Made by a program: the position numbers and the translations under genes | Notes under the pieces: model-generated | What the model was told of the DNA's origin: nothing | The model's database searches: none | What the model saw: only the letters and a program-made list of their open reading frames with translations | Part shown: positions 1 through 64,000 of the stretch, in pieces | How the letters are laid out: each line of letters begins with the position of its first letter | Numbering within the stretch: the stretch's first letter is position 1 | Source of the DNA: a phage | Assembly (NCBI GenBank): GCA_011884725.1 | Contig: GCA_011884725.1_3919.1 | Direction: 5' to 3' (one strand) | Length of the DNA stretch: 64,000 bases

Positions 1-2
1 TT

Positions 3-527
3 AACCTATATACACAGTTGGATGTTGGGAAGTGTGCATCATACCGATACTTAGTGGAGTCACTAGAAAAACTCCGTAAATTTTGCTGGATGCACAACAT
101 TCGTAAGATTGGTTTACCCATGATTGGTGCAGGTATCGGTGGTTTAGACGCACAAGCTGTGAAAAGCCTCATTAATAGCGTTATGTACAACGTTGATGTG
201 TACCTATACGTCTATGATGAAGCAATGGCAACTGTAGTTACCCCTAAGTATGCCACCTCAGCACCACAATTCTATGATGGTGTCGTGCTAAGTGACGGTA
301 AGTCTAACCATGTTACCCTCTATCAGCTTGTTGATGGTAAGGTCGAGGCTAGTTACCCTCTGGTTAGTGAGATGGGTATGTGTAATAGTGAAATGTTCTC
401 AATTGACCCGTTTGGTAGATACGAAGGGGTGTTCTTTGATAGCTACCCAGCAGCATACATCTACACAACAAATCAGGATGAAGTTCACTACTTGCTGTAT
501 TCTAAAAAGTTCAAATTCATAAACTAA
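3..527 (+). CDS. macro-domain-like protein, 5' end probably cut by window edge
   Basis: Frame open to window start (listed TTG start at 18 is probably internal). Motif LEKLRKF..NIRKIGLPMIGAGIGGLD resembles the macro-domain phosphate-binding loop (cf. IAFPAISTGVYG). Confidence 0.4.
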   Translation, partial: NLYTQLDVGKCASYRYLVESLEKLRKFCWMHNIRKIGLPMIGAGIGGLDAQAVKSLINSVMYNVDVYLYVYDEAMATVVTPKYATSAPQFYDGVVLSDGKSNHVTLYQLVDGKVEASYPLVSEMGMCNSEMFSIDPFGRYEGVFFDSYPAAYIYTTNQDEVHYLLYSKKFKFIN

Positions 528-923
528 TTAGTGCTTCACAGCACCTATAATTAATCTAAGAAGGCCGCCTAACCCATTGAAAAATTTAAGGTAAGGCAGC
601 CTTTTTCATTTTCAATTTGTGCAGGTAGCTGTATAGGTCTGCACAGGTGTCTCAAAAAATCTCATCGCCGGATAGAAAAATCATTTTCAAAACGTGCAGA
701 CTCCGCTCAGGTCGGGCAAGAAAAATCATTTTAGAATTGTGCAGGTAGGTTTTTATGGGGAGCCAGACCAACCCCTCTCCCCCTATTACTCCCCCTCTCC
801 CCAAAAGTCAAGAGAAAAATTTGTAGCGGATTGAAAAATAATTCTTGATTTGTGTTCTGTTTTGTGGTAGTCGTGTGCGCACGTTTCATTACAGTTTTTC
901 CAAAAATATTTTTAAAATTTTTC

Positions 924-952
924 TTGACTCTTTGAACGGGGTTATCTAGTAT
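924..952 (+). promoter_or_regulatory. sigma70-like promoter of early gene array
   Basis: TTGACT (924-929), 17-nt spacer, TAGTAT (947-952), directly upstream of the first conserved leader module. Confidence 0.5.
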
Positions 953-956
953 TTGC

Positions 957-1015
957 ATCAACGGGGAGGGAATGACCTTCCCCACTAAATAAAGTCCTAA
1001 ACTGGAGATTCAAAA
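957..1015 (+). repeat. leader module A copy 1 (5' hairpin + RBS)
   Basis: ATCAACGGGGAGGGAATGACCTTCCCCACTAA..CTGGAGATTCAAAAATG; hairpin 963-983; near-identical copies before six genes. Confidence 0.7.
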
Positions 1016-1399
1016 ATGGCATACCGTGCACCTAAATTCATCAACAAAGACAACTTTCGCAACGCACTGGAGAAGTCACTTGATGAGAATTTTAAAGGTA
1101 ACGTTATTGTTGTTCACTCATTTAATTTCAAGTATGATATCAATGGGAATAAAATCAACCATTACACGGCAACAATGCTAGATGGTACTCTTTCAAGTGA
1201 AAAAGCCATTTTACATGCACTTGCTGGACGTGGTAAAAACCTGATAAGATGCGATAAGAGACGTTATCAGGGTGGCGCATATGGTTACGATGATGCTGTT
1301 TATCATCTTGAAAATATGGGCTATCAAGTAGAAAAAGCTGGAGTGTCTCAAATAATTGGTAGTGATGGTTACGTAACTATCTTCAAAATTAACAAATAA
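1016..1399 (+). CDS. hypothetical early protein
   Basis: 127-aa ORF, ATG preceded by conserved GGAGATTCAAAA RBS of module A. Confidence 0.7.
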   Translation: MAYRAPKFINKDNFRNALEKSLDENFKGNVIVVHSFNFKYDINGNKINHYTATMLDGTLSSEKAILHALAGRGKNLIRCDKRRYQGGAYGYDDAVYHLENMGYQVEKAGVSQIIGSDGYVTIFKINK

Positions 1400-1484
1400 A
1401 GTACTTTACAGGGGGCTTATAGTTCGATAAAGTAAGCCCCAGATAAAGAGCTTTACCACTAAATCCTAAATTGGAGATTCAAAA
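1400..1484 (+). repeat. leader module B copy 1 (stem-loop + RBS)
   Basis: Hairpin GGGGCTTA..TAAGCCCC (1412-1440) then AGATAAAGAGCTTTACCACTAAATCCTAAATTGGAGATTCAAAAATG; four copies in window. Confidence 0.7.
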
Positions 1485-1775
1485 ATGGCTACTATCAAAA
1501 ACGTTGTAATCCCTGTAAAAACTCGTGATGACGCTCGCATCATGGCGAAAAAGTTAGGCGGGAAAGTGGTTGACAACGGAAAACAATCTGCTGTAAGATG
1601 GGGTGTGAAGGCTGATAAACAGTTGAAGTTAAAAAATTCACCAATAAATCTTTTTACATGTGTAAACACTATCGGAAAGACAAATGTATACACGAAAAAG
1701 GCATATATTAGACGCGTAGCCTTAACATCTCCAACTCGTACAATGAGAAGTCATGCAAAGCTGAAAATTAACTGA
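1485..1775 (+). CDS. hypothetical early protein
   Basis: 96-aa ORF behind module B RBS. Confidence 0.7.
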   Translation: MATIKNVVIPVKTRDDARIMAKKLGGKVVDNGKQSAVRWGVKADKQLKLKNSPINLFTCVNTIGKTNVYTKKAYIRRVALTSPTRTMRSHAKLKIN

Positions 1776-1777
1776 TA

Positions 1778-1863
1778 AAGTACTTTACAAGGGGCTTAAA
1801 AGTTGATACCTTAAGCCCCAGATAAAGAGCTTTACCACTAAATCCTAAACTGGAGATTCAAAA
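1778..1863 (+). repeat. leader module B copy 2
   Basis: Hairpin GGGGCTTAA..TTAAGCCCC (about 1791-1819) plus conserved RBS region. Confidence 0.7.
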
Positions 1864-2160
1864 ATGAAATTATCAAATAAAGTTCGTGAAAATCTAAGCA
1901 AATTACTCAACAAAATTGATTTCATTGAAACATCAAGAAATAGCCATGATGTTATGGAATGGTTACACGGCAAAATAAAAGGTCGTCGTGTAGTGATTTG
2001 CTTATGGAATAGTTGCAGGGAGTATAAAAAACCTGTATTGCAAGTCAATATCTATGATGATAATCTTAAAAGTCCTGTCAAATCTAAAAGCGATTTACTA
2101 GATTCTTATGAGATAACTGTAAATGGCAAAGTGTCACGTAAAGAGGAAGCACCATGTTAA
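1864..2160 (+). CDS. hypothetical early protein
   Basis: 98-aa ORF behind module B. Confidence 0.7.
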   Translation: MKLSNKVRENLSKLLNKIDFIETSRNSHDVMEWLHGKIKGRRVVICLWNSCREYKKPVLQVNIYDDNLKSPVKSKSDLLDSYEITVNGKVSRKEEAPC

Positions 2161-2486
2161 TGACTGGTATCACTGCAATCATTGCCATTTTCGCGCTCTA
2201 TAAGGCATATAAAGCCTATAATCTAGCAAATAAGGCAATCACACAACAGGTTAGTAATAGCCTTGTAATGAGCTTTCTAGAGCGGTTGAGCGATGAACAA
2301 TTAAAGCGGTTAGAAATGAGCTTCAGATTCAGGGCGAGAACTTATCAAATCAGCGACATTTTCAAAGATGATTTTCAATTAGTCGATGATTATAATTCTC
2401 TGATAAATGCTTTAAATATTAGTGACTTAAAAGACTATCATACTGTAATTGTTCAAGAGTTGAGCAAACGAAAACAAAACTGTTGA
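2154..2486 (+). CDS. hypothetical membrane protein
   Basis: 110-aa ORF, hydrophobic N-terminus (MLMTGITAIIAIFALY), start overlaps previous stop. Confidence 0.6.
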   Translation: MLMTGITAIIAIFALYKAYKAYNLANKAITQQVSNSLVMSFLERLSDEQLKRLEMSFRFRARTYQISDIFKDDFQLVDDYNSLINALNISDLKDYHTVIVQELSKRKQNC

Positions 2487-2511
2487 CACTGATTTTTAGA
2501 TAGATTAAATT
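2483..2511 (+). promoter_or_regulatory. sigma70-like promoter
   Basis: TTGACA (2483-2488), 17-nt spacer, TAAATT; identical sequence recurs at 3347-3375. Confidence 0.55.
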
Positions 2512-2515
2512 ACAC

Positions 2516-2575
2516 ATCAACGGGGAGGGAATGACCTTCCCCACTAAGTAAAGTCCTTAAACTAGGAGATTCAAA
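2516..2575 (+). repeat. leader module A copy 2
   Basis: Same 5' hairpin (2522-2542) and RBS as copy 1. Confidence 0.7.
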
Positions 2576-2848
2576 ATGTATACTACTAACAACGGTCGCA
2601 CTTTAAATGTCACTCTACGTCACTATGTCGACGGTGTGATGCACTTTGAGGATTTACAGGCTGAGCAACATATCTTAAATTGGCAAGTCGCAGGACTCCA
2701 AAAAACTGCTACCGGATACGGCAAAAAGATTCCAACTAGCTGGAAAGTTCACTATGAAGGCCGTTTGCGCAGAATTTATCAGGATGTATGTAACAATAGC
2801 ACATCAAGTTACATCATAGTAAAAGGTAAAAAACTGCATTTAGTATAA
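2576..2848 (+). CDS. hypothetical early protein
   Basis: 90-aa ORF behind module A. Confidence 0.7.
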   Translation: MYTTNNGRTLNVTLRHYVDGVMHFEDLQAEQHILNWQVAGLQKTATGYGKKIPTSWKVHYEGRLRRIYQDVCNNSTSSYIIVKGKKLHLV

Positions 2849-2849
2849 A

Positions 2850-2933
2850 GTACTTTACAGGGGGCTTATTAGTCTGTACAGTAAGCCCCAGATAAAGAGC
2901 TTTACCACTCAATCCTAAATTGGAGATTCTAAA
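2850..2933 (+). repeat. leader module B copy 3
   Basis: Hairpin about 2861-2889 plus conserved RBS region. Confidence 0.7.
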
Positions 2934-3338
2934 ATGACTATTAATAATCGTGAGTTGTCAATCTTAAAAGCACGTTTAACCGTTAATCGAATCAATGTTA
3001 TTACATCATCAGCACCGGATGAAACATTGCACAACATTATCGGAAAGATTCAAAGCGTTATCTTAGACGTTGAAAACGTAAAAAACTCATTGGCTGACGT
3101 TGCAGCAGGTATCACGCTAGACGGTGCACAATATGAAATGGCCGACATGTTAGGCAAATCTAAGGTAATGAATAAAGAGTTAGACTTGAAAATGTTTAGA
3201 TTTGCCGTGAAAGTGTGGCTATCTGTTGAGTATGATGCTAATTTTGCAATCGCTGATTTCTTTGCCACTTGGTTACAACGTAATTTGGCAAATCATGACT
3301 TTCGTGACATCTGCGACGCAATTTATGCAGAACTCTAA
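2934..3338 (+). CDS. hypothetical early protein
   Basis: 134-aa ORF behind module B. Confidence 0.7.
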   Translation: MTINNRELSILKARLTVNRINVITSSAPDETLHNIIGKIQSVILDVENVKNSLADVAAGITLDGAQYEMADMLGKSKVMNKELDLKMFRFAVKVWLSVEYDANFAIADFFATWLQRNLANHDFRDICDAIYAEL

Positions 3339-3346
3339 AAATTTTA

Positions 3347-3375
3347 TTGACACTGATTTTTAGATAGATTAAATT
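3347..3375 (+). promoter_or_regulatory. sigma70-like promoter (duplicate of 2483-2511)
   Basis: TTGACACTGATTTTTAGATAGATTAAATT. Confidence 0.55.
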
Positions 3376-3377
3376 AC

Positions 3378-3439
3378 ACATCAACGGGGAGGGAATGACC
3401 TTCCCCACTAAGTAAAGTCCTTAAACTAGGAGATTCAAA
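3378..3439 (+). repeat. leader module A copy 3
   Basis: Hairpin 3385-3405 plus RBS. Confidence 0.7.
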
Positions 3440-3637
3440 ATGGCTATTATCAACGGTTTAACCATTGAAACCACGCACATCAAAGACATTAAAGTTGGTG
3501 ATGTAGTTCTTTCCCACGGCGTAGAAAAAACAGTCACTGCAAAGGGTATCAAAGATGATTCTTTCATGGGTAGAACTCTCTTCGGTGATTCTTATTGCTT
3601 AGGTTATCTTGCAGTTTTAAAAGTTGTCAAAAATTAA
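3440..3637 (+). CDS. hypothetical early protein
   Basis: 65-aa ORF behind module A. Confidence 0.65.
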   Translation: MAIINGLTIETTHIKDIKVGDVVLSHGVEKTVTAKGIKDDSFMGRTLFGDSYCLGYLAVLKVVKN

Positions 3638-3639
3638 CT

Positions 3640-3730
3640 GATAAAGTACTTTACAAGGGGTTTATAGTTCGATAAAGTAAGCCCCAGATAAAGAGCTTTA
3701 CCACTAAATCCTTAAACTAGGAGATTCAAA
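3640..3730 (+). repeat. leader module B copy 4
   Basis: Hairpin GGGGTTTA..TAAGCCCC (3657-3685); a C-to-T change gives a G.U pair, consistent with an RNA stem. Confidence 0.7.
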
Positions 3731-4273
3731 ATGAAATGCTTTCACGGTACTACTCAAGAAAACTTTATCAACCTGATTAATAACGGTGATAAACCATCAG
3801 GTGTATGGAATTGTTCGGATATGGACGGCAATTTTTACGTGTACCCAGAAAATAAACTCTATGGTGATGATGAGGAAGAGATAGCATCGGAAGGTATCCA
3901 GCAAGCTCTAGGAAATGCCACTATCACGGCAGCTTTTCAGATGAAAACTCAAAATATTGTTATCTTAGAACTTGACATTCCAGAGGATGAGCTAAATGAT
4001 GATTATTCTTGTGATAACATGTCAAATATAGCAAGCTTTACAGAGTACTTTGATGTAAATTGGATTAAAAAGGTCTATACAACAGAGTTCAACGCTATGT
4101 ATTCACCTTTTTGTCTCCCTTCACTGGATAACCCAAATTTAAATTATCTTGATGAAACATTGGAGCTACTTGCTAAAAGTATCCAACAATCCGACAGTAT
4201 TCAGGTTTTTTGTGACATCATGGATACACTGACAGAAAACATTGTAGAGAGTGATTTAAAGGTCTTTTTCTAA
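3731..4273 (+). CDS. hypothetical early protein
   Basis: 180-aa ORF with conserved RBS. Confidence 0.7.
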   Translation: MKCFHGTTQENFINLINNGDKPSGVWNCSDMDGNFYVYPENKLYGDDEEEIASEGIQQALGNATITAAFQMKTQNIVILELDIPEDELNDDYSCDNMSNIASFTEYFDVNWIKKVYTTEFNAMYSPFCLPSLDNPNLNYLDETLELLAKSIQQSDSIQVFCDIMDTLTENIVESDLKVFF

Positions 4274-4305
4274 AAACCTATACATTCACCTTATAAACAC
4301 TGATT

Positions 4306-4326
4306 AACCCCTTACAGGGGCTTTTA
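4306..4326 (+). terminator. possible intrinsic terminator
   Basis: CCCCT-TAC-AGGGG stem followed by CTTTT. Confidence 0.4.
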
Positions 4327-4339
4327 GAGGGCTTAAATC

Positions 4340-4573
4340 ATGCTTACAACCATTTATCTCATCCTTTCTATCTGTAGCGGTCATTCATGTGACTTTAAAG
4401 GGCTTGAAGAGTTTACAGGAAGTAAAGAAAATGCTATTCAGGTTTGCCAGATAGCAAGACAAGACTATCCCGCCAGTGATGATATACAATGCTACTTTAA
4501 GACAGAAGATGAAGAAGGAATCTATTTCGACAGTGTTGATGGTCAATATGAAATTATCATTGAAAAAGACTAG
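4340..4573 (+). CDS. hypothetical protein
   Basis: 77-aa ORF; RBS GAGGG upstream. Confidence 0.6.
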   Translation: MLTTIYLILSICSGHSCDFKGLEEFTGSKENAIQVCQIARQDYPASDDIQCYFKTEDEEGIYFDSVDGQYEIIIEKD

Positions 4574-4603
4574 ACAAGCCTGATAAAAGTCTGTAAATTA
4601 CAC

Positions 4604-4663
4604 ATCAACGGGGAGGGAATGACCTTCCCCACTAAATAAAGTCCTAAACTGGAGATTCTAAAA
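4604..4663 (+). repeat. leader module A copy 4
   Basis: Hairpin 4610-4630 plus RBS; preceded by TAAATT -10 element. Confidence 0.7.
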
Positions 4664-5005
4664 ATGGCTTATGTAACCGTAATTACTGATAAAGAGAATT
4701 CATCTTGGTCAACTCAGGTTAGTGACAAGATGTCACCTATGCAGTGCCTAAAATACTTTGAGCAGTGGAATAAAGGCGAGGATGTAAGCCCATTTCAAGT
4801 GATGCAGGTTATCCATGTAGATAACGAAGGGAATAAAACGGTTTTAAATAGTGAGTACTACGCAAGCCGTTTTGAAACTAGAAGTAAAACAATGAAGCTT
4901 TTACGTGAATCCGGTTATGCCCATATCGCCGCGCTAATCTGGGATGACCTGCTAAAAAGTCAGCGTATCAGCTATGTAAAACCTGAAAAAATATTCATCA
5001 GTTAA
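4664..5005 (+). CDS. hypothetical early protein
   Basis: 113-aa ORF behind module A. Confidence 0.7.
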   Translation: MAYVTVITDKENSSWSTQVSDKMSPMQCLKYFEQWNKGEDVSPFQVMQVIHVDNEGNKTVLNSEYYASRFETRSKTMKLLRESGYAHIAALIWDDLLKSQRISYVKPEKIFIS

Positions 5006-5037
5006 TCAATAACTTATAAAAAACTTTTAAAAAAGTG

Positions 5038-5066
5038 TTGACAACACCCCTTGACAATAGTACATT
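5038..5066 (+). promoter_or_regulatory. promoter with tandem TTGACA boxes
   Basis: GTTGACAACACCCCTTGACAATAGTACATT: TTGACA at 5038 and 5051, TACATT 17 nt after the first. Confidence 0.45.
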
Positions 5067-5206
5067 TGTTCGAGGGGGTTTATCTAAAAGGGATTCACTT
5101 AAAAGATTCTTTATAGATAAACTTAAAAAATTGCTTGCAATCATCTTCCAAAAACTTTATAGTTTATCTCAAGCAATAATGCTTTCCTAAACTGGAGATT
5201 CAAAAA

Positions 5207-5737
5207 ATGAACAAGTTCAAAGCTATCAACTACATTCGCTCAAATAGTGTCATGTCTAAGCCTGTTAAGGATACCTACGAATTCCGTTGCAATGGTGAAC
5301 ACTTTGCTACCATCACCAAATCAAACAACGGGGCTTATTATATCCATCGTCGTAATGTTTCTACGGTTGTAGTTTCTAACTTTATGCAAGCTGTAGCGGA
5401 ACTCCTCCCGCTCTTCTTAGAAAAGTATGCCGTACAGTGTGAAAGTGTTCGTGAATGCACTAAAACAGTGTTAAACGGTTATCGTATGGCTTACGAGCGC
5501 TCTTTAAAGAATCTCAATAAATACTACAAAGCACCGGAAGGCACTTCATCCACAGCCTACGGGGTAGGGGGCTTCAATGTCAGCCTTTACGAAGTGGAAG
5601 AAATCGAGCTTTATGACCATCGCCCAAATGGTTACGCTAAGACACTGGGAGAGGGGTTAATGCTGAATATCAAGAACTTAGAAAAAACTTTAAGAGAAAT
5701 TGAAAAAGATATTGACGAGACAATCAAAAGTCTGTAA
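5207..5737 (+). CDS. hypothetical protein
   Basis: 176-aa ORF; RBS CTGGAGATTCAAAAAATG. Confidence 0.7.
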   Translation: MNKFKAINYIRSNSVMSKPVKDTYEFRCNGEHFATITKSNNGAYYIHRRNVSTVVVSNFMQAVAELLPLFLEKYAVQCESVRECTKTVLNGYRMAYERSLKNLNKYYKAPEGTSSTAYGVGGFNVSLYEVEEIELYDHRPNGYAKTLGEGLMLNIKNLEKTLREIEKDIDETIKSL

Positions 5738-5743
5738 ATTATC

Positions 5744-5802
5744 AATCAACGGGGAGGGAATAACCTTCCCCACTAAGTAAAGTCCTAAACTGGAGATTCA
5801 AA
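5744..5802 (+). repeat. leader module A copy 5
   Basis: Hairpin GGGGAGGGAATAACCTTCCCC (5751-5771) plus RBS. Confidence 0.7.
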
Positions 5803-6066
5803 ATGGAACACGTAGAACTGACCACACTCTTACAAATCGCAACCGACAAGGAAGACGTAGCATTATTTCACCGTATAGAGAGTGATTTGTTCAATGGTGA
5901 AATCATCAAAGAATCTTACGAAGTTGTCGGATTCAAAGATGGTAAAGCATTTGGCTTTTTTGACCTCGACAAAAGCAAAGCGGTTACAAAGTACGATGTT
6001 CTATCTTGTGAGATTCTTACAAAATACAACGAAAAAAGGCTTGCAACCTACGCCAACATGCAGTAA
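5803..6066 (+). CDS. hypothetical early protein
   Basis: 87-aa ORF behind module A. Confidence 0.7.
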   Translation: MEHVELTTLLQIATDKEDVALFHRIESDLFNGEIIKESYEVVGFKDGKAFGFFDLDKSKAVTKYDVLSCEILTKYNEKRLATYANMQ

Positions 6067-6072
6067 ATTACT

Positions 6073-6132
6073 AATCAACGGGGAGGGATGACCTCCCTAC
6101 TAAACAAAGTCCTAAACTGGAGAATCTAAATT
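6073..6132 (+). repeat. leader module A copy 6 (variant)
   Basis: Variant hairpin GGGAGGGATGACCTCCCT with compensatory changes, then conserved RBS. Confidence 0.65.
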
Positions 6133-6381
6133 ATGTCAACTATCCGCGTAACTGTTAATGCTTATGGCTGCCACCAACTTGATGCAAAATTCGATATCGG
6201 TGGAACAGATAACACCTTTGACCTTATCAAAATGCTGATTCAGCAGGTGATACCAGATTATAACCCTACTGATGACTTCTGGAAAGATGCCGTAAAAGAA
6301 GCCATAAACGAGGAATCTCACTACCATTATTGGGGTGACTTGATTATCTCTCTGTACTACAGCAAACAAGGTTACAACTAA
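6133..6381 (+). CDS. hypothetical early protein
   Basis: 82-aa ORF behind module A variant. Confidence 0.7.
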   Translation: MSTIRVTVNAYGCHQLDAKFDIGGTDNTFDLIKMLIQQVIPDYNPTDDFWKDAVKEAINEESHYHYWGDLIISLYYSKQGYN

Positions 6382-6391
6382 TCGACGCAGC

Positions 6392-6445
6392 GGGGCTAAA
6401 TAGCCCCAGATACCTGAAAAGCTCCTTCTCATAGGGGCTTTTTTA
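6392..6445 (+). terminator. terminator(s) closing the early plus-strand array
   Basis: Hairpin GGGGCTAAATAGCCCC (6392-6407) and GGGGC + TTTTTT (6434-6445). Confidence 0.55.
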
Positions 6446-6449
6446 CGTC

Positions 6450-8010
6450 TATAAAGAGACTCTATACAGTCCCTTTCCTTTCCTTCCTAGAATCTATCCC
6501 ACTAATTCGATAGAGACTATCTCATACCTTAAAAAGCAATAACTCTATAGTCTACTCTATAACCTCTTATCAAATCAACTTAAATATAAGCCCATAACCC
6601 GAAAGGGAAGGGCAACCACTAAAACGCTCTATAAAGCTCTATAACAGCCTTATCAATCTAACTTAAGCAATCATATTAACCTACTCTAAAAAGCCCTTTA
6701 TAGAGCTTCCCAGAGCCTTAAAAGAATCTTATAAGGGTGTAAGCTTTATTATCTCGTTAGCTATCTTGTGAACTACTAAAAAGGGCTTGTTAGTGTCTTA
6801 AAAGTATGTTATAGGGGCTATAAAGTTACTTCAAAGTTACGTAAAAGGGGCTATAAAGTTACGTAAATGCTAGCCCCCTTAACATTTTCTTAACAATTTC
6901 TTAACAATCCCTACATAGTTATGCTTTTAAGGCACTTGTTAGAGACTTGTTAGCCCCTTGTTAAATCTCTGTTAAGACCACGTAAAAGCCTTGTAAGAGT
7001 CTTTAGCATAGCCTTTAAAGCCTCTGTAAAGCCCTATAAAGAGGTGTCTGTATAGTTGGGGTGTAATTACTAGGAAGAGACTTAAAAGAGCTTACAAGGA
7101 GCTATAGAGAGCTTTTAAGAGGGCTATTTAGAGAATCACTAAGAGGGAAAGGGAACGATAAGAAAAGAGATAGTGACCATGTTAATAGCTTGTTAAAAAG
7201 ATTAAACACTTGTTAGGAACTTGTTAATTATCCCTACAAAATAACTCTTTAAAATTAACTTGTTAGCTCTTGTTAGTCATCTGTTAAGATTCTGTAAAGC
7301 CTATGTATCAACTGTTAAGAAACTGTTACACCCTTGTTAGTTCTGTTAAGAATCTGTTAAGACCTCTGAAGAGATGTTAAGAAGATGTGAGAACTGTTAA
7401 GGAATTGTTAATGATATTTTAAAATTTTGCAAAGTACTTGTAAGGGAGTTGTTAAGGGCTACCAAGCAGATATACATCTTCTACAGATATTTTTCAGTCC
7501 CTTCAAAGACCCTAAAAAATGACTTGATAGTCCTATTTTATAAAAATTTTAAAATTCTGAATAATTACCTATACAGTCTTTTAAAAATACAGGTAATAAC
7601 AGGCTTATAAGATACCTTGTTAGTACCGTGTTAGACCTTGTGAGATAAGGTCTGTAAAGATATTCCTGTTAAGTTTGTTAAAACAGTCTATATAGAGGCT
7701 TAGTATTTCCTAGTGAACACCTATAGAGGGTAACATAGCTAACCTAGAGATTAAGAGGTGTATAGGAGCTTCTAAGAGGGTGTAGAGAGATGGTTAAGGT
7801 GATTGTATAGGTTGTTAAGAAGGCTTGTTAGAAGAGTGTTTAGAAGGGCTATACAGAGGGGCTATTAAGACCACTAGATAGATACTAAGATACTATATAG
7901 TACTATATAACTATATAGAGAGTAAGATTAAGAAGGTTGTTAAGAAGGGTAGATATTTTATTCACATATGATGGTGACCCAGCGGTTGGGACAACCGATA
8001 AATTTTATAA
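6450..8010. repeat. ORF-free region with dense phased short repeats (iteron-like)
   Basis: No ORF of 60 aa or more in any frame; more than 30 copies of (C)TTGTTA(A/G) and CTGTTAAG, several CTATAAAG, tandem GGGGCTATAAAGTTAC x2 (6817, 6846); spacing in 7261-7410 is multiples of about 10-11 bp. Confidence 0.75.
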
Positions 8011-8042
8011 AAATTAAAAAGCCCCCGATTAAGGAGGCTCTT
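7975..8042 (-). terminator. possible terminator region after minus-strand operon
   Basis: Hairpin CGGTTG-GGA-CAACCG (7983-7997) and GC-rich GCCCCCGATTAAGGAGGCTC next to A/T runs, just downstream of the stop at 8051. Confidence 0.3.
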
Positions 8043-8050
8043 AAGATATT

Positions 8051-8599
8051 TTAAATCAGTGTTTCCAGAACTGTTTTCAATGATGACTTGGTTGTCTGAT
8101 AAAAATGAGTAAATCCATTGTTATTATCGAATACCTGCATCATGATATCATCTCCCTTGATTGGGTACACTCGGATATCATAGTGAAAACCATTAAAGAC
8201 ACAAGAACCACTACAGAATGCTCTAAAGTCATCTACTGAGATATACTCTTCATGACCTGTGATTTTTATACAAACGCCTTTACTCGGTCTCTTAGGGTTG
8301 ATATCTTCCATCACAGACATACTCTGTCCACCAAGAGATACCATAGTGACCACTTTACGGTTCTTCTGTTTAAAGTACATCTTAACTTTCTGCAAAGTGT
8401 CTTCATAGAATGGATAAGACCTTTCTACAAAGATTCCTTCAAGTGGCTCTTTACCATTTTCAACTTCTCGGTTATGCCGTACTGCAAAGATAATTTGTTC
8501 GAACCAGTCAAGATTTTCTTCGGAGAGTGCTTCCCGAACATCCTTCCAGTCAAGTACTAAGTAGTTACCTTCAACTTCTTTTAAGTTATCTTTTTCCAT
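8051..8599 (-). CDS. hypothetical protein
   Basis: ORF 8051-8674; internal ATG at 8599 chosen because it avoids a 62-nt overlap with the upstream gene. Start is uncertain. Confidence 0.55.
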   Translation of the reverse strand: MEKDNLKEVEGNYLVLDWKDVREALSEENLDWFEQIIFAVRHNREVENGKEPLEGIFVERSYPFYEDTLQKVKMYFKQKNRKVVTMVSLGGQSMSVMEDINPKRPSKGVCIKITGHEEYISVDDFRAFCSGSCVFNGFHYDIRVYPIKGDDIMMQVFDNNNGFTHFYQTTKSSLKTVLETLI

Positions 8600-8612
8600 A
8601 TCTATCACACCA

Positions 8613-9077
8613 TTATCGTAAAACTTGATATTCTGGTACTGCGAATTTATTACTATTGTTCTTGATGAGGTCATCCTCTGAAACTAAAAATGTAATCCCA
8701 CATAAGTGTCTGTAACGACTATCATACTCGAATATCTTAAACAGATATTTACCATCATGATAAACCTGTTGCACTTCACCTTCTGCAACAGTCTCGCCTG
8801 TAATAAAATTTTTTAGTTTATACACATTACCAACTTTAGGTACTGTTTTCATCTCAGGCTCTTTTAGTGCTACACCTATTTTTGCATCACCGAGTAAATG
8901 AGAACTCTCAAAAGCTACGTGTTTCATATAAGCTTCTGAGCATTCCCAAATAAAACAATGTACAAGAACCTTAGCAGCATGTCTTGAGCAGTTCAACTTA
9001 TCACAAATTTCTGTGTACATCTCATCTTTAGTAGAATTGTCAAGCATTGCTCTTTGCACTACTTCTTTAATTTTCAT
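8613..9077 (-). CDS. hypothetical protein
   Basis: 154-aa ORF in a tight minus-strand operon. Confidence 0.65.
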   Translation of the reverse strand: MKIKEVVQRAMLDNSTKDEMYTEICDKLNCSRHAAKVLVHCFIWECSEAYMKHVAFESSHLLGDAKIGVALKEPEMKTVPKVGNVYKLKNFITGETVAEGEVQQVYHDGKYLFKIFEYDSRYRHLCGITFLVSEDDLIKNNSNKFAVPEYQVLR

Positions 9078-9495
9078 AAGCTCTCCGAATAACCCTATTA
9101 AGCATCTCTAAAGTCAGCTTTCCAGACTCTAAATGTGGCATAACAAGCTTTAAAGCTTTTTCAACATCATGCACAACATCTATTATACCTTCTTCATAGG
9201 CTTCTACAAGGATATCTTTTACGTTTTGTTGGTTATCTTTTTGTGGTATTGCTAGACGCATATCAAACTCATTTGCTTGAGGGTGGTCACTACCATGCCA
9301 GTAACCATCTTTGTTAAAGCTGATGTAGTCACCGTGGTAAAAGTGTACACCATTAGCTTTAAACTTCTCCAGCACAAGGCATTGAATTGGGTATTCAGTA
9401 TTCCACTCCCTGACTCCTATAACCTTCACTGTTGCGATGTACTCCTGTGTTTTTGCATCTACGATGTCAAGTTCTTGACCAGCTATGATTTGCAT
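9067..9495 (-). CDS. hypothetical protein
   Basis: 142-aa ORF, overlaps neighbour by a few codons. Confidence 0.65.
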   Translation of the reverse strand: MQIIAGQELDIVDAKTQEYIATVKVIGVREWNTEYPIQCLVLEKFKANGVHFYHGDYISFNKDGYWHGSDHPQANEFDMRLAIPQKDNQQNVKDILVEAYEEGIIDVVHDVEKALKLVMPHLESGKLTLEMLNRVIRRAYEN

Positions 9496-9549
9496 ATTCT
9501 CTACCTTCTAAGTTTCTACAAAGGGGCTATCAAGTAACCCCTCAAGTTA

Positions 9550-9774
9550 TTACTCAGACTTTTCAGTCTTCTTGTCGGATTTCTTACTAGTCTTCTTCTC
9601 AGCTTTCTGTTCAGGCTCCTTCTCAGAAGTTGCCTTAATAACCATATCAAGAAGCTCTGATAAGTCACTCTTCAGTAAAGTAACAGGCTGCTCATTGTAG
9701 AAGTTTTTGTCAAGATAGACTTTGAACTCTTCAATAGATGGAAATCCAAAAATTGGTACAGGTGTCTTAGTCAT
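9550..9774 (-). CDS. hypothetical protein, Lys/Glu-rich C-terminus
   Basis: 74-aa ORF. Confidence 0.55.
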   Translation of the reverse strand: MTKTPVPIFGFPSIEEFKVYLDKNFYNEQPVTLLKSDLSELLDMVIKATSEKEPEQKAEKKTSKKSDKKTEKSE

Positions 9775-9850
9775 TACTTAGTTTCTCCATAAGCATCTTT
9801 CAAGATTGCCTTGTTAATCATTTCAGCGATTGCAAAACGAACACATACAG

Positions 9851-10354
9851 CTATAATTGTAGGTTGCATTCTTTACTTACCTCTTCAAGTTTAACCTCAG
9901 AGTCCTTAAGTCGTTTCTTATGAACTCTGAATCTCATTAGTGAGATGATGATACCAACTAAAGGGACAGCATACAAGTACCAAACATCATATACCTTTGC
10001 AGTAATCTGTGTAATTGTCAAATCTTGAGCTATGCAGCTAATTGCTGATACTGCCAGTAGCATTGCTAAGAAGAACGCCAGTACCATAACAATACTTAGG
10101 CATCCTCTAGCATGGTGTTCATGCTTAATGCACTTATTCTTTTCGTCAACAACCCTGTTGTAGTCATTTGTAAAGTCTCTGTAGAAAGCTTTCAAGTATT
10201 CTTGAGTGTAGCCTTCAAAGCAACCTGTACCATACCAATAATCACCACCGAAATGTGCTATGATACCAGTATCTCCATTTGGTTTGGTTACTTTCAAAGA
10301 AGTATGATGGCGAGTGTCCTGATAATCTATCTTATATCTTTCTTCGTAAATCAT
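9851..10354 (-). CDS. hypothetical membrane protein
   Basis: 167 aa; hydrophobic segments LSIVMVLAFFLAMLLAVSAISCIA and YAVPLVGIIISLM. Confidence 0.6.
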   Translation of the reverse strand: MIYEERYKIDYQDTRHHTSLKVTKPNGDTGIIAHFGGDYWYGTGCFEGYTQEYLKAFYRDFTNDYNRVVDEKNKCIKHEHHARGCLSIVMVLAFFLAMLLAVSAISCIAQDLTITQITAKVYDVWYLYAVPLVGIIISLMRFRVHKKRLKDSEVKLEEVSKECNLQL

Positions 10355-10569
10355 TTTTCAATCCCTCTCAATCGTTTGTTCCACTCAAGGTCAACAAGTC
10401 TTTGCAGGACTTTCCCTCTAGGTGTTACACCTTTTAAATCTGCATTGTAACAATGGTAAAAATCACCTTCAGTATGTCTACCATAGCATTTTCTGATGTT
10501 CTGACTTCTACGATACTGCTCTAATAGGGACAGTTTGTAGTAATCTTCAACTGTAGTTAGTTTTTTCAT
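10351..10569 (-). CDS. hypothetical protein
   Basis: 72-aa ORF, start/stop overlap with neighbour. Confidence 0.55.
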   Translation of the reverse strand: MKKLTTVEDYYKLSLLEQYRRSQNIRKCYGRHTEGDFYHCYNADLKGVTPRGKVLQRLVDLEWNKRLRGIEK

Positions 10570-10652
10570 TCTTTCACCACGTATCTTCTCAAGAAACTAA
10601 AAAGGGAACTACCTCTCGATAGCTCCCATCATAGTTAATGTTGTATATTCGG

Positions 10653-11234
10653 TCAAGAGTATTTTTTAGGCAGTAATGCACTGCGCTTATTGCTCTCTTC
10701 ACTCAATAGTGCGATAAATTCATCACCTTTACCCTTCCACGGGCTGAATGTCGGAATGTGCTCTCTGATAGCATCAATCACTGTTTTAAGGGCGTTGTTC
10801 TTTAACCACCAATCAGATACCGCTGAAGCTACAATGTAGTAAGCACCGTCATCTGTGAAGATTGGCTCAGAGATACATGGCGAAATCATAGTGGTAATGA
10901 TAGAACCATTATTCATGTAGTATGTTCTTTTTTCAACCTTATCAAGAAGCTTATGAAGGTCTGCAAAGAGACTCACCACCTCTTTATGGTCAATATCTTT
11001 TTCAAGATTTGCTCTATATTTCAATAGTGCAGCATCGACCTCTTTGTCATTGAATTTGAAGTATTGAACTTCTTCATTCACACATACACTGATGTTGTTG
11101 GTGTTTATCGTCAATTTGCACAGTTTGACTGGAGAGTTAATGTTGGTCTGAAAAAGTGCTACACAGCCTTCTACATTCCCGAAATGTTTGACTAATGTAA
11201 CTTCTGGTTGGATGTGCTCATGTTCTTCTGACAT
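10653..11234 (-). CDS. hypothetical protein
   Basis: 193-aa ORF. Confidence 0.65.
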   Translation of the reverse strand: MSEEHEHIQPEVTLVKHFGNVEGCVALFQTNINSPVKLCKLTINTNNISVCVNEEVQYFKFNDKEVDAALLKYRANLEKDIDHKEVVSLFADLHKLLDKVEKRTYYMNNGSIITTMISPCISEPIFTDDGAYYIVASAVSDWWLKNNALKTVIDAIREHIPTFSPWKGKGDEFIALLSEESNKRSALLPKKYS

Positions 11235-11578
11235 TATAGTTTCCTCATTAAATACTTTTTAAGTTGTGTGTTAGGTTTCTCAAAAACTTCTATAGAAGAT
11301 ATTTTGACAGATTCACCACGCATACCAGTATGTTTGAATATATAGTACTCTAACATCCCTATGTACTTTGCTGGTAAGTCATGCTTGACATACACCGTTA
11401 CAGAATCTTCAAATTCAACGACCTTTGTACCATCTTTGTAGTTAAACTCTTTAGGATGGTCGTAGTTATCGATATCGTACATTAAAAAGAGTCTTTTACG
11501 TTGTAAGTCAAGCTTATTTGTTAAAGACTCTTTGATATCTGAGAAGTTTTTGTACACTGTGACATGGAGCTTACTCAT
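11234..11578 (-). CDS. hypothetical protein
   Basis: 114-aa ORF, coupled to neighbours. Confidence 0.6.
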   Translation of the reverse strand: MSKLHVTVYKNFSDIKESLTNKLDLQRKRLFLMYDIDNYDHPKEFNYKDGTKVVEFEDSVTVYVKHDLPAKYIGMLEYYIFKHTGMRGESVKISSIEVFEKPNTQLKKYLMRKL

Positions 11579-11864
11579 CGTTAAACTCTCTGACGAAGAA
11601 ATAGTTGACTTTGTTATTACCTACCATAAGGTCAAAGCAGGTATTTTCAAAAGGTTTGTTGTAGGCATCATATGAAACATATGGGTCAGCTACTTGCTTA
11701 GTGCTTAACTTCTTACTTGATGGGTTTAAGAGGCCACCATACAGCTTCTTGATAGCCTCTTCTACAACAGACCAGATAATTTCGTCAGTAATTTCTTCGT
11801 ACAGGTCAAGTTCACGCTCTAGTGAGAAGTCACAAATAGGGAAAATAACCTGTACTTTACTCAT
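11571..11864 (-). CDS. hypothetical protein
   Basis: 97-aa ORF. Confidence 0.6.
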   Translation of the reverse strand: MSKVQVIFPICDFSLERELDLYEEITDEIIWSVVEEAIKKLYGGLLNPSSKKLSTKQVADPYVSYDAYNKPFENTCFDLMVGNNKVNYFFVREFNDE

Positions 11865-12262
11865 TAACGAATCACCTGTGAGACTTGAATTGCTTCAGTT
11901 ACTGACAAGTCACCTACTTTCTCTTCTTTGATAAAGGTGAAGGTAAGTTCAACAGGCTCTCGCTCTTCTTGCTCAACTGGAACACCATTAAGCTCATCAA
12001 AGATTGATTGGGTTGTCCAATCTTCACCACCATCTGGGTAGTGGATTGCGTAAAGAGGGAACTCCCTGTCAAACCAACCAAATACAGGACAACCATCTTC
12101 ATCATCTCGTACTCGATGAAGTGTGCTTCCAGACCCTGTAAACTGAAGGAATAAATCTCCGTTGCACTTGTATATTACTGCATCGGCAAAACCTATATCT
12201 TCTCGACCATCATAGCCAAACGTGTCAACTTTTACTTGGATATCTCTAACATCTTTATTCAT
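11864..12262 (-). CDS. hypothetical protein
   Basis: 132-aa ORF. Confidence 0.6.
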   Translation of the reverse strand: MNKDVRDIQVKVDTFGYDGREDIGFADAVIYKCNGDLFLQFTGSGSTLHRVRDDEDGCPVFGWFDREFPLYAIHYPDGGEDWTTQSIFDELNGVPVEQEEREPVELTFTFIKEEKVGDLSVTEAIQVSQVIR

Positions 12263-12653
12263 AAAAACCTCTCTCTGCTTGTTCGATTTTTGCTCTTAAA
12301 GTTTCGCAATGATGTAGATGGTAGTTAGCTTCTTGTTCATGTGTTGCTAACTGCCTTTCAAGAACAGTTTTATAGTAACCTGCAAGTTGCTCTTTTGTCA
12401 ATGGGTGCTCTGAAATAATATCAAGTCCACTTTCACCAAGAGGATTGAATTGTCCATGCTCATTGACATTGTAAGTCTCAAACTTGAACATACCATTGTT
12501 CACAGACTCAATAGGTGACAGTTCAACAAGCTCTACAGTAAACCGTGTATACACCTTGTCGCCTCTTGAAACTACATTGTTTCCAATGATGCGTACAAGC
12601 GAACCATTACGAGTGTATTTAAAAGTCCCAAAATCACTAGCCCAAAGCTTCAT
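12255..12653 (-). CDS. hypothetical protein
   Basis: 132-aa ORF. Confidence 0.6.
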   Translation of the reverse strand: MKLWASDFGTFKYTRNGSLVRIIGNNVVSRGDKVYTRFTVELVELSPIESVNNGMFKFETYNVNEHGQFNPLGESGLDIISEHPLTKEQLAGYYKTVLERQLATHEQEANYHLHHCETLRAKIEQAERGFYE

Positions 12654-12661
12654 AGTTTTCT

Positions 12662-12693
12662 CCTTAGAAAATAAAAAAGGCTCCCGAAGGAGC
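12662..12693 (-). terminator. intrinsic terminator after endolysin gene
   Basis: Minus strand reads GGCTCCTTCGGGAGCC followed by TTTTTTATTTT. Confidence 0.6.
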
Positions 12694-12704
12694 CTATGAA
12701 GATA

Positions 12705-13169
12705 TTACTTTGGATATACACTGTCAAGATAAATGTCAGCTTCCATTCTACGTCTATTTTTCAAGCCGTTTGAAGTTACCTTCTTACCTTTGACTGTAAT
12801 CTTGTTCCACCACTGCATAGCTTCTGCACAACCTACCTTATTACCAGCATTGTGGCGCTTGATAAATGTAGAGTCCTGCATAGCTGTGATACCGATGTTA
12901 TATGTTTCACTTACAAGTGCATCGAACTCATTCTGAGAAGTTGGAGCCTTGATAGCTTTGTTCACTGCTGCAACAAACTTTTCAACATCTGCGAGAAGAT
13001 ACTGTTCAGCTTGTTCAGCCGTGATTTTCATACCCATCTTAACAGGTTTCCCGTCAATACGGATTGTACCATACCCGATTGTTGGGATTCCGGCAGAGTC
13101 TTCGTAAGCCTCTAACTCCAGACCTTCGAAGAACTTAATAGCGTCTAAACCTTTTCTTGAGAGTTGCAT
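12705..13169 (-). CDS. endolysin, T4-lysozyme-like (GH24) muramidase
   Basis: FFEGLELEAYEDSAGIPTIGYG matches the T4 lysozyme catalytic region [22 protein letters not shown] (Glu-Asp-Thr spacing). Confidence 0.85.
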   Translation of the reverse strand: MQLSRKGLDAIKFFEGLELEAYEDSAGIPTIGYGTIRIDGKPVKMGMKITAEQAEQYLLADVEKFVAAVNKAIKAPTSQNEFDALVSETYNIGITAMQDSTFIKRHNAGNKVGCAEAMQWWNKITVKGKKVTSNGLKNRRRMEADIYLDSVYPK

Positions 13170-14302
13170 TACGCCTCCCCTGCTGGGTTAACTGTAACTG
13201 TTGCTGCATTGGATGTTACAGAGCCACCTGCACCAGTAACTACACAGGTGTAGCTTCCTGCATCAGCAGCGGTTGCACCTTCTTTGGTGTAAGTTGCAGT
13301 AGTTGCATCGAGGATGTCTTCCTCACCTTTCTTCCATTGGTAACCTGTCGCACCTGTTGCCACAACATTCAGCGTTAAGGTCTCACCTTCAGTGATTTCT
13401 TGATTGGTTGGCTGTTGAGTGATAACTGGTAAAGCTTTCACAGTAACGGTTGCAGGGTTAGAAGTGACAGAACCACCTGCACCTGTTACAACGCAAGTGT
13501 ATGAACCTGCATCTGCTGGCAGAGCACCAGACTTACTATAGGTTGCATCTGTAGCCGAAGGAATGTCAGAGCTATCTTTCTCCCACTGATAACCTGTTGC
13601 ACCTGTTGCAGTCACTTCCAAGTTGATGTTTCCACCCTCATTGACGGTCTGGCTAGAAGGTTGTTGTGTAATCACAGGCAGTGCGTTGACAGTAACTGTT
13701 GCCGCATCTGAGGTAACGCTTGTCCCAGCCTCTCCAGATACAACACAAGTGTATGAACCAGCATCAGAAGGTTCTACAGACTGTTTTGTGTAGGTTGCAG
13801 ATGTGGCGCTAGTGATATCCTCACCATCCTTTTTCCATTGATATCCAGTGGCATTAGTTGCAATAACACTTAGGGTAAGTGTACCACCTTCATTTACTGT
13901 TTGATTGGTTGGTTGCTGAGTGATTGATGGTGGCTTGATAGCGTCCTTCAACTTAGCATTCAACATTGAGAATGGTTTAACTCTTGCCAGCCATTCACAA
14001 TAAACTGTATCAACGTCTTTACCATTGATAATTGCATATTGTAAGTCCATGAAGAAGTCAGAAGTTCTCATTTGAGCACCAACACTGTAAAGCAACTCAT
14101 CACTAAATGGAACTTTGTAGTCTGGTTTATAGTCAAACTTCTCAACTTCTGCAATATCAGCTTCAGGCCAATACGAGCTATAGGTAAGTGGTAAAATAGC
14201 CTCTTGATATGTTCTAAAATCATATCTCTTACCAGCCTTTACGTTTGCAATGAAGCCCTTCACAAACTCTTTGAAGTCTGGGTAAGTCTTTGCTTTAATC
14301 AT
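13169..14302 (-). CDS. protein with three tandem Ig-like repeats
   Basis: 377 aa; N-domain of about 130 aa, then three repeats of about 85 aa (PVITQQPTNQTVNEGG..ATGYQWKK..AGSYTCVV.G..VTS..ATVTV). Confidence 0.7.
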   Translation of the reverse strand: MIKAKTYPDFKEFVKGFIANVKAGKRYDFRTYQEAILPLTYSSYWPEADIAEVEKFDYKPDYKVPFSDELLYSVGAQMRTSDFFMDLQYAIINGKDVDTVYCEWLARVKPFSMLNAKLKDAIKPPSITQQPTNQTVNEGGTLTLSVIATNATGYQWKKDGEDITSATSATYTKQSVEPSDAGSYTCVVSGEAGTSVTSDAATVTVNALPVITQQPSSQTVNEGGNINLEVTATGATGYQWEKDSSDIPSATDATYSKSGALPADAGSYTCVVTGAGGSVTSNPATVTVKALPVITQQPTNQEITEGETLTLNVVATGATGYQWKKGEEDILDATTATYTKEGATAADAGSYTCVVTGAGGSVTSNAATVTVNPAGEA

Positions 14303-14670
14303 TTCTTTTCAGCCTCTAAATGTGCGTTTAGTCTAAAATAACCTTTGTGATTCGGAGATACATCACCAACGACAATACCTTTAACCTTATAGCCTTTACC
14401 AATTACATACTGGATATCCATAAGGAATCTTCCAAGACCAACAATATGGAACATTGGGTATAATAGATTCTCAGAGTCTGGAATATTGATTTCAGGTTTG
14501 TAGGTACGCTGTTCGCTTGTTGGTGTAATATCTTCTTCAGGCCATTTACTGAGTCTCCATGTCAAAGGTGTTGGGATAACATCATTAAGGTTGTACCTTT
14601 CACCATTTTGCACGGAATTGATATAGGATTGTAGGAAGCAATAAAAGTCTTTTGCACTCTTAGCTTTCAT
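14299..14670 (-). CDS. paralog of the N-domain of the Ig-repeat protein
   Basis: 123 aa; shares RY, WPE(E/A)DI, YKP, LLY, F(L/F)MD(I/L)QY(V/A)I with residues 1-110 of 13169-14302. Confidence 0.65.
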   Translation of the reverse strand: MKAKSAKDFYCFLQSYINSVQNGERYNLNDVIPTPLTWRLSKWPEEDITPTSEQRTYKPEINIPDSENLLYPMFHIVGLGRFLMDIQYVIGKGYKVKGIVVGDVSPNHKGYFRLNAHLEAEKK

Positions 14671-14717
14671 TAAATATCCTTATAAATAGTTAAAGGGGCA
14701 TAAGCCCCTATTCACAC

Positions 14718-15308
14718 TTAAGCTTTGGTCTTAAGTAGGTTCTTAAGTTTTTTAAGATTCATACTCTCATCAAACTTAAAACCAAATCCATTGACATAAT
14801 CAATGAACTCGGATTTCTTACTGAGTGACAATGCGTAACTCATATCAAAGTTCTTGCTTGTTTCTGCGTCTGGACTAGAGTTCACATCAAATGAAATTTC
14901 CGTAGGCTCTTGCTTACTTTTTCTCATATTATCAACCAACAAACATGTATAGTTTGCTGGATAGAAATTTACACTACCATCAACGTAGCTATACTTATTA
15001 TTATGGACAAGGTTGGAAAATACCTTAAGGAATGTTTCTGAGTCGTGGCAAACAAGTTTGAATTGGCTGCTCTCTCCAAGCGCAACTAATGAATACGGAC
15101 TTTCACTATCGAAGTGATAATTTGGATTCGATGCCGTTACTGTTACACGCATCAAGTTATTAGCAATAGTCTTCTGTTTAAAAGAATTTTGAACATAGTG
15201 AAGACCTCTATCACACTGATTGACTAGCTCTTTAAGTAGGTCATTTGCATAAGGTGAGTTAATTGATACAGAGCCATCACTATTGTAATTAAAACTTACT
15301 GTTAACAT
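14718..15308 (-). CDS. hypothetical protein
   Basis: 196-aa ORF. Confidence 0.65.
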   Translation of the reverse strand: MLTVSFNYNSDGSVSINSPYANDLLKELVNQCDRGLHYVQNSFKQKTIANNLMRVTVTASNPNYHFDSESPYSLVALGESSQFKLVCHDSETFLKVFSNLVHNNKYSYVDGSVNFYPANYTCLLVDNMRKSKQEPTEISFDVNSSPDAETSKNFDMSYALSLSKKSEFIDYVNGFGFKFDESMNLKKLKNLLKTKA

Positions 15309-15535
15309 TTTTCAGTTCTCCTGCGATTTATAATTTTGCTGCAATAGAGAAACGAAGTAAACTCACTGGAAGAAACCATTAAGTGTTGTTCACTAGATTG
15401 AGCCATTGCCCTGAAATACATTCCAGTCAAAGCATCATAGTGACTATTCTTTCCAATTGAGGTTATATAGCCATGACTCTTTGCAGTTTGATATAAATCT
15501 ATAATATCTGCGATTTCTAATTGGGAACTACACAT
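15302..15535 (-). CDS. hypothetical protein
   Basis: 77-aa ORF. Confidence 0.5.
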   Translation of the reverse strand: MCSSQLEIADIIDLYQTAKSHGYITSIGKNSHYDALTGMYFRAMAQSSEQHLMVSSSEFTSFLYCSKIINRRRTEKC

Positions 15536-15678
15536 AGATAATCCTCTTGTCTTCTGTAATTTTGAAAGAACAGGTACAGACCAATTTCAGAGGATGAATA
15601 GTAGATTAACTCTACCCTTTTTGATTCCTTACAGTGATTGGTATTCTTACCTTTCTTCGGTTTATTTGATTTTCTCAT
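15517..15678 (-). CDS. hypothetical small basic protein
   Basis: ATG at 15678 preceded by AAGGAGA; the listed 15699 start lacks an RBS. Confidence 0.35.
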   Translation of the reverse strand: MRKSNKPKKGKNTNHCKESKRVELIYYSSSEIGLYLFFQNYRRQEDYLCVVPN

Positions 15679-15772
15679 TAAGTCTCCTTTGTAGAACAAG
15701 GCAGACCTACAGCTTTAACTAAGATGGTACAGTAATCCATACAACAAGTCAAGAACTATTGCAAGTTAAAAA

Positions 15773-15797
15773 AGTTGTTGACAAAGTACTTGACAAG
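15773..15797. promoter_or_regulatory. conserved dual-TTGACA motif in divergent promoter region
   Basis: GTTGACAAAGTACTTGACAAGGTG; a 23/24-identical copy lies at 56832-56856 in the other divergent intergenic region. Confidence 0.55.
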
Positions 15798-15927
15798 GTG
15801 TAGGCTTATAAATACTTAGAAGATAACTTAAAAGGTTCCTCTAAAAAGGCTATTTAAACAGATATCTTTCTGGATATCTATCTTTTATCTTAAAAGCCTT
15901 TTAAGAGGTCTTATAAGAGGCATACCA

Positions 15928-16299
15928 ATGAAAAACAGAACAAACAAAGGCCAGTTTAAAAAAGGCCAGTCTGGAAACCCATCTGGAAGACCGAAAGGCT
16001 CACGTAACAAAAGTTCACTCGTAAAAGCTCAACTGACCATTGATAATTCTGCTGAGTTTGCTGCAAAGTTGTTTGAAGCGATTGTTACAAGGGACGCTGC
16101 TAAGCTTGCAGAGTTCGGGTTAAACACAGACGATGTAACCATCAAGAGCATGATTGAAGTCGGTAAAACCATCATGACTCACTCAGCAGGTGAGATGAAA
16201 GCAATTGCAGCAGACACTAAGAAGACCCCTGATAACGGTGGTCAGTCTCAGACAGATAACAAACCAACGTTCTCTGCTGTTGCAACCCTCAAAAAATAA
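15928..16299 (+). CDS. hypothetical protein with basic Gly/Pro-rich N-terminus
   Basis: 123 aa; KGQSGNPSGRPKGSRNK motif, possibly nucleic-acid binding; family not identified. Confidence 0.6.
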   Translation: MKNRTNKGQFKKGQSGNPSGRPKGSRNKSSLVKAQLTIDNSAEFAAKLFEAIVTRDAAKLAEFGLNTDDVTIKSMIEVGKTIMTHSAGEMKAIAADTKKTPDNGGQSQTDNKPTFSAVATLKK

Positions 16300-16311
16300 T
16301 TTTAAAAGGTG

Positions 16312-16341
16312 TTGACAGACTCTACAAAGTTGCTCTAAAGT
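16312..16341 (+). promoter_or_regulatory. possible promoter
   Basis: TTGACA (16312-16317) with TAAAGT-like -10. Confidence 0.35.
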
Positions 16342-16380
16342 CTGTCACATCAAACAACAAATGAGAGAAGAGAGTAAAAT

Positions 16381-17796
16381 ATGAGCGAATTATTTAAACA
16401 TGCGCACCTTCATGCAGGTCGAACTGAAAATGGTGCTGTAAACCATACTTCATCAATGTCTGCTCTTGTAGACTTTTACAAAGCTGCTGGTTCAAGCCGT
16501 AGCAATGTAGAAATCTTACCAGACCTGTTCTACAAAGCTTTGCGTGAGGATGTTGATGTTGCAGTTCGTATTTTACTGCATATGCGAGATGTACGAGAAG
16601 GTATGGGTGAGCGTAAAGCCTTCAGAACTGTTTTACTTCAAGCGATTGAAGACAAAGTTTTAGAGCCTACGCAGGTTCTTCGCATTATGGATAAGATTGC
16701 AGAACTTGGTCGTTTTGATGACTTCAAAATCTTTGTAGGTACTCGTTTCGAGACAGATGCCTTCAAGCATTTAGAAGCAGCATTACTAGACCCTGCAACA
16801 GCAGGTTTGGCAGCTAAGTGGTTACCACGAGTCAAACCACGTCATAAGCAGTTTGTAAAACGTTTCTGCAAGTTTGCCAACTTGAGCGAGAAAGAGTACC
16901 GCACACTGTTGTCTGCACTATCTGATACAGTTGAGCAAAAAATCTCTGCTAATGAGTTTGGTAAGATTGACTACAGTAAGATTCCTTCACTTGCTGCTGC
17001 ACGCTACCAAAAACTGTTTAACCGTAAAGATGGAGAGCGATACAAAGCTTACATCGAGTCCTTATCAAAGGGTGAGGCTAAGATTAATGCTGGTGCTGTT
17101 TACCCATACGATGTGATTAAATCTGTCAAGCATGGTAATGCAGATGTTGCTAATGAGCAGTGGAAAGCACTACCAAACTGGATGGCAGAAGGTGAAAACA
17201 TCTTGTGTATGTCTGATGTATCAAGTTCAATGTCTTGGGTGAATTTTGGCTCCATTACTGCTCTGGATATTGGTGTATCACTTGCCTTGTATGTAGCAGA
17301 ACGCAATACAGGCTGCTTTAAGAATGAGTTGATGGTTTATTCAACAAACCCTCACTTCATCGAACTGAGTGGTGATTTACGAAACCGTCATCGTCAGGTG
17401 ATGCGACACGTTGAATATGGCTCAACTAACTTACAAGCAGCTTTTGACCGCATTCTTGAAACAGGTAAAAGAAACAACTTGACTCAGAAAGATATGCCAA
17501 GTAAGCTTATCATCTTCTCCGATATGGAGTTCAATCAGGTTGATGGAGCTAACGGTCGTACAAACTTTGAAGCAATTCAGAGTAAGTACAAAAAAGCTGG
17601 ATATGAGATGCCACAACTGGTATTCTGGTACTTAGCAAACCGTAATGGTACTTGCGAAGTGTCTGTTAAGGATAACGGTGTAGCAATGGTATCTGGTTTC
17701 TCTCCAGCCACTTTAAAAGCTCTGCTTGGTGGTGAGAAGTTTGACCCAATCAGCGTAATGCTCAAAGCAGTAATGATTGACCGTTATATCTGGTAA
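16381..17796 (+). CDS. vWA-domain protein with helical N-domain (possible TROVE/Ro60-like architecture)
   Basis: 471 aa; C-terminal vWA with MIDAS-like DVSSSMS (DxSxS) and downstream T and D positions (IIFSDMEF); helical N-domain of about 270 aa; sits directly upstream of the tRNA array. Confidence 0.7.
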   Translation: MSELFKHAHLHAGRTENGAVNHTSSMSALVDFYKAAGSSRSNVEILPDLFYKALREDVDVAVRILLHMRDVREGMGERKAFRTVLLQAIEDKVLEPTQVLRIMDKIAELGRFDDFKIFVGTRFETDAFKHLEAALLDPATAGLAAKWLPRVKPRHKQFVKRFCKFANLSEKEYRTLLSALSDTVEQKISANEFGKIDYSKIPSLAAARYQKLFNRKDGERYKAYIESLSKGEAKINAGAVYPYDVIKSVKHGNADVANEQWKALPNWMAEGENILCMSDVSSSMSWVNFGSITALDIGVSLALYVAERNTGCFKNELMVYSTNPHFIELSGDLRNRHRQVMRHVEYGSTNLQAAFDRILETGKRNNLTQKDMPSKLIIFSDMEFNQVDGANGRTNFEAIQSKYKKAGYEMPQLVFWYLANRNGTCEVSVKDNGVAMVSGFSPATLKALLGGEKFDPISVMLKAVMIDRYIW

Positions 17797-17814
17797 AAAG
17801 TTTTAAAAAGGGTA

Positions 17815-17843
17815 TTGACAATGTGTTTAATACCCTTTAATAT
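17815..17843 (+). promoter_or_regulatory. promoter of tRNA array
   Basis: TTGACA (17815-17820), 17-nt spacer, TAATAT (17838-17843); a second TTGACA lies at 17906. Confidence 0.6.
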
Positions 17844-17961
17844 GTTCTACATAGAAACGAAATGAGAGCTTTTCTAAGATACTGAAAAATATTTTAAAAA
17901 AGTTCTTGACAACCACTAAAAAATAATGTTAAAGTGGTTACATAGAGTTTGAAAAGTTTAT

Positions 17962-18038
17962 CTCTGTTTAGCTCAGCTTGGTAGAGCGTTCCGTTTGGGG
18001 CGGTAAGGCCGGAGGTTCAAGTCCTCCAACAGAGACCA
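17962..18038 (+). tRNA. tRNA-Pro (anticodon TGG)
   Basis: 7-bp acceptor CTCTGTT/AACAGAG, T-arm GGAGGTTCAAGTCCTCC, anticodon loop TTTGGGG, encoded CCA. Confidence 0.75.
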
Positions 18039-18045
18039 AATTAAT

Positions 18046-18123
18046 GTTCCAGTAGACAAAATGGTAAAGTCACCACTCTTTCAAAGTGGATATCTGAGGG
18101 TTCAAATCCCTTCTGGAACGCCA
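18046..18123 (+). tRNA. tRNA-Glu (anticodon TTC)
   Basis: Acceptor GTTCCAG/CTGGAAC, anticodon stem CCACT/AGTGG, loop CTTTCAA, T-loop TTCAAAT, CCA. Confidence 0.75.
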
Positions 18124-18126
18124 GTT

Positions 18127-18205
18127 TTGACAGAAGACCAATTACAGCAAACTTAATCTTATTCATCTGAAGGTAAATCGGACAAAGAAGAGATTTGGTC
18201 TGGTC
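18127..18205 (+). ncRNA. inter-tRNA structured element E1
   Basis: CAGAAGACC-box, helix AGACCAA (18135-18141) / TTGGTCT (18195-18201), TTACAGCAAA box inside. Confidence 0.5.
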
Positions 18206-18214
18206 ATTAAGAAT

Positions 18215-18291
18215 TGCGGGTATAGAGAAAGGGCGTCTCACATGTCTCATTAGCATGGTATCGGCAGGTTCGACTCCTGCACCCGCCTCCA
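18215..18291 (+). tRNA. tRNA-Met-like (anticodon CAT) with 1:72 mismatch
   Basis: Anticodon stem CATGT/GCATG, loop CTCATTA, T-arm GCAGGTTCGACTCCTGC, 3' ACCCGCC-T-CCA; 5' end TGCGGGT leaves position 1 unpaired. Confidence 0.6.
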
Positions 18292-18294
18292 AAT

Positions 18295-18365
18295 TTACAG
18301 AAGACCGTTTACAGCAAAATTGAATGAAATTTTTAGCGGAAAAATTGAAAGATACGGTCTGGTAA
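18295..18365 (+). ncRNA. inter-tRNA structured element E2
   Basis: Helix AGACCGT (18302-18308) / ACGGTCT (18354-18360); compensatory to E1; TTACAGCAAAA box. Confidence 0.5.
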
Positions 18366-18375
18366 TACTAAACAT

Positions 18376-18449
18376 GGTTAGGAAGCACATAAGGTATGTG
18401 CGGTCGCCTGTTAAGCGAATGGCACAGGGTTCGAATCCCTGACTAACCG
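18376..18449 (+). tRNA. tRNA-Asn (anticodon GTT)
   Basis: Acceptor GGTTAGG, D-stem GCAC/GTGC, anticodon loop CTGTTAA, T-arm CAGGGTTCGAATCCCTG; no encoded CCA. Confidence 0.65.
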
Positions 18450-18461
18450 CAAAATTGAAAT

Positions 18462-18549
18462 GTGTCGTTATCCCGTAGATGGTAGCGGTGGGGACTGTAA
18501 ATCCCTTGTCATTGAGACTCGGTAGGTTCGACTCCTACACGGCACACCA
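18462..18549 (+). tRNA. tRNA-Tyr (anticodon GTA), long variable arm
   Basis: Acceptor GTGTCGT/ACGGCAC, anticodon loop CTGTAAA, long variable arm, T-arm GTAGGTTCGACTCCTAC, CCA. Confidence 0.7.
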
Positions 18550-18554
18550 ATAAA

Positions 18555-18631
18555 GGCTATGTAGTTTAACTGGAGAAAATACTCCCCTGTCACGGGAGAT
18601 GATGTGAGTTCAAGTCTCATCGTAGCCGCCA
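18555..18631 (+). tRNA. tRNA-Asp (anticodon GTC)
   Basis: Acceptor GGCTATG/CGTAGCC, anticodon stem CTCCC/GGGAG, loop CTGTCAC, T-loop TTCAAGT, CCA. Confidence 0.75.
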
Positions 18632-18685
18632 AATTATAATAAGTATTTCAAAATGATGTTTTGAGAGGGCTATTTAGCCCCTCCC

Positions 18686-18716
18686 TTAAAGAGTTCTTAC
18701 GAGTATTCTTTAAAGG
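18686..18716 (+). ncRNA. hairpin with conserved TTCTTACGAG loop, copy 1
   Basis: TTAAAGAGTTCTTACGAGTATTCTTTAAAGG; second copy at 22027-22056 has a different but still complementary stem. Confidence 0.45.
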
Positions 18717-18795
18717 AGCAGAAGACCAAATACAGCAAGAATGTATGATATTTTCAAGCCAATCCAATTTTGAAAAAATTTAAAACTTGGTCTGG
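18717..18795 (+). ncRNA. inter-tRNA structured element E3
   Basis: CAGAAGACC box, helix AGACCAA (18723-18729) / TTGGTCT (18787-18793), ATACAGCAAG box. Confidence 0.5.
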
Positions 18796-18804
18796 CTCAA
18801 CAAA

Positions 18805-18939
18805 TTTACAGAAGACCGTTTACAGCAAAACTTAAACAATCTATTTCTCGGTAAAGAAAAGGCGAAGGTTCGATTCCTTCACTCGGCAGATGTCGAGTTG
18901 GTGTAATGGTAGCACTTAAGATGATAAACAACGGTCTGG
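18805..18939 (+). ncRNA. element E4 enclosing a tRNA-like module
   Basis: Helix AGACCGTT (18813-18820) / AACGGTCT (18930-18937); inside: T-arm GAAGGTTCGATTCCTTC, hairpin ACTCGGC-AGAT-GTCGAGT, D-arm-like GTGTAATGGTAGCAC. The order is 3'-half before 5'-half. Confidence 0.45.
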
Positions 18940-18940
18940 T

Positions 18941-19084
18941 AATTATCTTTGTAGATAAGTTATTAAGCTTACCTGTGAGTATGCGACCACAAAGGGTGAA
19001 AGGGTAAATTCTAGATTTAAACCCAAAAAGGCACATCGCTACAGACCTTAAGCAAGTCTGGGTAGCTTATCTACAAAGATAATT
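18941..19084 (+). ncRNA. structured RNA closed by a 19-bp perfect helix
   Basis: AATTATCTTTGTAGATAAG (18941-18959) is the exact reverse complement of CTTATCTACAAAGATAATT (19066-19084); inner hairpins include CAGAC/GTCTG. Confidence 0.5.
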
Positions 19085-19088
19085 TAAT

Positions 19089-19164
19089 GGAAGTGTAGCA
19101 GAATGGTGATGCGGCAGACTTTTAATCTGACAGGCGATGGGTTCGAATCCCTCCACTTCTACCA
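19089..19164 (+). tRNA. tRNA-Lys (anticodon TTT)
   Basis: Acceptor GGAAGTG/CACTTCT (G1.U72), anticodon loop CTTTTAA, T-loop TTCGAAT (weak T-stem), CCA. Confidence 0.65.
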
Positions 19165-19168
19165 ATAT

Positions 19169-19245
19169 GGTTCAGTCGCAGATAAGGTAATGCAAGGGTC
19201 TCATAAGCCCTATGAATGTGGGTTCGATTCCCATCTGAACCTCCA
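19169..19245 (+). tRNA. tRNA with CAT anticodon (elongator Met or Ile2-type)
   Basis: Acceptor GGTTCAG/CTGAACC fully paired, anticodon stem AGGGT/GCCCT, loop CTCATAA, T-loop TTCGATT, CCA. Confidence 0.65.
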
Positions 19246-19246
19246 A

Positions 19247-19322
19247 GCTGGTATAGTTAAGAAGGTTATAACACTCCCCTGATAAGGGAACATCGGTGGT
19301 TCGATTCCACCTACCAGTACCA
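19247..19322 (+). tRNA. tRNA-Ile (anticodon GAT)
   Basis: Acceptor GCTGGTA/TACCAGT, anticodon loop CTGATAA, T-arm GGTGGTTCGATTCCACC, CCA. Confidence 0.7.
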
Positions 19323-19337
19323 ATTTCAATAAAGTTG

Positions 19338-19366
19338 TTGACATTGAGATGTGACTACTTTATAGT
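19338..19366 (+). promoter_or_regulatory. internal promoter within tRNA array
   Basis: TTGACA (19338-19343), 17-nt spacer, TATAGT (19361-19366). Confidence 0.6.
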
Positions 19367-19568
19367 AACCTTAGTTTTCGTTGCGTAGCGTCTATTTTGC
19401 AAATTTAAAATAAATGCAAACGACAATGTTTTTCTGGCAGTAGCTTGATAGGCTAAACACCAGTGAGGTCTTCCAATCCCTCATCAAAGAATTTGGCGTA
19501 CTCGCCCACGGTATGATTAATAAGGTGGGCATCTTTAAGGGCTTTCTAAGAGAGTCTTTAAAGATAAT

Positions 19569-19645
19569 GCACCCTTAGTTCAATTGGATAGAGCAACGGT
19601 CTTCTAAATCGTTAGTTACAGGTTCGAATCCTGTAGGGTGTACCA
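19569..19645 (+). tRNA. tRNA-Arg (anticodon TCT)
   Basis: Acceptor GCACCCT/AGGGTGT, D-arm TAGTTCAATTGGATAGAGC, anticodon loop CTTCTAA, T-loop TTCGAAT, CCA. Confidence 0.75.
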
Positions 19646-19787
19646 AATAGTTAGCAGATTACTTAGACGGCCTTAGCGGGTCTTCCTGTAGGGAGGTGGT
19701 CTGTATCTCATGTTTTCCAGAACATGTAAATAATCTGAGAAGAAGCTTGACAGTGTTGAGATAACAGGGTAAGCTTCGAATTATAAT

Positions 19788-19870
19788 ATGGGACGATGTT
19801 AAGACTCTAAGGCATGAGCAACGGCCTCCAAAACCGTTTCAAAGGGGTTCAACTCCTCCGTCCCATGCCA
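19788..19870 (+). tRNA. atypical tRNA (anticodon probably CCA, Trp?)
   Basis: Acceptor ATGGGAC/GTCCCAT, T-loop TTCAACT, CCA; anticodon stem AACGG/CCGTT encloses 9 nt (CCTCCAAAA); D region is 4-8 nt longer than usual. Confidence 0.45.
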
Positions 19871-19883
19871 AAGTCTTATTAGG

Positions 19884-19971
19884 GGTAGGTAGCGGCTAAT
19901 GGTAGCCAAACTGTCTTGAAAACAGTTGCCACTGTAGAGATACGGTGAGGGTTCGACTCCTTTACTTACCG
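19884..19971 (+). tRNA. tRNA-Ser (anticodon TGA), long variable arm
   Basis: Acceptor GGTAGGT/ACTTACC, anticodon stem ACTGT/ACAGT, loop CTTGAAA, long variable arm, T-loop TTCGACT. Confidence 0.65.
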
Positions 19972-20126
19972 CCTAATAAGATTTACTCCGTCCATGCTTG
20001 TTCGCATTGTCGGTTTATCCCTCGTGTATTGTCGTACACTGTCAAAGCACCTAGTAGGTGTCACGGAGAAGAGATAATATCAAGCTCTCCAAAGGTTCTA
20101 GTCACCGGATTAAACAAGACTATGCA

Positions 20127-20151
20127 AAGACCTATTTAGGTCTTTTTAGAG
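20127..20151 (+). terminator. intrinsic terminator inside tRNA array
   Basis: AAAGACC-TATTTA-GGTCTTT followed by TTTAG. Confidence 0.5.
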
Positions 20152-20227
20152 GGCTTCTAAGGTTATTAGTCGCTTGTTGTGGAACCTTGTTGCTTAGGTT
20201 CTTAGAAGTTCTCTAAAAAGATTTAAT

Positions 20228-20305
20228 GGGAGATTGACGGTAATTGGTAAACCTACCATCCTTAGAAGTTGGTGTTTGAGGGTTCGAATCCCTTGTCTCC
20301 TACCA
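20228..20305 (+). tRNA. tRNA, class I shape, anticodon TAG (Leu?)
   Basis: Acceptor GGGAGAT/GTCTCCT, anticodon loop CTTAGAA, 5-nt variable loop, T-loop TTCGAAT, A73, CCA. Confidence 0.5.
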
Positions 20306-20312
20306 AATTAAT

Positions 20313-20388
20313 GCAGGTGTAGCAAAATGGTTATGCGGCTGACTCTTAATCAGTAAGACGATGGGTTCAATTCCCTCCACCTGTACCA
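20313..20388 (+). tRNA. tRNA-Lys (anticodon CTT)
   Basis: Acceptor GCAGGTG/CACCTGT, anticodon stem GCTGA/TCAGT, loop CTCTTAA, T-loop TTCAATT, CCA. Confidence 0.6.
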
Positions 20389-20394
20389 AACATT

Positions 20395-20470
20395 GGGGAT
20401 GTAGTTTACATGGTTAAAACATAAGTTTTGCAAACTTAAGTACAGGGTTCAATTCCCTGCTTCTCCACCA
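20395..20470 (+). tRNA. tRNA-Cys (anticodon GCA)
   Basis: Anticodon stem AAGTT/AACTT, loop TTGCAAA, T-arm CAGGGTTCAATTCCCTG, CCA. Confidence 0.65.
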
Positions 20471-20476
20471 ATTAGT

Positions 20477-20551
20477 GCATCCATAGTTTAAACGGGAAAA
20501 TTACAGTCTTCCAAACTGAGGTTGAGGGTTCGATTCCCTCTGGATGCTCCA
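20477..20551 (+). tRNA. tRNA-Gly (anticodon TCC)
   Basis: Acceptor GCATCCA/TGGATGC, anticodon loop CTTCCAA, T-loop TTCGATT, CCA. Confidence 0.65.
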
Positions 20552-20557
20552 AACAAT

Positions 20558-20634
20558 GCTGCTTTCGTATAATTGGCTATTACACATCCCTTGTAAGGAT
20601 GGAAATGCAGGTTCGAGTCCTGTGAGCAGCACCA
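20558..20634 (+). tRNA. tRNA-Thr (anticodon TGT)
   Basis: Acceptor GCTGCTT/GAGCAGC, anticodon stem CATCC/GGATG, loop CTTGTAA, T-loop TTCGAGT, CCA. Confidence 0.7.
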
Positions 20635-20635
20635 A

Positions 20636-20730
20636 TTCAGAGGTCAAGTGAAAGACCGCTTTGAGTCAACTGAAGACCGTAACAAATACCACGGAGTTGA
20701 GTTAGCGGCACAACTTCAGACCTCTTTCAT
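20636..20730 (+). ncRNA. structured spacer element between tRNA-Thr and tRNA-Val
   Basis: Closing helix CAGAGGTC (20638-20645) / GACCTCTT (20722-20729); contains a GAAGACCGT box as in E2/E4; no T-loop. Confidence 0.4.
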
Positions 20731-20805
20731 ACTCGCTTAGTTTATATGGTAAAACATCACCCTTACAAGATGAAGAAAAAGGTTCAAGTCCTTTAGTGAG
20801 TACCA
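20731..20805 (+). tRNA. tRNA-Val (anticodon TAC)
   Basis: Acceptor ACTCGCT/AGTGAGT, anticodon loop CTTACAA, T-arm AAAGGTTCAAGTCCTTT, CCA. Confidence 0.6.
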
Positions 20806-20806
20806 T

Positions 20807-20884
20807 GTTCCAGTATCCCAATTGGCAGAGGATGCAAGCTCAAACCTTGTATTAGTGACGGTTCGAATCCGTCTTGGAACACCA
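20807..20884 (+). tRNA. tRNA, class I shape, anticodon CAA (Leu?)
   Basis: Acceptor GTTCCAG/TTGGAAC, anticodon stem GCAAG/CTTGT, loop CTCAAAC, T-arm GACGGTTCGAATCCGTC, A73, CCA. Confidence 0.5.
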
Positions 20885-20889
20885 ATTTT

Positions 20890-20965
20890 GCAGGATTAGT
20901 TCAAATGGAAAGAGCAACAGTCTACGAAGCTGTTAATAGGGGTTCGAATCCCTTATCCTGCGCCA
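20890..20965 (+). tRNA. tRNA-Arg (anticodon ACG)
   Basis: Acceptor GCAGGAT/ATCCTGC, D-stem GTTC/GAGC, anticodon stem ACAGT/GCTGT, loop CTACGAA, T-loop TTCGAAT, CCA. Confidence 0.75.
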
Positions 20966-20982
20966 GATAAAAAGGTGATACT

Positions 20983-21225
20983 ATGCAAACATTAACAGTA
21001 GTTGAACATGAAAACTGTGAGAGTATTGAGTTTGTCAGGGTCATTGGTGTTGAACACCACATTTTCTTAAAAGTGGGATACTTATGTGACCCCGCTAGAG
21101 TAGAAAGATTTATACGTGATTGTTTTGGTGGTAGACATCTGAAGAGTGTTATTTTTGAGACAGTTTTACCAGAAGGTTTAGAAACGAATAATAACATTTA
21201 CCTCCTTACGAGGATTAGACAATGA
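20983..21225 (+). CDS. hypothetical protein embedded in tRNA array
   Basis: 80-aa ORF; RBS AAAGGTGA 7 nt upstream of ATG. Confidence 0.5.
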   Translation: MQTLTVVEHENCESIEFVRVIGVEHHIFLKVGYLCDPARVERFIRDCFGGRHLKSVIFETVLPEGLETNNNIYLLTRIRQ

Positions 21226-21779
21226 GATACTTAAAGTATGCTTCATGGATTTTCTTAGCTTTGTTAGAGCCATTTGCAGCAATCTTAGCAGTTATCTTAG
21301 CACCTTTTGTAGTTCCATTCTACAGTGAGAAGAAAGGACACTTACCTTTCGGGTTCAGATGGATGGAGACATATGACAACCCAATTGATGGTGATGAAGG
21401 TCACGTTAAAAGATGGGCTAATATTAGATGGATTGGTAAACTAGGTGTCTACATGCAAAGAGTCGGATGGCTCTGGAGAAACAAAGCTTATAACTTCTCT
21501 TACCATGTATTAGGAAGAGATGTAAGAGATGTTACTAAGTGGAAAGGTAATATCAACGTAAGTTCTAACCCTGAAGATAATCAGACTGGTTATCTCCTAA
21601 TGTGGAACAGTAATGCTTGGGGATTATTCGCTTTTATCCCATCAATTAAAGTCTTCGGTAAACAGTTTTACTGGAGAATTTATGTTGGATGGAAACTTAA
21701 AAGTGTTGTCCCAGAAGAAAGAGCATTCTCAAGGGAAAGAGTTATGTTGGCATTCTTTATTCATCCACTGAGAAAGTAA
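21222..21779 (+). CDS. hypothetical membrane protein embedded in tRNA array
   Basis: 185 aa; N-terminal TM segment (WIFLALLEPFAAILAVILAPFVVPF); start overlaps previous stop; RBS GAGGA. Confidence 0.6.
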   Translation: MRYLKYASWIFLALLEPFAAILAVILAPFVVPFYSEKKGHLPFGFRWMETYDNPIDGDEGHVKRWANIRWIGKLGVYMQRVGWLWRNKAYNFSYHVLGRDVRDVTKWKGNINVSSNPEDNQTGYLLMWNSNAWGLFAFIPSIKVFGKQFYWRIYVGWKLKSVVPEERAFSRERVMLAFFIHPLRK

Positions 21780-21787
21780 AGATTTAA

Positions 21788-21863
21788 AGGGGATTAGTTT
21801 ACAAGGTTAAAACCTCGGTCTTTGAAATCGAAGAAGTTGGTTCAATTCCAACATCCCCCGCCA
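21788..21863 (+). tRNA. tRNA-Gln (anticodon TTG)
   Basis: Anticodon stem TCGGT/ATCGA, loop CTTTGAA, T-arm GTTGGTTCAATTCCAAC, 3' ATCCCCC-G-CCA; position 1 (A) unpaired with C72. Confidence 0.6.
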
Positions 21864-21865
21864 AT

Positions 21866-21944
21866 GCTCCATTACTCCAATTGGCAGAGAGGCCAGACTT
21901 AAAATCTGTGTTATGTATCGGTTCGAATCCGATATGGAGTACCA
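21866..21944 (+). tRNA. tRNA, class I shape, anticodon TAA (Leu?)
   Basis: Acceptor GCTCCAT/ATGGAGT, anticodon loop CTTAAAA, T-arm ATCGGTTCGAATCCGAT, A73, CCA. Confidence 0.5.
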
Positions 21945-21949
21945 AATTT

Positions 21950-22025
21950 AGCGGTATAGCATAACTGGCAATGCAGCAGTCTCTGAAGCTGTCCTATTAA
22001 GGTTCAAATCCTTATGCCGCTGCCA
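21950..22025 (+). tRNA. tRNA-Gln (anticodon CTG)
   Basis: Acceptor AGCGGTA/TGCCGCT, D-stem GCAT/ATGC, anticodon stem GCAGT/GCTGT, loop CTCTGAA, T-loop TTCAAAT, CCA. Confidence 0.6.
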
Positions 22026-22026
22026 C

Positions 22027-22056
22027 TTCTAAGGATTCTTACGAGAGTCCTTAAAT
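22027..22056 (+). ncRNA. hairpin with conserved TTCTTACGAG loop, copy 2
   Basis: TTCTAAGGATTCTTACGAGAGTCCTTAAATG; stem TAAGGATTC/GAGTCCTTA. Confidence 0.45.
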
Positions 22057-22132
22057 GTGGCCTTATCATAAATGGTAATGACCCATGCTGTGAACATGGT
22101 CTATACGGGTTCAAATCCCGTAGGTCACCCCA
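22057..22132 (+). tRNA. tRNA-His (anticodon GTG)
   Basis: Acceptor GTGGCCT/AGGTCAC, anticodon stem CCATG/CATGG, loop CTGTGAA, T-arm ACGGGTTCAAATCCCGT, CCA. Confidence 0.7.
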
Positions 22133-22138
22133 ATTTAT

Positions 22139-22214
22139 AGTCCAAGTAGCTTATATGGTTAAAGCGCGTGTCTGAAAAACATGAGAAGAGGGTTCAAATC
22201 CCACTGGACTACCA
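22139..22214 (+). tRNA. tRNA-Phe (anticodon GAA)
   Basis: Acceptor AGTCCAA/CTGGACT, anticodon stem CGTGT/ACATG, loop CTGAAAA, T-loop TTCAAAT (short T-stem), CCA. Confidence 0.6.
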
Positions 22215-22230
22215 ATTTCAAAGGTGCTTA

Positions 22231-22965
22231 ATGAAAGAGATGACAGAACAAGGTAAGGAGATTTTCAATCTCTTAAAAACCGGTAAAGGGTTTTCTAACC
22301 CCCTTATTACTGGTGCAGCAGTTCTCGGTGGAACCGTAGCTGCCTCTACATCACTTGTAAGCTCTATTAGCTCTGTATCAGACCCTACAGTAAAGGATAA
22401 GCTTGTTGCTGCTGGACTTACAACAGTTCTGCTTAACAGCTTTACCACGAGTCTGACAAGCACTACATCAACTACCAAAACACTAACAGATTACGGTCAA
22501 AAGTCCATTGATGAGTTTTCATCACGTATGCAGGTAGCAAAAGGTTACTCTAATGTTATGGGTGCAGCAGGTGAACAAGTTGGCTGTACACCATTTAGTG
22601 GTATTATGGGTGTTGCTACAGAGTATGGTCAAAAAACTATTGATACGATTAACAGTGTACTAGATAGTGTTAATGGTGTGTTAAGTGACTTACAAGATGC
22701 TATTGACAAAGGTCTTGATACTATTTCTGATTTAGCTGAGCAAGCTGTTAGTAAGATTAATGAAGGTATTTCAAAAATTACAGCTTATGCAGATGAAGTT
22801 GTGCAGATGATTGAAGAAGAAGCTGCTCTTATTGCAGAGTACCTTAAAACGAATATCAATGGGTTCTTAGCAGGTATCTTACCAGACTGGTTTGATGATG
22901 CTTGTAAAACTGGTGTAATTGACACTATTGCAACACCAGAAATGAAGAACGCATTACAGAAATAA
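22231..22965 (+). CDS. hypothetical protein (Ser/Thr-rich N-half, helical C-half)
   Basis: Listed ORF starts at 22168 inside tRNA-Phe; in-frame ATG at 22231 with RBS AAAGG chosen. Confidence 0.55.
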   Translation: MKEMTEQGKEIFNLLKTGKGFSNPLITGAAVLGGTVAASTSLVSSISSVSDPTVKDKLVAAGLTTVLLNSFTTSLTSTTSTTKTLTDYGQKSIDEFSSRMQVAKGYSNVMGAAGEQVGCTPFSGIMGVATEYGQKTIDTINSVLDSVNGVLSDLQDAIDKGLDTISDLAEQAVSKINEGISKITAYADEVVQMIEEEAALIAEYLKTNINGFLAGILPDWFDDACKTGVIDTIATPEMKNALQK

Positions 22966-22967
22966 AT

Positions 22968-23060
22968 GGAAGATTAACCCTAAAAGGTAAGGGAGCAGTT
23001 TGCTAAACTGCCAGTAGCTGAGAAATCGGTGTACCAGTTCAAGTCTGGTATCTTCCTCCA
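22968..23060 (+). tRNA. tRNA-Ser (anticodon GCT), long variable arm
   Basis: Acceptor GGAAGAT/ATCTTCC, D-stem CCC/GGG, anticodon stem GCAGT/ACTGC, loop TTGCTAA, long variable arm, T-arm ACCAGTTCAAGTCTGGT, CCA. Confidence 0.7.
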
Positions 23061-23064
23061 ATTT

Positions 23065-23140
23065 GAATCCGTGACAGAAACGGCTATGTGCCTGTCTGCA
23101 AAACAGGTTTATAAGGGTTCGAGTCCCTTCGGATTCTCCA
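23065..23140 (+). tRNA. tRNA with GCA anticodon (second Cys-like)
   Basis: Acceptor GAATCCG/CGGATTC, anticodon stem CCTGT/ACAGG, loop CTGCAAA, T-arm AAGGGTTCGAGTCCCTT, CCA; atypical D-arm. Confidence 0.5.
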
Positions 23141-23177
23141 AGTTATTTTACTCTCTCTCAATTAAAATAATAATAAT

Positions 23178-23237
23178 GCCCTGCTATAAGTATTCTTCCT
23201 TTCGCTACCGAAGAGTATTTTTAGACAGGGCTTTTTT
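23178..23237 (+). terminator. terminator after tRNA array
   Basis: GCCCTG .. CAGGGC followed by TTTTTT. Confidence 0.5.
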
Positions 23238-23303
23238 ACAGAGTTATACTTTATAGGAAGACTTATACAGTATGTCTCTGACGTACATTGTGGTTTCTCC
23301 TTG

Positions 23304-23331
23304 ACGGTCTCTGTGCCGTCTTTTTTAAGGG
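23304..23331 (+). terminator. intrinsic terminator
   Basis: GACGG-TCTCTGTG-CCGTC followed by TTTTTT. Confidence 0.55.
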
Positions 23332-23362
23332 GAAACATGATTAACTATTTGGAGAAAACATA

Positions 23363-23563
23363 ATGAGCGAGACCGTTTATAAAGAACTTTATGAAGCTAA
23401 TAAAAAGCTAGAATTTATGCAGAATACTATCATGGCAATTGCAGACAGATTGTCTGTAGCAACAGGTATTGATATTAAAGAAGCATCTATGGATGCACTT
23501 CTTGATGCTGTTGATGCAAAGTTCGAAGTTAAGAAAGAAGAGACTGCTACAGACTCTGAATAA
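23363..23563 (+). CDS. hypothetical small protein upstream of terminase
   Basis: 66-aa acidic ORF with RBS GGAGAAAACATAATG. Confidence 0.5.
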   Translation: MSETVYKELYEANKKLEFMQNTIMAIADRLSVATGIDIKEASMDALLDAVDAKFEVKKEETATDSE

Positions 23564-23584
23564 TTCTATTTGCGGAGGTGCTTA

Positions 23585-25186
23585 ATGGACTTAAATGCTG
23601 TTAAGCAGAAGCGAGTGGAAGATGTTAGGAAAGTCCTAGCTGGAGAGTTGGGGCTTTCTGATGAAGTAAAAGAAATTATTAAATCATTCGGTAAAGACCC
23701 CTCTAAATTCCTTCCAACTCAAATTCTGACTTTATTAAGATACACACCAGACCAAGTTCGCCTTATCTTTAAATTGATGACTGATAAGAATTATGTAGCC
23801 CCTCAGCCGGGTTCTCAAGAGGTCTTTTTAAATACTAATGCTGACTTGGTTCTCTATGGTGGTGCTGCGGGTGCTGGTAAGACTGCTGCATTGTTAATGG
23901 ACTCTTTAAGGTTTATTGATGACCCTAATTATAATGCTGTATATTTCCGTCGAAATACAACACAGCTACAAGGTGGTTTGTGGCCTGCTGCAAAGAAACT
24001 ATTTGGTAAGTTTGGTGGGGTTCCTCACGAGCAGAAGATGACTATCACATTCCCTTCTGGGGCAACTATCAAGTTTACCTATCTAGAGCTTGAAAAGCAC
24101 GCTGAAGGTCATCAGGGTATTGAGTATTCAGCTATTTACTTTGACGAAGGTACTCACTTCTCTGCTTCACAGATTTCATACCTACAGACTCGTCTACGTT
24201 CTGGGGCTGAAGGTGATTCATACATGAAGATTTCTATGAACCCAGACAGAGACCACTTTATTTACGATTGGGTAGAACCATTCTTAGATGAAGAAGGTTA
24301 CCCAGACCCTGAAAAGTGTGGTCGTATTCGTTGGTATGTAATGAATGATGGTGTTATGGTTTCTGATTGGGAGAGAGACAAGATTCTTGAAATGTTTCCT
24401 CTTGAGATTCCTCAAACATATACATTCATCTCTGGTACGATTGATGATAACCCAATTCTTGACTTCTTAGAACCTAAATATCGTGGTAAGTTGGAAAACA
24501 ACACCCCTGTAAACGTTGCAAGACTTCGTTTCGGTAACTGGAAGGCTCGTGCAGAAGGTTCAAACTATTGGCAAAGACAATGGTGTGAAATTGTTGATTC
24601 ACTCCCAGAAGATGTATTCGATGTCAGAGCATGGGACTTAGCAGCAACTTTACCATCTGAGATTAACCCTAACCCAGACTGGACAGCAGGTGTTAAGATG
24701 GGTAAATCTAAAAAAGACGGTTGCTATTATATCATTGATGTAGTAAGATTTAGAGATAGACCCTCTGGAGTCGAAACACAAATTAATTTGACTGCTGAAA
24801 GTGACGGTAAGCGAACTGGTATTTTTATCCCTCAAGACCCAGGCGCTGCTGGTAAATCCTACGCAACATCCCTCATCAGGAAACTTGCCGAGAAAGGTTA
24901 TCGAGCAAGAGCTAAACCAACAAATAAAGACAAAGTTACCCGATTTGCGGGGTTTTCTGCTGCTTCTGAAGCTGGACTTGTAAAAGTCTTGAGAGGTAGT
25001 TGGAACGAAGCTTACTTTCAAGAACTTGAAGGTTTTTGTGGTGATGGTAAAACTAAAGATGACCAAGTGGATGCTACCAGTGATGCTTTCAACAGTCTTA
25101 ACGAAGTTAAATTATTCAAGCCACCATCAATGGGTGCTCACACAGACTTAGTGAGAGGAAACCCATATGAGGGGCTTAGACGTTGA
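23585..25186 (+). CDS. terminase large subunit
   Basis: Walker A LVLYGGAAGAGKT, ATPase and nuclease-domain acidic residues; ATG at 23585 follows RBS GGAGG. Confidence 0.9.
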   Translation: MDLNAVKQKRVEDVRKVLAGELGLSDEVKEIIKSFGKDPSKFLPTQILTLLRYTPDQVRLIFKLMTDKNYVAPQPGSQEVFLNTNADLVLYGGAAGAGKTAALLMDSLRFIDDPNYNAVYFRRNTTQLQGGLWPAAKKLFGKFGGVPHEQKMTITFPSGATIKFTYLELEKHAEGHQGIEYSAIYFDEGTHFSASQISYLQTRLRSGAEGDSYMKISMNPDRDHFIYDWVEPFLDEEGYPDPEKCGRIRWYVMNDGVMVSDWERDKILEMFPLEIPQTYTFISGTIDDNPILDFLEPKYRGKLENNTPVNVARLRFGNWKARAEGSNYWQRQWCEIVDSLPEDVFDVRAWDLAATLPSEINPNPDWTAGVKMGKSKKDGCYYIIDVVRFRDRPSGVETQINLTAESDGKRTGIFIPQDPGAAGKSYATSLIRKLAEKGYRARAKPTNKDKVTRFAGFSAASEAGLVKVLRGSWNEAYFQELEGFCGDGKTKDDQVDATSDAFNSLNEVKLFKPPSMGAHTDLVRGNPYEGLRR

Positions 25187-25202
25187 TAGCTAGGTGAGAA
25201 GA

Positions 25203-26669
25203 ATGGCAGATATTACAGAAACACAAGAAAGCTTACCACCATTTAGAATGGGTGAAGTAGGTTCTTTGGGTCTGAAGGTTAAGAATGGAAGAATCTATGA
25301 AGAACCTCGTCAGGCACTAAGGTTCCCTGAAAGTATTAAAACTTTCCAATTAATGATGCGTGACCCTGCTGTAGCAGCATCTGTAAATATTATTAAGATG
25401 TTTGTCAGAAAAGTCAACTGGAGATTCGTACCTCCAAAGGGAAAAGAGCAAGACCCTAAAATGCTTGAAAGAGCAGACTTCTTTAATTCTTTAATGGATG
25501 ACATGGAGCATGATTGGGCAGATTTTATTAATTCTGTAATGTCATTCTGCACTTATGGGTTCTGTGTTAACGAGAAAGTTTATAAGAAGCGTCAGGGTAA
25601 AAAAGGAAAGTACCAGTCTAAATTTGATGATGGTCTAATTGGATGGGCTAAATTACCAATCAGAAACCAATCAACACTTGATAAGTGGTATTTTGACGAA
25701 GACTTTAGAAAAGTTACAGGTGTTAGGCAGAATCTGAGAAATGTTTCACATATTGCTGGAGCAATTAATCTCGGAGAAAGACCACTAACAAGAAAACTTC
25801 CACGAGCTAAATTCATGCTGTTCAAGTATGACGATGAATATGGAAATCCAGAAGGTCGTTCACCATTACTTAATGCTTATGTACCGTGGAAGTATAAAGT
25901 ACAGATTGAAGAGTATGAAGCTGTTGGTGTTTCAAGAGACTTGGTAGGTATGCCAAAGATTGGTTTACCACCAGATTATCTGGATGAAAATGCAGAACCT
26001 GAAAAGAAAGCTTTCGTACAATACTGCAAAACTGTTGTCAACGATATGATTGCTAATGACAGAGCAGGTTTAATCTGGCCTAGATATATCGACCCAGATA
26101 CTAAAGAGGATATTTTCGAGTTCTCATTAGTTTCTAGACAGGGTGCTAAAGCATACGATACAGGTTCTATTATTGACAGATACTCCAAGCAGATTATGAT
26201 GGCATTTATGTCAGATGTTCTTGCTATGGGTCAGTCAAAATACGGTTCATTCTCTCTTGCAGATTCTAAGACAAGCTTATTAGCGATGTCAGTAGATATT
26301 CTGCTGAAGCAAATTAAGAACGTAATTAACCGTGACTTAGTTGCACAGACTTATGCTCTTAATATGTGGGATGATGAAGAACATGTACAAATCACATATG
26401 ATGATATCGAAACTCCAGACCTTGAAGCAATTGGTTCTTATATTCAGAAGACTGTTGCAGTAGGTGCTTTGGAAGTTGACAAAGAACTATCTAACAAGCT
26501 TAGAGAGCATATTGGTCTTCCTCCTGCTGATGAGTCTCAGCCAGTATCTGAAAAGCTTTCTCCAAATAGCCAAAGCCGTTCAGGAGATGGTTATAAGACC
26601 GCTGGAGAAGGTACTGCAAAGACACCTTCAGCGAAAGACCCAAGCACAGCAAATAAGGCAAATAAATAA
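25203..26669 (+). CDS. portal protein
   Basis: About 489-aa ORF immediately after the large terminase, followed by protease and capsid genes; RBS AGGTGAG. Confidence 0.75.
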   Translation: MADITETQESLPPFRMGEVGSLGLKVKNGRIYEEPRQALRFPESIKTFQLMMRDPAVAASVNIIKMFVRKVNWRFVPPKGKEQDPKMLERADFFNSLMDDMEHDWADFINSVMSFCTYGFCVNEKVYKKRQGKKGKYQSKFDDGLIGWAKLPIRNQSTLDKWYFDEDFRKVTGVRQNLRNVSHIAGAINLGERPLTRKLPRAKFMLFKYDDEYGNPEGRSPLLNAYVPWKYKVQIEEYEAVGVSRDLVGMPKIGLPPDYLDENAEPEKKAFVQYCKTVVNDMIANDRAGLIWPRYIDPDTKEDIFEFSLVSRQGAKAYDTGSIIDRYSKQIMMAFMSDVLAMGQSKYGSFSLADSKTSLLAMSVDILLKQIKNVINRDLVAQTYALNMWDDEEHVQITYDDIETPDLEAIGSYIQKTVAVGALEVDKELSNKLREHIGLPPADESQPVSEKLSPNSQSRSGDGYKTAGEGTAKTPSAKDPSTANKANK

Positions 26670-27169
26670 TGGCTGAAGTTATCTCTATTTCAAATGCTAC
26701 ACGAGTGCATTCGTATAGAGGTGTTCTTATTATCACTGACAAATTATCTGTAGAGGTTGGCTCAAGGGTCAGCCTTTCAGGTTATGTAAGTGATGGTGAA
26801 ACCTCTGACGTTTTCACTATTTGCAGGTTACTTGATGCTCCAATGAGTGGGAAACCGTTTATTTCAGGAAATTGTAGTGAAATTGTTAAAATTCCATTTG
26901 ACAGTTCATGCCTTTTGGGTGTAAAGTTATATAACTGCGAGAATAAACGTATCAATGTTAATAGCATTGAAGCCGCTTTCATTACCCTCGACACTGCATT
27001 TCAATCTCCAATGACAGTTAATAAAGAAACAAACAGACTTGAATACATTTTTTCACAAAATGATTACAAAGTACTTGTCAAAGGTAAAGTATATGATATG
27101 ATTGTAAATGTGGTAGATGAATCTGGTAACCATTCAACAGTCCTTAAACAAAAAGTAAGGTTTAATTAA
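26669..27169 (+). CDS. hypothetical head-module protein
   Basis: 166-aa ORF coupled to portal stop (TAATG). Confidence 0.6.
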   Translation: MAEVISISNATRVHSYRGVLIITDKLSVEVGSRVSLSGYVSDGETSDVFTICRLLDAPMSGKPFISGNCSEIVKIPFDSSCLLGVKLYNCENKRINVNSIEAAFITLDTAFQSPMTVNKETNRLEYIFSQNDYKVLVKGKVYDMIVNVVDESGNHSTVLKQKVRFN

Positions 27170-27501
27170 TGGGAACATTAACTATTGATGGTAAGAATAA
27201 AATCCTCGCCACGCTAACCCCAACGACTATTATTTTACACAATGTAGACCCAACGGCAGACCCTACAGCAAATAAGGTTACTCAGCCAGTGGCTATTTAT
27301 TTTTCTGAACCGGATAACGGCTTAATTGCCTCAGAAGACACAGTTAATATTACTGTTCCAGCTTCTGCAACGGTCTCACACTATAGCTTGTGGGATGCTA
27401 ACGATAAATGCGTGGCAACTGGTGCTCTTAGCAAACCTCAATTCTTTGCTGAAGAAGGTATTTATGTTATCTCTTCAGTCTCTGTAGATTTAAACAAATA
27501 G
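27169..27501 (+). CDS. hypothetical head-module protein
   Basis: 110-aa ORF, start overlaps previous stop. Confidence 0.6.
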   Translation: MGTLTIDGKNKILATLTPTTIILHNVDPTADPTANKVTQPVAIYFSEPDNGLIASEDTVNITVPASATVSHYSLWDANDKCVATGALSKPQFFAEEGIYVISSVSVDLNK

Positions 27502-27512
27502 GGTGAGTAAAA

Positions 27513-28859
27513 ATGAGTTCGAATATCTTCAGACTTGCTGATAGATTATTCAACCAACCTTTACTAGCCACTGAATCATTAGCTCACTCAGCAGCAACTT
27601 ATGTGAATAACAGATTGCTGGGTGATGTCCAAGCAGCAGTAAACTTTGATAAACCCAAAGGTGACGCAAGAAGTCTTTTAAAAGTAAAAGATGACATTGC
27701 TATTATCCCTATTATGGGTGGTTTAACTCATCGTATGACGTTCATTGATGCAATGTGTACAGGTGGATTAAGCTCTTATGAGGGTTTACGTAGAGGCTTT
27801 GACGAAGCTTTAGCAGATGAGTCAATCAAGACTATTGTTCTGCATATTGATTCTGGTGGTGGTGAAGCTTCAGGTTGCTTTGAATTAGCACGTCACATCA
27901 TGGCTTCAAGAGGCCAAAAGAAAATTATTGCTTATGTAGATGAGTTCGCTTGTTCCGCTGCATATGCTCTTGCATCTTCTGCTGAAGAAATTATTGCATC
28001 ACCAGATGCAGATGTTGGTTCTATTGGTGTAATCATGGTTCATCAGGAATTAACTAAGGCATTTGAAAAGAATGGCGTAACAATTAACGTCATCAAAGCT
28101 GGTGAGTTTAAAGGTATGGGTTCACCATTCCAAGCACTTTCAGAAGAAAGCAAAGAAAGACTTCAAAAGAGAATTAATGATACCTACGCAACCTTTACAG
28201 GTTTTGTAGCTGAAGCTCGTAATATCTCTGAAGAAGCTGTAAAGAATACTGAGGCGAATGTTTATTCTGCTCAGGAAGCTCTTGAACTTGGTTTAATTAA
28301 CTCAATCATGTCTCAAGATGATTTCTTAAATTACTTACAAGGTTCTGAAGAGGCTCCTGTAAGTTTAAACGTTAACAATTCAGGTGAAGAAATGACTGAA
28401 CAAGAAAAGCAAGAACTAGAAGCTTTGCGTCTTCAGGTTGCTCAAATGAAAGCTAAAGAACAGGAAGCTGCTTTGTCAGATTTGACTAATAAGATTTCTG
28501 CTTCTGCTGAAGCTTTTGGATTTGATGCAAAAGAAGCTGCAACGACTATTTTAGGTGCTGGTCTTGATAACCCTCTGAGTGTTCTGTTTATGAATGCTAT
28601 GGAAGGTGCTAACCAGAAACTTAATGAAACTATCGCGTCCCATGCTTCTGCAATGGAAGAAAAAGAATCAGAAATTACCAAGCTGAAAGAAACTGCTGGT
28701 GCTGTTCTTGAACATTCCAACGCTATGGAAGAAGTGGGTAATGACGGCGAAGCTGATTTAGTTGAAGAAGAAAAAGAACCAGCTAAGAATGCTTCCGAAG
28801 ACACCGCTGAACAACGCAAACTGGCTCTCCAGAATGCTCTAAAATCTCTTATCAAATAA
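27513..28859 (+). CDS. prohead serine protease (ClpP/S49-like) fused to scaffold-like domain
   Basis: N-half IIPIMGG..DSGGGEASG..ACSAAYALASSA resembles S49/ClpP peptidases; C-half Glu/Ala/Lys-rich and helical. Confidence 0.8.
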   Translation: MSSNIFRLADRLFNQPLLATESLAHSAATYVNNRLLGDVQAAVNFDKPKGDARSLLKVKDDIAIIPIMGGLTHRMTFIDAMCTGGLSSYEGLRRGFDEALADESIKTIVLHIDSGGGEASGCFELARHIMASRGQKKIIAYVDEFACSAAYALASSAEEIIASPDADVGSIGVIMVHQELTKAFEKNGVTINVIKAGEFKGMGSPFQALSEESKERLQKRINDTYATFTGFVAEARNISEEAVKNTEANVYSAQEALELGLINSIMSQDDFLNYLQGSEEAPVSLNVNNSGEEMTEQEKQELEALRLQVAQMKAKEQEAALSDLTNKISASAEAFGFDAKEAATTILGAGLDNPLSVLFMNAMEGANQKLNETIASHASAMEEKESEITKLKETAGAVLEHSNAMEEVGNDGEADLVEEEKEPAKNASEDTAEQRKLALQNALKSLIK

Positions 28860-28870
28860 GGAACACAATA

Positions 28871-29248
28871 ATGGCATATCAAGGTTTTACTAAGTTAGGT
28901 AAAAGAGAACCTCTGAATGATATCATTCTTTGGGAACAGGTTACCCCAACAGGCCACTCTCGTAAAGAGTACACCCCACAGGCATCTACAGAATATCGTG
29001 TAGGTGAAGTTCTGAAAGCAGATGGTACTAAAGTTGCAGCAGGGGAAGAAGCTCAGGCTGATTCTGTATGTATCGTTAACTTTTATGCAGACCTGCAACT
29101 GTCTTACCACGGTCAGTTGAAAGTTGTTGGTATTTACCGTGACGCAGAACTGAAAGACATGCTGACTCTTGAGTCTGGTGTTAATGCCGAGAGCGTCAAG
29201 ACAGCTCTGGCTGCTAAAGGTATTGATTTCGTACCAACTGGCCTGTAA
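28871..29248 (+). CDS. putative head decoration protein
   Basis: 125-aa ORF between protease and major capsid genes; call is positional only. Confidence 0.4.
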   Translation: MAYQGFTKLGKREPLNDIILWEQVTPTGHSRKEYTPQASTEYRVGEVLKADGTKVAAGEEAQADSVCIVNFYADLQLSYHGQLKVVGIYRDAELKDMLTLESGVNAESVKTALAAKGIDFVPTGL

Positions 29249-29281
29249 TAACAATAATAAGACATTCTGGAGAATTTTACA

Positions 29282-30388
29282 ATGTTGACTAATTCTGAAA
29301 AAAGCAGATTTTTCCTTGCTGACCTGACTGGTGAAGTCCAGTCTATCCCAAATACTTATGGGTATATTTCCAACTTAGGTCTGTTCCGTTCAGCACCAAT
29401 CACCCAAACTACTTTCCTTATGGACTTGACTGATTGGGATGTTAGCTTGCTTGATGCGGTAGACCGTGATAGCCGTAAAGCAGAGACTAGCGCACCTGAG
29501 CGTGTTCGTCAAATCAGCTTCCCAATGATGTACTTCAAAGAAGTTGAAAGCATTACTCCTGATGAAATTCAGGGTGTACGTCAGCCAGGCACTGCAAACG
29601 AACTGACTACTGAAGCTGTAGTACGTGCTAAGAAGCTGATGAAGATTCGTACCAAGTTCGATATTACTCGTGAGTTCCTGTTTATGCAAGCTCTGAAGGG
29701 TAAAGTTGTTGATGCTCGTGGTACTCTGTATGCTGACCTGTACAAGCAGTTCGACGTTGAGAAGAAGACTGTTTACTTCGACCTTGACAACCCTAATGCT
29801 GACATCGACGCTTCTATTGAAGAACTGCGTATGCACATGGAAGACGAAGCTAAGACTGGCACTGTAATCAACGGTGAAGAAATTCACGTAGTTGTTGACC
29901 GTGTATTCTTCAGCAAGCTGACTAAACACCCTAAGATTCGTGATGCCTATCTTGCACAGCAGACCCCACTGGCTTGGCAACAGATTACTGGTTCTCTGAG
30001 AACTGGTGGTACTGACGGCGTTCAGGCTCACATGAACACTTTCTACTACGGTGGTGTTAAGTTTGTCCAGTACAACGGTAAGTTCAAAGACAAGCGTGGT
30101 AAGGTTCATACTCTGGTGAGCATTGATGGTGCTGGTGCAGAGGTTGGTGTAGGACACGCTTTCCCTAACGTTTCTATGCTGGGTGAAGCAAACAACATCT
30201 TCGAAGTGGCTTATGGCCCATGCCCTAAGATGGGTTACGCAAATACACTTGGTCAGGAACTGTATGTATTCGAATACGAAAAAGACCGTGATGAAGGTAT
30301 TGACTTCGAAGCTCACTCTTACATGCTGCCATACTGTACTCGTCCTCAGTTGCTGGTAGACGTTCGTTCTGACGCTAAAGACGAATAA
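29282..30388 (+). CDS. major capsid protein
   Basis: 368-aa ORF after protease/scaffold, strong RBS, codon usage of a highly expressed gene. Confidence 0.75.
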   Translation: MLTNSEKSRFFLADLTGEVQSIPNTYGYISNLGLFRSAPITQTTFLMDLTDWDVSLLDAVDRDSRKAETSAPERVRQISFPMMYFKEVESITPDEIQGVRQPGTANELTTEAVVRAKKLMKIRTKFDITREFLFMQALKGKVVDARGTLYADLYKQFDVEKKTVYFDLDNPNADIDASIEELRMHMEDEAKTGTVINGEEIHVVVDRVFFSKLTKHPKIRDAYLAQQTPLAWQQITGSLRTGGTDGVQAHMNTFYYGGVKFVQYNGKFKDKRGKVHTLVSIDGAGAEVGVGHAFPNVSMLGEANNIFEVAYGPCPKMGYANTLGQELYVFEYEKDRDEGIDFEAHSYMLPYCTRPQLLVDVRSDAKDE

Positions 30389-30409
30389 TATTCTTAAGGA
30401 GGGTTATGA

Positions 30410-30859
30410 ATGTGTTATACAGGCGACCCAGCCAATAACCCTCTTGATAGAGTAAGAATCCTCTGCACAGACACCAATAATGATGAAATTCTTATTGAAC
30501 AGTCTGTGCTAGAGTGGTTCTATCTAGAATCTGGAAAGGATGAAAAGAAAGCAGCCATCAAAGCTCTTAAATATTTACTCTTTCAAGTAGCCAAGATGGG
30601 AGATGAGAAGGTTGGTGGTGTTTATTTACGTAACTCTTCCAGATTCAAATCTCTGAAAGCTGTTTATGATGACCTTGTTAAAAGCTCTGTTTCAGGACTA
30701 CCCTATGCAGGTGGTATTAACCAGTGCGATATTGATATGCGTCGTCAGAATCCTTGCTCTGTCAAGAAATACACAGAATATGGTGATGCTGCCAGATACG
30801 AAGGCAGAGATTACTGCAACCGTGTTAATGGCGTATTTATTATCGAGCGAGATGAATAA
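30410..30859 (+). CDS. putative head completion protein
   Basis: 149-aa ORF with RBS AAGGAGGG; positional. Confidence 0.55.
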   Translation: MCYTGDPANNPLDRVRILCTDTNNDEILIEQSVLEWFYLESGKDEKKAAIKALKYLLFQVAKMGDEKVGGVYLRNSSRFKSLKAVYDDLVKSSVSGLPYAGGINQCDIDMRRQNPCSVKKYTEYGDAARYEGRDYCNRVNGVFIIERDE

Positions 30860-31341
30860 TGGTTAAAAGGGTTATTCACCCCGCTAGAGCAAAATTAGTC
30901 GGGGCTATGAAGAACTTGCAAACGGCTAATGCTCAAGTTGGGTATTTTCAAGAACAAGGTCAACATAGCTCTGGTTTTTCTTATCCTGCTTTAATGTATT
31001 TGCAAGAAGTTATTGGGGTTCCCTCAGCTTCTGGTAAAGTATATCGTAGGTTGTTTGAAATCACTATGATGCTAAACAGACAGACCTTGTTAGAGCAGAC
31101 TAAGAAGAATCTATATAAGCAACTTAGCAGTCTCAACACAGACCCTTCAAATACCCTAGAAGCATTTGCAAAGAATGCTCAAAAGGCAATTAAAAGAGGT
31201 TTTGGTAATTCTGCTATCCTCCCTCCTAACGCACCTTCCACAGTCAAGAAAAAAGGCTTTAATGCACCTCTTGTTGAGACAGGTGACTTAAGGGATAACC
31301 TTGCTTATAAAATTTCTACTAAGAAGGGTATTAAGAAATGA
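30859..31341 (+). CDS. putative head-tail joining protein
   Basis: 160-aa ORF, coupled. Confidence 0.55.
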   Translation: MVKRVIHPARAKLVGAMKNLQTANAQVGYFQEQGQHSSGFSYPALMYLQEVIGVPSASGKVYRRLFEITMMLNRQTLLEQTKKNLYKQLSSLNTDPSNTLEAFAKNAQKAIKRGFGNSAILPPNAPSTVKKKGFNAPLVETGDLRDNLAYKISTKKGIKK

Positions 31342-31739
31342 GACTCTTAAACAGACACAGCTTTGTAGTAAAGCGTAAAGTCTCTGAAGACGGTTATTAC
31401 AATGATGATGGTGATTGGGTAGCTTCACAAGATATTGTAGAGGTTAACTGCAAAGGTAATATCCAGCCATATATCAAAGGTTCTGTAAAGAACGGTACAC
31501 AGATTGCTTTACCGGAAGGTATCAGGCTTACCGATACAAGAATCCTGTATACTACATATAAACTTAGAACTTCAGATGATGTAGAGTGGAATGAGTCTGA
31601 CATTGTTATGATTGATGGTCATGAGTATGAAGTATTTATGACTATGGATTGGTCACAGCAATTAGCTCATACGTCCCATTATGAATATATCATTATTAGA
31701 AGGGATAAAATGAATGCAGTTAGAAACAGCAGAACTTGA
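31338..31739 (+). CDS. putative tail completion protein
   Basis: 133-aa ORF, coupled. Confidence 0.55.
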   Translation: MRLLNRHSFVVKRKVSEDGYYNDDGDWVASQDIVEVNCKGNIQPYIKGSVKNGTQIALPEGIRLTDTRILYTTYKLRTSDDVEWNESDIVMIDGHEYEVFMTMDWSQQLAHTSHYEYIIIRRDKMNAVRNSRT

Positions 31740-32313
31740 AAAAGGTCTAGTTAGAACCTTAGTGGATGTTATTGGTCACAGACTAGCTCGTGATAAAAAT
31801 AATAGACCAAATGTAATTAGAGCTTACCCTTCTGATAACTCAAATGACAAAGGTTTAAAACCTGACCAGCCATTTATTACCGTATATTGTCAAGATGCTG
31901 CAACACCTTATGGTTGGGTTCTTGATAAGTTTGTTGAGGATGATGTAGTTTGCTACAGAATTGCTTTTCAGATTCCAGTATTAATTACGGTAAATGGTAA
32001 AGGTGCTCACAGTATTATGCTTGAGCTTAAACAACGATTAGAGATGAGTTCAGTCAGAGATTTAATTCTTGAAGAGACAGGAGCTACAGTTTTAGACACT
32101 GGAGCTATCCCGAATGACTATACCTATCTCAATACAGATTTCGAAAATTCTGCGCCTCTTGTTGTAACTCTTGTAAAAAATTCAGTCCTGAAAGATGAAC
32201 GTGGGGGAATTATTGAACGTGTCATTGTTGATGGTGAATTAGTTTACGAAGAAGGACAAGAGCCACCAGAATATACTATCCATCTAGATGTAGACTCCAA
32301 AGGGGTAAAATAA
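31714..32313 (+). CDS. hypothetical structural protein
   Basis: 199-aa ORF. Confidence 0.55.
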   Translation: MQLETAELEKGLVRTLVDVIGHRLARDKNNRPNVIRAYPSDNSNDKGLKPDQPFITVYCQDAATPYGWVLDKFVEDDVVCYRIAFQIPVLITVNGKGAHSIMLELKQRLEMSSVRDLILEETGATVLDTGAIPNDYTYLNTDFENSAPLVVTLVKNSVLKDERGGIIERVIVDGELVYEEGQEPPEYTIHLDVDSKGVK

Positions 32314-33666
32314 ATGTGGAATCCAATTGTTAATGTAGATATTACATTGAACACCGCAGGAACTACAAGAGAAGGTTTTGGGCTACCACTATTTTTAGCT
32401 TCAACAGATAACTTTGAAGAAAGAGTCCGTGGTTACACTTCCTTAACTGAAGTTGCTGAAGATTTCGATGAAAACTCTGCTGCATATAAGGCTGCTAAAC
32501 AACTTTGGAGTCAGACTCCTAAAGTAACTCAGCTTTATATTGGTAGACGTGCTATGCAGTACACTGTATCAATTCCTGATGAGGTTACTGAGAGCACCGA
32601 CTATTCTTTAACTGTAGCTGTGAGCGGTGGAGTTTCTCAGCCATTCCAGTACACTTCACAGTCAGAAGATACTGCTGAGAAGGTGCTACAGCAGCTTAAA
32701 ACTCAGATTGAAGCAGAGCCTTCTGTAAAAGACCTTGTTACCGTCAATGTAACTGGTGCTGGTGGTTCAGCAACAATGGTAATCACCAAAGCGGGTGACA
32801 ATGACTTCGTGAAGGTTACCACTACAGCACAAACAGTGTCAATTGCAAGTACAACTGCTGACACAGCATCGACTGCTCTGGCAGCTATTGAGGCTTATTC
32901 AACTGACTGGTATTTCATTGCAGCAGAAGATAGAACTCAACAGTTTGTCTTAGCAATGGCTTCTGAGATTCAAGCTCGTAAGAAGATTTTCTTTACAGCT
33001 AACTCTGATGTAACAGCCCTACAAGGTACAGAATTATCCAGTGCAAATGATGTTCCAGCACAACTTGCTAAGAATAAGTACACTCATACAGTTTGCTTGT
33101 GGCATCACACAGCAGCAGAAGATTATCCAGAAATGGCATACATTGCTTATGGTGCTCCTTATGATGCAGGTTCAATTGCTTGGGGTAACGCACAGTTAAC
33201 TGGTGTAGCTGCTTCTCTACAGCCATCTAATCAGAGACCTCTGACAAGTATTCAGAAGTCAGCTTTAGATGCACGTCACTGTAACTTTATTGACCTTGAT
33301 GGTGGTGTTCCAGTGGTTCGTAGAGGGATTACTTCTGGTGGGGAATGGATTGATATCATCCGTGGTGTTGACTGGTTAGAATCAGACCTGAAAACTTCTC
33401 TGAGAGACTTGCTAATTAACCAGAAGGGTGGTAAGATTACTTATGATGATACTGGTATTACCCGTATTCGTCAAGTCATTGAAACCTCTCTGCAAAGAGC
33501 AGTCAACAGAAACTTCCTGTCATCTTACACAGTTAATGTTCCTAAAGCCTCTCAAGTTGCTTTGGCAGACAAGAAAGCTCGTATCCTGAAAGACGTTACC
33601 TTCTCAGGTATCTTAGCAGGGGCTATCTTGGATGTTGACTTGAAAGGTACAGTGGCTTACGAATAA
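32314..33666 (+). CDS. tail sheath protein
   Basis: 450-aa ORF immediately upstream of tube, chaperones and tape measure. Confidence 0.65.
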   Translation: MWNPIVNVDITLNTAGTTREGFGLPLFLASTDNFEERVRGYTSLTEVAEDFDENSAAYKAAKQLWSQTPKVTQLYIGRRAMQYTVSIPDEVTESTDYSLTVAVSGGVSQPFQYTSQSEDTAEKVLQQLKTQIEAEPSVKDLVTVNVTGAGGSATMVITKAGDNDFVKVTTTAQTVSIASTTADTASTALAAIEAYSTDWYFIAAEDRTQQFVLAMASEIQARKKIFFTANSDVTALQGTELSSANDVPAQLAKNKYTHTVCLWHHTAAEDYPEMAYIAYGAPYDAGSIAWGNAQLTGVAASLQPSNQRPLTSIQKSALDARHCNFIDLDGGVPVVRRGITSGGEWIDIIRGVDWLESDLKTSLRDLLINQKGGKITYDDTGITRIRQVIETSLQRAVNRNFLSSYTVNVPKASQVALADKKARILKDVTFSGILAGAILDVDLKGTVAYE

Positions 33667-33681
33667 TAGAGGTAAATTGGA

Positions 33682-34128
33682 ATGGCTATGTATCAGCAAT
33701 ATTCCCCTAAAGACGTTGTGTGTAGCTGGAATGGTATTGCCATTGAAGGCTTTGCCCCAGACTCATTCTTACGTCTACAGAGAACATCACCACTTGTGAC
33801 ACCAGTTGTAGGTGCAGGTGGTCAAGTTGCTCTGACAAGAAATGCAGACAAGACAGGTACTATTGAGATTGAGCTAATGCAGACTTCTCTCTCTAACCAG
33901 ATGCTTTCTGCAATTCAAGCTAAACAAGACAATATGGAACTTGAAGAAGATATCTCTTCTAACTTCGTAATCTACGACCCATCAGGCTCTGTTCTGGCAA
34001 CTGGTATTAATGCTTGGTTGCAGGAATTACCACAGATTGAACTTGGTCGTGACCAGAACTCTAAGACTTGGATTTTTGGTTGTGAGAAGCTAGACTACAC
34101 TTCTACAATTCCAGCGTCAAGTGTTTAA
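33682..34128 (+). CDS. tail tube protein
   Basis: 148-aa ORF after sheath; followed by terminator. Confidence 0.65.
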   Translation: MAMYQQYSPKDVVCSWNGIAIEGFAPDSFLRLQRTSPLVTPVVGAGGQVALTRNADKTGTIEIELMQTSLSNQMLSAIQAKQDNMELEEDISSNFVIYDPSGSVLATGINAWLQELPQIELGRDQNSKTWIFGCEKLDYTSTIPASSV

Positions 34129-34142
34129 TAAATCCTATAAGG

Positions 34143-34177
34143 GGGAGACTTTAAAAGGTCTTCCCCTTTTTTGTTTC
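34143..34177 (+). terminator. intrinsic terminator after tube gene
   Basis: GGGGGAGAC..GGTCTTCCCC followed by TTTTTTG. Confidence 0.55.
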
Positions 34178-34201
34178 TTTTAAAAATATTAAGGAATCAC
34201 A

Positions 34202-34600
34202 ATGAAAACAGAATCTAGAGTAATTAATGGTAAGAAAGTAAATATCGTTCTGCTTGGGGCAAGAGATGGTATTAAGATGTCTATGAAGTTGGGTAAAATT
34301 GTTGTTCCAACATTTGCACAGATGCTGTCAAGCCTGACTGATAAAGATAAGAAAGAAGCTCCAATGGTTCCATTTAAAGAACTTGTTGAAGCTTGTTTTG
34401 ACAGAATTGAAGAAATCAACCTTGAAGAAATGGCTACCATGTTATTTCAAGGGGCAACTGTTGATGACTTCCCACTTAATATTGATACATACTTCCAAGC
34501 AAACTACGGTGAATTTATTGATTACTTAGCATTTGCGCTGGAGGCAAACTTCGGAAGTTTTTTCGAAGCAAGCATTTTCAAAAGCCTAACTTCTCAGTAA
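34202..34600 (+). CDS. tail assembly chaperone
   Basis: 132-aa acidic ORF between tube and tape measure. Confidence 0.55.
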   Translation: MKTESRVINGKKVNIVLLGARDGIKMSMKLGKIVVPTFAQMLSSLTDKDKKEAPMVPFKELVEACFDRIEEINLEEMATMLFQGATVDDFPLNIDTYFQANYGEFIDYLAFALEANFGSFFEASIFKSLTSQ

Positions 34601-34602
34601 AC

Positions 34603-34841
34603 ATGGGTAACACTCTACAGACACCACTAACTGATGCTGCTGTAGAGGCAACCTATGAAGAAGCAGACGAGATGAAATTTGTGCTTGCTATTTATGGTAT
34701 GGAAGGGTGTAAAGAAACACTTGACCAACTCTTTGCTATGACATTCTCTGATTTATTATCATTGAGACAATTTCTTGAAATTCAGAGGTCGTATAAAGAG
34801 GAAATTGCTTACAACGAACTTAGAAGAGCAGGAAAAATGTA

Positions 34842-34842
<1 letters not shown>
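34603..34842 (+). CDS. second tail assembly chaperone ORF
   Basis: 79-aa ORF directly before tape measure. Confidence 0.5.
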
Positions 34843-40226
<5,384 letters not shown>

Positions 40227-40227
<1 letters not shown>

Positions 40228-41696
40228 TGGCAGGATTAACTACAACAGGATTACAAACTCTAAGATATCAGGAAATTTTTGATAATATCAAATCAAGACT
40301 TCTTAGAGATATCTCACCAAACCTTGACGTTTCTGAAGATAGCCAATTAGGTCTCTTCCTAGCTTCAATTGCAAGGTCTTTAGCAGATACTCATGAGATT
40401 CTATCAGAAATCTACGATGGGGGTACAATTGATAAGGCTGAAGGCTTTAACCTTGATGATATTACAGCTTTAAATGCGGTATACAGATACGTTGCTCAGG
40501 CAACAAGAGGTCAAGTTGAGTTTACTGGAACTACTGGTGCTACCATTCCTTCAACAACAAGATTAAGAAGTACTGCCGGAAACATCTTTTATCCAGTTAA
40601 CAACATTACCCTTACTCCGTCATATTGTGTTGAAGCTGTTCTTGAAGTTAACTCTTTACGAACTGATGCAGATTATGTTATTATTATTGATAACGTTATT
40701 TTCTCATATAAACCAACCTCATCAGACACAATTACCACACTCCTAACTAAATTAGCAGAGGCTATTAATGGTGGTATTGTAGCAAAAGCAGAAGTTATCA
40801 ATGATGGAGCCGCATTAAGAGTCTATAAAGATGAGGGTGATATCATTGCAAGAACAAACCCTATGGTTGTCACTGCAACAACGTTTCTGACCTTTACAAA
40901 GATTACAACTATCTCAGATGTAGTAGCTGAAGAGGTTGGTGCTATCCCTGCTTTAGCTGGAACTCTTATTGAGATTGAGACAACTGTTGATGGTCTTGAC
41001 AGTATTTATAACAGGTATGACTTAACAACTGGTAGAAACGAAGAAACTGACACAGAACTTAGACAGAGATATTTAGAATCCTTAGCAGTTACTGGTGTAG
41101 GGACTTTGGATGCAATTGTAGCTGCTGTTAAAAGAGTTCAAGGTGTCTCAGATGCTTCAGGTGTTGAGAATGATACTGAAGAGACAAACTCAGAAGGTCT
41201 TCCACCAAAATCTTTTAAGATTGTTGTAGTTGGTGGTCAAAATGATAATGTTGCTCAAGCAATCTGGGATACAAAACCTGCTGGTATCAGAGCTTATGGC
41301 TCAATTTTTGGTACAGCCTATGATTTAGGTGGTCTGGCACATAATATCTATTTTAGCAGACCAACACCAAAATACGCATTTGTTAAGGTGTCTTACTCAT
41401 TATATGACGAAGAAAGTTTGACAATCCCTGAAGAAGATATCAGAGATAGTATTGTGCAAGGTATTAACGCCTACGGAAGAACTCTTAAGGTTGGTAATGA
41501 TGTTATCCCTAACAGAATTTATGGGTACATCTATGACGTAATCAAAGGTATTGAGATTAATGAGGTGAAAGTAGCATTATCAAACAGCCAATCAGTTCCA
41601 CCTAGTGACGGACAATATACTACAGCAAGAATTACTGTTGACGGTGACCAATATACTGTTTGGGAAAGTAGCCAGTATACCATCACTAAGGAGTAA
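40227..41696 (+). CDS. baseplate wedge protein (gpJ-like)
   Basis: 489 aa, position-conserved. Confidence 0.6.
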
Positions 41697-41698
41697 TA

Positions 41699-42553
41699 AT
41701 GTTTGAAAAGATTGATAGTGTCTATTATAAAACACTTGATGAAAGGACTGTAACACAGTTTAAAGATAAATTTATCTATACAAGTATCTTGAAAGCAATC
41801 ACTGATGAGCTACAAACACTAGAGGATGTTTGCTGGCAGATGCACACAGAGAGAAATATCAGGACGTCAGTAGGTCAACAACTTGATAATATTGGCTCAC
41901 TGATTAAAGTTCCCAGACCTTTAGGTGCTGATGATGAAACATATAGAGCTATGCTTTATATCCAAATCTTCCTAAGACGTTCTGATACTACTCCAACATT
42001 CTTGCAAAAAGCAATTATGACATTGTATGGTGCAACTTTCTCTCAGATTTTTGAGCATATTACTCCTAAGACTGGTGGTATCGTTATCCGTATTAATACT
42101 AGAAAAAGCGTTCTTGATGCTGCATATACACTGTCAAAGATTTCTGCAACAACCACTGGTTCCGCTGTTATCTTAAGAGATGTTACTTTAAATGGGACCG
42201 CTTGGACACCTGTAGAGGTTGCTGATTCATCACTTGCTATTGTTGATGATAAAGAGAACTGGTTTGTAACTGATGCTAACAGAGGTCTGGTCACAAATAA
42301 CACTGGTGGCTCTCTGGAGTCCAACCTAGTAGGGAGTCTTGCAGATGCTGGTGTTATTGATGGTTACTTTAAGGTTGACAGAACAGCAAACTCACAGAGC
42401 GATGATTATATGACTGTAGATAGGTCTAATAATAGTGGCTATTTCATTGCTGGTAAAGAAGCTATTGCAGGTGGTGCATATGGAATCATGGCTGAGGTTG
42501 CACAAATTGTCAAAGGCAGAAAAGATAAATCACAACAAGAAGGAAATTCTTAA
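41699..42553 (+). CDS. baseplate/tail protein (gpI-like)
   Basis: 284 aa following the J-like gene. Confidence 0.5.
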
Positions 42554-42855
42554 TGGCAGTTCTAAATTGGTCTACAAACGAAGTAGATACTGATGGTAAT
42601 CAGTTAAAAGTTTTACCACCACCGGAAGTTCAAGAGACAGGTCTTTTAAAGGGTGAGCCTATGGGTAGGCAGTGGTTCAACTATATTATCAACTACCTGC
42701 TGAATAAAGTAAATGGCACTGTTGGTGAAGTTCGTTCATATGCAACTGAGCAACCAGATTTAGTGGCTAATGGCTGGAACCTCATTAAGTCTGAGACAGG
42801 GACTGCATCAACAAGTACAAGAAACCTTTACACATATGAATATGTAGGAGCTTAA
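42553..42855 (+). CDS. hypothetical tail protein
   Basis: 100-aa ORF. Confidence 0.5.
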
Positions 42856-42857
42856 TA

Positions 42858-44033
42858 ATGGCAGTAGGTGAAATTCAAATTAGTGCCTTGCCACAAGCGG
42901 CCTTACCAATTGATTTGAGTGATATCTTCCACCTTAAGCAAGGTGTTGAGGATAAAAGATGTACGCTTGAGCAGTTGTTAGCACCTCACGCATCTCTGAG
43001 GAATAATCCTCATGGTGTAACTAAATCACAAGTGGGTCTTGATAATGTTATTAACTCTCTTCAATTAGTTGCAGCTAATAACTTGTCAGACATCGTGAAT
43101 GTTGCTGAGGCAAGAGCAAATCTACAAATTATGTCGTCAGAGGAAGTGAATAACTTAATTCAGCAACATATTGACGACAAAAGTAACCCACACAATACAA
43201 CGAAAGCACAGGTTGGTTTAAGTAATGTTCAGAACTGGACAACATCTAATCTGTACAATGAAGATGCTGATAAGTATGCTACAGCGAGAGCAGTGAATAA
43301 CTTATACAAAGCTATCCAAGCATCATATCCAGTGGGGACTATTCATCTGTCTGTTAACTCTGCTAACCCATCCACTTACTTGCTTTGTGGTGGCACTTGG
43401 GAGTTAGTTTCTAAAGGTAGGGCACTAGTTGGTTATGATACAGATTCTAGACCTGTTGGTTCAATGTTTGGTTCTCAGACTGTAGCATTAACAAATAATA
43501 ATTTACCAGCACATACTCACTCTATCTACCTAACAGGTGGTGGTCATACACACTCTGCAAGTGTATCTATCTCTAGTTTTGATTATGGTTCAAAAAGCAC
43601 ATCAACTTTTGATTACGGTACAAAAACGACTAATAGTGCTGGTGCTCACACTCACACGTTTAGTGGCACAACAAGTAATGCTGGTAACCACAACCATAGA
43701 GTTCCTATGAGGGGTAATGATAGGGGTGGCACAAACGCTATTACTGCATCTGCTGATGCTGGTGTTGGTAATGCTATGTATACTGATTTAGCTGGTGCTC
43801 ACACCCATAGCTTCTCAGGTACAACTGCATCATCTGGTGCTCATAGTCATACTGTCGCAATTGGTGCTCACAGCCACACTGTTAATATTGGTTCGCACAG
43901 TCATACAGGCACTGTTACTGTTTCTAGCTCTGAGCATACACACTCAGGGACAACTGGTTCTGTTGGTGGTGGTCAAGCATTCAGTGTTGAGCAGCCATCT
44001 TTTGTAGTGTATGTGTGGCAGAGAACAGCTTAA
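42858..44033 (+). CDS. tail fibre protein with His-x-His repeats
   Basis: 391 aa; repeats GAHTHSFSGTT, GAHSHTVAIGAHSHTVNIGSHSHTG; C-terminus homologous to that of the next gene. Confidence 0.7.
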   Translation: MAVGEIQISALPQAALPIDLSDIFHLKQGVEDKRCTLEQLLAPHASLRNNPHGVTKSQVGLDNVINSLQLVAANNLSDIVNVAEARANLQIMSSEEVNNLIQQHIDDKSNPHNTTKAQVGLSNVQNWTTSNLYNEDADKYATARAVNNLYKAIQASYPVGTIHLSVNSANPSTYLLCGGTWELVSKGRALVGYDTDSRPVGSMFGSQTVALTNNNLPAHTHSIYLTGGGHTHSASVSISSFDYGSKSTSTFDYGTKTTNSAGAHTHTFSGTTSNAGNHNHRVPMRGNDRGGTNAITASADAGVGNAMYTDLAGAHTHSFSGTTASSGAHSHTVAIGAHSHTVNIGSHSHTGTVTVSSSEHTHSGTTGSVGGGQAFSVEQPSFVVYVWQRTA

Positions 44034-44043
44034 TTTCTTTACA

Positions 44044-44068
44044 GGGGCTTTATAGCCCCTTTTAAGAG
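44044..44068 (+). terminator. intrinsic terminator between fibre genes
   Basis: GGGGCTTTATAGCCCC followed by TTTTAAG. Confidence 0.55.
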
Positions 44069-44079
44069 GAAAACTTATA

Positions 44080-46452
44080 ATGGCAGATTACAAATTGAGT
44101 CAATTAAACTCAATCGACACAATTCGTTCAGAAGACCTATTGCACATCAGAGTTAAGAAAAGACCTGAAATGTTGGGTGATGAAGACCGTAGAATGACCT
44201 ATCAAGATTTCTTAGCTTCCTTCAAACTAGAAAGGTTTGTTCAGATTGCTGGGAGTACTATGATTGGGGATTTAGGTATTGTCAAGTTACTTTACGGTGG
44301 TAAGACGGTATTTGACCCAACAGGCTCTTCTGAGGTTACTATTGGGGATGTTTTAAAGACTTTTAAAATTAACGCAAATGGTCTTAAACTAACTATTGCA
44401 GATGCTTCAAGGTCAGCAACTGTTTATCATACTCTGAATAAGCCAAGTCCTAATGAGCTTGGTATGAGGACTAATGAAGAGAATGATGCAAGATACGCAA
44501 GACTTGCTATCACAAACACATTCTCTGGAACTCAAAATATTCAAGGTGATGCTAACTTACTTCGCCTTAGAAACCAAAATGCAAATAATGCACAATATAT
44601 CGAAGGTGTAAACCTAGATGGTTCGGCTAGATGGTGGGTTGGTATTGGTAGTAATGGCTCTGACGAAGTAAAGCTGTACAATAACAAATACAACTCAGCC
44701 TTGACTGTTGCAAGTAATGTCTCTGTTAATAAGTCTTTAGCAATCACTGGTCAAGTTCAACCTTCAGATTTCTCTAACTTAGATGCTAGATACTTCACTC
44801 AGACAGTTGCTAATCAGAGATTTGCACAGTTAGCTGCTAATAATAATTTCACGGGCACTAACACGTTTAGTAGAAATCTAACTATCATTAGTGACAGTGC
44901 TGCTTTAAGGTTGAAAAATGCAACAGCTAGCTCACTATTCATTCAGGGTGTTGACTCTCAGAACACTAACAGGTGGTATGTAGGGAACGGGGATAACACA
45001 GCCTCTGTGCTGCTACACAACTATGTACACGGTTCAAATATCAGACTTGATAATGGCTATATCTCAGTCAACCAGAACTTCAGAATCACTGGTCAAGTTC
45101 AACCTTCGGATTGGACTAATATTGATTCTAGATATATTCCGGCAGCAACATTAAGTACTATTGCAAGAACTAATGCACAAAACACTTTTAACGGTGTACA
45201 GAAAGTTGTTACGGATAATGAAGCTCTAATTTTGAAAAACTCTACTCAGAACAGACCATTGTATATCCGTGGTGTGGACACTGCTAATGTGTCAAGGTGG
45301 TGGGTAGGTGTTGGTGGGGCAGATACTAATGATGTTACCCTAAATAACAGTTTTTCTGGCACTCAGTTAGTTTTAGGTAACTCATCTGCAAGCATCAATA
45401 AGACACTATCCCTGACTGGACAGATTCAGCCCTCTGATTTCTCTAACTTAGATGCTAGATATTATACGCAATCTACAGCAAACTCTAGGTATATGCTTGC
45501 TTACTCTTCTGGCACTGGTACAGAGGTAGGTGATGGTGATGGTATTGCTTGGAATGCTAAAACTGGTCTGTATAATGTTACAGGTAAATCTGGTAGTTCA
45601 ACACAGCTAGTCTACCATATGTATCAGGGTACAAGTTCTACACCATCTGCTCAATTAAAATTTGACTATAGAAATAGGGGTTGTTGGTATAGGTCAGCAA
45701 GAGATGGGTATGGGTTTGAGAATACTTGGGCTAAAATCTATACAGACCAAGATAAACCAACCCCTTCAGATATTGGTGCATACACTAAAGCAGAAACTGA
45801 CCAGAAGATTGCAAAAGCAATTAGTGACTCTACAGACCTGAATAAAATCTATCCAGTAGGTATTGTGACGTGGTTTAACAGTAATGTCAACCCTAACACA
45901 GCACTTCCTGGGTTAACTTGGACGTACCTGAATAATGGTGTTGGTAGAACTATTAGAATTGCAGCAGCAAACGGTTCAGATGTTGCTACAACTGGTGGTT
46001 CAGACTCTGTAACGTTGTCTGTTGGTAACTTACCTTCACACACGCACAGCTTCTCTGCTACCACTTCATCATTTGATTATGGTACTAAGACTTCTAGCAC
46101 AACTGGTAACCACAACCACAACAGAGGTACTATGGAGATTACTGGTACAGTAGGTTACTTTAGAAGTGACTCTAGCAGCTTCTACACAGCAAGTGGTGCA
46201 TTCACACTTGGTAGCTCAACTGCTTCTAAGGGTTTTACTGGCTCTAACTTCACTAATGGTATCCCTGCTAACTTTAATGCGTCAAGAACTTGGTCTGGTG
46301 TAACGAATACAACAGGTAACCACAGCCACACTGTTGGTATTGGCGCTCACAGCCACACAGTTAGCGGTAACACAGGTGGTACTGGTTCTGGTTCAGCATT
46401 TAGTGTTACTAACCAGTTCTACAAGTTAATGGCTTGGGTAAGAACTGCTTAA
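44080..46452 (+). CDS. long tail fibre protein
   Basis: 790 aa; internal repeats (LTGQVQPSDFSNLDARY x3), C-terminal HxH block and ..SAFSV..W.RTA tail shared with 42858-44033. Confidence 0.75.
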   Translation: MADYKLSQLNSIDTIRSEDLLHIRVKKRPEMLGDEDRRMTYQDFLASFKLERFVQIAGSTMIGDLGIVKLLYGGKTVFDPTGSSEVTIGDVLKTFKINANGLKLTIADASRSATVYHTLNKPSPNELGMRTNEENDARYARLAITNTFSGTQNIQGDANLLRLRNQNANNAQYIEGVNLDGSARWWVGIGSNGSDEVKLYNNKYNSALTVASNVSVNKSLAITGQVQPSDFSNLDARYFTQTVANQRFAQLAANNNFTGTNTFSRNLTIISDSAALRLKNATASSLFIQGVDSQNTNRWYVGNGDNTASVLLHNYVHGSNIRLDNGYISVNQNFRITGQVQPSDWTNIDSRYIPAATLSTIARTNAQNTFNGVQKVVTDNEALILKNSTQNRPLYIRGVDTANVSRWWVGVGGADTNDVTLNNSFSGTQLVLGNSSASINKTLSLTGQIQPSDFSNLDARYYTQSTANSRYMLAYSSGTGTEVGDGDGIAWNAKTGLYNVTGKSGSSTQLVYHMYQGTSSTPSAQLKFDYRNRGCWYRSARDGYGFENTWAKIYTDQDKPTPSDIGAYTKAETDQKIAKAISDSTDLNKIYPVGIVTWFNSNVNPNTALPGLTWTYLNNGVGRTIRIAAANGSDVATTGGSDSVTLSVGNLPSHTHSFSATTSSFDYGTKTSSTTGNHNHNRGTMEITGTVGYFRSDSSSFYTASGAFTLGSSTASKGFTGSNFTNGIPANFNASRTWSGVTNTTGNHSHTVGIGAHSHTVSGNTGGTGSGSAFSVTNQFYKLMAWVRTA

Positions 46453-46481
46453 TCCCTTGTTGACTGATTGTTAAGATGGTG
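46453..46481 (+). promoter_or_regulatory. possible promoter plus inverted repeat
   Basis: TTGACT, 17-nt spacer, TAATAT; overlaps inverted repeat AAGATGGTG..CACCATCTT. Confidence 0.4.
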
Positions 46482-46531
46482 TTAATATTCTTTATGGGTA
46501 TTCTCACCATCTTGGCTGATGAGGTGATTAA

Positions 46532-46729
46532 ATGCCTACAATCCTAGCAATTCTTCTAAAAAATCTAGGTAGCTTCTTCTGGAAACTCATTTTATCCCTT
46601 CTAAGTGAATACATGATTGAGAAAGTGTTCTTTAAGCTTGCAAGATACCTTGCGAGTAAAACAGACACACCTATTGATGATGAGTTCGTAGATAACTTAG
46701 AAAAAGCTTTTAAGGGGGAGAATAAATGA
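46532..46729 (+). CDS. hypothetical small membrane protein (holin-like?)
   Basis: 65 aa; hydrophobic N-terminus (ILAILLKNLGSFFWKLILSLL), charged C-terminus. Confidence 0.45.
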   Translation: MPTILAILLKNLGSFFWKLILSLLSEYMIEKVFFKLARYLASKTDTPIDDEFVDNLEKAFKGENK

Positions 46730-47097
46730 AGTGGCTAGAGGATGCTTTTAAAAACAATATTGGTGCAATTGTAGTTGGTATTTTTAGTGTTATTGGAATG
46801 TATACCACTATGCAAGTTTCAAGTGGTAAGCAAGAAGTATCTGTCACAACAAAGTTACAGCAGCTAGATAATTATTCCAAAAGTAACTATTCAGCTATTC
46901 GTGATTTACAGTCTGACATGAGACTGATTCAGCTAGGGATGGAGAACCAGAAAGTCCAGTTAGAGAATGTTAAGGGTGAAAACGCAAAACTTACCAAAAC
47001 CCTTGATAAATTCTCTGACAGTGTGAACAATCTGGCTCAATCAGTATCAGCCTTGCAAGCTATTACTGAAAAGAACACAAAGAATACTGAAAAATAA
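46726..47097 (+). CDS. membrane-anchored coiled-coil protein
   Basis: 123 aa; TM segment IGAIVVGIFSVIGMY then helical Q/L/N-rich region. Confidence 0.5.
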   Translation: MKWLEDAFKNNIGAIVVGIFSVIGMYTTMQVSSGKQEVSVTTKLQQLDNYSKSNYSAIRDLQSDMRLIQLGMENQKVQLENVKGENAKLTKTLDKFSDSVNNLAQSVSALQAITEKNTKNTEK

Positions 47098-47103
47098 AAT
47101 TTA

Positions 47104-47135
47104 AGGCTCCCGTAAAAAGGAGCCTTTTTTGTTTT
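47104..47135. terminator. bidirectional intrinsic terminator
   Basis: GGCTCC-CGTAAAAA-GGAGCC flanked by A-run upstream and TTTTTTGTTTTT downstream, between convergent genes. Confidence 0.65.
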
Positions 47136-48034
47136 TACTTACCTACTGACAGAGGTGCTTCAATCTTTCCTGCATGTTGGTAGTTGTAAATGCCACCAAT
47201 AAAATCACTTGCAGTAAGGTGTTTTAGGTCACTTAGTGTGTTAAGTGGTACACCAATCTCAAAAGTAGGTGCATGGAACTCTTCATTGTTCATCAGTTCA
47301 TAAACCTGCTTCATATGGTTCTGATAAATCTGAGTATCCCCAAAGACACCTATCAAGTACCGTGGAGTGTATCCAGTCATCTTACAAAGAACTTCTAAGA
47401 TGAAGCCGTAAGACGCAATGTTAAATGGAAGTCCTAAAAAGGTGTCTACAGAACGCTGATACCATTGCAAATCCACTTCACCTTCATTAGTGATATAAAT
47501 CTGAAACAGAACATGACAAGGTGCTAAAGCCATTGAGTTTGCTGCAATATCTGCTGCATTCCAAGCATTAACAAGCATGTATCGGTCTGTGATATCACCC
47601 TTCATCTTCGTTACTAAGGTCTCTAGCTGGTCTACAACACAACCGTTATGACCTTCAAAGTTTCTCCACTGAACTCCATAGATTCTCCCACCTGCGTCAT
47701 CTAACCAGTCTTGTTCAGAAGAATAATTAGAGCTTAACCAGCGTTTAAAATCATCTGACCAGATAGTCCAGCGTTCTCCATCATTTTCATCCCAAGTGCG
47801 GTAACGGAGTTCACCCAGTTTATTCTCACCATTCAGGAACCATAAAGCTTCCCCAATAACTTGCCGTGTAAACACCTGTTTAGATGTTAAGAGCGGGAAA
47901 CCAGTTCGCATATCAAAACGAAACTGAGGTGGAGCAAAAGCAGAGATAACATCTCCAGTTCGTGTAGTACGTAGTTCACCAACGGATAAAACATGGTTCA
48001 GGATATTTTTGTAACTTGTATCTGCTTGTGACAT
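47135..48034 (-). CDS. thyA: thymidylate synthase
   Basis: ThyA signatures: ..LAPCH.. (active-site Cys), DTFLGLPFNIASY, RTGFPLLTSK. Confidence 0.92.
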   Translation of the reverse strand: MSQADTSYKNILNHVLSVGELRTTRTGDVISAFAPPQFRFDMRTGFPLLTSKQVFTRQVIGEALWFLNGENKLGELRYRTWDENDGERWTIWSDDFKRWLSSNYSSEQDWLDDAGGRIYGVQWRNFEGHNGCVVDQLETLVTKMKGDITDRYMLVNAWNAADIAANSMALAPCHVLFQIYITNEGEVDLQWYQRSVDTFLGLPFNIASYGFILEVLCKMTGYTPRYLIGVFGDTQIYQNHMKQVYELMNNEEFHAPTFEIGVPLNTLSDLKHLTASDFIGGIYNYQHAGKIEAPLSVGK

Positions 48035-48035
48035 A

Positions 48036-48581
48036 TCAAAAGTGTCCTTTTACTTGTGGAACATAAATTTCAAAAGTTGCTTTACCATCCTCTGATGGTT
48101 TTGACTGTACCTTTGTAAACACACGGTTATCATACAGCTTCTCAAAGAAGTTTTCAAAAGGTAAATGCACAGTGGCCTCTTCAGTAACTTTATGGAAAAC
48201 AGTATGGAACACCACACTAGCATACGGTAAAGCATTGACAAGGATACCTGCACCACCAATTACAAAGACATCTTCATCAATAGAGCTATCAAGATACTTC
48301 AAAAATGCTCCAAATGACTCTTTACTGGCTTTAGCATACATTACATCATCTTTGCCAAAGTCTATGCCTAAGTATGGTACAGAATTTGTTAAGATGAGGT
48401 TTGCACGTTCTGGTAAAGGTTTACTACCCAGAGTCTTAAAAGTCTCATTACCCATGACTACTAAGTTATTTTTAGTGAGTCTCTTAAACTCTTGCATGTC
48501 CTGTTTATGTCGAGGCCACGGCATACCAGTCGGTGTACCAAATTCACCGTTTTCACCACTTGCAAAGATTAATTTAATCAT
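48036..48581 (-). CDS. folA: dihydrofolate reductase
   Basis: N-terminal IKLIFA..GE.G....MPW, NLVVMG..TF motifs typical of DHFR; adjacent to thyA. Confidence 0.85.
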   Translation of the reverse strand: MIKLIFASGENGEFGTPTGMPWPRHKQDMQEFKRLTKNNLVVMGNETFKTLGSKPLPERANLILTNSVPYLGIDFGKDDVMYAKASKESFGAFLKYLDSSIDEDVFVIGGAGILVNALPYASVVFHTVFHKVTEEATVHLPFENFFEKLYDNRVFTKVQSKPSEDGKATFEIYVPQVKGHF

Positions 48582-48838
48582 TTTGTAAATCCTTTCTTAA
48601 TGAACCAGTTGATAACATTCTTCACAGCTTTATTGCTATGGTAGACTAAGTGTGGTGTAGGTTGGTATGAACCATAAGCCCAGAAAGCAATGATTTCATT
48701 ACACTCTGTACACCTTGTACTCTCTTCAGCGATATGACCATTGACTATTTCACTTACCTCGCCTTGCAAGTCTGTACACCCACAATGTGGACATCGGATA
48801 GGTGTTCCATCAGACTCATAGCAGTGTTCAATTTTCAT
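48578..48838 (-). CDS. zinc-ribbon protein
   Basis: 86 aa with CPHCGC ... CTEC (two CxxC pairs). Confidence 0.55.
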   Translation of the reverse strand: MKIEHCYESDGTPIRCPHCGCTDLQGEVSEIVNGHIAEESTRCTECNEIIAFWAYGSYQPTPHLVYHSNKAVKNVINWFIKKGFTK

Positions 48839-49354
48839 CTATTTAACCTCAAAAACTGGTTCAAGAACCAATATAAAGTCTACACAGTCATCTTCTTCAT
48901 CCAGAATACCATCAAAGTTCTTAGGAACGAAGTCGAAGAGGCTCATCACAAAGCAGTCAGAAGTAACCCTGATAGTTCCTCCGATGTTCTCTACAGTTAA
49001 CACTGTACGACTTTCTTTTACCTCCCTCAGAAGATTACCCACAAAGTCATCTAAGAAGTACTTCATCAATGACTTAAAACCTTTAGGATAATCTGTACCA
49101 GAGTATGTTTCAATCTGAGGCACAAGCTTAACATTTATAATAGTCTTTGTTAAGAACGTGTTAGAGAACATACTATCAGGTAACTTACAAACAGTCTTTC
49201 CAGTACCTTCATGTTCAATCTCAACAAAACCAGCTTCGTCGCCACATGTAACTATTTTAAAAGATGCTTCATTCTCACCCTGTGAGGCCATAAACTTTTT
49301 AAGCATCACTTTAAGGAAGTCTGCATGAGCATCTTGTAAGTAGATATCAATCAT
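48839..49354 (-). CDS. hypothetical protein
   Basis: 171-aa ORF. Confidence 0.6.
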   Translation of the reverse strand: MIDIYLQDAHADFLKVMLKKFMASQGENEASFKIVTCGDEAGFVEIEHEGTGKTVCKLPDSMFSNTFLTKTIINVKLVPQIETYSGTDYPKGFKSLMKYFLDDFVGNLLREVKESRTVLTVENIGGTIRVTSDCFVMSLFDFVPKNFDGILDEEDDCVDFILVLEPVFEVK

Positions 49355-49367
49355 AACTAATCACCTA

Positions 49368-49727
49368 TTATGGAAACAGACACTTAATGTCATCGTTTTT
49401 GAAGACGAAACTTGTGTAATTGTGACCGTCAACATCCAGCCAAACAGCCTGAACATCTACACCGTCAAGATTCTGGTAAAGCTCTTTGATGAAGTGGTCT
49501 TTTACAATCTGGCTGCTAGTTGTTTCCAGCTTAATGTTTGAGATTGCTGAACCTACAGCCATATAACCCATGACACGTTTCTTCTCAGTATGTTTAATCT
49601 TACCATCTTTGTAAGCCATAATGAGATTTGAAAGAATTTTTACACCATAATACTTTTCAAGGTGAGTGGGTACGCCATAAAAACCTAATGCGAAGTTTTC
49701 AGAGTGGATAATGTTTTCACGTTTCAT
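49368..49727 (-). CDS. hypothetical protein
   Basis: 119-aa ORF. Confidence 0.6.
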   Translation of the reverse strand: MKRENIIHSENFALGFYGVPTHLEKYYGVKILSNLIMAYKDGKIKHTEKKRVMGYMAVGSAISNIKLETTSSQIVKDHFIKELYQNLDGVDVQAVWLDVDGHNYTSFVFKNDDIKCLFP

Positions 49728-49728
49728 A

Positions 49729-50058
49729 TTAATCTGCCAACCTTAAATTGAAATTAACACCAAATTTTTCACATACTTCCAACATATACTCAAGGGAAAC
49801 ATTCCCAGTGAGGTGGATTATGTTGGATACACGAGCCTGAGAGATACCACAAATTTTAGCAACTTGCTCTTGAGAAAGACCTCTTGATTTAATCTCTCTC
49901 TTAAAACGATGTGCAACAAAGTCTCTCATTTCGTCTACATCCATTGGACAAATATAACTCTCCATTTCAGCCTCTCTATCAGCCTCCCAATCATCTTGTG
50001 GGGCATAAGGGTCAAAAACCTCATTCATCTTTCTTCTTCCGTTTGCGTGAAGTGTCAA
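49729..50058 (-). CDS. helix-turn-helix DNA-binding protein (XRE-like)
   Basis: LSQEQVAKICGISQARVSNI is a classic HTH signature. Confidence 0.6.
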   Translation of the reverse strand: MTLHANGRRKMNEVFDPYAPQDDWEADREAEMESYICPMDVDEMRDFVAHRFKREIKSRGLSQEQVAKICGISQARVSNIIHLTGNVSLEYMLEVCEKFGVNFNLRLAD

Positions 50059-50233
50059 TCAATGAATCTATGTTTGTAGCCCTAACCTTTTCACGTTCAT
50101 CATTAAGATAATCATCAAGAGCCTTTTCAATCTGTGAATCATCTTGACAGATGACTGTAAAGACTGTAAAGCCGTCTGTATCGTCAATTATCTTACCATA
50201 ACCGCTTCTGGGATGTAACTTTTTAAGAGCCAT
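50021..50233 (-). CDS. hypothetical protein
   Basis: 70-aa ORF. Confidence 0.45.
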   Translation of the reverse strand: MALKKLHPRSGYGKIIDDTDGFTVFTVICQDDSQIEKALDDYLNDEREKVRATNIDSLIDTSRKRKKKDE

Positions 50234-50234
50234 A

Positions 50235-50618
50235 TCAAATACCTGTGCAGCTTCTGTTTTCTAAGAAATACTCAACACCATACATAGCTTTTTGCATCAA
50301 ATCTTCTTTAAACTGGATACGGTGGTTGAGCATCTCCTGCACATCAATATCGTCATGGTGTTTCTCTTTAATGTTTGCAGATTGCAGGAAATACTCTGCA
50401 AGAACGCGATACTGGTAGTCAGTTACCTTATCAGTCATCTCTGTTAAAGACTCTTCAGAGATTGGTTTAAGTAGCTCGCCTTTAGATAAAGCAACACCTT
50501 TTACAATCTGGCAAGTGTCTTCTGGAACACCTGATAAGTCCACATTTGGAAGTTCTGTTGCATTGACTGGTAAATTCATTGCCATAACCATTGCAGCAGC
50601 TAATAAAATCTTTTTCAT
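50235..50618 (-). CDS. secreted/periplasmic hypothetical protein
   Basis: Signal peptide MKKILLAAAMVMAMNLPVNA. Confidence 0.6.
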   Translation of the reverse strand: MKKILLAAAMVMAMNLPVNATELPNVDLSGVPEDTCQIVKGVALSKGELLKPISEESLTEMTDKVTDYQYRVLAEYFLQSANIKEKHHDDIDVQEMLNHRIQFKEDLMQKAMYGVEYFLENRSCTGI

Positions 50619-50899
50619 AATGACCTCAAAGTTATATTAAATTTTGTATTACATTGAGTATAAAAATAAGCTATAACACCTGACTTGTCAACAGATTTTA
50701 TAGCTTATTTAGCAGATTTTTTATAAGGCTACTGCCATCCTTCCATACCAGACTACACCATGCAAAACCAGACTTCACATCACCTTACCGTGCAATACAT
50801 TACTTAAAACCCTCTTAGAAGACTCTTAAGTGATGCTGGTGAGTACCCGTTGGTTTATGCTACTCAGTATACTCACCAAATTTTCTATGTCAACAACTT

Positions 50900-51046
50900 T
50901 TATATAAAAGTCCTGATAACTATATGTGTTACAAAACAGAAGATTGTGAACAAGACACCCATTGCAAAGGATGTGTTCAAAAGTTTACTTGTTATGTAAG
51001 ACAACACAAAGACAACTAATGCAAACAGAATGATTGTGCTTAACAT
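50900..51046 (-). CDS. candidate small hydrophobic protein (unlisted ORF)
   Basis: 49 aa (MLSTIILFALVVFVLSYITSKLLNTSFAMGVLFTIFCFVTHIVIRTFI), begins 4 nt after the ligase stop; weak RBS. Confidence 0.3.
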   Translation of the reverse strand: MLSTIILFALVVFVLSYITSKLLNTSFAMGVLFTIFCFVTHIVIRTFI

Positions 51047-51049
51047 AGT

Positions 51050-52153
51050 TTACTCATAATCCCTAATAACTAGCCCTACAGGAAACTGTAAAGAACCCTT
51101 ACGAGTCATCTTCTGGAACTGAACAGTTAAAGGTTTCCCGATAAACTCTTCAGGATGTTCAGCAAGATACTGTTTCTTCTCATGAGTAGTCTTCCATGAG
51201 ACATCTACAAAGACGTTAGGAAGAGTCTCTACAACGAACTTGCCATGACCACGTTTATCGGTCTTTACACCAGTCACTTTAAACTCTTCAGTGTGCATCT
51301 TCTTATGCTTAATCAAGAAGTATGAACGGTGACAACACTCATAGAAGGAGTCTTCAGAGATTGAACGGTACATTGCACCTTCAAACTTAGCTTCAACCCA
51401 CTTATCATGAGCTTCATCAAACTCTTCCCAAGAATTTACACGACGAGACTTAACAGGAACAACTTTACAGCCGTCTCTGAAGTCATTCAATGGTGAAGTC
51501 TCAATAATATCTCTACGCTCAGGCCACGTCTTAGTACTGTCACAGATATCATACCAGTAAAACTTGAGTAGATGTCGGTCAGGATTGTCTTCATTTTTAA
51601 TCATGGAGACAATATCTTCTAAGTCCAACCCATGAGCATAGATTTCACCATCAAATTCATCAACATCTTTATGGAGCCTCAACATTGCCATAATGTCAGG
51701 TATTAGCTCAGTAGGAATTTTATAAATAGTGTTCTCACGAGAATATGCTGTAAATACACTGCCAATACTTAAGTGTCTTGAAATTCTACAACGGACACCA
51801 TCAAGTTTTGGTTGAGCATCAGCAGGGAACTTCAGATACTTTGCATGGCTAACCTTTGCAGCATCATGAGCAAGCTGTACACCTACCTTCTCAGTATTCT
51901 GTGCAGACTCTTTTGTGTAAGCATACCCTTTACGGTCAACTTGCTTTTTATACTTAGCAGCAACTTCAAAGAGAGCTTGCTGTTCAGCATTACGCTCATT
52001 CTTTTTACCGATGTTTTTAGGTTCTGCTGTATACTCTTCAAACATCATCTTGCCATTTTCTTTACCATAGGTTGTGATAACTTTGTCACCTACAGCAACA
52101 CATGACCAGACGTTGAAGGAACCATCTTTATTTTGTTTGTACAGAATTGTCAT
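51050..52153 (-). CDS. ATP-dependent DNA ligase
   Basis: Adenylation motif I KLDGVR (AQPKLDGVRCRI); ATG at 52153 with RBS AGAGG preferred over 52189. Confidence 0.8.
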   Translation of the reverse strand: MTILYKQNKDGSFNVWSCVAVGDKVITTYGKENGKMMFEEYTAEPKNIGKKNERNAEQQALFEVAAKYKKQVDRKGYAYTKESAQNTEKVGVQLAHDAAKVSHAKYLKFPADAQPKLDGVRCRISRHLSIGSVFTAYSRENTIYKIPTELIPDIMAMLRLHKDVDEFDGEIYAHGLDLEDIVSMIKNEDNPDRHLLKFYWYDICDSTKTWPERRDIIETSPLNDFRDGCKVVPVKSRRVNSWEEFDEAHDKWVEAKFEGAMYRSISEDSFYECCHRSYFLIKHKKMHTEEFKVTGVKTDKRGHGKFVVETLPNVFVDVSWKTTHEKKQYLAEHPEEFIGKPLTVQFQKMTRKGSLQFPVGLVIRDYE

Positions 52154-52358
52154 TTTTAACCTCTGAGTGATACCAAGTGTTGCAAGCATTACATGCGTAA
52201 AGCTCTAAGTCGTTTTTATCTGGTTTATGGAAACAGTTTGACCCACAACGACACCGGAATAACTTACCATCAACACGAAGAATGAATGTTTCAAGCTCAC
52301 CCTCTTCTGTAAGGACGGCGTTATTATATTTGTTATCTTTATCCATTTGCACCCTCAC
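52128..52358 (-). CDS. zinc-ribbon protein
   Basis: 76 aa with CRCGSNC ... CNAC. Confidence 0.55.
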   Translation of the reverse strand: MRVQMDKDNKYNNAVLTEEGELETFILRVDGKLFRCRCGSNCFHKPDKNDLELYACNACNTWYHSEVKNDNSVQTK

Positions 52359-52506
52359 CTGTGTCAGATTTCATATAAGACCTGTCACTAAACCTTTTAA
52401 TGAAATGTACAACGCATTTCGGTGTATCTTTTGCATCTTTGATGTGCAACCTTTCGAAACTACGCACTGTGAAGGTTGCACCTGTCATTGTTTGTTTAGA
52501 TTTCAT
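52350..52506 (-). CDS. candidate small protein (unlisted ORF)
   Basis: 52 aa; its ATG overlaps the upstream TGA (ATGA junction). Confidence 0.35.
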
Positions 52507-52760
52507 TTTCTCTTACCACCAATTTCTACGTCAATAACTTGAACATCGCCAGCAACATCAAACTTATGAATGATGCTTTCCACAGTGTAAGTCCAACCCT
52601 CAATGCGAACCAACTCACCTTCTCGTGGGACGATTGGATTACGTTGAGCTACGGTTGTAGTGGAGTGAACAACATCATAACAATAGATGTAGTTTACTAA
52701 GACTTCCATCGAGAAAACCTCACTCAATAACCGTAGTGTGTGATTGTCCATTTTTGCCAT
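52503..52760 (-). CDS. hypothetical protein
   Basis: 85-aa ORF. Confidence 0.55.
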   Translation of the reverse strand: MAKMDNHTLRLLSEVFSMEVLVNYIYCYDVVHSTTTVAQRNPIVPREGELVRIEGWTYTVESIIHKFDVAGDVQVIDVEIGGKRK

Positions 52761-52977
52761 AGTTGTAAGATGTTGTTGTTTGAGAATTTGGACATCTTAC
52801 AACAACAATATCTCTGCTTATAGCATCACCATTGAGTTTGTAGATTTTGCAGTCTTGCATCTCTGGAGGGAGGCTGTAAGAAGCATCTTTGTTTTCATAA
52901 GATGGGTTGCAGCCAGCCAGAAAAATTACTCCAAGTGCAACCATTGCTTTCACACAACTCTTAACCTTATTGTTCAC
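52720..52977 (-). CDS. lipoprotein
   Basis: Signal peptide with lipobox (MNNKVKSCVKAMVALGVIFLAGC); small mature domain with two more Cys; GTG start. Confidence 0.6.
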   Translation of the reverse strand: MNNKVKSCVKAMVALGVIFLAGCNPSYENKDASYSLPPEMQDCKIYKLNGDAISRDIVVVRCPNSQTTTSYNYGKNGQSHTTVIE

Positions 52978-53113
52978 GATAGTCTACCTCTCTGTATGTT
53001 TTTAAATAGTGAGTGATGAGTTCTGGTAATTCACTACGTTTAACGTTTGAACGAAGAAGTGTCCAATCAAAACCTTTACCAACCCTTCCCCAGAGACTGT
53101 ACATTTTCTTCAT
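52967..53113 (-). CDS. candidate small protein (unlisted ORF)
   Basis: 48 aa (MKKMYSLWGRVGKGFDW..); RBS GGAG 5-8 nt upstream; ATGA overlap with stop of 53110-53343. Confidence 0.4.
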   Translation of the reverse strand: MKKMYSLWGRVGKGFDWTLLRSNVKRSELPELITHYLKTYREVDYREQ

Positions 53114-53343
53114 ATCAACTCCAGAATATCAATACGTTCACCCTTAAGAACACCTGTACGGTCTCTTGCAATCTTACCGTCAACGATAAGGATATGCGCG
53201 ACCTTTAAAGCCTCACGATTAAAACCTTTTACGAACTTGCTAGGCATGACTACAATGGACATCTCCTGAATTAACTCTGGAGTGTAGCAGTTATCATGAA
53301 GTTGCTGAATAACATCTGCAAGTGTCATTTTTGATGTCTCCAA
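53110..53343 (-). CDS. hypothetical protein
   Basis: 77-aa ORF. Confidence 0.55.
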   Translation of the reverse strand: METSKMTLADVIQQLHDNCYTPELIQEMSIVVMPSKFVKGFNREALKVAHILIVDGKIARDRTGVLKGERIDILELI

Positions 53344-53534
53344 TACTCAATGTCAATAAGTTCTTGTGCAATGCTTTTCAGATTACTTTTAAGGAAAACT
53401 TTCTCACCACCAGACAGGGAAGTGTTATCAATGAGTCTATTCATTTTCTCAAACAACTTCTGCTTACGGTTCTTGATAGTTTCCTTTGAAGCACCTTTCA
53501 TCATTGCTGCATGGGTTCTTCCACGGTGACTCAT
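53325..53534 (-). CDS. hypothetical basic protein
   Basis: 69-aa ORF. Confidence 0.55.
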   Translation of the reverse strand: MSHRGRTHAAMMKGASKETIKNRKQKLFEKMNRLIDNTSLSGGEKVFLKSNLKSIAQELIDIEYWRHQK

Positions 53535-53585
53535 AAACCCTCCTATACAAGATACAGTATAAGGTACTCTTCCCTGAGCACCTTG

Positions 53586-54089
53586 TCAACTTAGTTTTGC
53601 AAACTCTCCGTGGAGTTTTACAGCAGCTTCACAGTATGCTTTATGGGCTTCTTCAGGGGTGTCAAATAAACCAAGTGATGTCCTTTTACCTCTGCATGTT
53701 ATAGCTGCCCTCCACTTATTACAGTCTTTAAAGTAATGTACACCCTTGTAACCTGATTTATTAGTCGTCTGCTTTATTCTATTTTGTGCATTTCCGTATT
53801 TATCAGTCTCCCTAAGATTAGAAATGTGATTATTACTTCTGTTACCATCAATGTGGTCTATCATCTTAGTAGGTTTGTAACCATGTTCGAACCACCAAAC
53901 GAGGTGATGAATTTTTATTACGACATCTTTGAATTTAAGTACTTTGTAACCGTAAGCATCAGCACCTCCTGCAATCTGCCCAGCTTTAGCTTGTCTATTC
54001 CTGTCATACTTGTTGTAGAAGACCCCTTTGTCGGGGTCGTAAATAAAATTATCCTTGTAATCTTGAAGTGTTAGTGTACGGCGTACCAT
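53586..54089 (-). CDS. HNH homing endonuclease with AP2 DNA-binding domain
   Basis: HNH core HHLVWWFEHGYKPTKMIDHIDGNRSNNHISNLR; AP2-like SGYKGVHYFKDCNKWRAAI..LGLFDTPEEAHKAY; start overlaps the DNA polymerase 3' end. Confidence 0.8.
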   Translation of the reverse strand: MVRRTLTLQDYKDNFIYDPDKGVFYNKYDRNRQAKAGQIAGGADAYGYKVLKFKDVVIKIHHLVWWFEHGYKPTKMIDHIDGNRSNNHISNLRETDKYGNAQNRIKQTTNKSGYKGVHYFKDCNKWRAAITCRGKRTSLGLFDTPEEAHKAYCEAAVKLHGEFAKLS

Positions 54090-56770
54090 GTCTTACCTAC
54101 CTTACCAGTGCCTGTAACAAGCGTCTTACTCTTTAATCCAAGATTTTTTGATGCTTGACCATACATTCTATCAATAATTTCCTTAACATCAGGTACATCT
54201 TTGGTTGGAACCTCTAAAGAGACCTCATCGTGGTAACTACAGACCCACCTAGCACCAATAGCGGGCTTCCTACCATTTAGAACTGTAAGCTTGCGCTCTG
54301 TTAACTCTCTGTTAGCCAAGTTAATACCCTCATTCTGCACCTGCGCCTCACTGCCCATAAGTGTGTAATTCAATAACTTATGTGGAGATTTACACCATAA
54401 CCACGCTCCAGCAACTTTGATATAACCACCTTTGGCAATTGCAGAAGTTTTTCCGAAAACCTCTTCAAGTGCTTTCTTAGTTGCTTTGAAGTCTTCCTCT
54501 AACCTGTCCAGAAGCTTTTTAATCTTAGGCAGACGCACAAAGTAAGTTTGTTTAGTCAATGCACCTTCTTCCGTAGATGATGCCTTGATAGTTTTTGCAA
54601 ACTTCTCGTCTCCGGCTCCAAATAACAGGGCGTAGATACCATTCTTAGCCTTCTTACGGCCTTTTGTAATCTCGTGAAGAAGTTCCTCATCCTGTGTCTC
54701 CCTACAACGAACAATATCTTCTTCCTTGTTCAAACCAAAGTAAATACTGTTCAGTGTATGTGCATCAGTACCTGTGTAGACTTCATAGAGGTCATTCTCA
54801 GCATCATAACGCAGATACTTGTCAGTTTCTGGGTTAAGATACTTGTCAAGATGCTTGCAGTAGTATCTACCATCATCTTGCTTAGTGAACTCAACTGACT
54901 CTTTACCCTCAGTTACCGCTTTAGTGAAGTCTTCATCACCCATAAAGTTACAAAGAAGAACTAGCTGGGCTGAGTTTTGGTCTACGGAGATGATATCTGT
55001 ACCATCTTCACAAGTCCACACCTCCCTCATAGGTGCTCCATAGACAGCAGCACCAGACGGCACGTTTACAATACCATATTGTGTCATACGTCCAGTTGAA
55101 GTACCAAACACCATTGCACCAGCACTAAGGCGACCATCAGGACGAATCTGGTTCAACCAACCTTTTTCATCATCCTTTGAGTTCTCAATGGTTCTGCGTC
55201 GGTGCATCAAAGTATAGTATTTAGCAATCTTCTGTCCAAGCTCACCTTCAATCGTATCATAAGAAGATTCAGTAAGTTTTGGTGAAGTACGGATTAAGCA
55301 AGGTTCAAGCAAATCCGTGTACTTCTTCACAGACCAGTTATGTTCGATGTACTGGACACCTTCGTGTTCAACATAACTCAACCCACACCGTTCAACCATC
55401 TCCTGCCACTTAGGATGCTTTGTAATCATCTTTTTGTTGTCTTTGAAACGACAAACTTTGACAGGGCGACCGTCTGAATCTTTCTTGTAGTTCCAGTCAT
55501 CTGGAATCCAACCAACTGATTTCAAGTAGTCTTTAACAACTGCTACCTGAGTCATACGAGAAACTTCAAACTCAATTGGTGTATATGGTGCATCAATCAA
55601 TCCTGTGTAGCGACTTGACTCAAGCTCAAAGTGGTTAACAACATGACTGTTATAGTACTTCACAGTTTTGACTGTTTTTACTGGCTTCCAGTCTTTGCAT
55701 TTCTTACCAATCTTTGCATTCAACTCATTGCAAATTGCACGAGCATCCTTCATTGCTACAAAGCCTTCCTTGTACTCTTCACCAGTTACAGAGTTGGTTG
55801 GTGTATAGCAATTTCTCTTTTCAATGTTAAAAATCTTTGTAGTTGGCTTACCAAATGGCTTGATTTCATAAGTCTGCATCTCACCATTACGCACCTGCTG
55901 ACGATACTTCGTCTTAGGGTACTTGGTAATTCTTTTCAGTCCATCTGCATGACCAAATGCTTCAACATACTCATTCCAAGCTTTTGCAAACTCTTCTCCA
56001 GTGACTTTACCTTTGGTCTTAATAGTTGGAGGAAGATGTGGTTCAACTTCTGAAGCAAGCTCATTAGTCAACTTGTCAAGTTCCTTTACATGGAACTCCA
56101 TAAGCTCTTTATCAGCTTTCCAACCATTGATAGCTTGTTGACTCATCCAGAAAGATGTTTCTTTAGCTCGCATATAGGTTTCATAAGTGTCTATGCCACA
56201 CTTCTTTAGCTTGAGATACTCATTATCCAGTGCGCGTTTAGTTTTGGCGTTAATACGGATATCTTCCACAACACGAGTGAAGATTTCTGCATTCCACACA
56301 CCCCAATGTTCAATCTCTGGTTTACGGACACCAACACGAGCACCCCATGCAGCCAAGCCATGAGCACCTTTATAGCCTTTTGGAGTTGGTCTATCCATCC
56401 ACTGAACACGAGACTGGATAAGAGAATCCTGAAAGAAATTACTCCACGGCTTACACTTTGGATTATCAAAGTTCCATAAATCAGGTGCAATGTGATTGAA
56501 AACCCACCAGTCATAACCCAGACCATTATGGATGCAAAGTCGTTTTGCCTTTAACGCAAACTCAACACCTTCACGTAAACCACCCTTAATGTACTTAGTG
56601 TACTTGTGACCGAGGATAGGCTCATCTGTAAAGACCCATACAGGTGGCTCTTCATCGTCAGATTTATAATCTGCGAAAGCCATTACGTGAACTTTAGTGA
56701 ACTCAAGGAGTAAACCATCAGTTTCTGTATCACCAACTAAATGTAAGTTTTTAAAATCTACGTTTTCCAT
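54071..56770 (-). CDS. DNA polymerase, family A, with 3'-5' exonuclease domain
   Basis: Exo I DTETDGL; Pol motifs D..SAQLVLL, RKKAKNGIYALLFG, YHDE; ATG at 56770 with RBS GAGGGAG preferred over 56800. Confidence 0.92.
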   Translation of the reverse strand: MENVDFKNLHLVGDTETDGLLLEFTKVHVMAFADYKSDDEEPPVWVFTDEPILGHKYTKYIKGGLREGVEFALKAKRLCIHNGLGYDWWVFNHIAPDLWNFDNPKCKPWSNFFQDSLIQSRVQWMDRPTPKGYKGAHGLAAWGARVGVRKPEIEHWGVWNAEIFTRVVEDIRINAKTKRALDNEYLKLKKCGIDTYETYMRAKETSFWMSQQAINGWKADKELMEFHVKELDKLTNELASEVEPHLPPTIKTKGKVTGEEFAKAWNEYVEAFGHADGLKRITKYPKTKYRQQVRNGEMQTYEIKPFGKPTTKIFNIEKRNCYTPTNSVTGEEYKEGFVAMKDARAICNELNAKIGKKCKDWKPVKTVKTVKYYNSHVVNHFELESSRYTGLIDAPYTPIEFEVSRMTQVAVVKDYLKSVGWIPDDWNYKKDSDGRPVKVCRFKDNKKMITKHPKWQEMVERCGLSYVEHEGVQYIEHNWSVKKYTDLLEPCLIRTSPKLTESSYDTIEGELGQKIAKYYTLMHRRRTIENSKDDEKGWLNQIRPDGRLSAGAMVFGTSTGRMTQYGIVNVPSGAAVYGAPMREVWTCEDGTDIISVDQNSAQLVLLCNFMGDEDFTKAVTEGKESVEFTKQDDGRYYCKHLDKYLNPETDKYLRYDAENDLYEVYTGTDAHTLNSIYFGLNKEEDIVRCRETQDEELLHEITKGRKKAKNGIYALLFGAGDEKFAKTIKASSTEEGALTKQTYFVRLPKIKKLLDRLEEDFKATKKALEEVFGKTSAIAKGGYIKVAGAWLWCKSPHKLLNYTLMGSEAQVQNEGINLANRELTERKLTVLNGRKPAIGARWVCSYHDEVSLEVPTKDVPDVKEIIDRMYGQASKNLGLKSKTLVTGTGKVGKTWYAVH

Positions 56771-56831
56771 TTTTACTCCCTCTAAAATCATTAACCTCAT
56801 ACATTACTGCAAAAAATTATAAAAAGCAAGT

Positions 56832-56856
56832 TGACAATGTACTTGACAAGGTGTTA
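56832..56856. promoter_or_regulatory. conserved dual-TTGACA motif, second copy
   Basis: GTTGACAATGTACTTGACAAGGTG between the polymerase operon and the plus-strand replication genes. Confidence 0.55.
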
Positions 56857-57026
56857 ATCTTTGCGAAGTGGGTTTTACTTAAAAGGTTACTTAACAGTTT
56901 AACTATACAGATACTTTAAAACTCTTAAAAGATTATTTAATAGCTTTTAAAAAGCTTTAAAGTATAACGTATAGAATACGTTAAGATAAAAGATTAAAAC
57001 TTAATAGTTACTTAAAAGAGGCTTAC

Positions 57027-57449
57027 ATGCAGAAAATGTTTGTTCACCCAGACATAGCTGACTTTGTTAGAGCTTTGCAGAAGTTGGAAGAACTTGACAT
57101 TGCTGCTCAACGGGAATATGCTCACCATCACAGGAGAATGGTTGATATACAACATGAAATAGAGTTATCAGAAGACTATGAAGATGACTTAAAATGCTCT
57201 GTGTTCGAGCATATGAAAGACGTTGCTATAGCTAGACGTAAAGCTAAAGACACAGTTGCTTTACTAGATTCTCTTAAAAAGAGGTTGCAAAGTGGTACAG
57301 ACCTGTGTAATCTAGCGTCACTGATTAACGATGTTGAAACTTCTTGGGATAGGCACTATTATCCACGTTCTGAAAAGACACTTGACTTTTCTTCATCCGA
57401 AAACTTAAAATGTTCTAGAAAGAAACTTAACCAACTGAGAGAGAAATAA
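57027..57449 (+). CDS. hypothetical protein
   Basis: 140-aa ORF. Confidence 0.6.
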   Translation: MQKMFVHPDIADFVRALQKLEELDIAAQREYAHHHRRMVDIQHEIELSEDYEDDLKCSVFEHMKDVAIARRKAKDTVALLDSLKKRLQSGTDLCNLASLINDVETSWDRHYYPRSEKTLDFSSSENLKCSRKKLNQLREK

Positions 57450-57450
57450 T

Positions 57451-58251
57451 ATGAATATCGATGTAGAAAAGATGCTTGAAGAAAAAGGTATTGACGAAGC
57501 ATTTTTAATCAATGCCGTAGAAAGCATGGCTATGATTCTTCGTGGTAATAACTACACAGAACAGTTTATGCCTGCAAGCTATAACCTACCTAAAGACAAG
57601 TCTGATAACGGTGCTTTTGCAGAACAGGTTAATATGATGTTGACAGACACTACACTTGCTCTGGCATCTATTGCAGTTGGTGTTGATGCACTTGCTGAGT
57701 TCATTTTTTATGAAATGCAAAAGAATGACTATATCAGAATGTCAGATGAAGATAAGGAACTGTTGCTGACTAAGGACACTGATTTCATTATTGATACGCT
57801 TATCTCATCAACGAGTGCTGTTATGGCTGTTCTTGAGAAGCGCATGGAAGAGAAACTTTCACGATATGAAAAACTTGATTGGGGCGTCGAAGAATTAAAC
57901 CCACGAATCAAAGAAATTATCCAGCAAACTAAAGAGTCTTTGGAAGAAGCTGTTGAAAATGACTCTGTAGCTGATATAGAACCTCTTCAGGTGAAAGTTG
58001 CACTGATGATTCCAGCTATCTCTACGATGATGAATATCGTTGCACTAATCCAACTTTCACAGATGATGGGTGTAAGTATTGAGTTCATTGAAGAGATGAC
58101 TGGTGGCGTTAGTATGCAAGCAATCAATGATGTTTTGGTGAACATCGGTGCTTCAATCATTGAAGAGAAACTACGCATTAACTTCGGTGATGATTTTGTG
58201 AAGCAAATCTCAGCTATGGCTGAAAAAGAGTCTGCTGAGCAACTGCACTAA
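57451..58251 (+). CDS. hypothetical protein
   Basis: 266-aa ORF, coupled. Confidence 0.6.
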   Translation: MNIDVEKMLEEKGIDEAFLINAVESMAMILRGNNYTEQFMPASYNLPKDKSDNGAFAEQVNMMLTDTTLALASIAVGVDALAEFIFYEMQKNDYIRMSDEDKELLLTKDTDFIIDTLISSTSAVMAVLEKRMEEKLSRYEKLDWGVEELNPRIKEIIQQTKESLEEAVENDSVADIEPLQVKVALMIPAISTMMNIVALIQLSQMMGVSIEFIEEMTGGVSMQAINDVLVNIGASIIEEKLRINFGDDFVKQISAMAEKESAEQLH

Positions 58252-58312
58252 GTCTTTATAAATCTTACAAGCCTCCTTAGTTGGGGGCTTTTTAGTAATT
58301 AATGGAGATAAA

Positions 58313-59056
58313 ATGAGTAATATTATCGCCTTTACTGGAAAGGCACGTTCTGGAAAAGACACCTCATGTTCTATTGTGAAGAACATTTTAGAGGATGAGT
58401 ATGGCTACAATGTTGAAGTAATGGCCTTTGCAGACAACCTTAAACTATCTGCATCAAAGATATTTGACTTGACTTGGAATGACCTGTACGGTGAAACTAA
58501 AGAGACTCCACAGGTTTTTGACTTATCATATCCTGAACTGATGTTTAAAGTTACGGAAGCTATGGAGTTCACCTTCAGAGATGAACGTTACCATATGGAC
58601 TTCAAGCTTATGTCAGAGTTAACCGGACGATTAATCATGGAGCTTAAGAAGGTTGCTAAACCTACCCTATTAACACGTCTGGGATTTAGTAAAAAGTATA
58701 AATTCTCATCAAGACAAATTCAACAGATTTGGGGTACTGAAGTTGTCCGTAAAGTAATGGGCGACAAGTTCTGGTCTAAAGACCTTGAAAAAAGAATGGT
58801 TAGATTCCATGAAATGTGCTCACTTAGAAACCAATATGGTTTTGTCTTAATCAGTGATTTAAGATTTGACTCTGAAGCTGAATGGCTGAGTAGATTTGCA
58901 CACCAAACTATTGAAGTAAAAAGAGACAATGTGGACAAAGTTTCATCACATGTTTCAGAAAATGGGATTTCTACAAAATATGAGCGTGACATTATTCATA
59001 ATAATGGTACTCTTGCAGACCTTGAGAACAAGCTAAGAGCCATCATTAAAGTTTAA
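58313..59056 (+). CDS. deoxynucleoside monophosphate kinase
   Basis: P-loop IIAFTGKARSGKDT resembles T4 gp1 dNMP kinase (GxxRSGKDT). Confidence 0.65.
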   Translation: MSNIIAFTGKARSGKDTSCSIVKNILEDEYGYNVEVMAFADNLKLSASKIFDLTWNDLYGETKETPQVFDLSYPELMFKVTEAMEFTFRDERYHMDFKLMSELTGRLIMELKKVAKPTLLTRLGFSKKYKFSSRQIQQIWGTEVVRKVMGDKFWSKDLEKRMVRFHEMCSLRNQYGFVLISDLRFDSEAEWLSRFAHQTIEVKRDNVDKVSSHVSENGISTKYERDIIHNNGTLADLENKLRAIIKV

Positions 59057-59064
59057 AAGAGAGA

Positions 59065-59265
59065 ATGAAGATGAGAGTAAAAGACAATTTTAAAGTTATT
59101 GACCACCGTTTAGTGGAACTCTCATCTCTTTCCAATGAGGTAATGATTGAACGTCTTAAGAGAGTTGAATCACGAAGGAAAGAGATTGCAGATGAAATTC
59201 ATGAACTGGACAAGATTGAAAATGGATTGAAGGAAGAACTACAACGAAGAGGTGCTAATGTCTAA
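59065..59265 (+). CDS. hypothetical coiled-coil protein
   Basis: 66-aa ORF. Confidence 0.5.
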   Translation: MKMRVKDNFKVIDHRLVELSSLSNEVMIERLKRVESRRKEIADEIHELDKIENGLKEELQRRGANV

Positions 59266-61243
59266 AGGTCGTAAATTGAAAGAGGCTGGTCAGTTTGTTG
59301 GTCATTGCGCATGTCCACGTTGTGGTTCATCAGATGCTGGTTCAATCTATCATCATGACGATGGTTCTTATTCAATGACTTGCTTTAGTTGTAACAAAGG
59401 TTTCCCAGAGTGGGATTTTGATAAAGGACAAATCGTGAGCACTTATTCTACTGGTTCAGACAATAAAAACCGTACTTTCCGTGGAATGGATTTAGACGAT
59501 GTGAAAGAAAACCTTGAAGCGATGGACTTGAAAGACAGGAAGATTCCTGCAAAAGTTCTTGAGCGTTTGGGTATCAAGGTTGACATTGACAGTGATGGTG
59601 AAATTGACGCGCATTTCTACCCAACTTACAAACGCAATGAAGATGGCAAGCTAGAGCATGTTGGATACCGTGTTCGTCACCGTTACCCAGAAGACCATCC
59701 AAAAGAGCACCTACGAGGTAAGTTAAAAGACTTTTCTGGTGGTGTTGGAGACATTAAAGGTGAACTGGCAATGTTCGGTTCATGGATTGCTCCAGAAGGT
59801 GGTAACCGTCTATTCATCTGGGAAGGTGAGATGGAATGTGCGACAGCAATCTATATGACTTCTCTTGCGATTAAGGACAAATCTCGTCGTAAGAATTACT
59901 GTCACGTATCTGTTCCATCAGGTGCAAACATCAAGTCTATCAAGGATAACTATCAGTACATTACATCATTTGATGAGATTTACTTGTGCTTTGATAACGA
60001 TGAAGCAGGTGCTAAAGCCACTAAAGAGGCTGCTGGTATCCTACCTATTGAGAAGGTTCGTTTATTCCAGTATCCAGAAGGTGTAAAAGACCTTAACGAA
60101 TGGTGGACAAAGTTCTATAAAGAAAAAGATACAGTTCTGGAAGGATTTAAGCAGCGTATCTACAATGCACCCCGTTACTGCCCTGCTGGTATCAAGAACT
60201 TCGCAGATGGTTTTGAGGCAATGAAGAATCGTGGTCAGATTCCATTGATTCCTTTCCCAGAATCTTTCGGAGATTTGAACAGGCTGACTTATGGTGGTTA
60301 CGGTTTAGGTGAGATTACAACTATTGCAGCACCATCTTCAGTAGGTAAGTCAGCTTACACTCGTGAGATGATTTACTCAGCTTGGAAAGAAACTGATTAT
60401 AATATCGGTGTAATTCCTGTAGAAGATACCTACGAAGAGTTGATGGAGATGCTCTGTGCAATCCGCCTGAGCAAGCAGATTTCCGAGATTCCTTATGACG
60501 AACGTGATTGGGATGAATTAAAGGAAGCACACGCAGAACTATCTAAAGGTCGTCGTATCCACATCGTAGACCATCAAGGGGCAATTGACCAAGATAACCT
60601 GCTGGAATTTGTTGACTATCTTGTTAACAGTTTAGACTGTAAGATTATCATTCTTGACCCTATTACGTTGGCTCTGTCACGTTCAGATACGGATGAAGAG
60701 GAAGTTTTGTCTGAACTATTGCGTCGTTGCAAACGCTACCAGTATGCACAGGTAAACGTCTGTCACGTTCGTAAGAGTGCAGGTGGTCAGAAAGCTAACT
60801 CTGAAGGTGGAGATATCTCTGAAGAGGACATTAAAGGTTCTGGTGCGTATTTCCAGATTTCTATGAACAACATTCTGTTAATGCGTAATAAGGTTGACCC
60901 AGACCCTGTTAAGAAAAACTTGACAAAAATAAAGTTAACTAAGTGTCGTCGTCATGGTAAGTCAACAGGTATTGCTGGTCATACTTGGTACAATCCAGAC
61001 ACAGGACGTCTTATCAAAGCTTCTGGATGTGGTGTTGACATTGATGGTGCAGCAGAAAATATTCGTCAACAGTTCGGTATTGGTGAAGCCGAAGACCATT
61101 ATGACGACTCTTTGCCTCATTATGAGGATGAAGTGTTTGACCGTGAGACTGGTGAAGTCTATACTGAAGAACAGCGTCAAAGCTCAACGATTCCACCTGT
61201 ATTAAGTGAGGATGCAGATGACTGCCCGTTTGAAACTGAGTGA
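59258..61243 (+). CDS. DNA primase/helicase (T7 gp4-like)
   Basis: N-terminal Cys4 zinc ribbon (CACPRCGS..CFSCNKGF), Toprim-like region, C-terminal helicase with Walker A AAPSSVGKS; ATG at 59258. Confidence 0.85.
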   Translation: MSKGRKLKEAGQFVGHCACPRCGSSDAGSIYHHDDGSYSMTCFSCNKGFPEWDFDKGQIVSTYSTGSDNKNRTFRGMDLDDVKENLEAMDLKDRKIPAKVLERLGIKVDIDSDGEIDAHFYPTYKRNEDGKLEHVGYRVRHRYPEDHPKEHLRGKLKDFSGGVGDIKGELAMFGSWIAPEGGNRLFIWEGEMECATAIYMTSLAIKDKSRRKNYCHVSVPSGANIKSIKDNYQYITSFDEIYLCFDNDEAGAKATKEAAGILPIEKVRLFQYPEGVKDLNEWWTKFYKEKDTVLEGFKQRIYNAPRYCPAGIKNFADGFEAMKNRGQIPLIPFPESFGDLNRLTYGGYGLGEITTIAAPSSVGKSAYTREMIYSAWKETDYNIGVIPVEDTYEELMEMLCAIRLSKQISEIPYDERDWDELKEAHAELSKGRRIHIVDHQGAIDQDNLLEFVDYLVNSLDCKIIILDPITLALSRSDTDEEEVLSELLRRCKRYQYAQVNVCHVRKSAGGQKANSEGGDISEEDIKGSGAYFQISMNNILLMRNKVDPDPVKKNLTKIKLTKCRRHGKSTGIAGHTWYNPDTGRLIKASGCGVDIDGAAENIRQQFGIGEAEDHYDDSLPHYEDEVFDRETGEVYTEEQRQSSTIPPVLSEDADDCPFETE

Positions 61244-61499
61244 TAGTTATAAAAGAGAGGGGTTTATACCCTTCTTTGAAGAAAAAAGTTTAAATGAATT
61301 TCAGGAAGAGTGTTTGACAAAGGTTGATAGGTTCTATAGAATGCTCTACATGAAATGTGATGGAGGCGTTGAGGTAGAAGAAAAGTTCCATCACAGCATA
61401 ATCACAGTCACTATTACTATACCTCGACATAATATTGGTTGGCTGTTTATAATTAAAGAAAATGTGTTTGAATATCAAGTATATCGGAGAATATCATGA
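61206..61499 (+). CDS. doubtful ORF overlapping primase-helicase end
   Basis: 97-aa ORF with no clear RBS; contains promoter-like GTTTGACAAAGG. Confidence 0.25.
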   Translation: MRMQMTARLKLSDSYKREGFIPFFEEKSLNEFQEECLTKVDRFYRMLYMKCDGGVEVEEKFHHSIITVTITIPRHNIGWLFIIKENVFEYQVYRRIS

Positions 61500-61645
61500 A
61501 ACATTCTAAAGCATTTGAACAAGTTTTTGGGGATTCCTTAAAAGCCACTGCTGGTAAACCAGCAAAATACTATGAAGAGAAGCGTGTAAGAACTGGAAAA
61601 ACTGCACGTAAAGCAGCTTCTAAAGATAAGCACAACTTCCAGTAA
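61496..61645 (+). CDS. candidate small basic protein (unlisted ORF)
   Basis: 49 aa (MKHSKAFEQVFGDSLKATAGKPAKYYEEKRVRTGKTARKAASKDKHNFQ); RBS GGAGA 7 nt upstream. Confidence 0.4.
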   Translation: MKHSKAFEQVFGDSLKATAGKPAKYYEEKRVRTGKTARKAASKDKHNFQ

Positions 61646-61717
61646 TTAATGTTTGACAATAGAGTATCAACAAATTAGAATTGGTACTCTTCATAAATTG
61701 AGATAGAGGTTTAAATA

Positions 61718-62575
61718 ATGTCTAAAGTTGTTAAAATGAAAGCTCCGGTAGAGAAGTACAATGGTACTGAACGTCAAACTCTACGTTACCTTCTGAAAGA
61801 TGTTTGGTTTTATTACCTGAACACTTCACCACGTCCGGGAAAAGGTAAATCCATTGACAAGAAATTCCCAGGCAAAGACTGTAACTACAGTGTTTCAATT
61901 CTGGCAGAAGATGGTAATAAACTATTTAAAGAGTTTACTAAGTCTAAGAAAAACCCAGAAGGTTGGGATAAAGTTACTACTGAAGCAGTTGATGCAGATG
62001 ACTTCGAAGAGAAGTTTGGTTGCAAACCACCATTTGAAGCAGACACTTACTACATCTTGAAAGTAAGTCGTGCAGCAGCTTATAAAGATGGTGCTGTGTG
62101 GACAGCTAAACAGTCATTCCCTGTAATGCTGATTGAAGAAGTAAATGGTAAGCGTGTAGCTGTTAAACAGCCGATGAAGAAAATCAAAGCTCAAGCATCT
62201 GACAAACATGAAGATGACAAGAACTATGATGTAATTCATCCAGATATTGCAGTTGGTAACGGTTCTTTTGGTAGCGTGATTCTTTCTACTCACTTCTACA
62301 CTTTTGAGAACAATGTTCTGACAAAACCTATTCAGGAACAGTTTATCATTGATACTCTTGTACCTTACACTGGTGGTAATGGCGCTAACGGTGAACCTGA
62401 ACTGGATGAAGACGAACTGGCTATGCTCGGTCTTGACGGTGTTGAAGATAACGGTGAAATCACTGAAGAAGACGCAACAGACCATAAATATTCGAATGAT
62501 TCTGATGATGGTGACGATGAAGACTTGCCAGACCCAGACGACGAAGAAGATGAAGACTTCGATACAGAAGACTAA
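61718..62575 (+). CDS. putative single-stranded DNA-binding protein
   Basis: 285 aa with strongly acidic C-terminal tail ending ..DEDFDTED, as in T7 gp2.5-type SSBs; sits within the replication module. Confidence 0.45.
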   Translation: MSKVVKMKAPVEKYNGTERQTLRYLLKDVWFYYLNTSPRPGKGKSIDKKFPGKDCNYSVSILAEDGNKLFKEFTKSKKNPEGWDKVTTEAVDADDFEEKFGCKPPFEADTYYILKVSRAAAYKDGAVWTAKQSFPVMLIEEVNGKRVAVKQPMKKIKAQASDKHEDDKNYDVIHPDIAVGNGSFGSVILSTHFYTFENNVLTKPIQEQFIIDTLVPYTGGNGANGEPELDEDELAMLGLDGVEDNGEITEEDATDHKYSNDSDDGDDEDLPDPDDEEDEDFDTED

Positions 62576-62637
62576 TCTTTAAAAGTTACTTTAAAGCCCT
62601 GTACTTAGTATGGGGCTTTTTCATATGGAGAGTCACA

Positions 62638-63684
62638 ATGGAGAAGTACACGCTAACAAAACTTCCCGATTCAGTTACACATGTCTTTATTGACTCTGAT
62701 AGTATTGCCTATAAAGGTGCTTGTGTAGTTGAGAAAGCAAAATATAAGTATGTCAATAAACTCACAGCAGAAGAATCTGAACCATTTGATAATGCAAAAG
62801 ATGCGGCAAGATGGTTAGCAGACCAGAGAATCCTTGTGGAAGAACTTGGCCTGACATTTGATGAAGATGAATGGGAAAGACAGACTTGGAAAGAAGCTAA
62901 GAGTGAAAAAGAAGCTATCATGGCTACTCAGCAGGTTCTTCAGGAATGGCTTAAGATTGTTGGTAAAGAAAGAACTTGGGTAGGTTATTTAACAGAGAAG
63001 GGTGTGCATAAACATAAAGACATTAAAGGTCTTGAGCACCAATATCAAGGTAATCGTAAAGATGCTGTCACACCAACACACTTAGTCGCTTGTCGTGAAT
63101 ACCTTTTATCCAGACCAGAGTTCAAGCTCTTAAAGGGAGGCTTCGAAGCCGATTCAATCGTAATTGCTAAAGCTGAAAAGATGGGTAAGAAGGCTGCTCT
63201 TATGAGTATTGACAAAGACCTTCGACAAGCTGAAGGAACTTATTGTATTGATATGACTTATGAAAAATCACCACTAATCTTTATTGCTGATAATAATGTT
63301 GGTGATATCTGGGATTGTCCTATCAAATCAAAACCAAAAGCTGCAAAAACAGTTGGTGTAGGTTTTAAATTCTTGTGTTATCAGGCTGTTGCTGGAGATA
63401 ATGCAGATAACTACTTCGGCCTTAAAGGTGCTGGTAAAGTAGCTGTGATGAATGCTTTAGAGGGTAAAGAGACCTATAAAGAGTGTCTTGATGCTATCTA
63501 TGAACTCTATGCTAAAAAAGACTCTTATACCTATGTGTCATGGGATGGACAGACTGTTACAAAGACACCGTTAGAGTTAATGGAACAGCATTTCTTCCTA
63601 GCTTATCAAGAGCGAAATAAATCAGATATTTTTTCATTTGAAAAGTATGGATGGACACCAAATGTTAACTCAACAAACTCTTAA
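62638..63684 (+). CDS. 5'-3' exonuclease / flap endonuclease
   Basis: N-terminal acidic cluster HVFIDSDSIAYKG, GFEADSIVIAKA, H3TH-like FGLKGAGKVAV. Confidence 0.6.
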   Translation: MEKYTLTKLPDSVTHVFIDSDSIAYKGACVVEKAKYKYVNKLTAEESEPFDNAKDAARWLADQRILVEELGLTFDEDEWERQTWKEAKSEKEAIMATQQVLQEWLKIVGKERTWVGYLTEKGVHKHKDIKGLEHQYQGNRKDAVTPTHLVACREYLLSRPEFKLLKGGFEADSIVIAKAEKMGKKAALMSIDKDLRQAEGTYCIDMTYEKSPLIFIADNNVGDIWDCPIKSKPKAAKTVGVGFKFLCYQAVAGDNADNYFGLKGAGKVAVMNALEGKETYKECLDAIYELYAKKDSYTYVSWDGQTVTKTPLELMEQHFFLAYQERNKSDIFSFEKYGWTPNVNSTNS

Positions 63685-64000
63685 AGAATACCTGCACTAT
63701 GACCCCGAAACAGGGGTCTTTACTTGGATTAAGAAGTCTGCTAGACACACAAAAATTGGCTCTGTTGCAGGTACAAACTTAAGAGGGTACACCAGAATTT
63801 ATTTGTTTGGTAAGGGCTATTATGCACATACCCTAGCTGTTCTGTATATGGATGGATACCTACCTGAGTGTGTTGACCATAAAAATCATGTAACACTAGA
63901 CAATCGCTGGGTAAATCTTAGGGCATGTACGTTATCAGAGAACCAATGTAATAGGTTGCTCAATAAGAACAATAAATCAGGTGTTAAAGGTGTGTACTAC
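63662..64000 (+). CDS. HNH homing endonuclease, 3' end beyond window
   Basis: MLTQQTLKEYLHYDPETGVF..; HNH core YMDGYLPECVDHKNHVTLDNRWVNLR; AP2-like KSGVKGVY starting at the window edge; overlaps the exonuclease 3' end. Confidence 0.7.
   Translation, partial: MLTQQTLKEYLHYDPETGVFTWIKKSARHTKIGSVAGTNLRGYTRIYLFGKGYYAHTLAVLYMDGYLPECVDHKNHVTLDNRWVNLRACTLSENQCNRLLNKNNKSGVKGVYY

Follow-up and report, generated by a model that had tools for sequence, protein, structure and literature searches.

The 144-nt stretch at positions 18941–19084 of a 64-kb phage sequence (the window, the whole stretch of DNA that was analyzed) is strongly supported as a structured RNA element whose closing helix lies far beyond chance. 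The element is very probably a functional RNA read from the plus strand. Its interior contains conserved motifs and a covarying hairpin, and these features mark it as an RNA gene rather than a duplex alone. The best explanation of the data is that the element is the first example of a hitherto undescribed family of RNAs in Ounavirinae-type phages.

The ends of the element form a long inverted repeat. The original prediction described a perfect 19-bp helix between 18941–18959 and 19066–19084, judged it to be far beyond chance, and noted further hairpins inside the duplex. The helix was present as placed, with AATTATCTTTGTAGATAAG (18941–18959) and CTTATCTACAAAGATAATT (19066–19084) as perfect 19-bp complements, and the hairpins inside it exist. 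A repeat finder lengthened the arms to 22 nt at 95%, and RNAfold extended the helix, designated P1, to 24 bp (18941–18964 with 19061–19084) by the addition of three G·U pairs. A k-mer scan of the window (39% G+C) for inverted repeats of at least 14 nt with loops of up to 200 nt returned the element helix as the sole repeat, and none of at least 16 nt appeared across 40 dinucleotide shuffles of the window. These counts bear out the judgment on chance. The plus-strand RNA of the element folded with −47.8 kcal/mol (z = −6.2), and 0 of 200 shuffles was as stable; the minus strand folded with −43.8 kcal/mol. The element and its 3′ neighbor consist of the following parts.

18941–18964, plus strand: 5′ strand of P1; nucleotides 1–19 form the perfect duplex and nucleotides 20–24 pair through G·U and A-U
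18967–18984, plus strand: hairpin P2; stem GCUUA/UAUGC with one U·U, loop CCUGUGAG
18985–19041, plus strand: variable central arm or arms, including hairpin H2
19002–19024, plus strand: hairpin H2, GGGUAAAU-UCUAG-AUUUAAACCC; the loop UCUAG is common to sequence types A and B
19042–19060, plus strand: hairpin H3; 5-bp stem CAGAC/GUCUG, closed by C-G, with the 9-nt loop CUUAAGCAA
19061–19084, plus strand: 3′ strand of P1, partner of 18941–18964
19085–19088, plus strand: 4-nt spacer UAAU between P1 and the tRNA
19089–19164, plus strand: tRNA-Lys(UUU) (ARAGORN; 54 bits with the Rfam tRNA model)

Conservation of the closing helix in 14 lineages

The window is Felixounavirus DNA. Approximately 250 records of Felix O1-like phages match the 451 nt around the element, and Felix O1 itself carries the element with 100% identity. 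Two sequence types were distinguished. Type A is the sequence of the window and is found in 190 phage records at ≥94% identity, Bas63 (JohannRWettstein) among them. Type B occurs in some Felixounaviruses (fKMPT1), in Mooglevirus, and in Suspvirus. Both types have common ends, the UCUAG loop, and the 3′ hairpin, and the central part is replaced from one to the other. The annotation of this region in the Felix O1 group consists only of tRNAs and spurious small ORFs.

Homologs were located in 14 Ounavirinae-type lineages, each with P1, H3, and a hairpin loop ending in GRGU, and the size of the element is constant at 140–180 nt. The distant homologs come from Yersinia phage P778 and nine uncultured contigs (L160, L161, L162, L164, L167, and L258–L261). 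These contigs were fetched through homologs of the upstream protein (53–64% identical), and each distant lineage is represented by a single assembly from public runs.

The original prediction had named conservation and covariation in related phages as a check of the helix and a lack of conservation in relatives as grounds for refutation. The helix withstands this check: all 14 lineages retain the structure despite changes in its sequence. Alignment A2 contains 16 distinct variants plus one 63%-lineage; 99.2% of its cells are paired and 10 pairs have double changes. The pairing and covariation score of A2 was reached by 0 of 500 shuffles, and partners slid by 1–3 columns pair in 29–44% of cells. 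Compensatory double changes occur at eight pairs of P1 among Felixouna-, Moogle-, and Suspvirus and L160. P1 is 22–29 bp long in 13 lineages, and its arms have 40% ungapped identity between lineages. The family-wide MAFFT alignments A3 and A6 put P1 out of register, and P1 of the distant lineages was judged by duplex energies rather than by alignment columns. Cognate arms (the first and last 30 nt, 13 lineages) had a mean duplex energy of −30.2 kcal/mol compared with −11.6 kcal/mol (sd 4.6) for non-cognate combinations. Within-sequence shuffles of the arms gave −8 to −12 kcal/mol, and 0 of 500 matched the cognate value. Internal loops of 1–3 nt are present in P1 of the distant lineages.

The covariance model R1 was trained on close relatives alone and used with a shortened calibration, and its E-values are therefore rough. 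On this rough scale, R1 found the element in L261 (33.3 bits, E = 1.8e-5), in L259 (33.1 bits, E = 2e-5), and in the Hafnia phage Zyzzx (26.4 bits, E = 6.7e-4). All three matches coincide with the P1 and H3 architecture that was located by eye. Zyzzx, which belongs to Ounavirinae, has a 29-bp P1 and an H3 identical to that of type B, and it carries GAGUUAGGC. Two pattern scans of IMG/VR were less productive: the first, loose pattern returned mostly chance matches, and the second returned Felixounavirus contigs only, plus 4 chance matches. Host mimicry was rejected, since a search of 5,426 E. coli genomes did not return a match to the element.

Conserved motifs in the interior

P2 holds the conserved block GAGUAUGC (18977–18984; family consensus GRGUAKGC), which by inspection spans the last part of the P2 loop, on its 3′ side, and the 3′ strand of the P2 stem. 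Positions G37, G39, and T40 are invariant in alignment A3. The P2 stem, read by eye in each lineage without formal scoring, varies in sequence (GCCU/AGGC, GAUCCU/AGGAUU, and AGUAU/AUGCU). The central arm is swapped between type A and type B, differs again in the more distant lineages, and has no consensus.

H3 directly adjoins the 3′ strand of P1, and the family consensus of its loop is C-Y-U-N-N-R-Y-A-A. Across the 14 lineages, 97% of H3 cells are paired and four of the five pairs have double changes. The H3 covariation score was 0.96 versus 0.31 in shuffles (0 of 500 as high), and slid controls pair in 18–41% of cells. The middle positions of the loop vary and read AAG, UAG, AUG, GAA, or GCA. 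A role for H3 in presenting the lysine codon AAG to the tRNA-Lys anticodon was rejected because the triplet is not conserved. A tertiary or kissing interaction that would pair GRG in the P2 loop with CYU in the H3 loop was also considered and rejected; its apparent A-U/G-C covariation is broken by L261, where GAG faces CCU. RNAduplex returned no consistent pairing between the loops of the element.

Position in the tRNA array

The element lies inside a plus-strand array of 26 tRNA genes (17962–23140). Its placement in the original prediction, between the hairpin RNA E4 and tRNA-Lys, is correct. The features upstream of the element that bear on its transcription and neighborhood are the following.

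16381–17796, plus strand: Ro60-like ORF of 471 aa with DUF2828 and DUF7788; the element is 1.1 kb downstream
17815–17843 and 17906–17935, plus strand: two sigma70-type promoter-like sites ahead of tRNA-Pro; 10/12 matches each in a consensus scan
18806–18942, plus strand: E4, a candidate YrlA-type Y RNA; upstream neighbor of the element and not part of it
18844–18859, 18864–18880, 18881–18898, and 18901–18915, plus strand: predicted V hairpin, T arm, closed acceptor-like stem, and D arm of E4, in this order

The distance between P1 and the downstream tRNA is 0–11 nt in 13 of the 14 lineages. The fourteenth, L258, has a hairpin of approximately 30 nt between the element and tRNA-Lys(CUU). In 11 lineages Lys(UUU) is the tRNA that follows the element; L261 has Ile(GAU) at this place and Zyzzx has Arg(UCU). 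A strict functional tie to tRNA-Lys(UUU) is broken by L261, L258, and Zyzzx. Since the downstream tRNA differs in these three lineages, the constant feature is a place in the tRNA array with a tRNA on the 3′ side, and not lysine. On the 5′ side, a tRNA-Ala ends 1–11 nt upstream of P1 in L261, L259, and L167. A shorter hairpin at 19527–19568, before tRNA-Arg, has the same 3′ tail, AAAGAUAAU(N)G, as the element.

The transcript carrying the element likely starts at the promoter-like sites at 17815 and 17906. A scan for terminator-like sites on the plus strand found none between these two sites and the element. The scan also gave no plus-strand intrinsic terminator at the element itself, and P1 is followed by UAAUGG. 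A further strong sigma70-type promoter-like site is located at 19338.

Comparison with known RNAs

No Rfam 15 family matched the sequence overlapping 18941–19084 at E-values up to 1 (6 kb searched) or up to 10 (1 kb searched), and the tRNA, Y-RNA, ribozyme, and riboswitch models of Rfam had no match at the element at E-values up to 10. A literature search returned no publication on the element and no report of transcripts, end mapping, or cleavage for the region.

By position and size, the closest analogs of the element are the stable RNAs of the T4 tRNA cluster, species 1 (rnaC, 139 nt) and species 2 (rnaD, 119 nt), which are also small non-tRNA RNAs in a phage tRNA cluster. Like the element, they lie on the tRNA strand next to tRNAs and are approximately 120–140 nt long. 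The element has no significant sequence similarity to rnaC or rnaD (blastn-short, best E = 2). Homology was rejected: the shared words GAGUAG and AACGUUC are neither significant nor collinear. In T4 rnaC, unlike the element, a true T arm (CCGGGUUCGAAUCCCGG) is present and the closing stem is short; the 22–29-bp clamp and the H3-type loop are absent. Species 1 RNA was reportedly found in the 1970s to be an RNase III substrate in vitro.

Proposed processing and function

A processing route for the element is proposed tentatively. The element would be co-transcribed from the 17815 and 17906 promoters in a polycistronic tRNA/Y-RNA precursor, and host enzymes would excise it. RNase P cleavage at the 5′ end of the downstream tRNA would free the 3′ side of the element, and the two-turn helix P1 would act as an RNase III substrate. 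In Felix O1-type phages the RNase III cut would detach the abutting YrlA-like RNA as well. The excised core would be a stable RNA whose GRGU and CYUNNRYAA loops contact a partner other than the Ro60-like protein. Taken as a whole, from RNA gene through excision and RNase III cleavage to a stable functional core, this route falls just short of an even chance. Cleavage of P1 by RNase III, considered on its own, is evenly balanced, and a function of the core beyond that of a spacer is somewhat favored.

Two helical turns are the minimal length for E. coli RNase III. P1 reaches the length this enzyme needs (approximately 20 bp or two turns, with small internal loops allowed) in all 14 lineages. 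An RNase III substrate was one suggestion of the original prediction, next to a protein-binding platform, and it is still the best guess at a mechanism. RNase III is favored because a helix of at least 22 bp, free in sequence, is kept in 14 of 14 lineages and exceeds what end protection or folding needs. It is also favored because the YrlA-like RNA abuts the element in the Felix O1 group and leaves no single-stranded spacer for another endonuclease. The internal loops in P1 of the distant lineages are compatible with RNase III and are not specific for it. RNase III processing stalks are well known from the stems around 16S and 23S rRNA in rrn operons and from T7 early mRNA, for example at site R1.1. 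These stalks and P1 are helices of at least two turns that flank a functional RNA in a polycistronic transcript, sometimes with a small internal loop, and both are conserved in length and not in sequence. The element differs from these stalks in that only approximately 100 nt are enclosed, a tRNA follows 0–11 nt on, and RNase P could share the job. The tRNA enzymes alone could release the element, since tRNAs flank it closely in several lineages; P1 would then be only an exonuclease block or a folding clamp.

It is unlikely that the element is a processing spacer only, with P1 as an RNase III site or tRNA-folding insulator around a functionless sequence. P1 is the most constant feature of the element, the adjoining RNAs need ends, and the shorter hairpin with the same 3′ tail precedes tRNA-Arg. 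Types A and B have entirely different central 50–60 nt, and this part is exchanged in other lineages as well. The small constrained share of the core weakens the case for an elaborate function, because the central part is not conserved. The near-invariant 9-nt loop and covarying stem of H3 and the conserved GRGUAKGC block would, however, be superfluous in a spacer. A spacer also does not call for a constant size, and the size is kept although the syntenic Ro60-like proteins are only 53–57% identical.

We regard it as improbable that the element acts in cis on the tRNA operon, as a structured 5′ leader governing how the downstream tRNA matures or accumulates, or as a put-like antitermination RNA that lets RNA polymerase pass terminators along this long untranslated transcript. 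Such a role fits an RNA that is always on the tRNA strand, inside the array, and at most 11 nt ahead of a tRNA in 13 of 14 lineages, with Lys(UUU) as that tRNA in 11. The downstream tRNA changes, however, to Ile(GAU), Lys(CUU), and Arg(UCU), and the lysine link is therefore largely conserved gene order. The strong promoter-like site that follows at 19338 also argues against a leader or antitermination function. HK022 put and its kin are structured phage RNAs that act in cis in a long transcript, and the analogy to the element is functional only. At approximately 70 nt, put has two hairpins, lacks a long clamp, and is not known to resemble the element in sequence or structure.

A small chance is given to the speculation that the element is a new class of phage effector RNA, bound to tRNA arrays because it acts on the tRNA economy of the infected cell, or a new small ribozyme that shapes the precursor. 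As an effector, H3 could be an expanded anticodon-stem-loop decoy and P1 a double-stranded RNA handle that together titrate a host defense or processing enzyme. A role in conflict with the host, with H3 as an anticodon-stem-loop decoy for a tRNA nuclease, P1 as a double-stranded RNA sponge, or a self-cleaving core, is quite improbable. Anticodon loops start with C32-U33 and often end with A38. The 5-bp stem of H3 resembles an anticodon stem, and its loop starts with C-Y-U and ends with A-A; in type B it reads CUUU, like tRNA-Lys(UUU). The H3 loop has 9 nt and not 7, however, and its variable middle gives no constant "anticodon." The element has conserved nucleotides left unpaired where several helices meet, as ribozymes and aptamers typically do. 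The failure of ribozyme and riboswitch models to match and the inconsistent loop-loop pairing weigh against a catalytic or aptamer core. Phages are thought to carry tRNAs against tRNA-targeting defenses (PMC11482910), and the element sits among such tRNAs. If the decoy were true, the phage's own tRNAs would be protected from a host enzyme that cleaves tRNA or recognizes double-stranded RNA. The excised stable RNA proposed above remains the preferred reading.

Independence from the Ro60-like gene and Y RNAs

The Ro60-like ORF upstream of the array corresponds to Bas63 gp130, which was reported in a preprint to be Ro60-like and to counter the Ppl defense (PMC11482910). The AlphaFold model of the ORF had a pLDDT of 87 and a pTM of 0.87. 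Its best 13 PDB matches were all Ro60 (Xenopus, Deinococcus Rsr, human, and Thermus phage phiLo), with E = 1.5e-7 to 8e-5 and TM = 0.36–0.66. The same preprint speculated that some Bas63 "tRNA genes" might be Y RNAs (PMC11482910).

A hairpin family, E1–E4, has four copies between the tRNAs of the window, and its stems covary between copies. The 5′ motif is NNNC-AGA-AGACCnn-UWW-ACAGCAA and the 3′ strand is nnGGUCU-G-GNNN. The order of arms V/T/acceptor-like/D defines YrlA-type Y RNAs (Chen et al. 2014, PMC4201824). E4 has this predicted order, and its closed acceptor-like stem is fully compensated in relatives. By these sequence features E4 is assigned as a putative YrlA-type Y RNA, and the Y-RNA relatives of the window appear to be E1–E4 and not the element. 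The 3′ outer helix of E4 (GUAA, 18939–18942) overlaps the first 2 nt of P1. L160 and Zyzzx have the element without an E4-type neighbor, and E4 is therefore not counted as part of it.

Membership of the element in a phage Ro60/Y-RNA particle, whether as one more Y RNA or as a substrate dedicated to the Ro60-like protein, is very improbable and has been largely refuted. Known Y RNAs (YrlA/YrlB, PMC4201824; phiLo Yrl1/2, PMC12135203) share the strand of a Ro60-like gene and lie no more than 4 kb from it, and their 5′ and 3′ ends form a long stem around a structured module. The element shares this position and stem, and it directly abuts the candidate YrlA-type RNA. In contrast to the element, Y RNAs have a Ro-binding motif (GNCGAAN0-1G or the local ACAGAAG type) as well as T and D arms; no T-loop was found in the element. 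The sequence of P1 is not conserved, hence the stem holds no constant protein site. An HMM of the E 5′ motif matched E1–E4 and their relatives (E = 7e-6 to 5e-3), and every Ro60-carrying lineage was positive. Against the element this HMM gave only E = 21 at L161 and no match in the window. The 5′ arm of the L161 element resembles the E motif, and that E-value rejects the element as an enlarged E/Y-like member.

Zyzzx separates the element from the Ro60 system. Its complete genome contains no Ro60-like gene (tblastn, E up to 1) and no E-type motif or Y-like RNA anywhere, and it retains the element. Y RNAs co-occur with Ro60, whereas the element persists in this Ro60-less phage and is thus independent of the Ro60 system. 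Conversely, 80 metagenomic loci with distant Ro60-like genes (39–45% identity) contained neither the element nor the E motif.

Strand and coding capacity

P1 contains 1–7 G·U pairs in every one of 13 lineages. A DNA cruciform or a minus-strand reading is disfavored because these pairs would be mismatches there. R1 scored the element at 154.6 bits on the plus strand versus 46.9 bits on the minus strand. The minimum free energy was stronger on the plus strand in 10 of 11 lineages and was 0.1 kcal/mol weaker in L164. No ORF at the element is conserved across relatives: neither the 76-aa minus-strand ORF94 of Felix O1 nor the small CDSs 0137 and 0138 of Bas63 are kept. A minus-strand gene (ORF94 or Bas63 0138) was rejected because the frame is not conserved. 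The flanking TAAT (18940–18943 and 19085–19088) prompted consideration of a MITE, which was also rejected. R1 found no second copy of the element in the window, the element is present once per genome with no empty site among the approximately 250 type A and type B records, and the left TAAT forms part of the Y-like neighbor's stem and also ends E2. Despite the perfect inverted repeat, the TAAT on both sides, and the small minus-strand CDSs annotated here in GenBank records, it is extremely unlikely that the element is a DNA feature, whether a cruciform palindrome, a MITE whose terminal repeats are the 19-bp arms, or a segment of a small minus-strand gene.

Significance

Stable RNAs of the T4 type are already known from phage tRNA clusters, and they are related to the element by analogy. 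What is new here is an undescribed family of structured RNA, distinct from tRNA, in a phage tRNA operon. This finding bears on the old question of the role of non-tRNA "stable RNAs" in these clusters. Should P1 prove to be cut by RNase III, the element would also reveal a route by which abutting non-tRNA RNAs are released from their precursors. Among the classical typing phages of Salmonella is Felix O1, whose relatives, including Bas63 and wV8, are used in therapy and biocontrol. The element is a tractable model, and a genome-wide knockout method exists for Bas63.

A by-product of the analysis may matter more. The window pairs a complete Ro60-like protein with a set of Y-RNA candidates, and these candidates give concrete form to the published speculation on Bas63 gp130 and its counter-defense against Ppl. 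A conserved, covarying RNA that lies outside Rfam indicates that phage tRNA arrays hold more than tRNAs.

E4 is a YrlA-type Y RNA

E4, the hairpin RNA that abuts the 144-nt element, is a YrlA-type Y RNA with a Ro-type closing stem that encloses a V hairpin, a T arm, an acceptor-like stem and a D arm.

Features of E4
18806-18942, plus strand, E4 as a whole, with the Ro-type closing stem
18844-18859, plus strand, V hairpin
18864-18880, plus strand, T arm
18881-18898, plus strand, acceptor-like stem, closed by the loop AGAU
18901-18915, plus strand, D arm

The acceptor-like stem shows full compensation in Sf13, Michonne and the relatives' loci L161, L162 and L164. E4 has no match in Rfam, and its annotation is absent from all records examined. 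Small minus-strand CDSs, Felix O1 ORF94 and Bas63 bas63_0137 and bas63_0138, cover E4 and the 144-nt RNA. Their open frames are not kept in relatives, and they are probably RNA genes mis-annotated as CDSs.

The E motif accompanies a Ro60-like protein

Three further hairpin RNAs, E1 to E3, share a stem with E4 (5' strand NNNC-AGA-AGACCnn UWW-ACAGCAA, 3' strand nnGGUCU-G-GNNN) and are candidate YrlB-like Y RNAs. The outer helices covary (UGAC/GUCA, UUAC/GUAA and GAGC/GCUC).

E1 to E3 and the Ro60-like gene
16381-17796, plus strand, Ro60-like protein gene (471 aa, DUF2828 and DUF7788)
18128-18206, plus strand, E1 hairpin RNA
18295-18365, plus strand, E2 hairpin RNA
18716-18798, plus strand, E3 hairpin RNA

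The top 13 PDB matches of the 471-aa protein (AlphaFold model, pLDDT 87) are Ro60, Rsr or the Ro60 of phage phiLo. Homologues occur in 710 phage records, a mycobacteriophage 'Ro-like RNA binding protein' among them, and the Bas63 counterpart, gp130, is reported to counter the Ppl defence (PMC11482910). Every Ro60-carrying relative has one to four copies of the E motif, all confined to the tRNA array. Phage Zyzzx, which has no Ro60-like gene, lacks the motif throughout its genome, and the 12-kb locus examined in phiEa21-4 contains neither the motif nor a Ro60-like gene.

Other RNAs of the tRNA arrays

Additional RNAs in the window array
18669-18691, plus strand, G+C-rich hairpin GAGGGCUAUUUAGCCCCUC between tRNA-Asp and E3
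19380-19568, plus strand, leader RNA downstream of a strong promoter at 19338
about 19790-19864, plus strand, putative tRNA-Trp(CCA)

Trp is the sole amino acid lacking a called tRNA in the window array, and the region at about 19790-19864 is a probable tRNA-Trp(CCA) overlooked by ARAGORN, with the anticodon region ACGGC-CUCCAAA-ACCGU, the T arm GGGGUUCAACUCC and a weak match to the Rfam tRNA clan. The leader RNA, with weak, sub-threshold Rfam tmRNA matches, ends in a hairpin of ~15 bp (19527-19566) immediately 5' of tRNA-Arg; this hairpin and P1, the terminal helix of the element, share the 3' tail AAAGAUAAU(N)G. The G+C-rich hairpin has no clear U tract and is kept in the relative's locus L160 as a GGAGGGACU...AGUCCCUCC-like sequence.

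RNAs in relatives' arrays
6511-6650, Yersinia phage vB_YenM_P778, long tRNA-like RNA 1 (acceptor stem and T arm)
6735-6890, Yersinia phage vB_YenM_P778, long tRNA-like RNA 2 (acceptor stem and T arm)
6925-7101, Erwinia phage phiEa21-4, clamped RNA of ~177 nt filling the tRNA-Ala/tRNA-Met gap

Both tRNA-like RNAs have a 7-bp acceptor stem (G3:U70 in one) and a canonical T arm, with a 60-80-nt insert at the position of the anticodon arm; ARAGORN calls neither. In the phiEa21-4 RNA the clamp is an inverted repeat of 13 perfect base pairs, which folding lengthens to about 24 bp. This RNA matches neither R1, the covariance model of the element built from close relatives, nor the motif of H3, the conserved hairpin of the element; it may be only analogous to the element, or related to it very distantly.

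Polynucleotide kinase genes

22555-23250, Bas63, polynucleotide kinase gene
37298-37981, Zyzzx, polynucleotide kinase gene

An RNA ligase is not annotated in any phage record examined. A kinase without an annotated RNA ligase may be relevant to how phages with a tRNA-Lys(UUU) gene repair tRNAs.

Follow-up and report, generated by a model that had tools for sequence, protein, structure and literature searches.

A tmRNA-like RNA complementary to host tmRNA in the tRNA array of a Felix O1-type phage

The window analysed here, a 64,000-nucleotide stretch of DNA, comes from a Felixounavirus (Felix O1-type phage), and the interval that precedes tRNA-Arg(TCT) in its tRNA array encodes an RNA of ~170 nt resembling the tag-coding part of bacterial tmRNA. 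On the evidence of covariation within its family, and of a resume codon, tag, helix 5 and pseudoknots of the tmRNA type, we conclude that positions 19372-19541 specify a tmRNA-like RNA. The original prediction had noted about 200 nt of non-tRNA sequence before tRNA-Arg, and this proved correct, the tRNA starting at 19569. The first part of the RNA is complementary to tmRNA itself, from which we infer that it docks on host tmRNA and either blocks or replaces the tag template.

Table 1. Features of the tRNA array around the tmRNA-like RNA (positions refer to the window)
Feature	Position	Strand	Details
Sigma70-type promoter (predicted)	19338-19366	+	TTGACA 19338-19343, 17-nt spacer, TATAGT 19361-19366
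tmRNA-like RNA without tRNA-like domain	19372-19541	+	Whole element as set by covariance model R1
5' antisense domain	19372-19401	+	Pairs with E. coli tmRNA; minus-strand ssrA covariance-model match, RNAduplex
A-rich leader, resume codon, tag frame and stops	19407-19451	+	Leader AAAAUAAAU; resume codon GCA 19416-19418; tag frame ANDNVFLAVA 19416-19445; stops TGA TAG 19446-19451; aligned to Rfam tmRNA consensus
Helix-5-like hairpin	19434-19463	+	CUGG..UAGC/GCUA..CCAG; both stop codons in loop
Pseudoknot a	19464-19496	+	S1 UGAGG 19464-19468/CCUCA 19479-19483; S2 CCAA 19473-19476/UUGG 19493-19496
Pseudoknot b	19497-19530	+	S1 CGUACU 19497-19502/GGUAUG 19510-19515; S2 GCCCAC 19504-19509/GUGGGC 19525-19530
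Leader hairpin and leader before tRNA-Arg(TCT)	19536-19568	+	Hairpin UAAGGGCUUUCUAAGAGAGUCUUUA, leader AAGAUAAU; -10.2 kcal/mol, z -3.2
Structured spacer with AGAC/GUCU helix	19646-19747	+	z -1.8; resembles upstream stem modules; weak evidence
Second promoter-like site	19748-19776	+	TTGACA 19748-19753, 17-nt spacer, TAAGCT 19771-19776; poor -10
Probable deviant tRNA-Trp(CCA)	19789-19870	+	A1-U72, G73, anticodon 19828-19830, enlarged D region
Conserved trailer RNA after tRNA-Ser(TGA)	20040-20151	+	Ends in terminator-like hairpin 20126-20145 and UU
Long leader hairpin before tRNA-Leu(TAG)	20153-20227	+	CUUCUAAG/CUUAGAAG; predicted fold
95-nt conserved hairpin, tRNA-Thr/tRNA-Val interval	20635-20730	+	Two degenerate module 5' boxes, GAAAGACCGCUUUGAGUCAA and CUGAAGACCGUAACAAAUAC

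The tmRNA-like RNA, its family and its promoter

Covariance model R1 identifies a single copy of the element in the window (cmsearch, 141 bits, E 4e-29). The resume region agrees with the tmRNA consensus (AAAAUAAAUGCAAACGACAAUGUUU), and the tag is followed by a helix-5-like hairpin and two consecutive H-type pseudoknots, the second of which has a conserved loop (GAUUAAUAA). Among 70 distinct variants, compensatory changes are seen in all four pseudoknot helices. Of the cells in the covariance-model alignment, 91.1% form pairs, and its covariation score of 0.208, compared with 0.127 +/- 0.006 after shuffling, is reached by none of 500 shuffles; helix 5 of this alignment, which belongs to pseudoknot b, is 100% paired and has two double-change pairs. 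Part of the sequence of the helix-5-like hairpin was fixed by the search pattern, so that its invariance is no evidence, and the invariance of CUGGCAGUAGC (LAVA) and ACACCAG is likewise due in part to that pattern.

The tag frame is under visible constraint. Single-nucleotide codon differences are divided 185:257 between synonymous and nonsynonymous in this frame, compared with 44:296 and 78:213 in the other two. All 14 tag variants conform to AN[DE]xx[FY]LAVA, in which LAVA was fixed by the search pattern, and they include the changes GCA to GCT and AAC to AAT. Two protein-coding readings of the region were considered and rejected: a conventional plus-strand open reading frame, because the tag frame, as read from the sequence, opens at GCA and has no start codon, and a gene on the minus strand, where a 46-residue open reading frame is annotated in relatives, because the homologous frame is broken by stops in other lineages.

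In its A-rich leader and GCA resume codon, its gammaproteobacterial-type tag of ~10 codons (ANDxx[YF]...), the position of its stop codons in a helix-5-like loop and its successive pseudoknots, the phage RNA follows bacterial tmRNA (ssrA, Rfam RF00023). It differs in its length of ~170 nt, in lacking the tRNA-like domain and PK1, in a tag that ends in LAVA rather than ALAA, and in a 5' end that is antisense to tmRNA itself. No tRNA-like domain (acceptor with G3-U70, CCA, T-arm, D-loop analogue) is present between the promoter and tRNA-Arg, and ARAGORN and a gathering-level Rfam search of the window return tRNAs only, with no tmRNA. The Rfam scores in the window, 29.2 bits for tmRNA_permuted and 15.7 bits for tmRNA, lie below the gathering score of 47 bits (RF00023, RF04321), as do the tmRNA_permuted scores of 21.7-23.4 bits in three other lineages.

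Other ssrA-derived phage genes are the tmRNAs encoded by the mycobacteriophage Bxz1 group and Bacillus phage G. Mycobacteriophage DS6A carries a tmRNA fragment consisting of the tRNA-like domain only, which has been suggested to inhibit trans-translation (PMC4131195); the RNA described here retains the other half instead, together with an antisense domain. In a 2014 census, enterobacterial phages yielded no ssrA (PMC4131195).

BLAST searches recover homologues of the element in 629 records of the phage collection, where they are almost never annotated. The carriers comprise several unrelated lineages of Enterobacterales phages, namely Ounavirinae, Ackermannviridae, Carvajevirus, 46-kb Klebsiella siphophages, N4-like phages and one lambdoid phage. 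A pattern scan of viral contigs adds further carriers of 100-115 kb, possibly T5-like, in which tRNA-Asn/Tyr/Thr lie downstream and the element forms the 5' part of a structured non-coding region of ~650 nt; this arrangement hints at additional or different functions. The 70 matches of the pattern in bacterial genome contigs are about the number expected by chance, and only three are real, all of them in Enterobacteriaceae contigs.

The promoter that had been predicted before the non-tRNA stretch is indeed present and conserved. It matches the consensus at 11 of 12 positions, is the best-scoring site of the promoter scan within 17000-24000, is kept in Felixounavirus and Mooglevirus relatives, and corresponds to the published promoter P45 of the Felix O1 paper, directly after tRNA-Ile. 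As a class, promoter-like sites are not enriched in 17000-24000 (17 found, 16.1 expected). Transcription is predicted to start at ~19372-19374. Sigma70-type promoters place the 5' end of the RNA at UAGUUUUCG in three lineages, and two other phage lineages have independent sigma70-type promoters at the same distance from the same 5' end. The hexamers, a spacing within 16-18 nt and the fixed position relative to the RNA are thus those of a sigma70 promoter, and we regard the site as a credible one, its activity being predicted from sequence.

Complementarity to host tmRNA and its possible role

The first 35 positions of the covariance model match the minus strand of E. coli ssrA, and the first ~30 nt of the RNA are antisense to nt ~68-107 of E. 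coli tmRNA, a target that takes in the 3' strand of PK1, the leader, the resume codon and codons 1-6. Within the window sequence, 19372-19383 pair with tmRNA nt 95-106, 19388-19390 with nt 89-91 (the resume codon region) and 19392-19400 with nt 77-87, giving a duplex energy of -27.1 kcal/mol (RNAduplex). For 25 of 29 distinct variants, the most stable duplex formed by the first 30 nt lies inside tmRNA nt 60-112. None of 232 shuffles targets this region, nor do three other 30-nt windows from the same RNA in any of 53 cases. The mean duplex energy of the first 30 nt is -28.4 vs -21.9 kcal/mol. The other four variants map elsewhere, and the z-scores of single duplexes are modest (-1.3 to -3.7). 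Windows of 30 nt were used because full-length RNAduplex comparison with tmRNA forces global pairing and is uninformative; the target sequence was that of E. coli tmRNA, and the same region in Salmonella and other hosts was assumed to be identical.

The 5' domain therefore has the complementarity to a defined site that characterises trans-acting antisense sRNAs, with a seed that is partly paired in the minimum free energy (MFE) fold. In this fold of the free RNA, nt 8-28 pair with nt 35-57, that is with its own leader and tag start (z -4.3), and the complementarity to tmRNA could for this reason partly reflect an internal helix inherited together with the tmRNA-like tag. Pairing of the 5' domain with the RNA's own tag start is the weaker of the two, at -15 to -22 kcal/mol.

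Ribosome rescue in bacteria proceeds mainly through trans-translation, which phages are known either to need or to be harmed by. In the scheme that we propose, the 19338 promoter would give rise to an RNA of ~170-200 nt, running from 19372 to ~19541/19568, whose 3' end would be set by RNase P cleavage at 19569. Its ~30-nt antisense 5' end, standing where tmRNA has its tRNA-like domain and PK1, would anneal to host tmRNA and mask the host tag template, and the phage RNA could then offer its own template beside the host tRNA-like domain and SmpB as one half of a hybrid two-piece tmRNA. Rescued ribosomes would in that case append AANDNVFLAVA instead of AANDENYALAA. Taken whole, this account of a promoter-driven tmRNA derivative that anneals to host tmRNA and swaps its tag template is tentative, and we hold it with rather more doubt than confidence; we infer annealing in vivo, use of the phage template and any consequence for the host.

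The closest parallel is provided by the two-piece, permuted tmRNAs of alpha-proteobacteria, cyanobacteria and others (RF04321), in which the coding piece is likewise base-paired to an acceptor piece, and which alone offer a precedent for a tag template that has no covalent bond to the charged 3' end. There, however, both pieces are products of a single gene, joined by base pairing in the acceptor stem and helix 2, whereas the proposed partner of the phage RNA is an intact host tmRNA, paired at the host tag region. A virus-host hybrid of this kind, docked on the PK1/resume region with a substitute frame so that rescue continues with a tag of the phage's choosing, is possible but on the unlikely side; outside the natural two-piece tmRNAs we know of no ribosome that resumes on a template whose sole attachment is an RNA duplex, and this counts against it.

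The same complementarity data would also fit an RNA that simply opposes tmRNA, with a 5' domain that anneals and shuts down tagging or ribosome rescue and a body that is never translated but only stabilises the RNA or competes for the SmpB tail, S1 or RNase R. Trans-acting sRNAs typically have their seed at the 5' end, and the tRNA-like domain is absent, as this reading would have it; the synonymous excess in the tag frame and the retention of resume codon, leader and in-loop stop codons are left unexplained by it, and we think it unlikely. An RNA that makes no contact with host tmRNA, acting instead as a decoy, sponge or regulator for a protein or ribosome state, is decidedly improbable. Its 5' domain would pair only with its own leader and tag start, much as in the MFE fold, but most lineages fit the host better than themselves (-23 to -35 vs -15 to -22 kcal/mol), and the cross-lineage blocks GUUUUCGU and GCGACU match the host-specific GAAAAC and AGUCGC, letters that the phage tag regions do not contain.

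A genuine permuted two-piece tmRNA, with its tRNA-like domain elsewhere in the array, might be expected from the 'ssrA' mentioned in the genome announcements of Felix O1 and Moogle (ARAGORN reports), from an ARAGORN call with the tag ANDNVFLAVA in the relative L114, and from the 29.2-bit tmRNA_permuted score. The L114 call is spurious, since it extends over 750 nt and takes in three bona fide tRNAs, and 119 of 120 family loci give no ARAGORN tmRNA call at all. The T-arm on which the Rfam match relies in the window is that of a normal tRNA-Ile (62.3 bits), so that what lies just upstream is not an acceptor piece in the same transcript, and the promoter separates this T-arm from the tag. No G3-U70 acceptor was found, and some carrier phages have no tRNA within 1 kb of the element; a permuted tmRNA is thus very improbable. 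Scarcely probable at all is that these regions are ordinary spacers, leaders and trailers removed in tRNA processing, with promoter and terminator merely tuning tRNA dosage. Every element is flanked by tRNAs and could be released by RNase P and 3' processing, and the terminator is weak and followed by no promoter, but 19372-19541 is conserved across families with covariation, and the 95-nt hairpin and 20040-20151 are near-invariant over three genera while the neighbouring spacer is hypervariable.

Other structured elements of the array

The array had been read as several transcription units carrying additional small RNAs of unknown function. Comparative evidence strongly supports the extra RNAs, but their kinds can be named, the tmRNA-like RNA being one and a probable deviant tRNA-Trp another. 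The latter lies between tRNA-Arg and tRNA-Ser and is missed by ARAGORN, and Rfam gives only a tRNA-Sec match of 23 bits. Its anticodon stem covaries (AACGG/CCGTT to GTAAG/CTTAC), and the same slot in the relative L091 holds a canonical tRNA-Trp. The second promoter-like site retains TTGACA/TTTACA and GGTAAGCTT in relatives, including the position before the canonical tRNA-Trp of L091. A hairpin similar to that of the tRNA-Arg leader (GGGCUUCUAAG) precedes tRNA-Leu, and the long leader hairpin at 20153-20227 shows one compensatory change in relatives (UGCUGAG/CUUAGCA).

The trailer RNA after tRNA-Ser is invariant over three genera, and the 70 nt before it are hypervariable. Of the palindromes predicted for this segment, CACCTAGTAGGTG (20050-20062) is present and invariant in relatives, whereas CTCCGT/ACGGAG pairs in this genome but was set aside as not conserved, its 5' arm lying in the hypervariable stretch and being replaced in relatives. 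The hairpin that ends the trailer, described in the original prediction as a clear terminator at 20127-20151, is conserved across three genera, but its 8-bp stem (AAAGACCU/AGGUCUUU) has only three G-C pairs, with a folding energy of -8.7 to -9.4 kcal/mol (z -1.1), only two U residues follow the full stem, and it is not listed by a terminator scan. Table 2 of the Felix O1 paper contains no terminator inside the tRNA array. Judged by its sequence, the hairpin is terminator-like rather than a clear terminator. The division into several units accordingly has the credible 19338 promoter in its favour, but with a weak terminator and no promoter-like site between it and the next eight tRNAs, read-through or RNA processing seems no less likely than a hard boundary between units. 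Small stable RNAs that share transcripts with tRNAs and are freed by the enzymes of tRNA processing are familiar from the T4 species 1 and 2 RNAs and from E. coli 3'ETS-leuZ; to our knowledge none of these, or of other tRNA-spacer sRNAs, has been reported as tmRNA-like or antisense to tmRNA.

The predicted 95-nt structured element with a sequence box between tRNA-Thr and tRNA-Val was borne out. It folds into one long irregular hairpin (-30 kcal/mol, z -4.0) that none of 200 shuffles equals, and the box GAAGACCGT is found at 20672-20680. This box has five exact copies in the window, four of them in the tRNA region, one of the copies being the antisense of the tRNA-Arg anticodon arm; with at most one mismatch there are 18 matches against 7.7 expected. 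The hairpin is present in Felixounavirus, Mooglevirus and Suspvirus and absent from Kolesnikvirus, which has a 7-nt spacer, and from Yersinia phage P778. Its variation consists of two wobble-compatible changes, and two disruptive changes in one genome. We rejected its identification as a tRNA remnant, since it lacks a T-arm and a 3' strand and shows no compensatory double change, and as a canonical stem module, since only two degenerate 5' boxes are present, with no GGUCUG 3' strand and no module box. The hairpin looks like a degenerate relative of four Y-RNA-like stem modules that lie upstream at 18127-18942, from which it differs in lacking the 3' strand and box.

These modules, each defined by an outer helix, an AGA/G loop, an AGACCNN/NNGGUCU helix and a WTWCAGCAA box, adjoin a gene (16381-17796) whose product has the predicted fold of a TROVE ring and vWA domain. 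The top 12 PDB fold matches are all Ro60, although sequence searches of the PDB with the protein or its profile found no Ro60; the model is that of AlphaFold with an alignment, the single-sequence model reaching a pLDDT of only 44. Like the bacterial Y RNAs YrlA and YrlB with their Ro60/Rsr partner (PMC4201824), the modules lie within 1.2 kb of the Ro60-fold gene on the same strand and have a long closing stem with a conserved motif, the terminal stem being present and covarying. One copy is predicted to enclose a T-arm, a closed acceptor hairpin and a D-arm, the three hairpins of a permuted tRNA-like MFE fold at 18802-18945, and analogous modules occur in L201 and L203. Unlike Y RNAs, they have the motif AGA / AGACC-GGUCU / (U/A)UACAGCAA, with UUACAGCAA, rather than GNCGAAN0-1G / GGUCCGA, and a protein neighbour of DUF2828/DUF7788, not Pfam TROVE; Rfam RF02553 (YrlA) has no match at the module sites even with the E-value limit relaxed to 10. 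We considered by eye whether the AGA/G loop might be a K-turn and discarded the idea, as GA is absent from the non-bulged strand. Lying 2.8 kb downstream of the Ro60-fold gene, the 95-nt element is inside the 4 kb on the same strand used as a criterion for Y RNAs. Model R1 is not found next to the DUF2828 genes of distant phages, which argues that the tmRNA-like and stem-module RNA families are independent.

Implications

A literature search on Felixounavirus transcriptomes, T5 stable RNAs and phage tmRNA-like RNAs returned nothing relevant, and we know of no phage factor that rewrites trans-translation. The spacers of phage tRNA arrays appear to be gene-dense, harbouring a probable missed tRNA-Trp and a Ro60-associated, Y-like RNA family whose members are concrete candidate partner RNAs for the anti-Ppl protein gp130 of Bas63, a homologue of the Ro60-fold protein. 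The tmRNA-like RNA is a widespread, unannotated phage RNA that combines an anti-tmRNA seed and a tag template of its own in one molecule. Its proposed action, if true, would explain the sporadic ARAGORN reports of 'ssrA' in Felix O1-type genomes, and would amount to a host-takeover strategy of a new kind and to a tag template that naturally acts in trans, usable as a tool. Should the hybrid tmRNA exist, rescued proteins would be re-routed or spared, and trans-translation would be a takeover target across many lineages of Enterobacterales phages.

A tmRNA-like RNA downstream of the array promoter

The window comes from a Felix O1-type myophage (Felixounavirus), and the region discussed here shows 98.8% identity with Salmonella phage SeKF_63 and is matched by 277 phage records. 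ARAGORN identifies 26 tRNAs on the + strand (17962-23140), and in the window Rfam at gathering thresholds finds tRNAs and no other RNA family. The promoter originally predicted at 19338-19366 is credible: the site (TTGACA-17-TATAGT) matches 11 of 12 consensus positions, is the top promoter-like site across 7 kb and corresponds to P45, predicted in the Felix O1 genome paper and lying directly 3' of tRNA-Ile. Promoter-like sites as a class are not enriched (17 found, 16.1 expected).

A low-stringency Rfam scan gives sub-threshold tmRNA matches after this promoter (29.2 and 15.7 bits), which the alignment to the Rfam model traces to AAAAUAAAU-GCA AAC GAC AAU..., a stretch agreeing with the consensus tmRNA sequence at and near the resume codon. 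The tag frame in the window reads ANDNVFLAVA, then TGA TAG. BLAST with the post-promoter segment returns 629 records in total, with homologues in unrelated phages that match at 70-81% identity along 95-125 nt. Among these phages are Ackermannviridae, Carvajevirus, 46-kb Klebsiella siphophages, N4-like phages, a lambdoid phage and Erwinia Kolesnikvirus, and in almost every case the matched stretch is unannotated. A pattern scan of viral contigs yielded 120 loci, four of them chance matches. With a covariance model derived from 35 variants, each genome shows a single copy, and the one in the window (19372-19541) scores 141 bits (E 4e-29). Among bacterial genomes the pattern is no more frequent than chance would give, with genuine copies confined to three Enterobacteriaceae contigs.

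The tag is followed by a hairpin (19434-19463) with stop codons in its loop, and 3' of this by two H-type pseudoknots. Compensatory changes are present in every pseudoknot stem among 70 distinct variants (UGAGG/CCUCA, CAAGG/CCUUG, CGAGG/CCUCG, CAGGG/CCCUG; CCAA/UUGG, CCGA/UCGG, CCAG/CUGG; CGUACU/GGUAUG, CGCACU/GGUGUG, CAGACU/AGUCUG, CGCAGU/GCUGUG; GCCCAC/GUGGGC, GGCGGGAG/CUCCCGCC, GCCCUGA/UCAGGGC). When the variants are aligned to the model, pairing holds in 91.1% of cells, and the covariation score is 0.208 compared with 0.127 +/- 0.006 in shuffles (0/500 reach it) and no more than 0.16 with slid partners; one lineage is out of register in this alignment, which depresses the values. All 14 tag variants fit AN[DE]xx[FY]LAVA, the LAVA codons being set by the search pattern. 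The tag frame is constrained: its single-nucleotide codon differences divide into 185 synonymous and 257 nonsynonymous, whereas the two alternative frames give ratios of 44:296 and 78:213. A minus-strand ORF annotated in some relatives was rejected, since stops interrupt it in other lineages.

Nothing similar to an acceptor stem or T-arm was found between the promoter and tRNA-Arg, and ARAGORN reports no tmRNA in 119 of the 120 family loci. Its single call, a 750-nt "permuted" tmRNA, takes in three tRNAs and was discarded; such a spurious call accounts for the brief mentions of 'ssrA' in Felix O1 and Moogle in the literature. Among phages, a 2014 census lists ssrA for mycobacteriophages and Bacillus phage G alone (PMC4131195).

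The surroundings of the family loci vary. In 100-115-kb contigs, possibly T5-like, with tRNA-Asn/Tyr/Thr downstream (L006 ~10500-11300, L007, L015), the element heads a ~650-nt structured non-coding region with several long-range helices that extends to tRNA-Asn. In 46-kb siphophage contigs (L003 1620-1700, L024, L049 and others) tRNA-like elements lie on its flanks; they share a constant acceptor (GGUAAGAGCAUUG ... CAGUGCUCUUUCC) and have a T-arm, and the sequence directly 3' of their 5' acceptor strand varies between near-identical phages. Salmonella phage SKML-39 (L005 1268-1326) has, a short way 5' of the promoter for its tmRNA-like RNA, a tRNA-like gene uncalled by ARAGORN, with acceptor stem, D-arm, T-arm and a stunted anticodon arm. 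In Klebsiella phage Zahir (L004 2896-3110) an Rfam match to the STnc100 sRNA (51.6 bits, above the gathering score) lies 1.3 kb from the tmRNA-like RNA.

The 5' domain and host tmRNA

Applied to E. coli ssrA, the family model matches the minus strand with its 35 leading positions (UAGUUUUCGUC--GUUUGCGACU). The duplex predicted between the 5' domain in the window and E. coli tmRNA has an energy of -27.1 kcal/mol (paired blocks in the table). Of 29 distinct 5' domains drawn from all lineages, 25 have their best duplex inside tmRNA nt 60-112, compared with 0/232 shuffles and 0/159 tests in which a different 30-nt segment of these RNAs was used; mean duplex energy is -28.4 for the 5' domains versus -21.9 kcal/mol. 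The blocks conserved across lineages, GUUUUCGU and GCGACU, complement the host-specific ACGAAAAC and AGUCGC, letters absent from the phage tag regions. The 5' domain pairs less strongly with its own tag start than with tmRNA; the free RNA is nonetheless predicted to use this internal pairing. In three lineages, the position of a sigma70-type promoter predicts a transcript that begins immediately 5' of the antisense domain.

These observations suggest that the phage RNA would anneal to host tmRNA across PK1-3', the leader and the first codons. The annealed RNA might only block the host tag template. Alternatively, the phage leader, resume codon and tag would be presented beside the host tRNA-like domain and SmpB, giving a hybrid two-piece tmRNA. 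We favour template replacement over blocking alone, because the coding constraint and the kept tmRNA-type leader, stops and pseudoknots would otherwise be unexplained. We conclude that the post-promoter RNA, widespread in phages and essentially undescribed, derives from tmRNA and carries its own domain antisense to tmRNA.

Features of the array and its surroundings (window coordinates unless stated)
Feature	Position	Strand	Detail
Non-tRNA stretches	19323-19568, 19646-19883, 19974-20227, 20635-20730
tmRNA-like RNA, 5' block	19372-19383		complementary to E. coli tmRNA nt 95-106
tmRNA-like RNA, middle block	19388-19390		complementary to tmRNA nt 89-91; resume codon nt 90-92
tmRNA-like RNA, 3' block	19392-19400		complementary to tmRNA nt 77-87
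tRNA-Trp-like gene, deviant	19789-19870		A1-U72, G73, anticodon CCA
Stem modules, four paralogous copies	18127-18210, 18294-18368, 18715-18800, 18805-18942	+
Same-design modules by DUF2828 gene	7092-7894 in Yersinia phage P778 (L201)
Same-design modules by DUF2828 gene	6441-7130 in a 143-kb phage (L203)

Spacers and transcription units

In the second spacer, a structured segment and a conserved TTGACA...TAAGCT site are accompanied by an 82-nt gene resembling tRNA-Trp, which escapes both ARAGORN and Rfam. Covariation is seen in the anticodon stem of this gene (AACGG/CCGUU to GUAAG/CUUAC) and its slot holds a canonical tRNA-Trp in one relative, consistent with an overlooked, deviant tRNA-Trp; counting it, the array would have 27 tRNAs. 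The third spacer comprises a hypervariable hairpin, an invariant ~110-nt block closing in the terminator-like stem-loop, and a long leader hairpin in which a single compensatory change is seen.

The array had been read as several transcription units carrying small RNAs of unknown function. The observation behind this is largely right, the interpretation partly so. The supposed clear terminator is a hairpin kept in three genera, but its 8-bp A/U-rich stem is weak (-9 kcal/mol, z -1.1) and is followed by two free U residues; it fails the criteria of the terminator scan and has no entry in the Felix O1 terminator table. The promoter scan found no promoter-like site downstream of it, so a strict transcription-unit boundary here is doubtful. 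Of the palindromes, CACCTAGTAGGTG is conserved, whereas the CTCCGT/ACGGAG pairing is not, because its 5' arm sits in the hypervariable hairpin region. Sequence comparison gives strong support to the predicted extra small RNAs, among them the tmRNA-like RNA and the tRNA-Trp-like gene, whose kind can be named.

Among relatives, tRNA-Arg(TCT) or tRNA-Arg(ACG) is absent or replaced in some, and HNH homing-endonuclease genes occupy differing insertion points in the array (L001 1256-1777, L126 4027-4479, L091 ~3460-3860). Mooglevirus and Suspvirus relatives (L126 3281-3410, L127, L114) have an extra ~120-nt element 3' of tRNA-Arg, with acceptor stem GGUCAAG/CUUGACU-G-CCA, T-arm and a long internal insert. 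The leader AAAGAU(A/U)AUUUAAUG, which may be a processing signal, recurs at 19072-19088, 19557-19568 and 20213-20227, ahead of the tRNA that follows each long spacer, in two cases with a GGGCUU(U)CUAAG hairpin on its 5' side.

Stem modules beside the Ro60-fold gene

The predicted 95-nt structured element (20635-20730) is supported, folding much better than shuffles (z -4.0) and being near-invariant in Felixounavirus, Mooglevirus and Suspvirus. The GAAGACCGT box is part of a stem module repeated upstream, of design [outer helix]-AGA-AG(A/G)CCNN-(U/A)UACAGCAA ... NNGGUCU-G-[outer helix], with an AGACC/GGUCU helix, a UUACAGCAA box and an invariant AGA/G loop, the loops between helices being variable. 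Both helices covary across paralogues and genomes (UGAC/GUCA, UUAC/GUAA, UUGC/GCAA, GAGC/GCUC; CCAA/UUGG, CCGU/ACGG), single-sided changes being G-U compatible. The fourth module (18805-18942) is predicted to enclose, as YrlA does, a permuted tRNA-like domain made up of T-arm, closed acceptor hairpin and D-arm. The 95-nt element, which has two degenerate 5' boxes but lacks both the 3' strand and the box, was rejected as a member and may be a derived relative. Read in reverse complement, the GAAGACCGT box (19596-19604, minus strand) is the tRNA-Arg(TCT) anticodon stem-loop (ACGGUCUUC), and RNAs with the box are therefore formally antisense to that arm, whether by chance or function.

Immediately upstream of the modules, gene 16381-17796 (+) encodes a DUF2828+DUF7788 homologue of Bas63 gp130, for which the best 12 PDB matches of an alignment-based model (pLDDT 87) are all Ro60/TROVE proteins. 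A 12-bp hairpin after this gene (17807-17838), overlapping a TTGACA promoter hexamer, corresponds to the bidirectional terminators t42/t43 of Felix O1; another TTGACA promoter-like site lies at 17906-17935. In distant phages a DUF2828 gene again stands beside a tRNA array, and in two of these it is followed by same-design modules with a WUWCAGCAA box, several with tRNA-like domains. Adjoining the array segment are thus putative Ro60-associated Y-like RNAs. In T7, gp130 by itself is enough against Ppl. The PhageMaP authors only guessed at Y RNAs for it; the stem modules are concrete candidates for these RNAs.

Follow-up and report, generated by a model that had tools for sequence, protein, structure and literature searches.

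We describe an 83-nt element in the genome of a Felix O1-like myovirus (Ounavirinae, Felixounavirus) that, to judge from its sequence and that of its homologues, is probably a functional, selectively maintained and structurally non-canonical phage tRNA-Trp(CCA). The element lies at positions 19788-19870, plus strand, of the window, which is the whole 64,000-nt stretch of DNA that was analysed. It sits between tRNA-Arg(TCT) and tRNA-Ser(TGA), within a cluster of 26 tRNA genes called by ARAGORN (17962-23140, all on the plus strand), 24 of which were confirmed by Rfam at the gathering score. The isotypes of these 26 genes cover 19 amino acids and the sole absentee is Trp; the element has the anticodon CCA, the discriminator G73 and an encoded CCA end. 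The 1-kb stretch around it is 99.6% identical to Escherichia phage dune and matches 277 phage records, and the element itself was found in 236 GenBank phage records, of about 260 relatives. No other tRNA-Trp was detected in the complete genome of the near-identical phage dune or in the tRNA cluster of phage Arno18.

The major identity elements of bacterial tRNA-Trp are the anticodon, G73 and the first acceptor pair (PMC9976931), and the element presents all of them (CCA, G73 and A1-U72). The anticodon nucleotides C34 C35 A36 (19828-19830) and G73 are invariant across all homologues, and as first acceptor pair the window has A1-U72 and other lineages have G1.U72 or G1-C72. The U31-A39 pair, which computation predicts to be a determinant in E. 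coli tRNA-Trp (PMC9976931), is missing. The putative assignment of the element to Trp(CCA) is supported. None of the sampled GenBank records that carry the element has a tRNA annotation at this place, and neither an earlier description of the gene nor transcriptomics of these phages was found in the searchable literature. The Felix O1 paper lists 22 tRNAs, Trp not among them (PMC3185647), and a study of phage Sf14 counts 26 tRNAs for 19 amino acids (PMC12482277). As far as the searchable literature and the sampled records show, the element has been unannotated so far.

From 5′ to 3′ the element (19788-19870) reads ATGGGAC-GATGTTAAGA-CTC-TAAGGCAT-GAG-C-AACGG-C-CTCCAAA-A-CCGTT-TCAA-A-GGGG-TTCAACT-CCTC-C-GTCCCAT-G-CCA. 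The 5′ strand of the acceptor stem, ATGGGAC (positions 1-7 of the tRNA; 19788-19794), forms seven Watson-Crick pairs with the 3′ strand GTCCCAT (19860-19866), which is followed by G73 (19867) and the encoded CCA (19868-19870), so that the 3′ part as a whole spans 19860-19870. Next to the 5′ strand comes an expanded connector, GATGTTAAGA, of 10 nt (19795-19804) where a normal tRNA has 2 (U8, N9). The D arm (19805-19818) has a stem formed by CTC (19805-19807) and GAG (19816-19818) and an 8-nt loop, TAAGGCAT, that contains GG, in keeping with the 3-5 bp stem and GG-containing loop expected of a D arm. In the anticodon arm (19820-19838), AACGG/CCGTT provides the equivalents of pairs 26-44 to 30-40; C31 (19825) and A39 (19833) are unpaired and flank the 7-nt loop CTCCAAA (19826-19832) with the anticodon CCA (19828-19830). 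The variable region TCAA and the T arm, made of A49, the stem GGGG/CCTC, the loop TTCAACT and C65, occupy 19839-19859. The first-pass annotation had considered both the acceptor and the T arm canonical. This is true of the acceptor arm, with its 7 perfect pairs followed by G73 and genomic CCA, and of the T loop, which carries the TTC..A..C signature, but it goes slightly too far for the T stem, in which 4 pairs (including a G.U) are joined by a mismatched A49.C65.

Upstream of the element we infer a candidate sigma-70-type promoter (19747-19775, plus strand) with -35 TTGACA (19747-19752), a 17-nt spacer and -10 TAAGCT (19770-19775), from which transcription is predicted to start at ~19782 and to give a leader of ~6 nt. 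Its hexamers (TTGACA or TTTACA; TAAGCT) are kept in 8 phages, carriers of another tRNA-Trp gene (type B, see below) included. A promoter scan flags instead an overlapping weaker site (TTGAGA-17-AATTAT, 19756-19784), and also a strong site at 19338-19366, upstream of tRNA-Arg, from which the element could be co-transcribed.

Why would such a gene have escaped tRNA finders? Standard ARAGORN returned no gene at 19788-19870, lowered thresholds and intron mode included. Covariance-model scoring, which had been proposed as a check, fell short of the family threshold: the element has no RF00005 match at the gathering score in Rfam, and its only clan match at E<=10 that stood out from noise was to tRNA-Sec, which scored 23 bits where 47 are required. 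ARAGORN did, in its permissive mitochondrial mode, call a Trp(cca) tRNA with coordinates of exactly 19788-19870, and this was the only convincing extra call that the mode made over the cluster. When blocks were deleted in silico from positions 9-19, the loss of any 6 nt, or of one particular stretch of 5 nt, was enough for a standard ARAGORN call of tRNA-Trp(cca), and a MAFFT alignment with five other tRNA-Trp sequences opened a gap of 7-8 nt at the same region. Standard gene finders thus skip the element because of about 8 extra bases between the acceptor stem and the D arm. The initial estimate that the D region is 4-8 nt too long agrees well with these figures and with the spacing itself, since 25 nt separate the acceptor stem from the equivalent of position 26, compared with 16-19 nt in normal tRNAs. 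Folding of the single sequence gave a modest gain over shuffled versions (z = -1.71).

Comparison of homologues provides the main evidence that the fold is under selection. Homologues were gathered with patterns that left the tested parts unconstrained and from GenBank records, which yielded 54 loci with 14 distinct 83-nt sequences; not a single indel occurs across these main-clade loci. Addition of a divergent clade from Pectobacterium and Yersinia phages brought the set to 16 distinct homologues, which represent five or more lineages of Ounavirinae. Over the 14 distinct sequences, the cloverleaf with the CTC/GAG D stem has 99.2% of its cells paired and six pairs changed on both sides. Its covariation score is 0.278, compared with 0.107 in shuffled alignments (0 of 500 reach 0.278) and at most 0.049 in slid controls. 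RNAalifold, given the homologues without the fold, produced the same cloverleaf with an 8-bp acceptor stem in which G8 pairs with C65. Over the 16 distinct sequences, compensatory double substitutions are seen at 10 stem pairs distributed over all four arms, and no stem loses its pairing. They involve acceptor pairs 1-72 (AU/GU/GC) and 2-71 (UA/CG), the 7-bp stem being paired in 16/16; all pairs of the D stem (CG/AU, UA/AU/CG and CG/AU), likewise paired in 16/16; all but one of the five anticodon-stem pairs, the five being paired in 16/16; and pair 50-64 of the T stem (GC/UA). Two other D stems were considered and rejected. TTAA/TGAG, the choice of ARAGORN in mitochondrial mode, reaches only 67.9% pairing; both this stem and GTT/AGC, which comes from the tRNA-Sec alignment and the MAFFT register, are broken by an A30-to-T change in the Mooglevirus/Suspvirus lineages, whereas CTC/GAG is compensated.

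The divergent clade (four Pectobacterium phages and one Yersinia phage) is about 76% identical and carries its version in the same Arg(TCT)-Ser(TGA) slot. There, the D stem has been wholly re-coded and is one pair longer ([U/C]ACA/UGUG; 4 bp in Arno18 and P778), acceptor pairs 1-72 and 2-71 have switched from AU,UA to GC,CG, the anticodon stem is GUAGG/CCUAC, and an extra U in the acceptor 3′ strand leaves the acceptor stem bulged. Invariant in all homologues are U33, CCA, A37, the GG of the D loop, the TTC..A..C of the T loop, G53-C61, G73 and the CCA end, and the variable sites are almost exclusively stem positions plus loop positions 32, 38, 57 and 59. A few T-stem mismatches are lineage-specific (U51.U63 in 4 loci, G50.G64 in 1). 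Per-site diversity is 0.073 in the element, 0.056 in the adjacent spacer and 0.079 in tRNA-Arg; because the diversity of the element is no lower than that of the spacers, the case for selection rests on the pattern of substitutions and not on their rate. On this comparative evidence, the cloverleaf is kept intact by evolution in more than 240 phage genomes. The suggestion that the element might be a degenerate Trp (CCA) tRNA was correct as regards Trp(CCA), but the word degenerate is unsupported because compensatory substitutions maintain all four stems.

Other phages carry tRNA-Trp genes that help to place the element. In 23 sister Ounavirinae the same slot, with the same promoter-like sequence, holds a different tRNA-Trp(CCA) of 71 nt, which we call type B. 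Its carriers include wV8, phiSUSP1, GE_vB_7A and the O157 typing phages 11, 12 and 15; ARAGORN calls it, and several records label it tRNA-Trp. Type B is followed by an HNH endonuclease gene (PHROGs phrog_2255, E = 3e-45), which suggests a cassette replacement; Pfam found no domain in the ORF linked to type B. The Erwinia phage phiEa21-4 has a tRNA-Trp between tRNA-Gly and tRNA-Thr, two genes that are directly adjacent in the window, and its anticodon arm, CGGC-CUCCAAA-ACCG, for which ARAGORN draws a 7-nt loop, is that of the element. Viral and bacterial collections were also scanned for the acceptor strands, as TGGGAC N50-80 GTCCCATGCCA. Among the matches listed, most were due to chance and none was a bacterial counterpart of the element, and the same matches included two further viral tRNA-Trp sequences, of 74-75 nt, on contigs L110 and L116. 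The tRNA-Trp of L110 is 74 nt long, is called by ARAGORN, and has a normal TA connector and a paired A49-U65.

The part of the element that sets it apart is the connector. Canonically, two unpaired nucleotides, U8 and N9, join the acceptor and D stems (PMC7609411), and here the 10 nt of GATGTTAAGA, or 9 nt if G8 pairs with C65, take their place. The extra nucleotides can be assigned to the connector because the CTC/GAG D stem is backed by covariation, and about 8 of them would loop out of the tRNA core. We found no precedent for a 10-nt connector in bacterial-type tRNAs. Correct folding into the L shape is an assumption here, because the connector displaces U8 from its usual place. A49.C65 is mismatched in 16/16 distinct sequences, and G8 (G19795) is able to pair with C65 (C19859) in 16/16, all three nucleotides being invariant. 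The acceptor/T stack is possibly 8/4 and not 7/5, a reading favoured because G8 can pair with C65 and A49 cannot, and with which the 8-bp acceptor stem of RNAalifold concurs; L110, which combines the same acceptor stem with a normal U8 and pairs A49 with U65, fits this idea. As to the origin of the connector, it is plausible that a D-region insertion occurred in an ordinary phage tRNA-Trp with the same acceptor stem, as suggested by the MAFFT register against E. coli tRNA-Trp, which aligns GATGTT to UAGUUC. The insertion may have supplied a new 5′ strand for the D stem, while the old strand turned into connector. In the window the connector could also pair with the 3′ trailer (TAAGACT/AGTCTTA); because this pairing is not conserved in CHB7, L038, L043 or P778, we regard it as a coincidence. 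The connector can likewise be drawn as paired with the D loop (ATG/CAT) or the T loop (GUU/AAC), and T-loop variation fits GUU/AAC only in part.

The connector contains an 8-mer, TGTTAAGA, that recurs elsewhere in the window: 18 copies are present against 5.4 expected, ten of them within some 1.1 kb of repeats at ~6880-7950, an array of which TGTTAAGA is the core. The 8-mer also forms clusters in the non-coding DNA of the divergent phage Arno18, and for the exact 10-mer GATGTTAAGA the window has 3 copies where 0.27 are expected. Outside the array, TGTTAAGA is not enriched (8 copies against about 5 expected), so that its copy in the tRNA gene may be due to chance.

These motif counts bear on a different explanation of the locus, in which the element would be a non-translational tRNA-like decoy or sponge for a tRNA-targeting nuclease of the host or for another phage or host protein, with the connector as its handle, or in which TGTTAAGA would be a DNA-level binding site for the protein that recognises its repeats elsewhere in the genome. 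In such a case one would understand why GATGTTAAGA is conserved at 100% in homologues that differ in D stem, D loop, anticodon stem and acceptor pairs; a connector fixed amid changed flanks indicates a sequence-specific constraint beyond that on a passive bulge. The surplus of TGTTAAGA with the array as its centre, its clusters in Arno18 and the repeated 10-mer point the same way, as does the position of the connector about 15-22 nt downstream of the predicted transcription start, where an operator could sit. However, a decoy has no need for the invariant U33-CCA-A37, G73 and CCA end or for the full Trp identity set, and it leaves unexplained both that Trp is the sole missing isotype and that sister phages carry a conventional tRNA-Trp in the same slot. 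The count of TGTTAAGA outside the array is close to expectation, and type B, which replaces the element in sister phages, has no such motif. We consider this whole explanation unlikely, and it is with low confidence that we would attribute the invariance of the connector to a protein-binding motif, whether in DNA or in RNA.

Returning to the reading as a tRNA-Trp, its anticodon arm had first drawn attention, as a possible frameshift suppressor. The description of the arm was accurate: AACGG/CCGTT is the only perfect 5-bp anticodon stem and encloses the 9-nt CCTCCAAAA, and a 7-nt loop, CTCCAAA, needs a C.A mismatch as closing pair. In place of the canonical stem, from 27-43 to 31-39, the Watson-Crick pairs lie one step up, from 26-44 to 30-40. 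Comparison with homologues in related phages, as had been proposed, bears this out, since positions 31 and 39 pair in 0/16 distinct sequences (C.A in 14, C.C in 2) and the normal arrangement of a 5-bp stem with a 7-nt loop appears in none. The non-pair at 31.39 is apparently selected. What was not supported was the interpretation. In classical frameshift suppressors the extra base lies beside or inside the anticodon; in the element the expansion is symmetrical around a host-type CUCCAAA, identical to the loop of the host tRNA-Trp, an 8-nt loop is absent from all 16 distinct homologues, and we see no specific support for quadruplet decoding. Moreover, loop positions 32 and 38 vary and U33, CCA and A37 are fixed, as in ordinary 7-nt loops, and the tRNA-Trp of phiEa21-4, of normal length and with a standard ARAGORN call, has the same C31.A39. 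Among bacterial genes, 267 tRNA-Trp(CCA) have been described as ‘unpinned at the very bottom’, a minor class left unstudied (PMC13092985), and the element shares the features that define the class (anticodon CCA, a non-Watson-Crick 31.39 and a loop enlarged by 2 nt). It is the expanded connector, rather than the anticodon loop, that is the unusual part of the element.

Could the remodelled arms nevertheless make the element a specialised decoder, charged with Trp and reading UGA as Trp at a low level, or reading +1 or quadruplet codons? A D-arm mutant of tRNA-Trp, that of Hirsh, reportedly reads UGA as Trp at a low level, as do tRNA-Trp(CCA) variants whose anticodon stem has 4 bp, and the insertion in the element falls exactly in the region of positions 9 to 24. 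The 31.39 non-pair has been kept in 16/16 distinct sequences, though single transitions would restore pairing and four neighbouring pairs have turned over. Changes in the D arm and anticodon stem, although distant from the anticodon, can alter what tRNA-Trp(CCA) reads: in E. coli, C27A in tRNA-Trp(CCA) increases UGA readthrough about 2.5-fold, and A9C and G24A also ease it, the bottom-unpinned class being explicitly unstudied in that work (PMC13092985). Yet in these readthrough variants it is the top of the stem (27-43) that is unpinned, and in the element the top is Watson-Crick and is extended by 26-44; the loop expansion is symmetrical, adds no base to the anticodon and encloses the 7-nt loop of the host. 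In this phage TGA is an ordinary stop, used by 16 of 75 long ORFs, with no excess of open frame behind it (median 4.5 codons, against 7 behind TAA), no TGA readthrough signal was found in the phage's own ORFs, and a survey of stop codons and extensions identified no candidate recoding site. A specialised decoder is, on balance, very unlikely.

That the element is a decaying pseudogene, a tRNA-Trp inactivated by the D-region insertion and drifting since, is highly improbable: standard detectors do reject it, 31.39, 49.65 and occasionally further T-stem positions are mismatched, the acceptor stem is bulged in the Arno18 clade, overall diversity is similar to that of spacers and some phages have swapped the element for another tRNA-Trp plus an HNH endonuclease gene, but drift would account neither for 10 stem pairs with compensatory double substitutions and 99% of cells paired, nor for variable sites nearly confined to stems and loop positions 32, 38, 57 and 59, for 54 main-clade loci free of indels, for an anticodon, U33, A37, G73 and CCA that are invariant from Escherichia to Pectobacterium phages, or for retention in 236 of about 260 relatives, with no other tRNA-Trp in the dune genome or the Arno18 cluster.

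As a functional tRNA-Trp, the element would, by analogy with general tRNA biology, be co-transcribed with the other tRNA genes, starting at its own promoter-like site, at the stronger site upstream of tRNA-Arg, or at both. RNase P would then cut the 5′ end at A19788 and the 3′ end would be trimmed to the encoded CCA. The host TrpRS would recognise the anticodon CCA, G73 and the first acceptor pair and charge the RNA, and the charged RNA would read UGG, which would give the phage tRNAs for each of the 20 amino acids.

Felix O1-like phages find wide use in the typing of Salmonella and E. coli, in biocontrol and in therapy. In the searchable literature they are credited with tRNAs for 19 amino acids, or with 22-26 tRNAs without Trp (PMC3185647, PMC12482277). 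The element would complete this set, which bears on translation that is independent of a host tRNA pool that has been degraded or attacked. It also offers a concrete test case for the unstudied bottom-unpinned class of tRNA-Trp and exposes a blind spot of tRNA gene finders. A further step would be to see in the connector and the never-paired 31.39 not defects that are tolerated but functional adaptations that give a Trp-accepting tRNA altered properties, which we hold to be distinctly unlikely. Such properties might consist of relaxed decoding, in which UGA would be read as Trp at a low level, on the model of the D-arm and anticodon-stem variants of tRNA-Trp. Alternatively, the bulge formed by the invariant GATGTTAAGA might serve a phage or host factor as a handle, through which the tRNA might escape a tRNA-targeting defence or the supply of tRNA-Trp might be coupled to a protein that binds the TGTTAAGA array. 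Either option, if true, would provide a natural tRNA of a bacterial system that works outside the canonical cloverleaf rules.

How does the element compare with known systems? With the single-copy host gene, E. coli trpT, it shares the loop CUCCAAA, A1-U72, G73 and the CCA end, as well as the D-stem 3′ strand GAGC, A26 and the core of the anticodon stem (CGG/CCG). In contrast to the element, trpT is 76 nt long (against 83 nt), its connector is the 2-nt U8-A9, its D stem has 4 bp (GUUC/GAGC), and both U31-A39 and 49-65 are paired, the latter in a 7/5 acceptor/T stack. Type B resembles the element in its slot, promoter-like sequence, anticodon loop, G73 and encoded CCA, and differs from it in having a 1-nt connector, a 3-bp D stem with a 5-nt D loop, a paired T31-A39, the acceptor stem AGGGGTG, a 5-bp T stem and an accompanying HNH endonuclease gene. 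The tRNA-Trp of phiEa21-4 (Kolesnikvirus) has CGGC-CUCCAAA-ACCG with C31.A39 in common with the element and occupies the Gly-Thr slot that is empty in the window. L110 and L116 share with the element the exact acceptor stem ATGGGAC/GTCCCAT, G73 and CCA; in L110 the T arm is near-identical and the anticodon stem fully paired, and L116 has C31.A39 as in the element. Unlike the element, phiEa21-4, L110 and L116 have a normal TA connector and a length of 74-76 nt.

Among bacterial tRNAs, the bottom-unpinned tRNA-Trp(CCA) class (PMC13092985) is otherwise canonical, and to its features the element adds the connector insertion and a Watson-Crick 26-44, because of which five stacked pairs remain. The tRNA-Trp(CCA) variants for which UGA readthrough has been shown are top-unpinned (27-43), A9C and G24A (PMC13092985). 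The frameshift suppressors sufD and sufJ and the engineered quadruplet decoders are like the element in that their loop formally exceeds 7 nt; theirs, however, is an 8-nt loop with one extra base, whereas the element has an unpaired 31.39 flanking an unchanged 7-nt loop. An identity as tRNA-Sec (RF01852) was rejected, in view of the score (23 bits against 47), the anticodon CCA and not UCA, the lack of a long variable arm (4-5 nt), a stack of 12 layers and not 13, and a D stem of 3 bp and not 6. Still, tRNA-Sec and the (8/4) allo-tRNAs (PMC7609411) are similar to the element in a possible 8-bp acceptor stem, a 4-bp T stem and an odd D region, whereas the extra nucleotides of the element form a single-stranded connector, which is a feature of neither family.

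In 23 Ounavirinae records, the slot between tRNA-Arg(TCT) and tRNA-Ser(TGA) that in the window holds the non-canonical tRNA-Trp(CCA) (the type A gene, 19788-19870, + strand) is occupied by an alternative tRNA-Trp(CCA), type B. This gene is 71 nt long (phage phiSUSP1, L006 651-721; also found in L007 and L029-L031) and has a reduced D region, with a connector of 1 nt, a stem of 3 bp and a loop of 5 nt. Because the type B gene is followed by a gene for a 134-aa HNH endonuclease (L006 740-1144 in phiSUSP1; phrog_2255, E=3e-45), the gene order suggests that a homing-endonuclease-associated cassette replaced the type A gene in the type B phages.

Copies of the type A gene are carried by Pectobacterium and Yersinia phages (Arno18, L293 2499-2584; also L294 and L295). 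Their 3′ acceptor strand reads GTCC-T-CGC, so that a single base bulges out of an acceptor stem that is compensated elsewhere, and this bulge is kept in 5/5 records. A tRNA-Trp(CCA)-like gene of about 75 nt is also encoded at 9875-9948 of L116, a 59 kb IMG/VR contig with 26 tRNAs. It shares an identical acceptor stem with the window gene and has the C31.A39 mismatch; its length is normal and ARAGORN does not call it.

Directly downstream of the type A copy in Arno18 lies a tRNA-Ser(TGA) homologue (L293 ~2601-2690; AGTAGGT...ACCTACT G CC) with neither an annotation nor an ARAGORN call, which may be another non-canonical tRNA of the Pectobacterium/Yersinia phage clade. The Arg-Leu gap of Erwinia phage phiEa21-4 (L033 ~2455-2560) holds an unannotated tRNA-like remnant, with acceptor-like strands AGTGATT/AATCACT, a T arm (GGTTCGAATCC) and a GCCA end, for which ARAGORN makes no call. 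In the window, ARAGORN calls tRNA-Met(CAT) (18215-18291) and tRNA-Tyr(GTA) (18462-18549), both of which fall below the Rfam tRNA gathering score. In Felix O1, the equivalent tRNA-Met has a published Cove score of 28.9, and the equivalent tRNA-Tyr, which scores 39.92, is entered as 'Pseudo (Tyr)' (PMC3185647).

Upstream of tRNA-Arg(TCT), a near-consensus promoter-like site (19338-19366; TTGACA-17-TATAGT, 11/12 matches) could drive co-transcription of the Arg, Trp and Ser genes. Many relatives align to window 19300-20300 in two pieces with ~90 extra bases, and therefore the tRNA-cluster spacers show indel polymorphism; in UAB_69, for example, tRNA-Arg lies ~90 nt farther from tRNA-Ile.

The connector between acceptor stem and D arm of the type A gene contains the 8-mer TGTTAAGA, of which the window has 18 copies where 5.4 would be expected. 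Ten of the 18 copies fall inside a non-coding array of ~1.1 kb (6880-7950), whose (C/T)TGTTA(A/G)-type repeats are spaced by 11, 20 and 31 nt and which resembles a series of iterons or operators. The array motif is likewise clustered at the start of the record of phage dune, whose genome is near-identical to the window, and in non-coding regions of Arno18 (17.2-18.3 kb and 31.8-31.9 kb).

Among the TGA-terminated ORFs of the window, only one, of 167 aa (53586-54089, - strand), has a long open frame downstream of its TGA, with 86 further open codons in frame.

Phage dune also has an annotated polynucleotide kinase (dune_23, L070 11050-11745). Since this class of enzyme acts in tRNA repair in T4, the dune kinase may, by analogy, be relevant to phage-host conflicts over tRNA.
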